This document shows, one piece after another, positions 1-64,000 of a DNA stretch of 64,000 nucleotides (positions are counted from its first letter, which is position 1; every line of letters begins with the position of its first letter). Source of the DNA: Paragordius varius (taxonomy: Eukaryota; Animalia; Nematomorpha); assembly GCA_964247055.1 (NCBI GenBank), contig OZ176054.1, positions 7,626,001-7,690,000 on the forward strand, given 5' to 3'. A program made the position numbers and the translations under genes. The notes under the pieces are model-generated. The model did no database searches. It worked only from the letters and a program-made list of their open reading frames with translations, and had not been told where the DNA came from.

Positions 1-839
1 TAAATTTTATGACACATCATGCATGATATGGTGTAAAAGAGATATTTTTGTCCATTAAATATTTTAACATTATCGTAAATTTTATATTTTTTGCCTTTAT
101 AATGTAACATCTTTTAAATCCATTTTGATGCATCGGATTAGAATCAGATTAAATTACGTGAACAGAATATTAAATTTTTTCCATATAGATTTAATTTCAA
201 AAATAATCTTACGGCAAAATGAGTACTAATCGAATTCGCATGTTAGTTTTTAATCTAATAATACAATTTGGGCATATCTCATTCTATATATTTTGATAAA
301 ATCACAAAAAAAGTACACTACGCTAAGTTCAAAATGCTCGTAAATCATGACGAGAATATTTTTTAAAATCATTATTTATGTGTACCTTAAAAACTAAACT
401 ATCTCTGTATTGGTGGAAAAATATATGGAAAAAAAAATAATTTATGAGTTCGTTTTTTTGGTTTGCTTAATATATGTTAGAGTTTTTAAAGCCGAGCTTT
501 GGACATAAAATTTAAATCATATGCACCTTAAGAACTTAAACATAAGGAAAAGCGTGCATGTTGTTTGTAGAGGATTGAATTTTTTAGTAGATTATTTAAG
601 AAAATAAGGTAAAAACTCAATTAAAATTTCAATTATTTTAACTCATTTGATATAGCAGATAGTAGCGCATTTTTTCGCGGATGTTTCGAATTTTTACCAA
701 ACAATCATAAATTTCAAAATACTAAAATATTTAATATATGGATATACGTGCGTAAACCTACAAATTTCAAGCAATATTATAATAAAAAAAGGTAAACATT
801 AATTTAGAAACTCCAAAAGAATAAAGAGAATTTTCATAC

Positions 840-1374
840 CAGATTTTGGGTCTATGGGCATAGAGGACATATTGTTTTGTTGTCCAAAGTCTTGGTTATA
901 TAGCATTAACTGGGCCAAAGAATGTGATGGGCGAAATCCCTAAAAATATATCATAAATTAATGAGTATTCATAAAAACATGAATTAACCAAAAACATTTA
1001 TAAAAAAAGTATTTTGTTTTATCAACACTGATTGGCGGTAAATAAATCACCCCCAAACTCGGGTATTTTTTTTCTCCCTAAATGTTATTATGAAAAATAT
1101 TACCATCAAATAAATAGATTACATTTTTGTTATTTAGTTAAATCCAAGGATTAAGCGTAGAACCAACAGCAAGCTACATGATGTGTTTTTAAAGTGTCCA
1201 AAACCAATTTATTTTAATATTTAGTTAGCTACTACTGTATATGTTTTAAACGACAACATACAAACAAAAAAGATCGCAGCAAACCACCAACCAAGCCTTT
1301 TATCAAAAATTACACATTTGTCACAATTGGTGTCGTTCTCTTTCTCATTCTTATTAATATATATAAAATATATC

Positions 1375-1405
<31 letters not shown>

Positions 1406-4400
1406 TGACATATTATTATTATTATTATATTTATTGTCAAGGGATTATTTTTTATTTATCCTATTTTTTAATTTGTCGTTTTCGTAACAAAAATAGATAA
1501 ATAAATAACTAAATATTTTCTGTGCGTCCAAATTTTTTATTTGCCATGTACAACAAGTAGTAAGTAAGGAGGAAAAAGATTGAAAGAAGAGCTAACCACA
1601 CCACACGTGTCGTCTCAAACAAAAGATATAAATGTAATAAATAAGGAAAATCCTTGTGCTCCTACTCTCAAAGATGTTTTTTTTGTGCTTCAAGAAGATT
1701 TATATTATTTGATTAATAAATAAATGAATTAATATAACTAAAATAAATTAAATTTGGTGTTTTTTGTTTTCTAGCTAGATGTTTTGGTTAAGGGAAAAGC
1801 ATCTCTTAATCTTTTTCAAGTGTGTAGTGTAGTATAAATATTATACATTATTTATATTATGTAAAAAAAACACAACAACTAATTTAATCAATCACAAGTT
1901 AAATGCGTTAACACTAACCACACAAGACAAAATTACTAAAAGACCCGCTCTTGCTGCATACCATATTATATTAAAGACATTTCCTTAGTCTCTCCTAATC
2001 TCTAATTACATTCATTATATATTAGCTAAAAAGACGTAGCATATCATTGCGTCTTTAATGCGTTATTTTTGGAATGGGAAATCTTGACAGAACCAAAAAA
2101 TACTTGCAATGAAAATATCCTTTGTGCTTAAAATAAATTTCCAAGCGAGCATGATAAGAACAAACATGTTGGTGTGGGATGAATTAACCAAAAAACGAAC
2201 GTAATAAATTTTAATTATTAAGAAGGAAAGGGAAAAAAGTTGGACAGCTAAAATCCTTTTTAAAACTAACAGAAAAATGCAACAAGCACTTTTTAACTTA
2301 ATAATGTGTGTGCTTAGAAAATCAACTCCTCTGTGCATTTATAAACAACATGCATGGACAAGTAATTTAAGTAATTGAATGTAAGAGATGTAATGGTTTT
2401 CATCAAATTTGTACTTTATATAGATGATAGAGTCCAAAAACAATATATATATGATAATTATGAAGATGTAAGTAGGATATGTTTTTATACTAACAAATAT
2501 TTAATGGTCATTACTTAATGTGATTAAATTTTTGTATGGACATTTTATTATTAAATAAATAAGATAGACCACAATTTTTGAATCAAGAAATATAATGGCG
2601 GTAGTTAACTATATTTATTGATTTATTATAAAAATAAACCCGCTAAAAATAGAAATCTAAAACTTGAATAAAGAGTTTGGATTTTGGTTGTGTTTGGTAT
2701 GCAATTTTAAATCGCAATTGTTGATTTCAAGCACAAATAGGGCAATTAGATGTGTTAATATGTTATGGTCGTTTAATATGCCTAAATATTTATCATGTTA
2801 ACTTATTTAAATAATTATTTTTAATTTGCTACTATCGAGCTAATAAGTGTCGATTATTATTTCATATCAGCTAAATTGTATTACGCATAAAATCAAGTCG
2901 ACTTTTTTTAATATTAAGAAAAATATAAAACATTTCTTTTTCAAGTACTGTTTTTATTTTACTACATTGAACCCAAATGTCTCAAGATTATCCTTGTTGG
3001 AAAATGATTAATTAATTATTTTCTATTGTAAAAAAACAATTAAAACTTTCAATATTGTTTTGTTTACGACAAAAATGTATAAATTTTTTGCTACAATTAA
3101 AATGTTTGTTTTGATATATGGTATGTAAAACTTAAAAAAAGTCGTGAGATAACTCTTAAGTCGAATTAATTATTTACATTTTTGACAATTAAAAAATATT
3201 ATTATATCGTATGTGTCCACTTAAAAATTATTTTTTTGCATACTGTTTATTTTTAGTTATAAATAATTCACAAATTTATTTTAATTGGTTATTTGCAACA
3301 ACAAATATTACATAATTAATTATTTGTGTCATTGACTTAAGAGTAAGTTACGATTATATATTCGATTGAACATAAATTTAAATTTAGATAAATTATATTA
3401 AAAAAATTTATAGGTACTTATAATTATCGCGTAAAACAACTTACTAATGTTACATTTTAATTATTTTTTTGGCAGGAAAAAATTAGGATTTGTTAGGCAG
3501 AGGTTAAATTTAAACACATGTATTTTTATTTACAAAAAAAGAGGTTTTTTGAAAGAAAAATTGCTGCTTTTTAAACGAATAAAGTCACAAGAGCAAATTA
3601 TACTAGATAACAAAAGAATCTTTTTGTTACAATATAAACCCGGTTGTGAAAAACAACAAGTAAGATTAACACTCAGTGTCAAATTTTGTATGTTGCAAAT
3701 TAATTTATAATTTACGTTTTTTGTCAAATAAATTGATGCAGGTGAATAAATTCACGTCGCTAAGTCTCTCATACAATTCCTATTATTTTTAACACTTTCA
3801 AAATTAAACAAAAATCAAATTATAGAGTGCGATAATAAAGTCAGAAACGAAATAAAAAAAATATTTACACCTTTATGCATATATATGCATGAAAACAAAG
3901 AGAAGTCAAAATAAGTTTTTTTGTGTTCATTCAATCTTTGGAATAATAATATATATGAAGCGTACGTAAATTTAATAATTGTGTTAAATTTTATTGTTGT
4001 TGCACTGCATCTATTGTGCTAGATTCAAAGGCACCACCTCATCAAATACTAACAAACGAAATTCAATTTTTTCAATTCATCATAAAGATTTAAATTGAAT
4101 TGAATGCGAACGAACAAGACAACCTGTCACCTTTTATACGTATAAATAAATATATTGTCAAAGATTTTAAATGAGAATTAGAATTTTGTCTGTCTGAACA
4201 AATGGATGTGAATGTGTTTGGTGTCTAATAAAAAAATATTTTTTTTTGCTTTTACTGGTAATTATAATAAAGTTACTAGGTTAATTCTTAATCTTCTATT
4301 ACTTACAAAATGCAAATAAGGGATAATTGTGGCATTTTAAATGTGTTAAAATGTAACAATTATAATTTAGAATAAAGGTGATTATATATAGTGTGTTTAA

Positions 4401-7400
4401 TTACGAATGTGAATTTTTTTTAGTATTTTTAAAAAAAAGAAATAAAGCAAATTCGATTGACAAATCAAGGCTAAAAATATGTCCTGTCACCAATTAATCT
4501 GGCGAATAGAAATTATTAAAAGAGCTGTCGAATTGTAAAGTGAAAAATCTCTAGGCTGACTAAACATTTTTGAGTTAAAATCACCACCATCAAAAATTTT
4601 GCCGTTGATAGCATATTTTTTTTGAAACAGAACAATATATTAAAATTTAACATCCGATAATAGCCATCCATATACATAACAAATGACAAAAAATAAAATC
4701 GATAAAAAATGCTTTTGGATAATATATATATATATATATATATATACTTTATTAAATCCTACTATTAATAACAAGATTAATATTAAATAAAAAAAACTAA
4801 ACGAATGAAAAATAAATTGAAAAGAAAATTGACAAAATATATATAACTGGACTACACACCATAGTTAGCCAAATACATAAATTCATTAATATATACCGTA
4901 ACTATAATTTATTATTGGCTTTCTGTATCATTTCCTTAAATATAAAAAAAGTGTTTATGAAAATATTGCATTCATGGACTTTCTTTTAAAAACTATTTTC
5001 GTATTTTTTACGGTTTTCGCATTAATAATTAAAATACATGCCTTAAAAATTATAATTTAATAGAAATTAAAACGATAAAAAAAGGTCAAAAAAAATTGTT
5101 ATTAAAAAAAATATTATGATGAGAAAGAGACAATAGCGCATGAACCCCGGGCAAGAAAATGATTGTATAAAATATCCAGAATGTTAAAACAAAACGCTAA
5201 ATGCATCCGCACAATTCATCAATCATTTTAATATTTTATTTTCATAAATAAAAAAGAAATATTAAAAAAACTCATTTGTAAAACACGCATATCTACAAAT
5301 AAAAAGACACCACACACAGCATCTTCAAAAAAATTATCATATATCTTTTGGATTATTTAATACAGTAAAAAGGAAGGCCTAGCCTCAAAATATTTTATAA
5401 TTTGTTTGATGATCCACCACAAAAAAGATAATATATTTATTTATTTATATTTGTACGAATATAGTTTTCGCTTTAAGAATACATAATGTTTTAATATAAA
5501 TGATGTTTTTTGCGCGCAGTTTTAAGAAAAATATTTGTTACTAGTTGAAAAAAAAATATAAAAAAATGTGGTGGTCAAAAATTATTTCTTTTATAACATT
5601 TTGCCTGAAAAAACGATATGGCGCAAGACAACAAATAAAAAACAGGATATGTCAAAATATATTAGAAAAATATATATTTCAGGCTCGATTACAGTTATGG
5701 TAATTTATCAACGAGTCATAAATAACCAGTTAAAAAATGATATTTAATATAAAATTATTTTGGTTGTTATTCAAAATGTATAAAAAATGAATAGTTAATT
5801 ATGCGAACGGACGGTTTACATTATTTCATTCAAGTGTTTATGCAAAAAAATATATGTATAAAGAAATATATTTTTAAAAAATTTAGAATGCTACCAAAAT
5901 TTACATATTATTTCACTATAATTTAAAGCGTATAACAGACTTGTAAATCATGTGAAAGACAGCTAAAAATATATCATAAAATTGTTCTTTAATAAATTTG
6001 AGATAAAAAAACGTTTTTACAAAAACTCCCACATTATTTATAATAATATTACAAATGCTACATTTCTTATCTAAAAAATTTAGCGAAAAATTATTTATAT
6101 TTTAAGTATGCACAAACATATAACAAGAAATAATAATTAATGGTTTTTTCGCATTCAAATAGTATAATTGCTTGCTTGCGTCTTGTAAAAAAATAAAGTT
6201 CATAGATTTATCTATCTAATTACCGAACATGCGTGCATATTTTTGCCTTCAATGACTGCTGACTATCCCTAACTTATGCTAAAATTAGATTGAATTTTAA
6301 AATAAAATTGTTTAAATTAGTAATAACTTTTTTTGTATTTAGTATGGGGAACGCTATTTTAGATAAAAGTATTATTCAATCAAACCTCGTTATAGGTAAA
6401 AAGTAACGAAAGTGCGTTTAAATTATTTTTTTACAAAAAATCAAGCTTAACTATTAAAAAGACCGAATGCAAGCGCAATCTACGCTGCCCTTAAAATATC
6501 CTTGGAATATTTGAATTTTATTTTATAAAATAAAATCTCTAGCAACACAAATGTTTAAATTTTTATAATTTTAGTTAGCATTAAAAAATATTTTTTCTGT
6601 CTTCTGACTACAAAAGATTAGTGATACCGTAAATAACAATAAAGTTAATTTTATACTTTTTAATCCGCAAACTTACGTGTTACTTTCTTATCTATACATG
6701 TAAAATGTCCCGTCCATACACTAATCAATTTTAACGATTATTTTTTAGGGAATAATATGTCTACGTTGTTTTATAAATTTTAATACTTTAATATCCTCTC
6801 TCCCCTTACGAAGATTAAACGACAATGTTGTATCTTATATATATAGATAAACTTTTTGATTTTTAATATAAAAATAACTCATGAATGTGCAGGTATATAA
6901 AAATGACATATTTTTAAGTTTGACTGCATAATTGTAATATTTATAGAAAATTAATAATTAGCAGTAGTTAAAAGTAACTTTATCCAAAATAACAGGTTTA
7001 CGTATAATAATATTTTGAAGAAAAAAAATGTTTTTAACTCAAAAAGATTAACACATATATGTTTAATTAAACACTTTTTTTCAAACAAAAAATTATTATA
7101 TATATAACTAACGAACATACCTCACACACATTTAATTTTGTTTTGTAACAAGAAAACTTATAAATAAAGTAGTCTTAAAATCAGAAAAAATTTAGCCTGA
7201 AGGTAGGTAAGAGTCCGAATTAGATTTTTGTGTTACCTTGTCATTACGCAAAATTTTATTAAAAAAATTGACTAATTATATTTTTCTTTATATATAAAAT
7301 CATACTTTAACAATGCAAAAAAATGTGATTCAACAGAAAAGCATTTAACTAATACATATATAACGAAAATTATATTGTTTAACAAAAAATAAGGTATTGA

Positions 7401-10400
7401 TTGAATGAAATGGTATTTAAAACGTTTCCGAAAATGTAAATAAACCTCCACTATATGTACATACATGCGTCAAATCTATAATCGCAAAGTGCTTTTTGAA
7501 TGAAAAAAACCCCGGCTAGCCAAACCTATTTTTACTTTAGTAACTGCATTAATAACGCACTATTTTAGCCTTTGAGCGTGCTTTTGAGGACATATTTATA
7601 TCAAATAAGTAAGTTTGTGTATAGTATTTCAGTGGGGCCATGTTGTTAAAAGACTAAATAAACTAACGCTAAAAGTGGAAAGAAACAACCTTAGGAAACC
7701 ATTAATTGCTTCCGATATTTATATATAAACATTAAACACTCATCACACACACACCTATTCACTCTGCCAATAAGGCAGTATTTAAAAAGTGTCCATTTGG
7801 TTTGCGAAAAAAGGGACGCAAACATGCTTTATGCATTAACACTAAGTTAGTAGTCTAAAAAGATCTATGAATGCATACTACATATATTATTAAGTTGTTT
7901 ATATATATGTATGAATGGAAGGGAGGGAGTTAAAAGCCAAAGCAACCCAAAATATCTAGCTAAAATGAAACAGACTACCCACCACCATTAGTTAATTTAA
8001 AAAAAAGCTTTTAATTTTTGATGGAGAGACGAGAGCGCAACTTAAATGGATTTTTTTGCCTGTATGAACCATCACTTTAACAACTATACTATAGTAATTA
8101 TATAAAATCTCTTTGATTATTTCATTTCCACTAAACTATAATAACAAATGTCAATGGATCCTTCATTCATATTCATACTGTATAATGGTATGTGGTGGCT
8201 GTAGTTTCAGCCCTCATCAATAATTTAAATGGAGCAATTAGATCTCTGGTAATATATATAAAAATTAGTAAATTTATTTTGTAAAAAAAACTACAAAACG
8301 ATTAGGATTTGTGAGATTTGATTTGGTATCGTTTAATTCAAAGGTAAAAAAACTTTTAAACGCTTATAAATTCTTTTTGCGGTGCAAGTGATTTTAAAAG
8401 TTTTTAGATATAGCTAAATAACCTGTTCAATTTGGAAAATTAAATTTTTAAATGAAGAAATATTACTTGTGACATTACGTTTCCTTCAAACTTACTTAAA
8501 TTAATAAATTTAATCCAATTAATCCAATATGTTACATATTATGTAAGGAAAAGAGACAAGACAGTCAAAACAAGCGCTAGAGAATCAAAATTAAACGAAT
8601 CCTAAATTTAATTAAAAAATGAATTATTAATACACTAAGTTGAGTCAGGCACAAAAAACATAATAAGAAATTTTAAGCGAGAGATCTTTTATAGGCTAGA
8701 ATAGAATAAAAAACAAAGTTTATTTGTACATTTAACAGATAACCAACCACAACACAAGATTTACCATATCTAGGAGCAAAATTTATATCTGTATATATAT
8801 AGCGTGAGTATGTCGTCTTTGAAGCTAAATCACTAATTTCGTTAACTTGCTATATATATAAATAAATTTCTCTAAGGTAATTTGATTCCTTGATACAATT
8901 ATCCTTGATAAGAAAATTGTATATTATATATATATGTACGACAAAAAATTCTGTCAAAAGATGTTTCGCCAGGCCAACCAAGTAGTAAGACAAGACAAGG
9001 CGAAACAAAACAGTAGAAACCAAATTCGTCGTCACAAAACATTCATTTAATTTGTAACAACAACACAAATTGGAAAAAAGTTATAAAGAATAAATACATA
9101 TAAAAAGCATTTTAGATGTATTTTTCGCTGCTCTTCTTAAAGTCGCATCGTGTGTATGAGATGTGGTTTTAGTGAAACTTTGACAATTTTGTTGTTAACC
9201 AGAAATTCAATTTCGTGTTTAGAATGATAAATTACATTTTTAAGATGTTTTTCCTTGAGTGCTCGCTCTTCATCTTACATATTAGGAAAAACTTATTTCA
9301 TTACTATACATTTATAAAACAGAGAATGTATTGCCATTTTACGTAATATACTTTTGAAATTTTGTGGTTTTCTAACATTACGTTTTGCTGTTTCAAGAAA
9401 ATTAGTTTTTAATTTGTATTTATAGAAATAAAATGATTAAACACCATCACGTAATAAATGAATTTTTTTCCTATGTCTTTAAAAGTCGGTGGTCGGGAAA
9501 ATTTGCAAAACAGCGAATAAATATTATTTCACAAACAATGTTATCCAACAAACTTAAACATTATTTGAGAAATCATTAAAAGCAAATTACTAATTATTTA
9601 GAGCAGCCTTAACAATCCTTTTATACCAAATTAAAAAACCAAACCTTTAAAACCAAATCATAAATGTAAATGTTTTTGACATTTTACAGAACTAAGAGTG
9701 TGATATGGCGCAAAACAAATTTAGCTGCAACATGATAACATTTTGACTTTTAAAAAATACCTGTATACTATAAAAACAGTCATTCAATAATATAACAGAA
9801 ACAACGCATTAAGTTAATTAAACTAGTAATAATGATATATACACCGGGCGCATTTATCAAGATATACAGTAAAGAGAAATATTTTTTGTTGTAAAGACAA
9901 TTTAATTGGTGATTATATGGTTTTATCTTGCTAATTTTAACAATGTGTATAGATAGTCTATGCAAGAAAAAGCGATAAAAAATCCATATTGCTTAAATCA
10001 AATATTTTAAAAAAATGACCAACCAATTATATGTATATAAATGTATATATAAAATCTGTTTTGTAAAATAATTGTAAATCATACATTTCGTGACAATCAT
10101 ATGAATGCCACAAAGAAAATTTCCATAAATATTCAAAAATACCATATTTCGTCTTATTATTATATATCTATCAGACCAAACGCGACAGACATGACACTTT
10201 TACATACTCAATCAAATGTTGTTTAATTTACATATATTAAAAAATTAAATATAGTCCCCTCTATTTATATATGTTAAGGATATGGTTTATAATTTAGTTT
10301 GTCCATAATAGAATAAAATTTATGTTGAAATTATTTAATTATATCTAAAAGTTGTTTTACATCATACATTACTGTAAAATAAAGTATAAAGTGTATGTGT

Positions 10401-12514
10401 AATTTGTTTAATGTCAATTTATGTAAAAATGCCTCTTTGAATCATTTTTTTTAAAAAAATAGTGTTCGGAACCTCGAATAATAGTTTTATAAATAGAAAC
10501 TTTCAAAACATTTATGCAAATTTTCTAAGTAAAGAAGTTCCTAAAAATACAGAGACGCATAACAAATCAAATTGCGACCTGACTTATACTTACACTGTAC
10601 ATGATTACAAAATGGTAACCATTAATTATTTCGTATTCAGAGGAACAACAAAATGTAAATGTTGGTATCAACAGTATAAGATAAAAAGTACATAGAGAAT
10701 TTTACGAATCTACATAAACCTAAAATAAACCTAAGTATAAAAATCTGGTATATGTGTATTAATCAAATTGACGCAAAGATCGGCTTGTCAAGATTGCCTG
10801 ATTAATTTAGTTTAGACCAAATATGCATAATTTATATAATATAAATTTTGTTATGAATATATTACTACAACCAATTCAATCATTTTATCAAAATTTATGT
10901 AAAAAATGTATAAAGAAGCAAATGATACCATCGGGTATCCATTGGCGGGGTATGAGGGCATAAAATAGCGAAGAGCTTCGGCTGAGTTCCCATAAAAAGA
11001 GGTCGCATCAAAAAATTTACCTAACACGACAAAAAAAGTTTTATACAAAAAAATAAGACTTTCTATTTATTTTAACAACTATGAATTTTATTTTTTGGTT
11101 ACGGTTAAAACATATTTATTTTCAGAATTTTATCGAATAAGTAAGGTGCTTTAATTTAGGTACATCGAATTGCTGATTACAGCAATTTTTACCGAGGTGA
11201 TATAATTTTATTTACCATATAAGGTTAAAAATTATAGCAGAAAAAACAATTTCAAATTTAACTTACATTTGTTTTTCATATAAATTAAAAGTGGTAATAA
11301 GAAAAAAAATTTACATTAATATGTAAAAAGCCATTTATTAAAAAAATCAGGTAAAGAGTGTAAAAATTTGTTAAATTAATATAAAAATGTTTGTGATAGG
11401 TAGTTAATTTTCAAAAAATCGAAACAATACAATATTTTCCACATTTTGCCTTTTCATAAAATAACATTCTCAAAGAAGTTAACTTACCGTTATCATTTCG
11501 ATACCGAGCAAAATTGAATGGGTTTTGAGATGAGGAATTGAAAATTGATGTGAGGTTACCCTGTTGAATACTTTTGGAATTTTGTTGATAAATGCTAGAA
11601 TCTTGAACGGGTCCACAATTACCATTATTGTTACCGGAATTCGGATCGTTGCCATTTTTATCCTATTTTGAAAAAATAAATGGGTTCAAGATTCAAAATA
11701 GAATGAGCAGAGTTGATATTGAATTTGAAATGGCGGTTAGATTGCCACAATATTCAAAATTAAAACTGAGGATAATACAATAGTTCAAACATTCGATAAT
11801 AAATGTAGATAAACCAAACTAATAAAAATGTTATAAAATGGTTAGTTAGCTGCTACTGCTGCTATAAAAATAGGTCTAAATTTACGATTATATATAACTA
11901 AAACCACACTATATTATTTTATTTTTATCATAATGATTTTATTGTTAAAATTTTCTCTTTGAAGTATTTTATATATCTATCGCTACGCTTTTTTTAGTCC
12001 TTTGTACATTTAAACGACTTGCATACCTCATATGCAACATATATTAAAAGAAGTACGGCAGAGAGTCACATCATTGGTTTTAAATTAAAGAAAGCGTTTA
12101 TAAAAAAACAAAAGATAAGCGCAAATTTCAAAGGTTAATCTCTTCAACAAAGGTGTCAAATAGGAATTAAAAGTCAATAAGGAAAAAAGTTGAAGAAGAC
12201 ATATGATATTTTTATATCAAGTTTTTATTGCTCAAGAATTATGACAACAGCCTAAAATATTTTTATTTCCGCTTTATCATATTTAGAATCAAAAAATAGT
12301 TTGGGTTAAAATTTTGCCTATATATAATATATGAATGAGAATTGTGAAATACCGAATCCGTGATATTGACTAGACTTGATTTCTCTTCATCCAATCCCCG
12401 TTCAGAATCGCGTTTTTCGGTTTCTTCGGTGCCTTCTTCTTTAAAAATTTTCAATTCGTCGCTTGTAACATCGTCTGCACCACCATTACTTACGATGGTC
12501 GAACTAGGGTTCAT
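840..12514 (-). CDS. TCF: TCF/LEF (pangolin-like) transcription factor, 5' part only; exons 12353-12514, 11488-11662, 10929-11020, 840-939; HMG box lies beyond the left edge
   Basis: Exon 1 encodes a beta-catenin-binding domain (GADDVTSDELKIFKEEG...KSSLVNITDS) and ends in phase 0, like vertebrate SSLVNESE|. The last visible exon ends ...MPIDPKSG|, matching TCF VDPKTG| (phase 1). All introns are GT-AG and phases are compatible (0,1,0,1). Additional exons inside the 10-kb intron cannot be excluded. Confidence 0.9.
1378..1430. repeat. (TA)n plus (TAT)n microsatellite
   Basis: Seen directly. Further (TA)n runs occur at ~4722-4746, 33902-33938, 44974-45005 and 51948-51984. Confidence 0.9.
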
Positions 12515-13210
12515 ATTTTTTATCTTTCAAAGTTTTGTAAAATCAGATCATATACATAAATATATTTTTGGTATATCGGTCAGGCATTAAATGTAAAAAT
12601 AGATCTCTCCGTACAAGAAAGCAACCTCCTCTAATCATTTTGCATTAATTTCCAAGATATCTTGTAGTAGCGCCTTTAATTTCATGTGAAGAGTAATATT
12701 TTTTGTAGGGTAGATTTTTACGTCCTATAAAATAACATACAGAATTAATTAATCTACCTCTTACACAGAAATATGAAAAAGATTTTAATTTTATATTCCC
12801 ATTTTTCAACTAGCTTTTATTAATTTTAATTTTGAATTTGATAATGGTTTAGAAATTTTTTAAACAATATTTCATTAAACTTTTCGTTTATTAAATTATT
12901 TTAGCCAATGTATGAGACGCTCAAGATTAAATGGCTATGTAGTTAGGTGAAACGTCAAAGTGATTTTCAAACCTAAACACCTTAATTGAGTTAATTTAAA
13001 AGTAATGATCATTTTATGTATCAAAAAGGTGTACTACGGTACAACACTCAACTACAAAGAAATATCTATGACAAAAGAGGATTGGATGATAAAACAAAAA
13101 CTTTTTTGCCATCATTAAATATTGTATAAAAAAAATATTATTATATACATGTTATGTAATAAAAGTATAAAATAAAATAATAAATTTACTTTTTAATGTG
13201 TTCCTTTTTT

Positions 13211-13246
13211 CCTTTGAATCAAACAAATCCTTTTAGCGTTGCGGCA
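13211..13246 (+). promoter_or_regulatory. Candidate Wnt-response element upstream of TCF (CCTTTGAA plus a GCCGC helper-like site)
   Basis: CCTTTGAA at 13211-13218 and GCGGCA at 13241-13246, ~700 bp upstream of the TCF ATG. Motif match only. Confidence 0.2.
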
Positions 13247-14427
13247 AACTGCAACTTTTTTACTCCACACACTCTTTAAAGGGATGTATTGTGTGGATGA
13301 ATAGATATATAGTTGGATGTTGCAATGTGATTATATAATAATGATAGAATAAAAAATGATAATTTTAATTCGTTTGATCTTGTTCTTCTTTTTACAAAAA
13401 AAATATAAAAAAAATTTATATGGTTGATTTTGTTACTTCACAACAATATTACGATATTATGATTATTTTTTTATTTATACATAGATAGACAGGAGGGAAA
13501 TAATATTATGGTAGTAGTAGAAAGATAGATAGATGGAGGTTGAGAGTTTTTAACATCATATGAGCGCACAATCTAAAAACCAACAAAAACAAAATTGAGC
13601 TGTGTGGTTTGGATAAAAGATTTTTTTATCAAAATTTTTTTTGTTTTATACACAATTTTTTTACAGTAAAATTCGTTTTCTCGTTTTAATTTTTTTAATT
13701 GTGCATCAAATGTGTTTTTGCATGGTATCTGCATAAATATGTTTGTGTGTGTGCGTATGTATGACTTCTTAAACGAACGAGAAAGAATTTATTTCGGTAA
13801 AAAAATGTTTAAGTATCAATAATATTTTTTGTTAAGTACACACACACACACACGTTTTTAAAATGTATTAAGGAATATATTTTTTATCTCTATCATAATC
13901 ATAAATTAAAGAAATATTTTTTTACATTTTTAATACTATAAGTTGTACATTTTATCCATAATTTGTTTTTTTTGGTGTACACATATACACCAACTAACAA
14001 CACAAGGAAAAAGGAGAGAGGCGAAAGCACTGAGATGATGAATATCTATCTTATAAAATGGCAAAACATGAGATTATCTTTATTTTTCTCATCAAAAGAA
14101 CATCACATATCTCCTTTCTTTCTTTCCATTTCGTTATTTATATGCGCATACATATGTATCATAGTTGTTGTACACCACACGACTATATCTTTACTTTTGT
14201 ATATACCTACCATCTACTCAATTTTATGTTAAAAAAACAGCGTGGCTAAAAAAACGTTCATTTTAATAATAACTGCCCAATATATAGTTTAATTAAGATA
14301 TATACCAGTGGCTAAAATACCCCACATAGAAACGTTGTATGATTTTTTCTCATATCCCAACCAACATCTTTAATATTAAATATTGTTAATAAATTTTAAT
14401 GAACAAACTACCATTTGGATTATAGAC

Positions 14428-14606
14428 CAGTGTGATACTCACCAAAATTTGAAGGGCCGCAAAAAATATTGCTCTTTTTTCAGGAGTAATGCAACATATA
14501 ATGCTGATAAATATTTTATAGCTGTTTGCCTTAATATTCCAAATCAATAAACCAAAAAAATCATAAATAAAAAAGCACTTTTAGGGCCGCGGTTTTAGTA
14601 TCACTG
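14428..14606. mobile_element. hAT-type MITE remnant
   Basis: Termini CAGTGTGATACT...AGTATCACTG; imperfect 8-bp flanks TTATAGAC/CTATAGAT; internal GGGCCGC motifs. Confidence 0.5.
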
Positions 14607-17600
14607 CTATAGATTATATTAAGTTTTTATATATGCAAATAATTATAGTTTGCTTAGCACACGTTATAATTTTTATGTGCAACTTTAAAAATATGGATCG
14701 GCAAATATTCAATTATTTTTTGTTAGTAATATTTAGCACATATTAACTGTTTTTTCTCGGTTGTGTTCTCTAATCTTCTGGAATTTCGTGTGCTTTTAGC
14801 TTTTAATCTGATATTTTAATAGAAAATTTTTCCTACGTACCGACCGAATTACACAATCTCATTTTTCAATTTGTATAACGTTCTATTATTAATATTATTA
14901 TTACATTAAATAAATAATTTTGGTAAAATTTTAATATATTATAATTTTTATCACTCAATATATCTAATCGCAATAATTATATTTTTATAATCAAATGAGA
15001 ATGAAATAAAAATTGTTTTCTTGTACCGCAACGATTTGATCAGTGTTTATAATAATATATGTATTTGTGTATTGACTGTAAATTTATTATTCAACTGCGC
15101 ATTTACAATATTTACACCTTTATAACCACATACCTTTTCCCAAGTTAAGTGTACTCATAAAAAATTTTGTTTAGTGTTAAATTATTTCGTTTTATGCCTT
15201 CGATATTATAAGAAAAATTAATAATAATTAAAAATTTTAAATTTCATATATTTTTAATGCCGCGAGCCAAAACTCCTTAATCCTAACGATTGGAAGATAA
15301 ATTATACAAACAACGTATTTTTTATCTCACAGGGCGAACTAAACTAAACTAATGAATGCGAAACTAAAGTGCGTGCCTTAGAAGGTTTGTTCCTCCTAGG
15401 TCTGTTTATTAAGCTTAATGAATGCATCAATATAACTTTTAAGGGGTTTCAAAATTGCAGCATGTAATCGGCCCTTATATATGTATGTATATATGTATAT
15501 GTAATTTCTGATTAATTATAAACTTTGAAATAAAAAAGCCAGATTTTTTTCCATGCTGTACAGGGCTTAAACGACTGAGCTATTCGGAATTACAACTTGA
15601 TTCATATCTAAAAACTGCTTTCACGTTATTTTTATATGGTGGCATGTTTTATAGATTGAGCATCTACCCAAAGGTTAACATATAAAGTAAACCATTGTTA
15701 ATCCATATGATTTGGCTTATCCGAAAAGTTACCTGCGAGCCACGATTAACAGTAAATAAAATGGCACACTATGCAAAGCGCTTACACCTAAAGTACATGA
15801 GATAGGGTGGAACCTTAGCCAGCGGCTTATCTATAAAAGCTATAGAATATATTTTTGCGTTATTAAAAATACCCTGAAACGGTGATTCAATCTATTGTTG
15901 TGACAGGTTTTTCAAAGAATTTTTTTCAGTCAGGTTATTTTTATATGGTAGCCAATTTTACATAAGGATCTCTAACTATAATAATATAAAATAGCTTTCA
16001 ACCAAATTTGTTGCCTTTATACGGGAAAAATCTAAAAACATTATTAATTTATAATCTCACTAACGCAAAAAATTGTTTCAAACCTGGGTCATCCATCGGT
16101 TAAATTAGAAAAAGCACTAAGCAATTTTAGCTTACAAATAAACACAAACTACTATTGTTTTATATAGTCATTTGCTTAACAATTCTACTTTTGGTGTCTT
16201 AGCTCTTTTTGCAAAAAATGTCATTTTATAGGTGGAGTGACTAAGTGCAGGGCTAATTCAAAAAAGTGGGGCGACTAGAGCGAATTCGTAAAAAAATAAA
16301 CAACATTTTAAGTTTGAATGAATCTATATATTTTCTGAAAAATTGTCTCAAAAACTCTATTTAAAAGCTAACTTTTCACGTGGAGTGGGGTTTACCAACC
16401 GCTAATTAACAAATCGACTATAGTTGGCGCATATAAAAATAAATAAAAATTCTCCACTTTTGAGCCGGAATGGGCCTACAAGTTTTACTAAAATTGACTC
16501 AAGGCTTCATTAATGTTTAGGGTCTTCGGAAACTTTGTTGAAACCATTTTCATTCAATTTTTCTAGACTTATTTTGGTTTTTTGGGTTCGAGATTTCAAT
16601 ACAGCACTTAGAATGAGTTAAAATAAACAGCGCATATAAATTATAATCATGCAATATTATAGTTAAATAAGGTCTAGGATAAATCCATAGAAACCTTATT
16701 AAACTTCATATATTCAGTATGATTCAAAACATTATATACGGCATTGAATGTTATATTATCAGTCGGTCAACAATAAAAAGTTTATAAAATAAAATAAACG
16801 GCAGCAGTAAAATATAAATTATTAGAATATTAAAAAACCATAAATTTCTTAATCATAAAAATATTTTTATTAAGCCATCAGCCACCGTAATTTTACTACT
16901 ATTACATGATTTCTTACTAATTATGACTAATGAAACGATTCTCTGCATAAAAACATTAAATATTTTAACTGCTGAGAACCGTCATCAAAACGCCCTAGAA
17001 CCCTGACTATAGCGTCTCTCTAAAGCTTTAATGCCAATTATTTCTTTATTAAGTCTGCTCCTTCTTCAACTATATGACTATCTACCCTTTTTGCAATGTG
17101 CTTTTTATATAAAATGGGCAGTTTTTGGATCAAAATACTTTTTAAAATTTTGTATTTTAGATATAGAATTGCATTTGGACCAATAAAACCTCAGTTTACA
17201 CTTAGTTGTACTCATTTTTGAATATTTATTGAGCGAATAAAAAGTAATAGAAATTATCAGTATATAACATATACCACGGTTCTCTAGCTTCAACACTTAA
17301 AAGTAAATTAACCAAACTGCAATATTAAATAATATACATTATGTAATATACTAAGATTGCCCTGTCATGCGTCGCTGCAATTCAACTAACATGAGGATTT
17401 TTGTTTCGGGTCATACAATATTTTTGTGCAACGTAAGAGCAATAACTGCAAATAAAAATACCTACAATACAAACATAGTCGTTATCTCATCATCTTTTTC
17501 TGTAGTATATTCGCATTTAACAATCATACCAAATTCTTCATACAAAGATTGTTCTTTGTGAGTTATTTATACTCATATTTTCCCACAAGTTTTAATTTTT

Positions 17601-18750
17601 AAATAATTAAAATTTGTAGATTATATATTTATAAAAGTTTTTGATTATAATAATTTGTATATCATGGTCAATTTCTTCTTGTAAAAGAAATTGTAGTATT
17701 AAATAGTTTTATTTCAGTAGGGACTGAACCCAGGAACAAATTAAAAAAATGTGATTGGATTATCGGCGCATTATAAAGGAAGTAACTATTTTTTTCTTGC
17801 TTCACAAACAAAACCCCGAGGCTAAACACAAGGCTTAAAAAGGCTCGCTTAGGTTAATTCTTAAATGAAATATGGATAACCATTTTTGTATTATAATTTG
17901 GTCTACAAGTTGTGTGAAAAATTTATTAGTTTTAATCAGAAAAGTATTTTTTTAAGAAAATCATAAACAACGTTTGTTTATGTTTTGTAACTATTTGCTC
18001 AATTTGGTATTTTTTCAAAAATTTAGGAGGAACCATTATAACTTGACCAAAACAATAAAACTGATACCAAACCAAATTTTTGGATATCGCGATTATTTTG
18101 TTCAAAACCGTTTTCCTTAAGATCTTTATGATCCGAAAGATGCAAATGATTATCTTAAAACAACGGTTCCGGTTTTTGTAAATACACGCTGTATATGTCG
18201 ATCTGAGCAGGCGCATGGAAAGCGGATGGCATTGTGTATCGATTCATAACCTTAGTAAATAAAGTAAAATTTTCATCTAAAAACAGATGTTTTTAGATTA
18301 GGAAATACTAGTTTTGTTCAGATGAGCCGCAACGTAGACATATATTGAATAAAATTTTGTTAGTGACATTTAATTAACAAATAATTTTATTAATTTGTTT
18401 TAGCGGTCATAATGAACCGAATTGTAGTAAAGATCTCGGACCCCATTTAAGGACTATTGATTAAAATTCTTATATCCTTTTTTATATTAGGATAGGAATT
18501 AAATTATAAAAAACTCATGATAGCTTTATCACTCACCTGCCCAGGGGTGACTATGATCAATGAACTGTGACATGGTTTTATAAATAATTTATAATTGTGA
18601 CATTACCGATATCATCAAGTTCAATTAAAATTGCAAATGAAGCATGCCATATTTATTGTGCAAAGAAAACTGCAAAAAATAATACTGTGGAATGGGTTGA
18701 AAACATGATTATTATAATAAATAAAATTTGTGTAATATACAAAAAAATAT

Positions 18751-21700
18751 TTAAAAGTTGGAATTCTTGATGGCGTTTTCAATGACAATTGCTATTCCTT
18801 GACCACCACCAATGCAAGCTGAGCCCACCGCATAAGTAAGATTCTTTCTACTACAAAACACAGTAATTAAATGAATAAAGATTTATTTGACACATAAATA
18901 AATTTACAGCGTAAAATGCCTTACAAAAAATACTTTTGCCTATGCTAATTCACAAACCCATATAGCAGAAAAAATGTATTATTAATTTTTATAAAATGTA
19001 ATATAAGAATTGTTAATTAAAAAATTATAGCAGACATATGCAAAGGTTATTAACAGAAACAATTGAATGTGATTACAAAATATAATAATATATTAAATAA
19101 AACTCGGATTCAAGCGGGACCAACAACTTAGTGACAAATTAACAAAAGCTATTAAGCTAATGACTACTTATTCATTAAAGCAACTTAAGGCAAAAAGTTA
19201 TAAAGTGCGCATAACTTTCAAATTAAATAATATTTCCGTGTTTACCGGCATAATGCAAGTGTCCTTAGTCAAATGTATTATTTTCAACCTATATACTTGA
19301 TTAAAATAAAAGAAAAAAATAATTTTTGATTAAAAACAAAAATCAATCATTGTAAAAATTAGTTAAATATAAGTCATGCGCTATTATTAATTCACAATGT
19401 TTGCAAAATACTTTACATCGGGAATTGTTTCACGATAAGCTTTTGATTATTTTATTCATATCCTGTATGTAAATGGTTATTACCTTTTTTTTAATTAACT
19501 TAGATTTCCAATTAATATTATCGATAATATAAATAGCATTGTAAATAATTTTAAAAAATAATTTTAATGTTGTTTTAGTTTGTTTACTAGGGACTATGTA
19601 TATGTAGTATTGGGTTTTTGTAAACTCTATTTATAACCTAAATAAATAAGATGTATTAAGGTGTGAACAATGAAACAAATGGCCCCTAATGCATTTATTT
19701 TATTAAATATAACTACCATTTTTTATGTTTTTACAACTTCTCCCAACATAATTGGCATTTTTATTATTGCTGCTTCATGGCTGCCAAAAATTTAAAGCAC
19801 ATATGCCAATAATCAATAGTGATCTAATCGCAAATAATAATTGCGCTTTTTTGGTCCTTAAAGTGAGTATTATGTAATGGAAAAGCGTAATTAAATTTTA
19901 TTAATGTGGTAAAAAAACTTTCTCCTAAACGCAACAAAAATTGGAGCGGTAGAATGACAATATTTTAAGAGCCAATAAGAATATTCTCAGGTTTTTGAAA
20001 TACAATATTAAGGGAATAAAACAGAGACTATTTTGATTATATACTAAAAAAATGGTAATATCCTATGTTAATTAGGCTAGGCTATAGCTATAGGTACAAG
20101 AATGTAGTTTTAATAATCGTAAGTCAGATTTTCATTTGGGAACTAATAAAGGAAATATTATCCCAAACTTTTGCATTCTAATATTGTCATTCCACCCTTG
20201 CATATTCAATTAAGCTTGGAAGAATATTTTTATAACGATAATTATCAATTTGCGCAGACTTGATCAAAACATATTAACAATTGATACGAATTTCTTGCAA
20301 TTATAAAAAATGAATAGTGATTAACGTTTTTCCAATACTTCGTATTGTTTTCTACAGATATTAATGAATGGAATCCCAAAAAAATTTATCACCCCGGAAG
20401 CTTTAAGCTTCACCAAATAAAAAGGCAAGTGTGAAAACTTATTCAAATTAGATAAAAGTCAATATACAAAAATAACAAGGGCAGAAAACTGTTCAACTCT
20501 TCCTTTAACAGAATACTGAAGGCACAAGGATTGATCAATCAATGCATAATTAGAGTTTTTTGCACAGCTTCAACAAACTAAAAATGATTTCAACAAATAA
20601 AAAATAAGCAGATGTTTTTAGCCAGAACACATAATTGAAGTTTTGGCTTACATTTACCTTATGACACCATATGAAGGCATAATTATTCAGGGTCAAACTG
20701 GTTAATAAACATCACAAACGGAAACTTAAGTAAATTAACCGATAAAAAACACCAATCAAGATTTGAAAATTATAAGCTCGCTGTATTAATCAAATTATCG
20801 CCAATAATCAATTTTTGTTCTGTTAGGAAAATCGACTCAACTTTTTATAAACGTAGGCAATAACTCATGATAAATTTAGCATTATATTATAGATATTTTC
20901 AAAGGTTGCTTATTTTCCCTAAAGATAATAAATATTAAAAAATTAATCATAAAAAAGAATTTACATCAATTGATGTGTTAAATGAGCAATTATACGCGAT
21001 CCAGAGGCAGCTAGCGGGTGACCTATGGCGATGGCACCACCACAAACATTAGTTCTACTCGGGTCCAAATCAAGTTCTCGTTCGACCGCTAAATATTGTG
21101 AGGCAAAAGCTTCATTCACCTAATGATATATGGAAATTGGTTATTATTTCTTGTCTTACAATAACTACAAGAGACCCATTCGCTATGAGCCAAATTGTGA
21201 AAAAAATAAACATGAGAAAAACAATTAAGCTAGTTCAAATACAAATCGGTTAAATAGTATGTACTATGTAGTGTCCCTAATTTAAGTTGACAAATGTGAA
21301 ATAACATTTATATAATATGTATAATTATTATTATATACCAAATTTCATCGTTTAAGATAACTACACGAAAGTTATTTCATAAAATAGCAATCACAAATAC
21401 GATATTTGATACTTAAAAAATTCTTTTGCTCAACATTATTGGACTTAAATCTGGTAACAATTTACATATCTGGCAGATGCACCGATTTTACAATATGTTG
21501 CCTTTACTATCAAATAATTTTGATTATTTCGATATTGTTTATGGAAATTTCTAATTTTATAATATATTGAATTTATTTTTTTGAAAACTCCGAAAATAAC
21601 CAGAAGTATATGCATTCTTTGTTACACAATAAAAGGGTGTATCTAAAAAGTTGTCTCTCATATAAAAAGTATTTATATTATAAAACTATTTTTACACTCA

Positions 21701-24700
21701 TGAACTTATGTATATAAATATATTTTTTAAAATCAATAAAATAGATATAACTCAAAATCAAGGCATGAGTTATATAAAATAGATGGAGAGCGGTAAATTT
21801 TCGAAATCAGCTTGGACATATCATTATCATAATGAAATGATTCCAGGCTAAATTTGAAATAACTTATTATAAAAATGTTTTTTTATTATGTCGCGTTAGT
21901 ATAGTATTTTAAATAACCTTTTGTTATATTATAAAAAACTACTTCAATCAAATCCATTTTCTTTAAGGGTAAATCAGCCTTTTTGAGTGCGTGCCTAATC
22001 GCTTCTACAGGTCCGATACCCATTATTGCAGGATCACATCCTAATTTTTATAACATTATAAAATGTAATCCGATTTTAACGCAAAAAAATGATTATAAAT
22101 TTCATATTCAAAGTAAATATGATTGTTATCTGTAAAAAAACATCCGTTATATATTTTACAAACAAAACCACTTAAAAAGGTAAGATTAAACGTAAATTCA
22201 CATACATTGAGAGTTTAACAATTATTTTCAAAAACAAAATTTAAGAGCTTCCATTTTCTCACCAAATACACATTTTAGATAAAAAATATTATTGAATATT
22301 TTTCGTAATCTAACCAGTAACATGATAGGATACTATGCGTGCTAATGGCTTAAACCCTTTTCTTTTACAAGTTTTTCCGTCGGCCAAAATCACTGCTCCA
22401 GCACCATCACTGATACCCTTAAACAAATATTATTTGTCATATAAAAACAATAGAGGAAATTTTTGATTTTTTTATCTGTTAAAACTTTGTAATATATATT
22501 GATATTAACAAAATGATCATAAAATAAAGCAAGAGTACAGAAGCATTCCCAGCTGAAACGGTTCCGTCTTTTTTAAAGAGGGCAGGAAGTTTGGTTAACG
22601 TATCAAGTGTCGTCTCCGGTTTGGGGTGTTCATCTATTGAAAAAACCTTATTTGGATCCTTTTTGGTTGCTATGTTAATGGGACATATTTCGTCATCAAA
22701 TGCATTCTCCTTTTGTGCTAAAAACATTTGCATATTATATTATATTAATATTGTCATCAAACATTGAATATAATAATTTACATATCGTTAAATTTATTTT
22801 AACACTTGGATACAACACATTCATTTCAGTCCTTCGATTCAAATTGGGGTATTTGAATACGCCAGCACTGTTTAAAATTAAATAATTCAAAAAATATGGA
22901 ATGAATTGAAACCATGGCAAAAATTTGCATATTTATAACAGTTTCTATCAATGTTGATTTAAATAAAAAATTAGTTTACATTTTAGCGTTAAACTCAAAA
23001 AAACACTTTTGCAAAAATGTTGTATAATAAAAATGGTGTCGAAGTAGTTTGATATGGAACTTTTTTTCAATACTAAACTTTATTTAGTGATTTTGGCTTA
23101 TTATAATTTTTATTAGGATTGAAGCATAAATTTTAAAAGTGGAACCGTTTTTTTCAGTGCTTTTTTAAAATTTCAACTATGTAGTTTGGGTTTAGATTCC
23201 CCAATTTGAATCAAAGTATTAAACTAAACTATTGCATTTCGATACAAGATACTACCCTTTTAAGGGATAAAAAAAACTTTCGTATATCAAAAATGTTCAA
23301 TATATAGAATGCAATTTTAACTTTAAAATTTTTAATTTAAACTAATATTTAAAGGTATAATTAGTTACCACCAATATACCATTTTTCCATCTCATTTGGG
23401 ATTGGAGTGCATAGGTGTCCGCTTCAAGCTTAGTTATTCCATATTTTTGAGCCAGATTTTCGGCCGTTATAGACATTGGCATATTGACATAGGTATCGGT
23501 TAAACCTTGCCATAAACTATCTTCCAGCTATAAAATGAAATATAAAATAAAGTTAAAAAGCGTTTGCGAAATAATGGATTTTTACTGCTTTTGTGATATA
23601 TCATTAAGAATTTTTGCACTTAATATGAGTTTAAAGTAAATAATATCATTGTATAATCCGACCAGATATTTTGAACTTTGACGCAGTACAAAATTAAAAC
23701 ATATTTGACTGTTTTTTACACCATCTGTGTGGTATATTACACAGCTTCCACAAAAAAATATCCTGATGAAATATATATATATATATACTGATAGGAAAAT
23801 ATCTGGATTATCATGGTGCTTTTGGTTTTAACCCTTACTTATTAAAGAAAGTTGTTTACACTTTTGTGTTAATGCTCCGTATAAAATATGCAAAAAGTGC
23901 GCATTATTATCAAATATATTTTTTGAAAATTAAATGCTTTATTTCAAAATATATCACTAAAATATAAAATAACCTGCATTTAAAAAGCAAAACAATATTT
24001 TTAAAAATTTTAAATTGTTAGATGTGGGCTCTGAAAGTCCCATTTTTGGCTCTTAAATGGATTGCTCTCTTATAGAAAACGCAAAAATTCCGACATTAAG
24101 CAATAATTTTAAATATATGCTAAATTTCGATAACTAAATATATTTTTCATGCATACTTTCAAAAATTAATTTTTAATGATTTTATTAAAGGCTACTACAT
24201 ACTATTTTCATGGAAACGATATGAGCGGTTGAGATGTTTTAATTTTTATATATAATTCGATAATATTATACGTTTTTTTCACTCAAAATTATTGAGTTTT
24301 TTTTACTAAAACCACCAAAATTTGCAAGCAAATAAACCTTTAAATTAAAATTCTTAACCTATAGTAATGTTCAACATCATCAATTTAGAAAAAGGGTTTT
24401 ATAATATCTTAAAGCGTTATACCTTTTCCACCATGTTTAAAAATAGTTTGATACACTTCAACAATATATCTCGAATTTGTTTATGCAAAAAAATAAGAAA
24501 ACTAATAAAAATTAAAGATTAGGAAAAAAAGAAATATCATACCTCCCACCAAATGAGTAAAAGCGTAAAAACTCTAATTTTTTTATATGAAACAGGTTAT
24601 TTCGAAATCATATGCCATATATAATAAATTTTAAATAAAATGTTACGGGAATAACAATTGTTTATATAAGTTTTAGTTTGTAATTATAACAAAAAATGAA

Positions 24701-25737
24701 CTTTCTAAACTTGATCAAATATATATCAAAATATCATAAATTATTTGTTAATTTTAAATTTTTAGGCACCTCTTTTTGCCGCCCTGAGTGAAAGAGCCAT
24801 TAGTCTGAATCTTACGGTGTCAGATTTATAGTTTCACTGCGCGAAACGCTGCAATCATAAGCGGTTTGACCGATCCAAAATCCATTTTTATGTATAATTC
24901 GAGCAGAAAATAAAATATTAACCAATTAAAAATAGGCCAATCTTAGTTTTTTACCGCAAAATGATCCATTTCTTTACAAATTATGGGCTTATTTTTACAG
25001 TGAGTACTATGTCAAATTCTAAAATAATTTTTTTGAATAAATAATAGGTAATTAATATATATTCATAATTAATTAATTTTTTTAATTTCGAAAAGCAGTC
25101 GCAGTTTTTTCTGAAAATCCAGTACTGTACTGCGAAAAACAGCCTATATGGTCACATTATCATTGTATACCAAAATCAACCAAAAATTTATATAAATATA
25201 CTAGGGACATATAAACCTTTAAATCAGTGCCTAATTTTATTCCAAAACGAACATCTCTAAGCATATAAGGTGATAGGCTCATATTTTCAGTTCCACCGCA
25301 CAAAACTACTTCCGAATTATATGTAGCTATTTCCTATAAGTTTAAAAAATATTCAGAAACTTGATATCCATTTATGATGGATTGAAAACCTGATCCACAA
25401 AGTCTATTTACAGTTAATGCGGGAGAACTGACATCTAAGCCTAATTTTAGGCCGACATGCCTGGCAAGATAAATTGAGCTCGGTGATGTCTAATCTTTTA
25501 TCAAAAAACTATTACATACATGTATAACATGACCAACTACGGTAGAATCGATATCAGTAGGCTTTATGTTGTTATATTTTCCATTTAAACAAGCTTTACT
25601 AGCAAATAAACAGAGTTCAGTTGGAGAAAAGTTTTTTAATTTACCACCAAAAGCACCAAAAGGTGTTCTTTTTGCCGCTATTATAAATATGTCTAAAATA
25701 TTGATGATAAATTTAATTTACCTTTAACATGCGTCAT
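18751..25737 (-). CDS. ACAA2: Mitochondrial 3-ketoacyl-CoA thiolase, 405 aa, 10 exons: 25722-25737, 25520-25692, 25361-25489, 25217-25333, 23380-23527, 22539-22717, 22315-22417, 21943-22040, 20965-21119, 18751-18850
   Basis: The spliced ORF is continuous (1218 nt) with thiolase motifs [19 protein letters not shown] (catalytic Cys), VNEAF, GHP (His) and ACIGGGQG (Cys). All introns are GT-AG; introns 1-3 are 29, 30 and 27 nt. Confidence 0.97.
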
Positions 25738-26319
25738 ATTTCAGGTCGATTACTATATAAGGTTGGGTTATTCAAATTTCAAAGAGGTATATTTATTAAC
25801 ATAGGTCAAATATGTTAATTTAATTTAACACCTTTCGTTATTCCGACCTATTTTTCTAAATGTTTTTTTAAAGTAAAAAGAGTTTATGAGTGGAAGCAGT
25901 GTACAAGCTATTTTAATATAAAAATTTTTGGTTTAAAAGACCGATTAAAATTATAGTAGACATGTTTGGAATATAGTTGAGTTATCAATAAAAAATTAAA
26001 GCGTAATCATAGTTTATAGAAATATTTGTTTTCCCTAAAAAATTAATATTTAGGTATCAAAAAAGGATTTAAAAATAAAGTTGAGTTATCAATAAAAAAT
26101 CAGAAAGCATAATCACAGTATTATTTAAATTAAAAACCATTTAAAAAATTGATTTCAAAAAAAAACAATATCTAGGTATCCAGAAAATGGTGACAGGCAT
26201 GCATCCTAGCTTAATAATATGCAATATTACCCCCAATCAAGGTATCTAAAGTCACAGTCTCCACTCTAAACACGTCGAAACGACGCTTGGCGTAATTTCC
26301 TCTTTAAACATGTTTTTCT

Positions 26320-27075
26320 TAATTTGGTTACATATTATAGTGTTTTTAGACCATTAACGTTCAACCGACAATTACGTGGAGATTCATCGCTAATCTCGGT
26401 TGTTAGCAAAATTTTAATTCTTTCGTATTATCCAAAAAGACAATCTTTCCCGTTTCATAAGCCTCATTCAGTAGGTATTTTATCAGAAAACATTCCTATC
26501 ATATGTATTAATTTGGTTACATATTATAGTGTTTTTAGACCATTAACGTTCAAACGACAATTACGTGGAGATTCATCGCTAATCTCGGTTGTTAGCAAAA
26601 TTTTAATTCTTTCGTATTATCCAAAAAGACAATCTTTCCCGTTTCATAAGCCTCATTCAGTAGGTATTTTATCAGAAAACATTCCTATCATATGTATTAA
26701 TTTGGTTACATATTATAGTGTTTTTAGACCATTAACGTTCAAACGACAATTACGTGGAGATTCATCGCTAATCTCGGTTGTTAGCAAAATTTTAATTCTT
26801 TCGTATTATCCAAAAAGACAATCTTTCCCGTTTCATAAGCCTCATTCAGTAGGTATTTTATCAGAAAACATTCCTATCATATGTATTAATTTGGTTACAT
26901 ATTATAGTGTTTTTAGACCATTAACGTTCAAACGACAATTACGTGGAGATTCATCGCTAATCTCGGTTGTTAGCAAAATTTTAATTCTTTCGTATTATCC
27001 AAAAAGACAATCTTTCCCGTTTCATAAGCCTCATTCAGTAGGTATTTTATCAGAAAACATTCCTATCATATGTAT
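26320..27075. repeat. Tandem array, 189-bp unit x4, near-identical
   Basis: Units start at 26321, 26510, 26699 and 26888. I see a single substitution (unit 1 AACCGAC vs AAACGAC). The 3n unit length gives the 258-aa repetitive plus-strand ORF. Confidence 0.97.
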
Positions 27076-27966
27076 CGGTTTAAACGGTAATTCGTTATAA
27101 ACCGACCATTAACGTTCGACTCACAAACACAGAGGAATGATTATAATAATTTGTCGCCAAACTCTACTATTTCTTGCCTAAATTTCAAAAGTCCACTCAC
27201 ATGTATTCCGCCATCTTTATTTCCTCACACGGTACAATAATACATAGTTTTATTATTTTAGGAAATGATAAGTGGCAGTTTAGTGGGCATATCTTTTAAA
27301 ATTTGGTTTAATTAGAGTCTGCACATGGTTGACAGAAATATACCATATGTGCTTGTGTACTACAATAACAAGGGTATTAATGAAACAAACAATGTGCAAT
27401 CATTAATGGTCCAATTTCTAGGGCTTGACCCAAGATGGAGGGCGGTTTAGAGCCCACACATGCTTGACCAGGATTGTAGAACAGCTGTTACGAGGACTTT
27501 ACCCCGAAGGAGAATTGGGTTAATGCCGCCCAAAGCCCTTCGAAAGTTTTTTCATATCTGATTAACGATAACGAGAAAGATTGTAACGGTATTTTATCCA
27601 TGAGTACGTTTATTTATATATTGAATCACAGTCAGAATTTAAAGCAATTAAAGGCGGTTAAAGTTGAAAAGTTAATAGATCACACAAGGTTAGTGAATTG
27701 ATAAACGTTTTATTTAATAAGAGTAGGAAATAAATTATTAATTTTTTCAAAAAACTAAAAAGACGCCATCTATTTATTTATTAACAATCAACCCTCTATG
27801 CAGATTATAAATTTGTGAAATGGCTACTAACCGGTCTAATACCAAAATTATGGAGCTTAATTACGATTATTTATACAGCAAAAATACAATGGTAACTTTT
27901 ATCAATGTAATTAACAACGTCGCATTGTTTGTGTTAAACTTTGAATAAAAACATATAATAGATTTA

Positions 27967-29928
27967 CAGTCATGTCTATATAGAATTGTCTTTTTTTTTT
28001 ATTTAAATGATTATAATTTTTTTTTAATTGTTTTGATGTTTGATATGTCAACTTTCAACATGCGCATTTTTAAGCCTTAAAATAATAGTAGCCTATTTAT
28101 TGTAAGAATTTTTAATTTATAATTAAAAGATATTGCAAAATATTATTCTTGATGCACAACATGCGCATATTGTAATTTTTATCTTTTGTAAAATATTAAT
28201 TATAAAATTTTATTAATAAAGTTTAAACACACATAACCAAAATATAATTTAAAAGATAAAAATATTTATTGATTATAATATTTAAATAAATTTATAATTG
28301 TTTTCATTTTCTAGGGGTTTTCTTTGCATACATTCCAACAAAATATGTGAAGAAAAATTATAATAATTTTTTAGATTTTTTTCCCTTCTCTCTTCGCAAA
28401 GTCTTGCAATTTTATTATGTTGCTCTAGAGGGGTACTACACCGGGGTTTTTTATCATATTGATGTTTAATCTCATGAAAAAAACATTCAATGGGATTCAG
28501 TTGTGGCGAATATGGAGGTAAATAAACTATTTTATTCCTTAGGTCACCTAACACCGCGGCTTTGTGAATAGGTGCATTATCGCAAACTATTATTGAACTT
28601 TCAGGAATTCTTGTTAAACATTCCGTCAAAAAAATTCGAAAATCATCGCCTCTAAAGGCGCCTTCTTTTGTTCTGTAATTAATAACTCCCTGACAACCAA
28701 TCATACATATCAATGAAACATTTTTTCCTAAAATAAATTCAAATTTTACCTTTGTTAAATCCCTCTACAATAGGAGATTTGCCCTTTGGAGCTCTACCCC
28801 ATATATTTGTAAGTTTCAAACTGAAGCCTGACTCATCAATAAAAAAAACTTTTTCCTGTGGAATATCTTTCACCAATCTGGCATAATTATAACGCTTTTC
28901 TATATTCTCTGGGGTGTTTCGTTCCCGAGGTTGTAAAATACACCTCTTTCGAGTAATTTCTGAATCCGAGAGAATTTTGTAAATAGTTGCTCTGCATACT
29001 TTAATATGGTCTGGTATTTGTTCCATTATTTCATCGATTGTTAATTCACAATCATTGTTTATTAATCTTTTGACAGCAACTATTATTTCTGGATTTCTGA
29101 ATTTGTTACGCCGACCAGATTTATTTCTATCAGTAGAATTCCCAAGAATTATTTTTCTTCTTAATATATTTATAGATGTTAAGGACATATCAAAATAATC
29201 CAAAAAATAATTTGAGGGTTTTTCCAAATTTTTGGGATCAAAAAATAATTTTTTAGCTCTATCTATTTTTTCCTTATTCCAAAAATTATGTTCTAAAATT
29301 TAAAAATATTAATACTTTTATGTTTTATTTTTTCACGAGATAATTCATTTTCATTCAATGGAACATCCAAATCAGATACTACGAATTGTTATTTTTAAAT
29401 ACTTGAAGACTCTTCACTTACATCCGATTCAAAAGTATAAACTGAGGGAGCTATGTTTTCCTTTAATATTGGATTTTGTTCTGAATTTTTATTTTTTAAT
29501 ATAAACCTTCAAGTACACTAGCTGCCGAGCAAAGAAGAAATAATGGGTTATCGTTGATATTCATAATTTTTTAAAATAACTCTAGATTTATGATTTATTT
29601 CTTTATATATATAGAGATTAAATGGACATCTGCTTGGGTTTTCTTATATATTTTAAGTGCATGTTAAAAACCCCTAGAAAATGAAAACATATATTAAACT
29701 TGGTTATCATAAATTACATGCGCATGTTGTAGATAAAATGTTCAAGAATAATATTTTGCAACATCTTTTAATTATAAATTAAAAATTCTTACACTAAATA
29801 GGCTATTATTATTTTAAGGCTTAAAAATGCGCATGTTGAAAGTTGACATATCAAACATCAAAACAATTAAAAAAAAATTATAATCATTTAAATAAAAAAA
29901 AAAAGACAATTCTATATAGACATGACTG
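27967..29928 (-). mobile_element. Tc1/mariner/IS630-superfamily DNA transposon, 1962 bp, long TIRs, TA target duplication
   Basis: TA|CAGTCATGTCTATATAG ... CTATATAGACATGACTG|TA. The first ~185 bp of the two TIRs differ at about 3 positions, and similarity extends inward to 28321/29667. It encloses a DDE transposase. Confidence 0.95.
28282..29564 (-). CDS. DDE transposase (IS630/Tc1-like, DD30E), 395 aa after splicing; exons 29507-29564, 29403-29480, 29316-29378, 28750-29292, 28282-28727
   Basis: Motifs FIDESGF, WGRAPKG, GKNVSLICMI, VCDNAPIH and LPPYSPQLNPIE. Removing four GT-AG segments of 26, 24, 23 and 22 nt yields a single stop-free ATG-to-TAA ORF of 1188 nt. Confidence 0.88.
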
Positions 29929-31536
29929 TAATAGTTACAGTTTCAATTTCTGAAAAGGTTGATCAATTTCAGTATGTTAATATACTGTAGTAAATTTGTA
30001 AATTCTCGAGTTAACCTAAATCGATAATGTCACTTGTTTTCACACAGAGCAAAAAACGATTTTACCGTAAAAAGGGTTATTTTCCCATTCTGTTTTAGGC
30101 ATATCTTAAATGCATAATTAGGGACTTCCTGACACATTTGTCAGATGTAATTCTGCCTCTATTCATTTTGCGAATGATACGGTATTATAACAGACGATTC
30201 CCAGGTCACTTCGCAAACTTTAAAATTTGGTTAATGTTAAAAAATGGTTTGCAGATGATTTTAATTACAAACTCACCCGAAAACTGAGAACGATTAGGGG
30301 GCCAACAACGGGTGTTCTATAAAACAGTAAATATTTAATCCAGTTTGAGTAAGTATACATTGCTAGAAAGTTATTGTTTTTTGCCAAATAGCATATACAA
30401 CAATGGGCTGTAATATTGGATTATAGTTTTTTTTACTTTTTATTATTAGCTAATAATAATTCCCTGTGCTGCATATGCAATTTGTCAATAATTAATAACT
30501 TTCTAGAAATGTATACTTACTCATACTGTAATCATCCTTAATATGTAATAGTTCTTTATGACATAGTTTAATAGTGTTTCAGTATTATATTAATTTTAAA
30601 CAATATTTCATTTTTTGAAAATATAAAAAATATAGGTAATTTATAATCTTAAAAAACACATAATTTATTTTAAGGTAAATATGAATTGTCAAGGGTGAAT
30701 TTGCATTGTAAATGGTATATACCTCTAGATAAATATATTCCAACACATATATGCGCAACATTCTTGTGAAAAAATACAATTTAACAATTATAAATTATTG
30801 TTATAATATTGATTCTTAGGAATGAGAACTTAAATTAATAAATAATATATATTTGTTATACATTGAAAATCAAGTACTCAGGATTAATGGTAAATTTGTA
30901 TTTTTATTGTCAATAAATATTTTCCTCATATTTTCTTGAATAATTAGCGATTACTTTCATTTATTGTAATATTCGATTATAAAGAGCCATTAATTATATA
31001 AAATCCTATAATTAGCGAAAAAATTGTAAAAATATAATTCATTTATTTATATCAAGACAGAGTTTCGTTCATACACATTTTTTAAGTGGTCCAGAATTAG
31101 TACAAGAATGAATTATTTTAAAAATTTGAGTTATGTTTTTAATAGGATTTAATTGGGGAATATACAGAGGTATATATTATTTTTATAAAATACTTTATGA
31201 TATTAATTTATCTTTTTAATTTGACAAAGTTAGATGATTTTAACGAATTCATTATTAATTTTGGTAATGTTTGCATCAAATTATTCTAAAAAAACTAATA
31301 AATTTCTTTTGTTAACATATCTATATTCTGGCAATTTTAATTTTCTAATTCCTTAAATAGATGCCTACATATGGATTAAAACTATATTATGTATCATATT
31401 TTGGCTTATGTGTTTTTCAGAAAACTAATAATAATTATCCATCAAACTTAAAATTAATCATTAAAATGCCGTATGCACAACACATATTCAATGTTACCAG
31501 CTCTATCATAAGATATATAAGAAGAAGGGACATATA

Positions 31537-32079
31537 CCATTTGCACTTCAAGAGTGTCCTTGAACAATTCAAGTTTGTCCTTGAACACTTCAAGTTGGTC
31601 CTTAAAATTTATAAATTTTGATTTAACTATAATTTTTGCATCTATCTTTTTATTTTATTATTTATTAACATAATTTTCTTTATTTATTATATATTTATTC
31701 ATTAAAAAATAAAATTTTTTATTGAAAAACCACTTTTTGGTTTCAAACTATATTTTTTCAATTAAACAAAATTATTGACTTTTTAATGTTTTCAATGAAA
31801 AATTTTAATTAATTACCCAGAAAACTTAATATGTTTTTTCATTTGGTGTCAAAATCTTATAAATATTCAAAATTATTATAAGAAATTAATAAAGATATAC
31901 GGTTTCTCAAAGATTAAAAGTTGATGTCGATTTAAAATTTATGTTAAATTATAGAAAATAGGTTAAAAACAATAAAATAGATGAATTATTTACGATTTGA
32001 TTGATAAAAGTTAAAAACAAAACAAAAAAGTCAAATGACCAACTTGAAATGTTCAAGGACACTCTTGAAATGCAAATGG
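31537..32079. mobile_element. MITE with CCATTTGCA termini and 21-bp subterminal repeats, flanked by TATA
   Basis: Left CCATTTGCACTTCAAGAGTGTCCTTGAACAATTCAAG is mirrored by the right-end reverse complement. Related to the 38391-38796 element; a solo right end is present at ~30689-30715. Confidence 0.75.
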
Positions 32080-32725
32080 TATATTAAAATATGCATTTAT
32101 TGATCCGCCGAGTTTACTTTTTTATTTTAATAATTTGATATTATTTTTCAGTATGTACTGTAATTAGATTAAAAATAATGAAATTTTTATATAAATACAA
32201 TACATAGAAAACTATTATGGATCTTTGTATTTTAATTGGACAGGATTAAATTTACATGACTGTTGCCATGTATGAGATTTTAAATTAGTTAGATATTTAA
32301 TTAAACAGTATTTTATTACAATATTTAAAAATTAAAAAAATGAAAAATTCATACACGGCTACTAACATGTCAATTAAATAGCTATTTTAGCCATTAAAAA
32401 TAGAGATATGGCGTATTAAGGTGCTCGGTACTGTAATTAACTAGCCTTAGAATTGATTTCTTTGAAGCATGCGATGAATCATAATTTTGTAAATTTACGA
32501 TTAAAAACCCTTTGTAGGGTCTCTTTATTGTGCTTATAAAATTTAAACTTTAACACAGGCCCAAAATCATCAATCATATGATTTACTCTTACTTCATAAT
32601 ATATGTTCATGTTCGTTAAACTTAAAAAAATACTTTCATTTCACAAATAAAATAATTTTTATTTCAAGGTATATATACACAAAACATTGTATTCACAGTA
32701 GAAAACATATGTGGAGAAGAGATAA

Positions 32726-33351
32726 CTAATATCGATTAGGGGCTCCACCGCGACCCATACCCCTTCCTGGGGGTCCACCTCGTCCTCCTCCACCAGGACC
32801 GCCTCGACCCCCACGGCCACCTCGTGGAGCTCCGCGTCCTCCCATTCCCCTTCCACCACCGCCTCGAGTGGCTGATGATGCGGCTTTCGTCGCATACTTT
32901 TTGAACATTGGGGCATTTTTTAACATGTCGGGGAGGATCATGAAACGAATCTTACTTCCACGAATATATACTTCATTTATGTGAGACATGGATCCATCAC
33001 TATAAGAATATATATATGGATTAGAGTATGAAATATGCAATCCTAGTCTTCAAATGAAGAGTAGGGGTAAAATAAGGAGAATTATTAATTTAACCTATTT
33101 TACCTATTTATGGGCATTGGCAAATAAAAATCTCTTTATTGTATATGCTATGTAAAAATATATAGCATTGCAATATATATAAAAAAATATAATCTATACC
33201 GGAATGTAGCCATAACATCTTGCATTTGACAATTCATATTATCCTCAGCTTCCAATAATTTTCCACGATATATCTCACCAATGTTTGTTTCGATTGTAAC
33301 AATATGGCCCTCAGCCTCATGCATAACCTTTATAGGAACTCCTATGGACAT
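32726..33351 (-). CDS. SNRPD3: Small nuclear ribonucleoprotein Sm D3, 141 aa; exons 33200-33351 and 32726-32999
   Basis: [18 protein letters not shown]...[24 protein letters not shown] is the SmD3 signature. One 200-nt GT-AG phase-2 intron; RG-rich tail. Confidence 0.97.
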
Positions 33352-33898
33352 GGTAAAAGTATGGCGCTTTCAAATAAATGAATGTATAAACCAAAGCGTG
33401 GGATGCTACCAAAAAAACAAAATATTTATTTTTGGAATAATTCATAAACACTATTATCACATAATTAACATTTTAAAAAAACTTTTAGCAATATATTTGA
33501 ATAGTTATTTATTCTAACAATCAGCAGTAAATTAATGCAAAACAAATTCATATTGCAAAAAGCTTTTGCATATTTGTATTACTATAATACTCACTTATAA
33601 AGTCATTTAAAATCGGCGATGAATAAAAAATATTAGAACTTTCGCAATTCCTTTATTCAAATAACGAAGCAGTATGCATTTTTTTAAAAAATCTTTATCA
33701 TGAAACAATCTAGCACAGTAATAGGTACTCAAGTGGTTTTTTATGGCCCTGAATTTTTAATAATTTATTTTAAGTATTATCATCTGCAAATCTGTCAAAC
33801 AATTATGGAATTTTTATCGGTATTGTTCGTAGCCTTTATTTTATTTGGCGAAAGTCAATGAAATTAGCATGTAGAAATAATGAGGGATAATAAATATC

Positions 33899-33938
<40 letters not shown>

Positions 33939-34389
33939 CTGATTTCGATAGACAAATGCATTAGGATTCTTATGGTTATTATGGTATTGAGTCTGTGAAT
34001 ACTTCATTACCTTTTTACTTTTTTTGTCCTAGTAGTTTTCCTTTTGGGATGGTTTTATATCCTAGAGCTTAATTTTGTTTATAAACTACAGCTCCGAAGG
34101 TTATTTTGGTTAGTTTAGTTATCGCGCATTATTCTCAGTATTAAATAAGAAAATTATGTTTTGCAGTTTTGACTTCTAAAGTCTAAATTTGGGACAGCTC
34201 AAAAACACGATTGAGCAGCTGATATTATATACAAAATATTCTTGTTGGTGAAATGTAGCCTGAGAGTTTTTACTGTTATTTATTTACATTTCTAAACATA
34301 TACATTTATTTGCCTGATGCATTAGCGATTCAACTAAATTTATAGAAAATGGTGACAAAAATTTTTTAAACGAGGTTTTTTTACAATTA

Positions 34390-37260
34390 TTATTATTATT
34401 ACATTACATGTTTTCACTCGTGAGAGCGGTCATGTTATACAACCTGTCTTGCCCGTCTTCTGCATTAAGCTCGTATTCTGCTACTCTTTTTAATGTGCCT
34501 ATCCATTTTGTTTTAGGCCGCCCACGTCCTCGTTTTCCGTCAACTACATGACTCTCTCCTTTCAATGTGCCCGAAGGTAGCCTATTTTTTGACATTCTTT
34601 CTACTATAGGTTTAACATCTGTGCTCCCACAAATAAATCTATTCTTAACTCTATTACTTGTTACCCCACACATCATTTTAAGCATTTTCATTTCCGTGAC
34701 TTAAAATGTCTTTCTTCCTATTTCTTGACGCCCCAGGTCCGTGAATTATACATCATTGTGGGTTGAACATCTGAACTGTATATACCTTTCACTCTAACAT
34801 CAATATTTCGATTACATAACACGCTTGAAATTTTCTTCCAATTTACCCATTTGCTCTTTATTCTTAAATTAATATCATCGGTCAAGGATCTATCTGAACC
34901 TAACATTGACCCCAAATATTTGCACCTTTTTTACCCCTCAGAACCCAACTAGCATCAACTTCCATTTTTTGTTGTGGACCCCCAAAAGTAATAAATTCAG
35001 CTTTTGCTTTGTCTACTTTCAGACCGTATTGAATTAGTATAATAACCCATCTGTTTACCGTTTGCTTTAACTCAGTCAATGAATCAGACATGAGATTTTG
35101 TCATCTGCATACATTAAGTACCAACCTACTTACAGTAATGACCTTGGCTACCTCGTCATACAAATTATAAACAATAAGGGGCTGAGTGATGAGCCTTGGT
35201 AGACTCTATGCTTTATTGAAAAAGGCTCTGATAAACCTTGTGAAGTTTTAATCCTGGAGGTGTGGGATTTGTACATTAATTGTAACAATTTAATATAACT
35301 TTCTAGCATCTTTTTACGACGGAGACTCCCCTAAATAGTTTCTCTATGAATCCTGTCAAACGCCTTCTCTATGTCAATAAAAAACCCGGCTAATTCTTTC
35401 TTTTTTCATTGTGTTTTTCAATCAACCTCCTAACCGCATATATAGGGTCTGTTGTTGACTTTCCTGGCATGAAACCAAATTGATATCGTTCTATAGATAT
35501 CATTTTCCTGATTCACTTTTCAATTATTTTTTCAAACAATTTCATGGTGTGCGACATTAGTTTTATCCCTCTATAGTTACTACAATCATTTATATCACCT
35601 TCTCCTTTTAAAGGTACAGTTAAACTTCCTTCCATTCAACCGTCATAAGTTGTAACAATTTTATTAAAAACACGCTCCAAGAAATTTAATCCAGCGCTTC
35701 CAAGCACTTTCAAACAATTTATATTTATGTCGTCGGATCCTACAGCCTTGTAGTTTCGCATTTCTAATAAATTGGATTCTACCTCATTTTCTGTAATTGC
35801 TTCTATTGGCATAGTAACTTCGACTGTGTTTGGTAAAAATATCTCGCCTACCCCTTCATCTAAACTCACAAAGTACTCTTTCCACCTTTTTAATATTTTT
35901 ATTTTCGCACAGCAAGTTTCCATCCTTTCCTTTTGCAGTCGCATAACCTAGTAAATCCATCCTGCGTTAATTCCTTTGCTGCGCAACTTTTTACACTTTG
36001 TTTAAACCTTGCTTACTATTTAACTCATCATAAATAAATTCATCTTTTCTTTCTTGACCTGGCCGACTACTTTTTCAATTCTTTATTTAAACATCTATAC
36101 TTATCTCTATCAACATCATTCCTTGTATGTCTCCATTTGTCAAAAGCCTTACCTTTTTTTCGTGAAATCAATATTATCCTTTCATCGTAAAGCCAAGCCT
36201 CTCTGTATACTTGAGTTTTGCCGCCTTTAGATCCACAAACTAGAGTTCCTGCCTTTTTGATTAACTGGCTGACTTTATCCCACTCACCATTTAACCCACC
36301 ATCCTCAGACAACCGTATTTCTTTTATAAAAGCATGCTTAGTATTTAATTTCTTTGAACAAGGATCAATGTGTTTTGACTTTTCTTTCATATTAAATTTA
36401 CAAATAAGTAAATTGTTGCGAGCTAATTTCTAAATTTGGTATAATCTTACAGTCTAATACAAGCTTCAACTCTTTTAGGACTAGTATAAAATCTATTTGT
36501 GAATTTTTATGCCACTTTTGTAGGTTATTAAATGACTCTCTTTTTTCAAAAAACGTGTTCGCTTAGCAAAATTGTGGGATTGTGCAAATCTAAGCAAATT
36601 AATTCCTTCCTCGTTTCTTTCTCCATAAGAATGTCCCCCGTGCCATATTTCAAAAGATTCCCTACTTAAACCAAGATTACCATTAAAATTTACATATAGA
36701 AACTTGACTCTGAGCTGAGGGAGAGCGACTAATATTTCGTCTAGAGTCTCGTGAAATTCCACTTTTTCTTGTTTTGATAGACCTATTTGCGGGGCATAAA
36801 TACTGAAAACTGTTATTACGTCGTTACCTACCAAAATATCTAAAATCATGTTTCGGCTGTTATAGCGTCTAACCTCTTTACTGATTGGACAATTTAGGAA
36901 TCATGATAACACACACTCCATTTCGTCCGTCACTTTCACCTGAATAATATAATCAATAATTTTCTTCGAAAGTCCTTGCTCCATTTCCGCGGTAACGAAT
37001 CTTTTGTAATGCCATAATGTATATGTTTAACTTTCATTATTTTCACAATATCATTTAACTTACTCTTCAACGAACCAACATATAAACTAGCAAAACAGCA
37101 TCCCATCTTCCTATATATTGTCTCTATATTATTGGCCACTACTATAAAACCAAGGCTGGCCGGCCTAACAAAAGTGTAAATATCTCTTTCAATACTTGTC
37201 AAAACCAAAAGCACCATGATAATCCTGATACATTTTAAGAGTTTATATGATCCATAAAGA
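34390..37260 (-). mobile_element. Degenerate near-full-length RTE-clade LINE (APE endonuclease plus reverse transcriptase)
   Basis: Fragmented ORFs: endonuclease-like (VFSIYAPQIGL, GHSYGERNEEG, ITYKSG) and RT/thumb-like (KAVGSDDI, KGIYSSDVQPTMMYNSRTW, GRGRPKTKW). (TAA)n 3' tail near 34390. Many stops and frameshifts. Confidence 0.85.
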
Positions 37261-38390
37261 TATTTTTTGTGGATAATGTGTATATATTATGGCGGTCGAC
37301 CTTATTGCGTTTACTCGCCCATTTTAGATAAGGTCAAAAACTTACTCCCAGATCCTACATTTAAATTATGTTTATTTGGAAAGCACATAGTTTTCACCAA
37401 AAAATTATTTAGCAAAATATACGCTAAAATCATTTTTTGATATGAATCAATAACCACAAAAGTTGTGGTTAAATGACTTTTTTAAGGCCAAAATCAAAAG
37501 TACTATGGAAATCCTGATGCATTTTATCAGTATATATATATATTTCATTTATTTATTGTGTAAACTGTTTAATATTACAAAATGACTTGACATTTCTTAT
37601 TTAAGGCTTTATAGAACAATATATTGTATGCATGGGCTAAATAAAAAAGATTGATAGAACGTTTTCTTTTTATTATCATTTTTCAATGTATTTGATAAGA
37701 GATTAACTTAATTCTAGCCGTAAAATTAAAAAACTACATTTTTTCTAAAATGTTAAATTATAAATCATCCCGTATTTTTCCAATTTGTTTAGAAAATTTA
37801 AACTAAGCTAATTATTTTAACCTGCTACTATTAAGACACAAGCATAATAAATTGGGACCGGACGCTTTGGTAGTTTTTGAATAAAATGAATTTTGAGTTG
37901 GGATGATGTAATAAATTAGCCAATTTTGAATCAAAACATTATTCCTGATCTGGAAATTAATGAACTCAGGATATTGCAAACTGATAATGATAAACAACAA
38001 GCTTTTTTTGTTGTAACTAAAAATTAGTGTATAATTTTTTATTTAATCCCCATTTGGATCGAAACTAGTAGTATTGGTATTAGTGATTATATAATATTTT
38101 TTATTCGCTATTTGATATATGATTAAAAGTTGTCTAAATTTTTTATTACCAAATTCAATTTATACTTGAGGTTAAAAAAATAACCGCTCAAGTAAAAATT
38201 ACATATACAAGTGATTTTAAAAATTAAAACCGACATCTATTTAAAATTATGCGATTTGCTTAATTTCTGTCTTTTTCCATTATTTAGTTTGCTCCTGAAT
38301 TAAAATTACATTTATTTAGATTAGAAATACAATTCTGCTCAAGCAACAAATGAAAATTAGCAACGTAGAACTTTGCTAAATATATATATA

Positions 38391-38796
38391 CCATTTACAG
38401 GTCAAATTCACCTTAAACAATTCAAATTCACCTTTGAACAATTCAAATTCGCCCTCGAACAATTCAAATTCACCCTTGAACAATTCAAATTCACCCTAGA
38501 AATAAATTATGTGTTTTCGAACTAATATAACTCATTATTAATGAGAAATATATCTTTATGGCATAGTTTCTTATTTTTTCAGTATTATTTAAATTAAAAC
38601 AAAATTTTTATTTTTAAAAATATATAAAAATATTGGGTAATTTTTTATCTAAAAACATATATTTTATTTCAGGGTGAATTTGAATTGTTTAAGGGTGAAT
38701 TTGAATTGTTTAAGGGTGAATTTGAATTGTTCAAGGGTGAATTTGAATTGTTCAAGGTTGAATTTGAACTTAAGGGTGAATTTGAATTGTAAATGG
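38391..38796. mobile_element. Foldback-like MITE: CCATTTAC termini with 5 plus 6 inverted copies of a 21-bp unit, inserted in (TA)n
   Basis: Left arm repeats TCAAATTCACCCTTGAACAAT; right arm is its reverse complement; both ends abut TA runs. Confidence 0.85.
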
Positions 38797-38806
38797 TATA
38801 TATATA

Positions 38807-40075
38807 TACTGTGTGCAAAAAAGAGGGTCATTTTGATTTAATGATAAAAATTTTTTTTTCATGATATAGCTTATGACCAGCGTATTCATTTGCCGCAAAA
38901 ATTATTATTTGTTGCAACCTAGTTTTTGAAATATTGAGAGAAAATCGGGTAAAAAGTGAAAATTAAGGACAATTCAAAAAATAATGATATAATCTGAAAT
39001 ATTATCGTTTATTATCATATTAGGAGATATTTTCAATATATAAATAGCCTAAAATCATATAGTTAGGGTTTCTATAAAATTTAAGGTCAAAAGATGGCGT
39101 TTTTTTACACACACTTAAAAGACAAAAAAATTTAATGAAACTATATTAAAATAATTTTTTTAATTATTTACTACCTAAACTCACTATTAAAATCTTAACA
39201 TTCATATTTTATTCAGGAAAATAAATTTCTGTATCAAAATAAAACCAAAAGTTTTTTATTTTTGCATTTTTTTGTCATCTGGTTAATGAGTGTATAAAAA
39301 ATTTATACTGTTTTATTTTGGATAAATGAGTGCGAATTATTAAGTATATAATTTATGCAAAACAGGATTGAAAATTACTGTAATATCAACCAACAATCCG
39401 TACAAATCCCAATACAAATATTAATTTGTCCTAAAACAGACTTGTTACAGGAAATCGTAAGGATTGCTGGTTGATATTCCAATACTTTTAAATCCTGGAT
39501 AAATTATATACTTAATAATGCCTAATCATGTAAGAATCCAAAATAAAACAGTATAAATTTTTTATATACTCATAAACTAGATGACAAAAAAATGCAAAAA
39601 TAAAAAAACAATATTTTAGGTTTTATTTTGATTTAGAAGTTTATTTTACTCAATAAAATATAAATGTTAAGATTTTAATAGTGAGTTTAGGTAGTAAACA
39701 ATTAAAAAAATTATTTTAATAAAGTTTCATTAAAATGTTTTTGTCTTTTAAGTGTGATCAAAGAAAAACGCCATCTTTTGACCTGAAATTTTATAGAAAC
39801 CCTAACTATATGATTTTAGGCTATTTATATATTGAAAATATCTACTAAAATAATAATAAACAATAATATTACAGATTTTATCCTTATTTTTTGAATTATC
39901 TTTATATATTCTTAATTTTTACTTTTTGCCCGATTTCGATTTTCTCTCAATATTTCAAAAACTAGGTTTTCAACAAATATAAAATTTTGCGGCAAATGAA
40001 TACGTTGGACATAAGCTATCTCCTGAAAAATTTTTTTTTGTTAAATCAAAATGACCCTCTTTTTAGAACACAGTG
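38807..40075. mobile_element. Long palindromic non-autonomous DNA element (Tc1/mariner-like ends)
   Basis: TA|TACTGTGTGCAAAAAAGAGGGTC ... GACCCTCTTTTTAGAACACAGTG|TA. The inverted arms remain similar for ~600 bp up to a centre near 39430. Confidence 0.85.
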
Positions 40076-40109
40076 TATATACACATAATGCATTGATTTA
40101 TTAATATCT

Positions 40110-40690
40110 ATAACACTAATCGTACAAATTCAAAAATTTGTTCTTCGTATAAAAACAGAAATCTATATATTTATAAAAATGGAAAATGCTGGCTTTGAGA
40201 TCTGGTACAGGAAAAACGGTAGACCCATTCAAATCCAAACTTCGAAAAAATATAATCATTAATGAATGCCCCGACAATAGCTTCGCCCTTTTTTTGAAAT
40301 AGGCCCCCAGTTCGGGCCCACCCCGTGTGAAAAACGGGTTTTTTTTTGAAAACAGAAGTCCACAAAAATCGTGTCTTTGAGACAATTTTCCGGAGAACGT
40401 GTTGGACCATTCAATTTCATATATGATTTTTGTTTACTTATTTTCGATTGCGCCGAACATAGTCGAGTCACTTTTTTGATTTAGGCCCTCTTTTTACCCG
40501 CTACCCCCGTAAAATGCCATTTTTTTTCAAAAAACAAAGTCCACAAAAATAATTTTTTGATTGTATTTTTTTGCCCAAGGTATGAGACTGTAAAAATTTG
40601 AGAAGGATTTTTTTTCGAGACCCCCCCCCCCCTCCCCAGAAGTCCGAAGGACTTCCTCGGGCTGCGTAGCAGCACGAGATTTACGCTAGT
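40110..40690. repeat. GC-richer repeat remnant with internal duplications
   Basis: Duplicated AAGTCCACAAAAAT segments (~40356 and ~40537), a poly-C run, and no credible ORF. Confidence 0.4.
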
Positions 40691-40729
40691 AATTTATAAA
40701 ATTTGTTGTTGTTTAACAGTAAGCTTTGA

Positions 40730-41830
40730 TGATGCACCATCGCAAGCTATCCAGCTTTTTATTAAATAGTTCTTTAACAATACAATCTGTTTAGTAGTTT
40801 GAGTTGTTGGAAATCCAGATCAATCTTTTTAGCCCATGTTAAACGTGGGCGACCGGGCTTATTGTTACCGGGTGGAATGATGTCGAATGAGGTCCTAATC
40901 GGATTATCAGGATTCATACGGTTAAGGTGACCGTAGTACCACATTCTTTTGAATTGAAGAATTTGTCTATTGGCTCGATTTGTATGTGATTGCGGATATT
41001 TTGGGGATCTAGTTGCGTTGACATCAGGCGTAGTATGCGATTTTCCGCGCTGATAAAACGTTTCTCTTGAGTTTGTAATAATGCCATGGTTTCTGTGGCA
41101 TATGTCAAAACTGGTCTTATGCCCATTTTATAAATTAAGCCTTTTGTTTTGAGGGGTAAGTGCCTTTGTTTTAGTATGTATTTTAGCTGATGATATCCAG
41201 GTACGATTTATTCTTCCATTTATTGAGCTATTGTTTGATGAGTCTGATGTTATTTTGTCGCTAAGATAGGTAAACTTGGTTACCACTTCAAAGCTTGAGT
41301 TACTAAGGGCTATGTGCTTAATTGATGGGGGCGTTGAATGCTGCACGCATGAATCGCATTTGAAATTTATCTGTTCGGATAGTTTGTACATTTTTTGTGA
41401 CCCCATTTTTTACTTTCCAACATTTAATCAGCAAACTCCCCATGAGTAATTAATTTCATTGTGGGGTTCGCCCGTTACCAGAATTTTACTTTTATTTTCA
41501 TTTATTTTGAATTCAAATTTGGTTAGCTGTTGTTGCCATTGTATAAACATTTTTTCTAAGTATGAAATCGAGGTTGTGGTAAGCACTATGTCATCTGCAT
41601 ATACAATTTCATATGGCAGATTTAACCGAATATCGCGAGTAACAGCGTCTAATATTGTAATAAACAGCAAGGGGCTTAAGGCTGATCCCTGATGGCGTCC
41701 TACTTTAATTTCGAAGGAATCGGAATCTCCCATATGGGTTCTGACAAATATTTTAGAATTTTGATAGAGAAGCATAATAGCTGAAATTGATTGTTCATCA
41801 ACTATGAAAATTCGAGCTATGTTTAGGTCT
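40730..41830 (-). mobile_element. 5'-truncated RTE-clade LINE fragment (RT core)
   Basis: GRHQGSALSPLLF...YADDIV reverse-transcriptase motifs, then FTYLSDKI and IRPVLTYATETM; frameshifted. Confidence 0.85.
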
Positions 41831-41927
41831 GTCTGATATTTTACTTAACATTTATTGATCAATCTTTTTATATAATTATAATTTAATTTACATGCTTTCC
41901 TAAAGGCTATAATGGGCTTTATAATCA

Positions 41928-42115
41928 AGGATTCGAACAGAACAGGAACCGGTTTCTGGGATTTTAGCAGTAACCGGGCCGTTGGGTTGGCACCAACCTG
42001 GCTTCGAGTTCACTTCCTCAGGAACCATCTGGGTTCCGATTCCAAAATTTTAGGAACCATCTCGGTTCTATTTTTAAATTAGGATACAGTCCGGTTCAGG
42101 TTCCAATTTTCGATC
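41928..42115. repeat. Hairpin-rich repeat remnant (GGAACC/GGTTCC motifs)
   Basis: Repeated GGAACCATCT(G/C)GGTTC and related short inverted motifs in a GC-richer island. Confidence 0.4.
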
Positions 42116-42343
42116 CGATGAATGCCAATTACTAGACAACAAATATACTGCCAAATATATTAGTTCAAATTGACGTTAGAGATGTCAAAAATGTAGCAAC
42201 TATTTTGTACATATAAAGTGCCCTCACCCTAATATTTTTTTTTCACATTAATTCAATCTATAACTAGATACAAAATATTATTTGGCAGACGTTATATACC
42301 GATTAAATAAAAAACTTGGTAAAAATTTTGAAATAAAATTTAT

Positions 42344-42949
42344 TTAAATATTTAGACTGATATCATTCAATTCTGATACTGATCGCGGTCCGATTTTAAC
42401 GCATTTTATATTTTTCCCATCAATATATGAGCTAAGGTATAAAAGTTTGAATAAATTATTGTATAGGCATTGATAAGATTGATTGGATATGGGATCAATT
42501 TTTCTAAATATATAAAAGCCCAACTTCGGATAAACATCAAATTCTTTTACAAAATGCCATATTTCTTCCTCTGTAACCAATTTTTTATCTTTAATAAAAA
42601 GCAATATCATATAAAGGATATTATATAGATGATTTGTGCTAAATTTACATATTTTATTACCATTGTATATCATTGGAATTTATATTTTTAAGAAGATAAC
42701 CATTGACTTCTTTTTCATATACTAATTGATATTTATATTGCTAAAATCAAAAAACAATAAACTTTATCTAAAATCTCATTGACAATTGATAACAATTTTT
42801 CAAAATTCTTTTCGTTCGTTTTTGCCACATGTTTATCAAAATGTTCTTTCCTATAAACGGCTATATTGTTTTTTAAAACATATTTTATAAAGGCATAAGC
42901 CTTAAATATTAATAAATAAAACTGTTTGTTGAGATGAAGCTTCCCACAT
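42344..42949 (-). CDS. NSMCE3: MAGE-family / SMC5-6 subunit NSE3, ~179 aa; exons 42923-42949, 42763-42900, 42661-42740, 42344-42638; 3' end uncertain
   Basis: The spliced product resembles both MAGE winged-helix modules (AFIKYVLK...YRKEHFDKHV...NEILDKQYKYQLV...GYLLKN; ILYMILLFI...VTEEEIWHFVKEFDVY...IGPRSVSE). Three GT-AG introns of exactly 22 nt restore the frame. Confidence 0.85.
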
Positions 42950-42972
42950 TTTAAAATTTAAATTTTCGGTGA

Positions 42973-45900
42973 ATGAATGTCGTTAACAGCAGTAACAACT
43001 TGAATAGAATTTTTGAAAGGGAAAATAAGGTAGATGGCCCATTTTTAATTATTTAGGGAAATACTGCATCTTTTACCAGACTAAATCAAATATCCCCATC
43101 TGATGTACAACGCCTTGGTTTAGTTGCAGAATATAAGGGTCATAAGGGATGCGTTAATTGCTTGGAATGGAATAAATCAGGGACCCTTTTAGCAAGTGGT
43201 TCGGATGATTTTAACATTATTGTATGGTCAAAAAATTGCGAGAGAAATATTTATCATTTTCTCAAGACTAGCCATCAAGGAAATATATTTTCGATTAAAG
43301 TAATATTTCTACCATATAAGCTTTCCTATTCAATGTCACAATATTTGTTTTATTTTAGTTTTTACCGAATTCCAATGACAATATAATTGTATCGGGTGCA
43401 GCCGATAAAAAAGTATGCCTTTACGATCTTAATACCTGCCAATCCAACTACGACCATGTGTATGGGCCAATTTATAAACAATCCGGACTTTATGGACGCT
43501 ATCCATGTGTTAGCGATCATATGCAAAATAATCTTTCCAATTACGGTAATGGAAATAGCAATTATCATCATCAATTAATCAGAACTTTTTCATGTCACAC
43601 TGGTAGAGTTAAACGGTTAGCCGTGTCTGAACAGGAACCTACTATCATTTGGAGCATTGGAGAAGATGGGGTTGTTATGTAAGCTTTTTCTGCCTATTTG
43701 ATATTGAAAGCTAGAATGGGAAAAATGTTAATAAACTTATGTAAATTCATAATAATCAAATTTAACTATAATTTTTATTACTACGAGTAAATATCAAAAA
43801 TAAAAATTAAAAAAAGTCGATGGTAAACTTACATTGTTATTACAAGTTTCTATAAATTCCATTAATCAAATGTTGAATTTTGATTTACCCATTTTGACAG
43901 TAGCCCCACATGAGATTTTATTTATGGTTAAATATACGACTTAATATTGACCTTTTTTATATGTTTTTTGAATTCTTCTGTAAAAATAAAATATTTATGT
44001 TGTAGATATTTTTAAAATGTTAAATTCAGATTTATGTTGGTTTCTATCATAGTTGCTTAAAAATACTGATGGATTAGGTATTATGTCAAGATACACTCAA
44101 CAAAAAGCAATTAATAATGCATTAAATCCAAACTTGTTTTTTAGGCATTGGTATATATGCCATATTTATTTAACCATGAAAATCTATTATTTCGGGAGGG
44201 GGGGAATGGAATGCTCCATATTTTTTTAAAATTTTTATATTTAAAATTAATATTTTTTTTATAAAAAAAATTAGGCAATATGATACCCGGTTACCATCAT
44301 GTGTCGATCATAAAAATGATTGTGTTTCAGTTTCTGGATCAAATGCTGCTGTCACTTCAGAAGCCGAAAATATTTTATTTTCCGCGCCCACGATTAATGT
44401 TCACTGTTGTCCGTCTACACTGATAAATTTGAATGCGCCTTTGGTTTGGGGAAAGGGTAAATATATTTATTTGTAATAAATAATTTTTTGGAAAAAATTA
44501 GATTAAATATTTTTTATTTGATCTTATCAATATAATATACTAATAAATGGTCAATTAAATTATTTTATTTATGATTTGATAATTTTTTATAACACTACAA
44601 TTATGAAACTTTTGGTAACACGGAAAAATTTAGCATATTAAACAAACCCCTAAAATAACAACTGTTTAATAAAAAAGTGATGCTAATTTTGTTTATTAAA
44701 TTTTAAATGAAGATAAAATATTATATTTTATTTTATTTGATAAACATGAAAATTTTTTTGTTTTTAAATAACTTTTTTGTAGTTTGAGAACATCTTATAT
44801 TTTTAATATATGTCTTAAAATATTTATGCAACATTTTTTTTTAAAAAATCATTTTTTCGCCAAATTCTATCAGCTGCCCTAACGTATCGCATTTTAGTAA
44901 CTGGGCATTAAAATTTTTAACAAATTTAGTTGACCAAAGACTCAAAAATATTTTTTCAAAATAAATTATTCTTTAAAATTTTATATATATATATATATAT
45001 ATATAGATTTATCCAAGAATAAATCATCATCATCAAATTACGCCACGTCCTCGTCAAACTTTATTGAGGGAAAAAGTTTGACTATAAACCCCGTGAGACC
45101 TGAACAAATCGCCATTGGTTGTAATGATCCATATGTACGTGTTTATGATCGGAGATATATTTGTCGAAAAGCGGGTGCATTCGAACCACTTGTACAAAAC
45201 AGTCCAACGGTAAAATGAAAATTTATTTATTTATAATATAATTTTCTGTTGAAAACGGTTATTATTATGTTTATATGGTACAATATTGTAGTAAAAATTA
45301 AAAATTGTAAAGATAAGTATTTGATTTAATAAGACCACTGTCATACATTTTTAAATCATGATGTTTTCTATTTACACATAAATGATTACAATTATAATAT
45401 AATTGAGTTTACCAAGTAACATCTCTATACCTTATTCTGCAACTAAAATGATAAGTTATTGAAAAATCTAGGCTTAAAAAATATATGATTGCCGATATAT
45501 AAAAAATATTTTTACTTTTTTATCTTTATAATTTCATTATTTATTGTATTTTAATGTTATATAGATTATATTTTTTATAATATTTTGCAATAGCCTCTGA
45601 CTTCAGTCTACGAAGGAGATATACCATATCATTGTTGTCGTTATTTTGTCCCAGGTATATTTTTTACATAAAATATATCTAATAAAATTTCCCCTAGCGA
45701 AGTCTTTTTAATTCATTTTAATATTTTTCTTTGTGACATTTTTTTGACTTATAGATATATTTGACATAGTTGAAAGCATCCATTAAATTATATAATACCT
45801 TTATTTCATCTTTATATGCTATTTCCTCCTTCCAACCGAGGGAAGCATGTTGGACTTTTACATTTCTTCCTGTCATCGGCTTGTTCGATTTTTTATGGAG

Positions 45901-48900
45901 AAATTTTTAATCTTCTTTTTTTGAATAGTAGATTGCAAAGGTTTACGATGTATACCTTTTTATCAAGTCATCATCAGGTCGTTGTTTCTCCAGCATGAGC
46001 TAGCTTCCATATTCTTGAGCGAAATAACTTGTGATCGAGACAGTCGTCCTCGGTCAATTGATTTAAGTTTAAGTCATGGCCGATTTTTTTTCCCAATCAT
46101 GATATGGTCTGCCTCGTCTTAAATTGCCGTTCGCATGAAAGGTTCTAATTTTGTTAATCCAACCATTTGAGCGTTCAATATGGATTTATAATTGTGGTAC
46201 TGATTGGTGAGACATGAGTTGAGGATTTTTCTTTCTATTTCACATAATTTATTTTCATTAGCTTGATTTAAGGGCCAACATTCGCTAGCATATGTGAGGG
46301 CAGGGCGCATGGCAATCGTGTAAATTTTCCCCTTGTTTGGGTTTGAAATGTGTTTGTGTTTCATTATATACTTGAGTTGATGGAATTTGGCTCATGCTTG
46401 ATGTGTTCGTGTTGTTATGGCGTTTTTAATATTAATATCAGCTGCTATTGTGTCACCCAGGTAATTGTATTTGTTCACTATCTCGATGTTTATACATGGG
46501 AGGTAGGTAGTTTGTGTGGGATTGTCTGGGTTTATATCTGGTGTTGCACAAGCTTTACATACAAAATTTTCAATGCCTAATAAACTTCCTTTAATTTGTA
46601 AGAACTTTTTGTGGACCCACAGTTGGCATTTAGTGCATTTGATGGAATTAAGTTTCACTTCAGAGTGAAAAATGGAGCAAGGGAATTTTATTATAGGTAT
46701 AGGTGTGCCTGTGATTAAAGCCTTTGTTTTATCTGTGTTAATTTTGAGGTATTTTTATCAGGTGAATTTGTTAAGCTATATCCAGTAATAGTCTTGGGCT
46801 CTGTGGATGTGACCAGCCCAATGTAAACGGTATTCACGGATTGCTGCATTAAGCGGTTTAATATTTAGGGTTTGATATGGACAAAATTTGGATTATAAAT
46901 TGTAGATGTTAGGGTTATGTACGAAAGTATGGCAGGACGTAAGCGGCCATAAATATTTTAGCCTTTGAACTGAGTAAAAGGTATTTATTATTAATTAGTG
47001 GTCGCAAATTATTTTATCCAGCCAGCTTTATGCCACCATCAGCATCTAAAGTATCACCAAGGTATGTAATTTTGTCGACAAATTCGAATAAAGTGGATGA
47101 CTCGGGGCCAGGAGATGCTATGGGTATTGTGTTTATTGTATTGCACTGGGAGCAGATAAAGTTTTTGTTATGATATAAACTTTTTAAAGTGGAGCATTTT
47201 ATATGCACCCATTTTAAAAGTTTGTTACACTTTATTGAATTTCACCTTACATTCATAAGCACAAGCAAGGTATTTTATTGTGTTCTTGTTTATATCGCAG
47301 CTTGGTTTTATTGTATTCATTTTTAGACGAATTTATTTTGGTCTTTCCATAAATTTATTTTTTATTAATTCATTTTCTGATGTGGCGCACAATATTAAGT
47401 CATCAACGTACAAAAGTTCAAAAGGTACACCATTTCGAATGTCTTTTGTGATCTCTTCCATAATCTTGATGATTAAAGGGGTGGTGGATGCTATATAAAA
47501 AGGGATGGGGTTCGTATCGCCAACGCTTGTACACGGATTACAGTTGAGGGGTGTTTATATATTGCTTCTATCGTTTGAATCATATTTTCCTCTATACATT
47601 GCCTTCTGAACGACCAAGTAATCAGATGTTGCGGGACTGAGTCAAAAGCCTGTCACATGTCCACAAACGCGTAGTGGAGTGGGATATATCTCAGGTCAGC
47701 TTTTGTAATTGACGGATTATAAATATAGCATCTATGGTCCCCTTGTTTTTTGAAAAGCCAAATAGCATAGAATCTATGCTCCAGTGTCGACGGATTCTCT
47801 TGGCTAACAGATTTTCAAAGATTTTTAAACCGAGAAAGTTGGAAACGTTAAAATGGCATCCTTTGCACTTATAAATTGGGATTGTATAGCTTTTCAGCCA
47901 ATCAGTGGGTATGATATTATCTATTGCTATCTTGTTCGCAAGATTTTTAAAATAATCCACAAATACATTGTGATCCAGGGCTTTAAATACTTCATAAAGG
48001 ATTTACATTCAAACTAAGAAAGATTGCCGTTAAGCGATCAGAGAATCAATGAGAAAAATCGGTGATGAAAAGGGCAAAGTGTTAGAAAATGCTATATCTG
48101 GCCAATCTGCATATAGATAGGAAAACTTAATAATATTAAAACCGAAACAACTGCCATACGGTCCGATAATAATAATAATAATATATCCCACGATGCAGAG
48201 ATTATCAAAACCACATGGGTATAATCACTTTTTCAATATTTTCAACAAGAAGTTACAAGCCGCCACCCAGTAAATGCTTCATTTCAACCCTTTACAAATG
48301 ACCAAATTGAATTTCGTTTAAAAAATCCGAAAAATAACAAATGCCCAGGTTTATCAAAACTCACAGATGAAGCATTTAACGCTTTGGATCACAATTTATT
48401 TGTTGATTATTTTGCAAATCTCGCAAACACATTAGATAATATGATTCCCAGTGATTGGCTATTACAATCCCATTAATATAAATTTTTTATTATTTTATAA
48501 TCCTAGGTGTTAATAACCTTCAAGATCAATATTTTTTATTATTTAAATGGCAAAAATGTCATAAAAAGATTCAAAATATCTTGAATGAAATAAATTTTAT
48601 TACTACAGGCCACATACCCTACAAACTTAAAGCGTATCGAAGGGTTTATCGTGCTTTAGCTTGTACTTATGTTACTTACAGTCCAGATGGGACCGAACTT
48701 TTAGTCAATCTTGGTGGTGAACAAATTTATTTGTATGATGCAACTTTTTGCTTTTTACCCAAACCTCTCAAGAGATTTCCTTTATTAACACCCGAACATA
48801 TGAATAGACTAGGTAATCATTTTTGTTAATTTTTTTACCTTGGATATAATACTTTATCTAATATATAATAATCAGTATGTATGCTACATTTAATAATGTA

Positions 48901-51900
48901 CAATATTTTTACGCTTATTTTTTGATTTTTCTTAATTTAAGCTATATATGGCTAATTATTTTGATCATTTTAACAATTGATTTTTTATATACTTTAATAT
49001 TCCTCATACAATATGGTATATATATAATATTTATAAAAATAAGGCGACTTAATCATCTATTGCTGAGCTTATATCGTTCTTTGCATTTTATTTTTAGCAA
49101 CGGATGAAAATTATGGGCAGGAATTGAGTTATCCCGATACGAATAATATAAATTTGGACATTGCAATGCCATCTCTTATGGGTGAAGCCCTAACCATGTC
49201 TCAAAATCAGTTAAAATTTCTTAAAAGAAATCTTGGTGCAAATAAAAATGGGTTTAAAATTAAATGTAAGTTTTTTTAAAGTACTTATGTTGAAAAAATT
49301 ACGATTTTTTAAAGAAAGAATATAAGTAAAATATAGTCATTTTTTTAACGCCAATTCGATTTGTATTAATATAATAGTATTAGATAAAAAACAGTTTTTG
49401 TATTTTTAAATTTTGGAATAAATGTTTATATCTCTAGTTTGTGCAATATTTTAATCCAAAATTATGACTCGAGACCATCATTTGGTCACATTCATTGGGT
49501 TTTTTTATAAGTCTCTTTAGACTTACCTTCCTTCTTTTAGCGTTTGCTTAGAAAATATATTACATAACCCGAAACTCTGCCATAAAAATAAATGGCCAGC
49601 AAAAGATTTGTTTGAACTTCATATTTACCATGTTACCATCTTATAGTGAATTATATTCAATGTAAAACACTAAAGAGGAAAATGGTTTTTTGAAACAATG
49701 AAAAATATTATTGATAAAATTATCACAGAAATTATAGCGAATTGCAACATGCTTATTACCAAAATAAGATTGATAAATTCTAAAATTTACATGATACCAA
49801 CAAAAATTATATTATTAATTTCTACAACGTATACGGGATAGGCAGTTTAATTACAAAAAGAGCCCAAAACTTATTTTTTAATTTTGGCTAAAAATATAGA
49901 TATTTAATGTTGTGAAATATTTATAGGTCCTCCTCCTACAATCTCCTCCGATTCTGAAGATTCTCCCAAAAATATTGCGTATATTATATTTTTCCAAATT
50001 TATTATTTATATTTCTTATTATAACAACACAATATACTAACTATATAGCAATGATCGCAATGGAAAACTTGGTCTGGAGGAATATAAAAAGTTATTTGCA
50101 AACCCATATGGCAGATACCCTAAAAACAAATTACAAACTATAAATGAACTTTTGGGTGTTTCGAATCTATATCCAACACTTGTCAATAATAAAACACAAT
50201 CAGTGCATGAAATCAATATTAATTATGGCTCTAAAATTAGTCAAAATCGTCCGTCAAAGCGAGAAAATAAAGGCGATATTCAATCTGACAAATTATCGAA
50301 AGACTCCACCTCAGAGTTAAAAACTACTACCATAAACGATTCCTCTGCCGATATAATACCTGCCCATGTTTTGGCATTAAAGGCTTTAGCGAATCATGCA
50401 TTTAAACAAAATAAATTTCATAGTGCAATCAATAGCTACAATAAAGCTATAGTCACTTTATTAAAATATGCAAACTGTAAACCATCTGTCTTCCACAAAC
50501 AACCAACTGATGCAAATAACCATATTACCTCAATTAATGAGAATATAAATGATGATAATGTGTTTTTTACAAACAAATTGTTTAAGAGTCATAAAGAAGG
50601 AAACAAATTGTTTTACGATGAATGGTGTCAAAAATTTAAACAAGCCATAGCTATTTTATACTGCAATAGAGCTCTTGCTCTTATTAAACGAAATTGGTAT
50701 CATACAATTATTTCAAAGATTTTTTTTACCAGTAGTTATTGAATTATCTATCAACTACTTTAAGTTTTTTATTTGCAAACATGTAGAAAATTAATTTTGA
50801 GCATTATAATAATTAAACAATTTGTTTCTAATATTATTAGAATGAAGGATACATTTATTTAATTTAAAATTTGTTTAGAGCTAATTTTTAGTTAAAAATA
50901 TTTGGTAACAATATAAATATATTAAATAATTATAAATTTATTGCTTGGCAATTAGGGATGGTGACAGTTATGCCGCTCTTTTGGACAGTTTCAATGCCTT
51001 ACGTTATGACGAAAATAATATAAAAGCGCGTTTTCGATTCATTAAATGTCTCTTGGAGTTTGATAAGGTTTTTATCACATTTTAATTCATATATATTATA
51101 TTTTAATTAAAAATAATATGGATTTTTAAAATATTAATATGCACTAGAAAATTAAATTTGACCTTATAAACGTTTTGTTTTTATCCACTTTCAATTTTTA
51201 TAAATATATAGATTAAAATACCTAACTGCGACGGCTTGTATTCCCTTATAAAATACTTCTATTTTTTATTTTTGCCGGTATTTATCTAACAATTAATTGG
51301 GATATGATGATTTAGCAATAATCATATTTATTTGAAACATGTTTCGTTGATTACGAATTACCTTTTCAAACTTTAAAAATAAGATAAAGTCGCACACTAT
51401 GTATTATATAAAAATTTTGTTATACACGCATGTAGTGTGAAGAGTGTCGCCTATGTCTCAATACATTTTGCTCAAAATTTGGGATAGAGTTGAGGCCAAA
51501 AAACAACGAAAATACTAATAATAATAAACTTTTACATTCGGTATCATCAGCTGATACGGCCTTAGTTTCGGCCCTTCGTATGCTTGATAATCAAATTTTG
51601 GATCGGGAAAAGCGTTTAAAACCCCTTCCCTTGGCCAACCAAGATATTTGTTCCGATGATAATAATAAGAGCAACAGCAATATTCCGAAAAAGTTGTCAT
51701 ACGCCCAAGAAATGGAAACTATAATGAAACAACGCTTGGCCCGGGAAAAAAAGATCAAACGAAGCCATCAAGGTGTGTCACCCATTTCGGCGTCCGACCG
51801 AGATTTGATGGCTCTACGTGATGAAACATGTATTATATATGTTATTGTAAAAATTAATATCATAAAAAAGTCTAAAGATCAAGACTAATATTTTTTTACA

Positions 51901-51943
51901 TATAACTTTTTCATACATAAACTAAATAATTTCCAATTATATG

Positions 51944-51988
<45 letters not shown>

Positions 51989-54900
51989 GAGTTTGCCACC
52001 AAATTATACCTCTTTACTTTACTTTGCAACCTTATATTTAAAAAATTAATATTTGGATGTATTTCACAATAAAATATTTGTCTATAGATATACGTTAATT
52101 TTCAGATAATCATTTTTATAATTTTTTACTATATACACAATGCATTTTTACTCATTCTATATACAAGTTCATGTATTGTTTTAGATAATTTTACTCTCGC
52201 CAAACCAAATACCAAGTAATTTATACCATAATTAATTTTGCAATAATTTATCATATTTTATCGAAAAAAATAGTTGTTTACTTTCACTTTAGATGAGATT
52301 TAAATTTTATACGACATAATTTTAGTAAAAATCAAAGTCGTATTTAAAAAAGGAAATTATTTAACTAAATATTTAATAAGCTATCAAATCGTTTAAATCT
52401 ATAATTTTTAACTTTATACACTAATTATACAAATTTAACTCCTGTTTAATAGATTATCTCAACCAAATTCAAATGACAACAATAATGATATTAATACCAA
52501 TAACCATATTATTGATAAAAATCAAAACGATTTTACCGATAAAAAAGAAAATGACAACCACCCATCTAACGTAAATGCTGCACGGAAAAAACAAATTAAT
52601 GATTTTAATCGCAAAGCGGATGTACATAATGGCGCAGAATCCGCCAAGGCCTATTATCGTTTTAAAGAGCGGATTTGGAAATTTGATGCACGTGATTACA
52701 GTAAAGTATTTTGTGGTCATTGCAACACAACGACTGATATTAAGGAAGCCAATTTTTATGGAAGGTAGATAGATTAGTTTTATTATTGCGCTTTAACTAA
52801 GTGCTAATTAATTATCATTGATTTTTGTGCATGGTAGTTTCACATGAATGATCTTCCATTAAGATTTTGACTTTTTTCAAAGTCTGTTTCTCACTGTTTA
52901 ATGATAATTTTGTGTCATATACTTTTATCTTCAAGGTTTTTTGATTTATTGATTTCAAAAAATATTCTTGATTATATAAATACTTATTTGTCGCTCTGGT
53001 CTTTTTCCCATAATTTACCATCAAAAGCCATGTAAATGGGAAATTTTTTTACATCGATTCCTTTGTTACACTTTTATATTTCAAAATTAACGTTGATTCT
53101 CTTATAATTTTTTCTGTAAATTTATTACAGTGATGGACAATACATTATAGCCGGTTCAGATGATGGATTTTTTTTCGTTTGGGACAAAGCAACGACCAAC
53201 ATTTGCAAAATTCTGCTTGGAGACAAGGCCATTGTTAATTGCTTACAACCTCATCCGGTGGATTGTTCACTTACAACGAGCGGTATAGATCCACATATTC
53301 GAATTTGGTCACCGGTCGCTATAGAGGTGGACATTTTATTTAAATTTTTGGATAGTTTTCTAAAGTTTTTGTGAATTATTATTGTATGGATTAGTTCAGA
53401 AAATTTCGCAAAATAAAGGAATATTAATTTTATTTGATATTAATTTTTTTAGTGGCCTCCCGCTAAGGAAGACAAAGACGCAATTACCAGTGAATCAGGT
53501 ACATTTTATACAAAGAAAATATTATTTTTTTGGCAGAGCACGCTAAATTTTTCTAGGAAAACCGAGTTTGGGATATGTATAATTTGGCCTCCCTATTAAA
53601 GATTGATTTTTATAATGCACCACGAACCTAGTTAATAATTAGTGGTTTTTGACATATACAGTAAAAAGGAAATTAAACCGACAAAATAACTTAAAAGATA
53701 AATATTTTTTAAAAAAGACAACCATACTTTTTAAACCTTGATAATTTTTATCTATAAATTATTAATGACACGTATAAATGAATATGTGAAGAATTAACAG
53801 GTCAATGTCACATATTCATGGATCATAAAACATGGTTAGATTGTCTTTTAAAATTTGTCGTTTAGTTTTTGTTTGTCTTCATCATAAATATTGTCCTCAA
53901 AAATGGGTTAATATGGTCACCTAATTCTAGCTGAAAATATTATAACTTCTAATTGGGAATTATAGGCTAAACTATGCATTTTTTTAACTCTTTTCTATAT
54001 TAGTTTTAATTGCGTTTACATTATAATGTTCATTTTAATCTGTATTAACTATTCTATTCATCAATTTTTCTAAAATATTAAAGAAAACTGTCGTGTTTTT
54101 CAAAGTAAGTATTAATTAATCCTCACTTGTTCACATATGATCTTAAAAACCGTATACCTTTTTAAATTTTTTAACATAAGCTAAATGAGACATATTTTAA
54201 AATAAATTTTTTAGTAAGGACTTACGATTTGAGAGATGTTATGATGGATTCGGAAGCCAATAACAGTGATTACGATAATGATGTTGAATTTTATTACAGT
54301 ACTTCAACGCTTAATATGGAACCGTCAATTCGAGAAAATAGAAGACAATTCCATGCAGCACTTAGGCAAGGTTCCTCATCAGTCACAAATTATTCGGCAT
54401 TTTTGTCACATCTTAATACAAACACCTCCTCTAATTCTACTACAAACACGCCCCATAATGACACAACGAGTTTGAATTTATTTTTTCTGTTTTCTTTCTT
54501 ATTGTGATTGGATCTTTTGATTTTATAATTTTTTTTTGAAAAGGTATAAAATTGAAATTTATCGTTTTTAAATTTTATCTATTACTCTCTAATAAATAGT
54601 TAATAATTTTTTGAACTTTTTGCAGGAATTTCAAGCTTGACGAGTGATATGTCTGTGGAAGAAGCCACAGCCCTCTCCAATCAACGCAGAATGCAAGCTG
54701 ATCCCATTGAACTCATGTTAATGAGCATGGGTTATCACCTAACATCTAACCATAACCATGGCACAGAAAACAATCGCAATACAACTAATAATAGCAATAA
54801 TACAGTAACGATTTAAATTATGCAAAAAAATGTTTTTATAAAGGATAGGCATACTTTTTTAACCCTAAATATATTTTAAACAAAACCTATCGTTTTGGGA

Positions 54901-56997
54901 TTCAAAATAAGAAATTGAGATATGAATGGATAAACACCATACAACAGTAATAAGCTAACAGGTATGGGTGTTTTTTTTAAAAAATAATTGTCTTTTATAC
55001 GTTATTTCAATTTTTACTGTAATAATAAAAATAATAATATCCAGGTGAATTCTGGATCCGCCTCCATAAATAGAGCTAATCGAAGAAGCACTGAAAATAT
55101 GAATAGCAATTCAACTCCAAGGACTGAAGATGTTTATCAGGAACGAGGGGCTAATAATACGGGACCACAAAATAGTAGAGAAAACACCGGTAGGCAAGAA
55201 GTTACAAATAACACTCTGAATAATGAGAATGTTGGTGAAAGAGAAGGTAGGGATTTTATGTGATTTTTAGTTAAATTTATCATTTTATTAAAATTTTGGG
55301 GAGTTTATAATTGGTTTTTTTTGATCGATAAATAACCACAGAATACTTGGTATTATAATAGATGGTGGTTTTTGAATATTAATGATGGTAAAAATATGTA
55401 ACAAGATCATTGAATCTTAAAATTTCTCTGAGAATATTATATGGAATTTAGGATAGCGTTTTATCTGTCCATTAAGATTTATTAACTTAAAGTATTTGTA
55501 AATTTTTGTATATGAATGTTTTATGAGAGATAAATGTAGCAGGCGCCTGATTTTTCGTTTAAATCATAAGGTTGGTTATTATTTCAGAACTTTTTAAACA
55601 AGCATACCATATATTTATAGTTGAGTAATCCATTTTTTTTCGAAAACATAATTTTTTTCTTTATATTATATTAGAATATTTTGAATCCATTATAAGAAGT
55701 GTATAAGAAATGTTTTTAGATTGAAATATATACACATTTTTTCAACCAAATCAATCCTTTTTGCAATAGTCCCTTAATTTTTATTTAATTTTATCCCTAT
55801 TTTTTCAATTTTTCGTCAAAATATTTAACCTAAATTTCTTTTGCAGTAAAATTTAAATTAAAACCCCTCATGATTTTTGTTCCGAAACTTGAACATTTAT
55901 GAAATTGGAAAAATAAAATATTACTTATTAACATTTTAATGCTTAAAATTTTTTAATAATGTTTTAACTAATTAAAAACAGATGATAAGTGTTAAGTTTG
56001 ATTAGTAAACTGTTAAATTCGTTGAAAAAATATTTAGTTTGATTGCTAAAATGGTAGTTTTTTATCTGTATTTTACAAAAAGAATAATTTAACCCATGTA
56101 TGTTTCATTTCAATTTTTCCCTTATATTTAAATTATTTCAGTTTTTTATAAACTTATAGATCCTCAATCCGATTCAAGATCATCCGATACTTCTCACTCA
56201 ACATGCACTGAATTAGAAGAAATACGGTATAAATTCGTTTTATCAAATTTTAATTTCATGATTTAATTATTAATAACTAAAAATATATTTGCCTTAAAAT
56301 ATAATAAATTACAGGAAAAGGATTAAAAAACGTAAAAATTAAAAACAAATCTAAGACAACTTATATTTTTTAAGCGTTGTGTGTTGCAAAGTGAATAATA
56401 GAGATGTAAATTGGTATTTTATATATTATTAGATCATAATCATAAAATTATATAGAAAAATGAATATTTAAAAAATGTATGGCCTCTTTATAAAATAAAT
56501 ATTGGCATTTAATTTTTATGCTTTTCATAAATTTTACTCAAATGTAATTTTGATAAATTTATTTATTTTGATTTACACATACATTAGAAATGTCATGGAA
56601 AGTGTTTGTAATGAAAATGTGATGGATGCAGAAAATGATTATGATATTTCGAATGGTATGATAATTTTTGTAAAATTTTCGATTAAATTTTTATTTGATT
56701 GGGAATTGTATATGATTTACTTTAATCATTTCTTTCAAAATTTTTAAATGACGTTTTAAATATTATAAGGATTTCACATGAACTTGTTAGCGACAAAACA
56801 TAATTTTTGGCTTGTTATTTCTCAATTATCATATCCCTAATATTTATTATTCACCCCTTGTAATCATATTTGAAATTGTATTTTTTGTGTTAGATTATCA
56901 TGAAAGCCGAAATTTTGATGATTCTGATTCTAATGAGAGCGAAGAAGGTCGAGGGACCATTTATGATTCGGCCACTGTTCAATGTCGAACCAATTAA
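42973..56997 (+). CDS. WDTC1: WD40 and TPR repeat protein WDTC1 (adipose/DCAF9), ~1367 aa; 22 exons: 42973-43029, 43057-43299, 43359-43678, 44275-44456, 45007-45209, 45594-45654, 48609-48812, 49098-49265, 49927-49978, 50049-50696, 50956-51067, 51436-51829, 52185-52215, 52453-52764, 53131-53326, 53453-53498, 54215-54469, 54626-54804, 55045-55246, 56160-56226, 56588-56655, 56894-56997
   Basis: Motifs GHKGCVNCLEWN...LASGSDD, TYVTYSPDGTELLVNLGGEQ, TPR (LYCNRALALIKRNW|DGD), FCGHCNTTTDIKEANFYG, NQRRMQADPIELMLMSMGY and C-terminal VQCRTN. Exon phases are mutually compatible (4104 nt). The small low-complexity exons are less certain. Confidence 0.92.
45800..48450 (-). mobile_element. Nested or degenerate RTE-clade LINE fragments inside WDTC1 intron 6
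   Basis: Fragments IPIYKCKG, FGFSKNKGTIDAIFIIRQLQ, YLGDTL, AMRPALTYASECW and Cys/His-rich segments (KCTKCQLWVHKK...FVCKAC), all antisense to the host gene. Confidence 0.8.
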
Positions 56998-59310
56998 TAA
57001 AATTAATTTTGAAAAAAAATAATGATATTAAAAATTTATTTCAAAAGTATATGATATAAAATATAGCTTTGAAAAGCTTAATTTATACTGGAGTTAATAA
57101 ACCTATAAGAATTATGATTATATTCTTATTTAGCACTTTATATTTATATTATATTAGTATAGAGGAAAATAAATTGAAAATAATGTTTAAAATTAATGTG
57201 GTATTCAGCAAATATTTAGATGTGTTTTGATGAATCATATACTCTGTGTTTCTTCCATATATAAATACAAAAATGTAATATATTGATAACGATCGAGTTA
57301 AATTCTTAATAAAGGTAAATTAATTTTTGCTGTTAATTGTATTGCGATTGAGAGTTCTTTAAATATATTTTATTGTCCTTATAAAAATATGATGACCTTT
57401 AACTTAAATTTTATTTTAATTTAGCGTTCTAAAAGTTTGGAACAGGTATTAACACCGTTATTTTTTCGAAATTATTGATTTAATAATCTTGTCACGATTT
57501 GGGCCCGCATTCGGAAATCTATATTTTGCAAAAATATGGCTCACAAAATGGTAGTAGGATTGATATTTTTTAAACAAATTTTCTGATCAAGTCTATCCCA
57601 TTGGCAATAAATTATTAAAAATTGTTATATTATGTTTGCATTACAGTCTGTTATTTAATAAAATATTGATGAAAATATATATCTGAAATGCGGCCCGCGA
57701 AACCACATTCTTCATGTTGGAAACCCCTGCAATAAGTCATACATAGTGATATTTTTGTCAGGCAAAAAATTCAATCTCTTAGGTTTACTGGTATGTAGTT
57801 AAATAAGGCAGCGATTTCGAAAAATTAGGCTACAAGTAGTTACAAGTCAAATTCTTTTTTGGCGGACGATTTTCCCAACACCACTTTGTATTTATTTTAA
57901 GCGAAGTCATTTTATCAAAAAATGTAAAGGACTGATTATTTGTTAAGATTTAGCTTAAAATATATTTTTTATTGCAAACATTTTTCGGGTATTCTAAAAC
58001 GAAAACACCCTTTTTTAGAAGAAATTAATCTTCTTAAATTGGTGTTTAAAATCTATTTAAACCACTGCATTATAAAAAATTAATATTCCAATTAAACACA
58101 TCTATACCAGACCAACATTGAACAAAATTATAAGCAATGGCATTCATTACATAAGCCGTTTTGGTAATTTTTTATATAGTGCTACATTTATCCCGATTTT
58201 TTTGCCGTTTTATGTCGACTAATAATTACTAAAATATTTTAGTTCATAAATATGATTAACAGAATATTTATGCGGGGTATGTCTTAAGAGGTTTGATTGT
58301 TGTTATAATCTGTTATTTTCTTCAATTAACACTTTATGATCTTTAGGGATACTTTTATATACCAGAGCGATTTGAAATTTGAATATCTTAAAAAGTATTT
58401 AAGATATAGGCCGAATTAAAAAATATGCTTTCTTTAGCCTTTTAGTCGCATTATACAATTTTTTTTAAAAAATGTATTGTTAAAAAATTCTCATCTCAAA
58501 CTTTTTCGTCGCTATTTTTTTCCTACAATATTTTTTATCGCTAATAAAATAGGCAAATAAATGCGTATTTTGGTTAGAGAGTGTAAATAATTAACTTTAA
58601 TCACATTTCAAGTTGCATTTTACTAGCAAAATATTTGTTGATTTAAAAATCAGCTGTTTAGTTGAATCATGTTTTGGGCTGTCCCAATTTTAGACTTTAG
58701 CAGCTACAAAACTAAAAATAAGCTTTCTATCTAATATAGAAAAATGATGTTTAAATTTTAATAATAAATCACAAAACTTCATTTACAAGGTGGAGCTTGG
58801 GATATAAAACTACCCCAATATGTCATCGCGGACAAAAAAGTAAAAACGTCATAAAGGGTTAAATAAACTAGGTGATATTATCTTTATATTTAACTTAACC
58901 AGCCGTCTATGTTTAATTTTTTTAATTTGTGTCAAATGGATTGAATACCATCTCTTTAACGTTTAATAATTGTCCTAATAGGCAGCGCTGACTTTTAAAA
59001 CCATCTAAAAATAAGAATATAATCGGTCAAAAAAGCATCGATGTAAAACAAATAGTTTTTTAGAAAAGATTGGGATTTTCATGTAATTAATCCCCAATTA
59101 ATCACATAAATCTAAAATATCTAAATAACATTTATTAGCAGTTTTAAAAAATGCTCATTGAATTACATTTTTATATTATTATTCGGGATTCTTAATTTTG
59201 AACCAAATAACTATAGTAAATTAGTTTACATTATAATTTTTTTAAAACTTTCCAAAATTAATTAATTTTTACCTTTACCCCGGTTTTTAAATGAAATCGT
59301 ACTTGTCAAG

Positions 59311-59678
59311 CAGTGGCGTACCGAGCATCTGCGGCGCCCGGGACATAAAACTTTTATGGCGCCCTTCCCCCCTTTTTTTAAAAGCGAATAAAACAATTTA
59401 GTAAAAAAAAATACAAACGTTGCAACCTAAACACCATAGATAAGACAGCACAGTCATATAAATTCTAAATCTATTAAATATATATATTTATATGATACTA
59501 AATTTATTCAATGGTACAAATTAGGTGAATAATTAGGGATTACTACCTAAATTGCTGAAAAATCTCATTTGAAAGTTCTTATTATTTTTGCATAATTAAA
59601 ATTTAATTTCAAAAAATCATTCCTAAATAACGGCGCCCGGGGCATGATGCACCCCCTTGCCCCCCCCTCGGTACCCTG
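59311..59678. mobile_element. hAT-type MITE with 8-bp TSD
   Basis: Left CAGTGGCGTACCGAG, right CTCGGTACCCTG; flanks TTGTCAAG/TAGTCAAG. A related partial copy follows (to ~60008). Confidence 0.7.
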
Positions 59679-62402
59679 TAGTCAAGTGTTTATAATACCA
59701 CTGCAAGGCGTCTTTTGCATTTATGGAGCCCCCCTCGCCCTCCATGCGACACCTTGCATTCAAAAAAATAATAAAATTCAAACCGTTTCCTTTTGGGAAT
59801 ATTTTACTGTGTCTATAAATGGTCGCACCAGTCCTATCACTAATTTATTTAATCCTTTTCGAATTTAATTGATTTTTTAAATCTATTATTTGAATTATAA
59901 TTTTGATTACCTATTTTTTGAAATAAAATTAAAAGAAAATTAAAATCTGGCGCCCCTTCAACTATGGCGCCCGGTGCATCAGACCCTTTCCTTCCCCTAG
60001 CTACGCCTCAATATCACTAATTTTTGCAGCTTTTGAAGTCTTAGTATTTTCTCGTTAATTAAATTGATGTTTTTTAGCATTTTACCACATTAAACATAAC
60101 TATTTTTTGTCAAAATTTTTTATTCATTGTTGTGAAAAATTTGAAATAAACATCCTTTGGCAATTTTTTTGAGGTATGTCCATCTCACATAAAATATTTG
60201 TGTTTTGTTCGAGCGAATTCGCTTGTAGTATAATTAAATAGATTTATTAACTCTACTTTTTAATTAAATTTTTCATACCATCTTTCATAACCTTAATTTA
60301 TAGTTAGGTGCACAATTTTTTCTTATCAAATTACACAAAACTGTATAAATGTTTTAAATTGTGTTTTATATTGTGTACAGATTAGTTAATTAGGTAATAT
60401 GTATTATTTTTTTATTTTTCTAAGGTAAGGAATGATTAGGAAAAAATAAAAAAAAATACATAAATTTTATTATTAATACATTGTTTAGCGATATTCTCAG
60501 CCGATTAAGCTTTATTAAATTAGTTGTTTGTGGAGAAAACAAGAAATATTTATAAAAAATATATATTTTCGCACCTTATTTTTTACATTTTTTTGTTTTT
60601 TCTTTAAAGTATATTTTGTGACGCAACAAATACCGTTATTAGAAGTATTACATTCCTGATTTTCATTATATATATATATAGATATTTATGCCGCAAAATA
60701 GCTTATATTCCATAATTACAGAAAGTTTAATATAATCAAACATTTCCCACTCCTAGTTAAAAAGCAAAATAGCCAGATAATTTATATTATAATTCAATTT
60801 TTTTGAAAAAATTCAAGTTTATTCCCTCGCTGTGACTTTTTTGACTAAGGAAATATATATATATATATACCTTACTAAATTGCATCTTGAATCAATCCAA
60901 TATTCCCTATTGTTACTAAGCATTTAATGGTACACCATCAGAAAAAAGCAGTAATTATGTAACAATTTTTTTACTCTACAGAAGAAATTGACTTACCTGG
61001 AAAAAAATTATTAATTTTTATAATCCATAACAACAATAAATGTATGTTTTACCTATGTATAAAGTGGAATTTTAAATGAGGAATCAAGCATGATTTCTTC
61101 AATTTACTCCTCCTTCCTTATATAGAGAAGAAAGTTATGCGCACATATAATTTAATTATGTTTTATGATATTTATTATTTGATAAATTACAAATATTATT
61201 AATAAATCGAAGAAAGTTATTTTATATTATGCTGGAAACGTTTAAATATCATATGACGCCAACGCAATTATATGTGCTATCGAAAATGTTATTTCATAAA
61301 TGTTAAATTTGAATGAATTTTATTTTCGCTATCTTAAATCCCCAAAATTATAATCGAATTCCTTTGGAAAAAATACCGATTTTTCAGAAAAATGAAATAT
61401 ATATTCCTCTAATGACATAAATAATGGTTAAACCGCCCAATAACAATAAAAATATGGTTTTTAAGAAAGAGGTAATTGATTCTTGAATTAACTATTTTCA
61501 TATAAGTTCTGAACATTTTTAATTTCAACTATCTATATTTTAATTTAATATAAGTTTTTTATAATGTCAAAATTTGTTTTATTGGTATGATGATACCTGT
61601 AACATATGGCGAAAAAAAACAAATTATTAAAATTTCGCTTAATGATTAATATTAATTTTAATTATTAAATTTATGGGAAAACTTTTTTCATACCATATGC
61701 TACTGATATGTTACGTAATTTAGATAAATTTATTTAGATATCATTTTCATTGTACTGATTTTTACGCATTTTAGTCTACTAACCTGATATTTAGTCAGTT
61801 AAAATAAAATAATACATGAAATATTAAAATAAAAATTATTAAAATAAAAAATATTAAATTTGTTAATAAGCCATGTGAATCACAGTAGCAATATGAAAAT
61901 ATCGTGACTGTCAACAATTATTATAGTTTTTTAGAAAATTAAGTTTTTAAATTTTTGATATAATTAAAATTATTTTTCAGAGATTTAATTTCAAAATGAA
62001 ACATTCTTAAAACACCAAAATTTTATTATTATTATTGATTTTACCTTACAAATAAAATATTTAAAGTTATTATAATTTATTCAGAAGAGAGAGAGTTCAT
62101 TTACCATAGTTTTCCTATGTATTTAGTAATGCATAAGATCGCAAATTTTATGTTCCTTGTAAGAAAAACAGAATTCTTGGCATTTGAAATTTATTTATTT
62201 ATAATATAAATGGTTATATTTAGAATTTACAATTAACTATTAATTTTTGATCAAATTTATCTAAAGTATAGCAGTCAGAAATAAAAATAAAACTCTAATT
62301 GTAAAGCCTTTTTGAAATATAATTAACCACAGTCTTACACATAATCCTTAAATCTTTCGAGAGGTGTTATATAATAATTAGGCAATTTCCCTAATTTTAT
62401 AG

Positions 62403-63663
62403 GTTTTTTCACCGATGGAAGATGTGACAGATATCACGGAGTTGCGAAATATATTTCAACAAATCGTGCAAGATGTATATTCCAAAAATTATGGGTTTCG
62501 TTTAACGGAAACGGATGCCAATAAAATCAAGACACTAATAGGTAATATTTGACAAGACAAGACTAAAATTAATGTTAAACATTAAGGTGCTAGTTGATAA
62601 AAATCAAACCTAAATCTTATAAAATATTTTCTTTAAGCATTTATATGTGATATAGGGAGGAATTAAAAGGTAAATATTCTAACTTCAAAATCTAATTAGA
62701 TGGTGTTTTAACCTATAAAATGTTAGATGATGATGGCATATTACTAAAATAATTTAATGCCTAGCAATTTTTTTTACCGTATGCATTTATACACATATAA
62801 TATTAAATTTAATTAAAACTCTATTCAATACTCAGATTTTAAATAATTTGATGTAAATTATGAAAGAACACGAATTTAAAAAATATTTGTTGAATTTCAT
62901 AAATTATAAAAGTTAATTTTAATAGGTTTATCAACTTTGTTTCCCAAGTTTTGCAAATTTATTATTGATAAAAAAAATAGTATTTTTCAATTTAAAATTT
63001 ATAAAACAAACTTTTACAAGTGTAGGATGTGGTTTGTTTTTAATGGTTATAATAAATATTAATTATAATTGTTATGTATATTTTATGTATTATATTATTT
63101 TGTGCTCTCAAAACACTAAAAGGTGAAATATCACGTATTCAGTCTCACTAACATCGTCTTTTTAAAAAAGAAAATGTATATATATAAACATTTTTTTTGA
63201 CATAAATTAACGCGACACATTAATTTTTTTTATTAAAAATATAGATAAATAGATATTTATAATACCATATATATTGCGCAGTCCTACGCCCATCGCAAAA
63301 ATTAAGGAGATATCATCAAATATATATATAATCATTTTTGAGCGAAAACATTTTCCCTTCACACATTTAAATTTGAACATTAAATTGAACACTTATCAAT
63401 ATTAAAAATCTATCATCAACTTATACACTATATCGGTGAAAAAGTGTTTTTACAATTCCCATACAAACCCAGTTAATTCCAAATGAATGAATTTCATAGT
63501 TATTAGCTAACAACAGAATTGCTTATTCATTTTTTGTTATTCGATAGAAAACAATGATATCAATATCGGCCAAATTGATAGTCTTAAACCATGCCAGCTA
63601 AAGGCTGTAATCAATGAAGCTAAAACATTCCCGTTCTATTTTACGCGATTTTTCCCCGTATCT
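62403..63663 (+). CDS. MYO15: Unconventional myosin XV-like tail (first FERM region), partial; exons 62403-62541 and 63548-63663
   Basis: VFSPMEDVTDITELRNIFQQIVQDVYSKNYGFRLTETDANKIKTLI|ENNDIN...KAVINEAKTFPFYFTRFFPVS resembles recalled Myo15 sequence (KEVFYP...LDLLFRQILHD...LRISEDER..MKAL...WEVYFSRIFP). GT-AG boundaries are phase-compatible. Confidence 0.7.
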
Positions 63664-64000
63664 GTAAGTCTTTTTGTTGTTTACTTATTCATTTGTGTAT
63701 AATTTTTTATACCGTTAAAAGGTTTTTTTGGGATTTTTAGGCAACTTTACTTAATCAATTGGGAAATTTTGAGACCGAGGACCCGTTGTAAATACTAAGT
63801 TTAAAATGCTGACATTTTAAGAATAAGTTTTTCATTCGACTCTGTTAGGATTTAACCATGTGGTTAGAATTATTTTTATACGAGGCCCTCTTTTCATCAA
63901 TTTTTTATAGGGTCCCCGAAAAGTTTAGGTTGTATGCAATTAGCACGTGAGTAAAAATATTATTTTTTCACGACTTCCTCTAAATTATTTCCACGCTATC

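Follow-up and report, generated by a model that had tools for sequence, protein, structure and literature searches.

Background

An animal intron is usually assumed to be no shorter than about 30 nt, and the inverted repeats of the Caenorhabditis elegans transposon Tc1 are 54 bp long. Tc1 contains a single intron of 41 nt; its RNA is mostly unspliced in the wild type, and splicing is repressed by HRPC-1/STM-1 (PMC12632400). The paper also draws a parallel to the Drosophila P element, in which splicing of the third intron controls transposase output. For the Tc1/mariner elements Sardine, Thon and Anchois of Paramecium, the published ORFs had predicted introns removed (PMC3464196). Animal introns of less than 30 nt have been published for Myxobolidae and Dicyema only, in a paper that mentions neither Nematomorpha nor transposon genes (PMC13644364).

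The locus described here lies in a 64-kb window, which is the whole stretch of DNA analysed and to which all positions refer. A first-pass annotation had read it as an apparently intact Tc1/IS630-like transposase gene split by four spliceosomal micro-introns in the format of the host. The present analysis suggests that it is probably a recently active Tc1/IS630-type element with a transposase gene that would need four splicing events at host-type micro-introns, the fourth of which would have arisen de novo. The novelty first attached to this arrangement was overstated, given the host-sized 41-nt intron of C. elegans Tc1 and the predicted introns of the Paramecium Tc1/mariner elements (PMC3464196).

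Element structure

The element is 1,966 bp long including its TA duplications (27965-29930), and has CAGT termini and inverted repeats of about 200 bp. The TA target-site duplications were read directly, on the left at 27965..27966 (...AATAGATT TA CAGTCATG...) and on the right at 29929..29930, and they flank both ends immediately outside CAGTCATG...CATGACTG. The element ends consist of TA followed by CAGTCATGTCTATATAGAATTGTC, at 27965 on the plus strand and at 29930 on the minus strand. The same two positions, in the same orientations, were the sole matches in the window to the 26-mer TACAGTCATGTCTATATAGAATTGTC, for which the chance expectation was 0. The left terminal inverted repeat (27967..28171, plus strand), which starts with CAGTCATGTCTATATAG, was delimited by the inverted-repeat pair I1/I3 together with the terminal 26-mer, and the right one (29715..29928, minus strand) by its inverted-repeat pair and the same 26-mer. 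Over 162 nt, reaching out to the termini, the two repeats were 98% identical, and the earlier description of near-identical inverted repeats with a TA duplication was thereby borne out. Membership in the Tc1/mariner/IS630 superfamily is indicated by the TA duplication, the terminal inverted repeats and a catalytic domain of the DDE_3/IS630 type, all three of which were found.

Each arm contained two copies of the motif AACATGCGCAT. Within the left inverted repeat these were direct copies at 28057-28067 and 28158-28168, and in the right arm, on the minus strand, they were at 29718-29728 and 29827-29837, a symmetric arrangement in which the distance to the terminus is about 93 nt for the outer copy of each arm and about 195-200 nt for the inner one. 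Nine matches to the motif were observed where 1.1 were expected. A pair of motifs in each arm is reminiscent of elements whose ends each bind transposase at two sites, and the copies may be sites of that kind. A further 31-nt segment upstream of the ATG (29667..29697) was complementary at 28 of 31 positions to the 3'-terminal part of the coding sequence (28291-28321; inverted pair I4; blastn E=3.7e-6).

There was no second copy of the element within the 64-kb window. A joint from 27943 to 29946 was considered as a precise empty site and rejected: about 38 nt of flank were swapped for 7 other letters, and the joint more likely represents a paralogous repeat copy.

Structure of the transposase gene

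The transposase gene runs on the minus strand from 29564 to 28282 and includes four GT..AG segments of 26, 24, 23 and 22 nt, whose positions and sequences were exactly those first reported. A listing of ORFs under translation table 11 contained just two broken ORFs, of 162 aa and 143 aa; the gene is read as broken by ORF scanners because it is split by the four short segments. Removal of all four left 1,188 nt, equal to 395 codons and a TAA, with zero internal stops. Retention of any one of them introduced a stop, which followed GLY, SSI, ...KF and GKI in the four respective cases. All of these points agree with the original description.

Exon 1 (29507..29564, 58 nt, GC 38%) supplies the ATG, the only one with a path into the frame of exon 4, and an acidic N-terminal tail. 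It is followed by putative micro-intron 1 (29481..29506, 26 nt, GTTTAT...TTCAG, GC 11.5%), exon 2 (29403..29480, 78 nt) and putative micro-intron 2 (29379..29402, 24 nt, GTATTT...CGTAG, GC 21%), whose length is a multiple of three and which carries an in-frame TAA. Exon 3 (29316..29378, 63 nt) ends in a basic patch, KIKHK, and removal of putative micro-intron 3 (29293..29315, 23 nt, GTATTA...TTTTAG, GC 9%) joins this patch to an FWNKEKI helix that is common to the relatives. Exon 4 (28750..29292, 543 nt) encodes a putative helix-turn-helix region for DNA binding, together with the first catalytic Asp (D219, in FIDESGF). Micro-intron 4 (28728..28749, 22 nt, GTAAAA...TTTTAG) lies in phase 1 within the catalytic domain, and exon 5 (28282..28727, 446 nt including the TAA) encodes the second Asp (D297, CDNAPIH) and the Glu (E328, LNPIE). 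All eight of these features are on the minus strand, like exon 1. GC content was 9-21% in the segments versus 24-38% in the exons.

No copies of any of the four segments were found elsewhere in the window. An origin of the segments by tandem duplication was rejected, identity with their flanks being at the chance level. A ciliate origin with an alternative genetic code, which the AT-richness and the size of the segments might suggest, was also dropped: the window contains animal genes, and the ORF is closed by TAA and is free of in-frame TAA and TAG codons.

Domains and relatives of the predicted protein

Exon 5 matched Pfam DDE_3 (E=4.5e-17, better than the Pfam cut-off). The NCBIfam IS630 profile NF033545 was matched by exon 4 at positions 44-173 (E=1.1e-8) and by exon 5 at positions 183-297, with 35.0 and 59.6 bits for the two pieces scored separately, the family threshold of at least 100 being one for the whole protein. 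The transposase was treated as a eukaryotic relative that would fall outside this bacterial equivalog. Helix-turn-helix matches of exon 4 were weak (HTH_Tnp_Tc3_2, E=0.005; HTH_32, E=0.012; both under the Pfam cut-offs), and the N-terminal region of exon 4 aligned with the N-terminal helices of the relatives. A weak match to the catalytic domain of Sleeping Beauty (5cr4, E=0.01) was also found.

In an alignment of 76 sequences that included 74 full-length relatives and the Gordionus protein described below, D219, D297 and E328 were each invariant in 75-76 sequences. The spacing from the second Asp to the Glu was 30 residues, as it was in the Gordionus relative and five others, and it was 34 in 62 relatives.

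The closest relative found was Gordionus sp. LOC135930258 (P0001, locus L001), at 38-46% identity. A word-indexed protein search and an exhaustive search of representatives returned nothing above about 52% local identity, and the element's own protein is therefore absent from those collections, whether spliced or as ORF pieces. In metagenome contigs, an exact-pattern scan that allowed 0-30 nt at the intron 4 site gave no match, and a protein-seeded scan gave relatives at no more than 48% identity. The other relatives, DDE_3 proteins from metagenomes and insects, were intron-less: single whole ORFs that filled contigs of 1.1-1.5 kb, and one firefly protein.

Intron 4

The strongest evidence for an intron comes from the segment at 28728-28749. 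When it was removed, the protein aligned without a gap across the junction to the 74 full-length relatives and the motif N[KR]G[KR]N[VI]SL was restored, with the junction reading GFNK-GKNVSLICMI as had been predicted. The two matched pieces of the IS630 profile leave positions 174-182 between them, and these nine positions correspond to exactly nine residues in the spliced protein. In a tblastn comparison of the spliced protein with Gordionus genomic DNA, 211 aa aligned in one frame with 0 gaps, and LOC135930258 consists there of a single 642-nt exon that is uninterrupted across the intron 4 site. This gapless colinearity with an uninterrupted ORF indicates that intron 4 is a clean insertion between two adjacent bases. 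In simulations, a random AT-rich insertion of 22-26 nt drawn from the window was exactly excisable as a GT..AG segment in 0.33% of trials.

The intron reading of this segment is thus well supported by colinearity at the protein level. Intron 4 was absent from every relative compared, and it most likely represents a de novo gain in an ancestrally uninterrupted ORF.

Introns 1 to 3 and the 5' end

The comparison with intron-less relatives that had been suggested as a check succeeded in full for intron 4 and did not extend to the three upstream segments, as the tail in which they lie is without homologues. Alignment to the relatives starts at residues 61-71, where exon 4 begins, and the 66 residues of exons 1-3 are therefore regarded as a lineage-specific N-terminal tail, for which homologues were sought and none detected. 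The tail is acidic and then has a basic patch (KIKHKK) that straddles the intron 3 junction; an acidic tail followed by a basic patch rich in R and K, ahead of the shared helix, is also present in many of the relatives.

An exhaustive search for paths from any ATG into the frame of exon 4, crossing no more than three GT..AG introns each 20-31 nt long, found exactly one, the same as that originally proposed. When the upstream sequence was randomised, some path into this frame appeared in 20-27% of trials, and a path with at least 211 coding nt appeared in 0.8% of trials with dinucleotide shuffles and in 3% of those with random segments of the window. The first in-frame ATG of exon 4 is at residue 102, and for this reason an upstream start would be needed to keep the first helix. 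Introns 1-3 are moderately supported by the continuity of the ORF (p about 0.01-0.03), their low GC and their likeness to the micro-introns of the host.

Among the competing explanations, the one that survives best, although it is still unlikely, holds that only intron 4 is real and that the path through exons 1-3 arose by chance; the gene would then have some other 5' structure, a start at Met-102, or a protein that is defective at its N-terminus. It would account for the homology of the relatives beginning exactly at exon 4 and for the lack of detectable homologues of exons 1-3, and ATG paths of some length do arise by chance, at the frequency given above. However, a path as long as the real one is rare, and the real sequence contains only one. 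A start at residue 102 would also lose the first helix of the putative DNA-binding domain, which is common to the relatives (FWNKEKIDRAKKLF), the acidic tail and basic patch of many relatives resemble the spliced form, and the GC contrast between introns 1-3 and exons 1-3 is sharp. Splicing at all four segments is the reading followed below, with exact colinearity behind it at intron 4 and the more moderate arguments of reading frame, GC and host likeness at introns 1-3.

Short introns in host genes

Animal genes in the window include ACAA2, SmD3 and a WDTC1-like gene. In the neighbouring ACAA2 gene there are GT..AG segments of 30 nt and 27 nt, and the exon pieces around them correspond to residues 27-81, 82-124 and 125-163 of human ACAA2 (4c2j_A), with none missing or added; a piece of this protein is about 79% identical to the human one. 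This colinearity confirms both segments as micro-introns of the host, whose splicing is predicted from it, and the claim that the element uses the micro-intron format of its host is upheld to that extent. By reading, a 29-nt segment follows the first 16 coding bases of ACAA2, and, by reading only, three GT..AG segments of 22 nt are present at the 5' end of NSE3. The four segments of the transposase gene and these host micro-introns share, by eye, the pattern GT[AT][AT]...[TC]AG and a very low GC. In SmD3 there is an intron of ordinary size, about 0.2 kb, which indicates that the host has both micro-introns and ordinary introns. Short 5' introns of 39-42 nt were also read in the Gordionus locus.

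The GC content of the window was 27.3%. A value of 26.93% has been reported for G. montsenyensis, whose genome consists of 64% repeats, mostly DNA transposons. Together with the closest transposase relative and the short 5' introns, both in Gordionus, this suggests that the host is probably a nematomorph of the gordiid horsehair worms; a myxozoan is an unlikely host in view of the 79% identity of the ACAA2 piece to the human protein.

Copies in public sequence runs

The element was found in four public runs, from four studies and under four organism labels, at 99% identity or more, in keeping with the earlier suggestion that it is young. Contig pieces of 150-890 nt differed from the window copy at 0-3 positions and spanned all four segments, none of which coincided with a joint. 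The runs that contain the element look like DNA; should any of X1-X7 prove to be RNA instead, their unspliced contigs would point to inefficient splicing. An intron-less version at 90% identity or more was found in none of the four runs that contain the element. Because every copy seen has them, the master copy that amplified must already have carried the four segments.

In run X1 the depth of element words was about 1,070 in the central body and 2,000-4,000 in the sub-terminal part on either side, while within the inverted repeats it reached as much as 33,000; a deletion joint from 28600 to 29434 had a depth of 349. This profile, together with the joint, indicates that the family includes many miniature derivatives besides copies that are full-length or internally deleted. 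The near-identical copies, high word depth and deletion derivatives are indirect signs that the element may have moved by cut-and-paste transposition.

Relative to the consensus of the four runs, three base changes are private to the window copy, and its protein differs at two residues as a result (V40, V138). "Intact" must therefore be taken to mean an open frame with the catalytic residues, not identity to the family consensus; the first-pass annotation's description holds for the open frame and the D, D and E residues and is qualified by these two private missense changes. With this meaning, the transposase gene is probably intact despite its broken-looking ORFs.

The variation among copies was in part as expected of introns. 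Variants were 3.6 times as dense in the introns as in the exons (p=0.02), although the five intron variants came from only two contigs. Among exonic variants of diverged copies, those private to the window copy being excluded, 7 of 18 were synonymous versus 20% expected (p=0.05). The forecast that introns would vary more than exons while keeping GT and AG was borne out by a diverged copy in X7, with three changes inside intron 2 and both ends kept, but failed at the acceptor of intron 3, which was changed from TAG to CAA in the majority variant of X4 and from AG to AA in about 9% of the depth in X1. Copies without this acceptor would be unable to splice intron 3, and so either many copies are dead or intron 3 has been misread.

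Four RNA runs with the species label of the best holder yielded, over 24150-30000, two 18-nt fragments of the terminal inverted repeats only. These runs were uninformative, not negative, since the positive control ACAA2 was also uncovered.

These observations bear on a second explanation, judged improbable, in which the four segments are decay insertions whose GT..AG ends are coincidental, in a dead, non-autonomous family moved by a transposase produced elsewhere. Such a family would fit the intron-less relatives, the loss of the intron 3 AG in some copies, and the internally deleted and far commoner TIR-only copies, which imply non-autonomous amplification within the family; it would also fit the failure to see spliced RNA, with the RNA runs being uninformative as noted. 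Against it, four independent insertions of 22-26 nt would be needed, all of them very AT-rich and all with GT..AG ends, each having only the 0.33% chance of exact excisability found in the simulations. Decay would also have had to spare the DDE residues and the rest of the frame, in which 395 codons contain no further frameshift or stop; the survey of the four runs recovered no intron-less version at 90% identity or more, and the size and ends of the segments match the verified micro-introns of the host. The idea that the segments are assembly or sequencing artefacts of the window has next to no probability and is refuted by the independent contigs, from four runs of four studies, that span the segments with 0-3 differences.

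Proposed mechanism and significance

Taken together, the data are best explained by a young and probably autonomous DNA transposon of the Tc1/IS630 superfamily with a DDE transposase. Its four segments would be spliceosomal GT-AG micro-introns of 22-26 nt, in the same class as the 22-30-nt introns of the host. The pre-mRNA would be spliced four times to give the 395-residue transposase, and every unspliced form would stop early. Intron 4 would have been inserted between AAAG and GA in a previously uninterrupted catalytic-domain ORF, and introns 1-3 would belong to a 5' extension, specific to the lineage, from which the start codon also comes. The model predicts that the RNA loses all four segments, that the resulting transposase works, and that the amount made is limited by how efficiently the RNA is spliced.

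A broader proposal is offered tentatively, as somewhat short of an even chance: that the transposon recently gained micro-introns of 22-26 nt de novo, one of them in its catalytic core, that this class of intron can arise by insertion too, and that the element has come to depend on host splicing. If the de novo gain is true, micro-introns in this lineage would originate from insertion as well as from shrinkage of old introns, and reliance on the host's unusual sub-30-nt splicing could control how much transposase is made and curb the element's activity in other hosts that receive it.

If the segments are spliced, intron 4 would offer a dated intron gain, in a family young enough (99% identical copies) for the event to be traced, and the gene would be a natural four-intron test object for the animal spliceosome on introns of less than 30 nt. 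The same condition would carry a warning for annotation, as repeat maskers and ORF-based classifiers would take the family for dead, and its junctions would be poorly handled by aligners whose default minimum intron length is 20 or more. Transposase output might also be regulated by intron retention, an idea that is plausible but not new because of the precedent in C. elegans Tc1 (PMC12632400).

Comparison with known systems

The Gordionus gene LOC135930258 shares the DD30E spacing and the motif PPYSPQLNPIE with the element; unlike the element, it is degenerate upstream, where a stop lies close to the position matching residue 134. C. elegans Tc1 resembles the element in having a short intron in its transposase gene. 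The two differ in number and size, with one intron of 41 nt in Tc1 and four of 22-26 nt here, in the inverted repeats, which in the element are about 200 bp long with two motif copies each and in Tc1 are 54 bp, and in catalytic spacing, which is DD34E in Tc1 and DD30E in the element.

The likeness to the P element of Drosophila lies in the splicing of an intron in the transposon's own gene, although control by splicing has been demonstrated for the P element and would be only a prediction here, and the P element belongs to another superfamily and has an intron of ordinary size. Sardine, Thon and Anchois are Tc1/mariner elements whose ORFs have predicted introns of host type, in a host with tiny introns, but that host is a ciliate in which the elements are excised as DNA from the somatic nucleus, whereas the element described here is in an animal. 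The micro-introns of Myxobolidae and Dicyema, both of them parasitic animals, are of the GT-AG type and measure 22-27 nt (PMC13644364), and in these respects are like the four segments; they are found in host genes of other phyla, whereas those described here are in a transposon gene and in a host that also has ordinary introns.

Occurrence of the element in public sequencing runs

The stretch of the window that holds the Tc1/IS630-type transposon (27960-29935) was matched nearly word for word in ten public sequencing runs (X1-X10), which shared 0.55-0.85 of the sampled words. These runs carry at least five different organism labels and come from different studies, and pieces of the element were recovered at 99-100% identity from four of the differently labelled runs. 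The explanation is either that samples of other organisms contained DNA of the window animal, living in them as a parasite or cobiont, or that the transposon was transferred horizontally. Dividing the depth of the element by that of one flank-joint contig gave about 27 in X1 and about 17 in X3, and the similarity of these ratios hints that the same genome was sequenced in both runs at different depth. Four RNA-labelled runs (X18-X21), whose species label is shared with the DNA run that matched the element best, were compared with window positions 24150-30000. No contig at ≥ 90% identity was found in them for ACAA2, the neighboring animal gene in that interval that contains micro-introns and served as the positive control, which fits a species label that is that of a host organism rather than of the window animal.

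Variant and derivative copies of the element

Putative intron 3 of the minus-strand transposase gene varied at its 3' end among copies of the element. In run X4, most copies had CAA in place of TAG at 29293-29295, so that both the acceptor AG and the in-frame stop codon were lost, while the frame of exon 4 stayed unrestored. In X1, a change of AG to AA at the same acceptor accounted for about 9% of the depth.

Word depth in X1 reached 26,000-33,000 in the inverted repeats (28040-28109 and 29790-29859), as against about 1,070 in the gene body. Therefore, the same inverted-repeat part is shared by a far more common miniature (MITE-like) family. X1 also contained internally deleted derivatives of the element, with deletion joints at 28600/29434 and elsewhere; the joint from 28600 to 29434 (depth 349) skips 28601-29433. 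Within the element, the 31 nt at 29667-29697, upstream of the start codon, were complementary at 28 of 31 positions to 28291-28321, where the transposase ORF has its final codons; this upstream stretch may be the remnant of an inner repeat or an RNA pairing element.

Other features and introns of the window

A tandem array at 26324-27100 contained about four units, each roughly 190 nt long. It was listed by the ORF lister as a repetitive 258-aa ORF, for which Pfam gave no convincing match. Three GC-richer stretches (34400-37220, 41130-41780, and 46390-47960; GC 30-36%) contained minus-strand ORF fragments that look like pieces of retrotransposon endonuclease and reverse transcriptase.

The 5' introns of this genome are not all tiny: the SmD3 (SNRPD3) gene (32726-33360, minus strand) has no micro-intron, and its single intron is of ordinary size (about 0.2 kb). 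In Gordionus sp. (OX940787.2), the locus containing the nearest relative of the transposase that was found (L001) has, by reading, three GT..AG segments, each about 39-42 nt long, at 7024-7500; they separate open stretches and sit at the 5' end of a fucokinase-like gene. These Gordionus segments are a longer version of the 22-30-nt class of the window.
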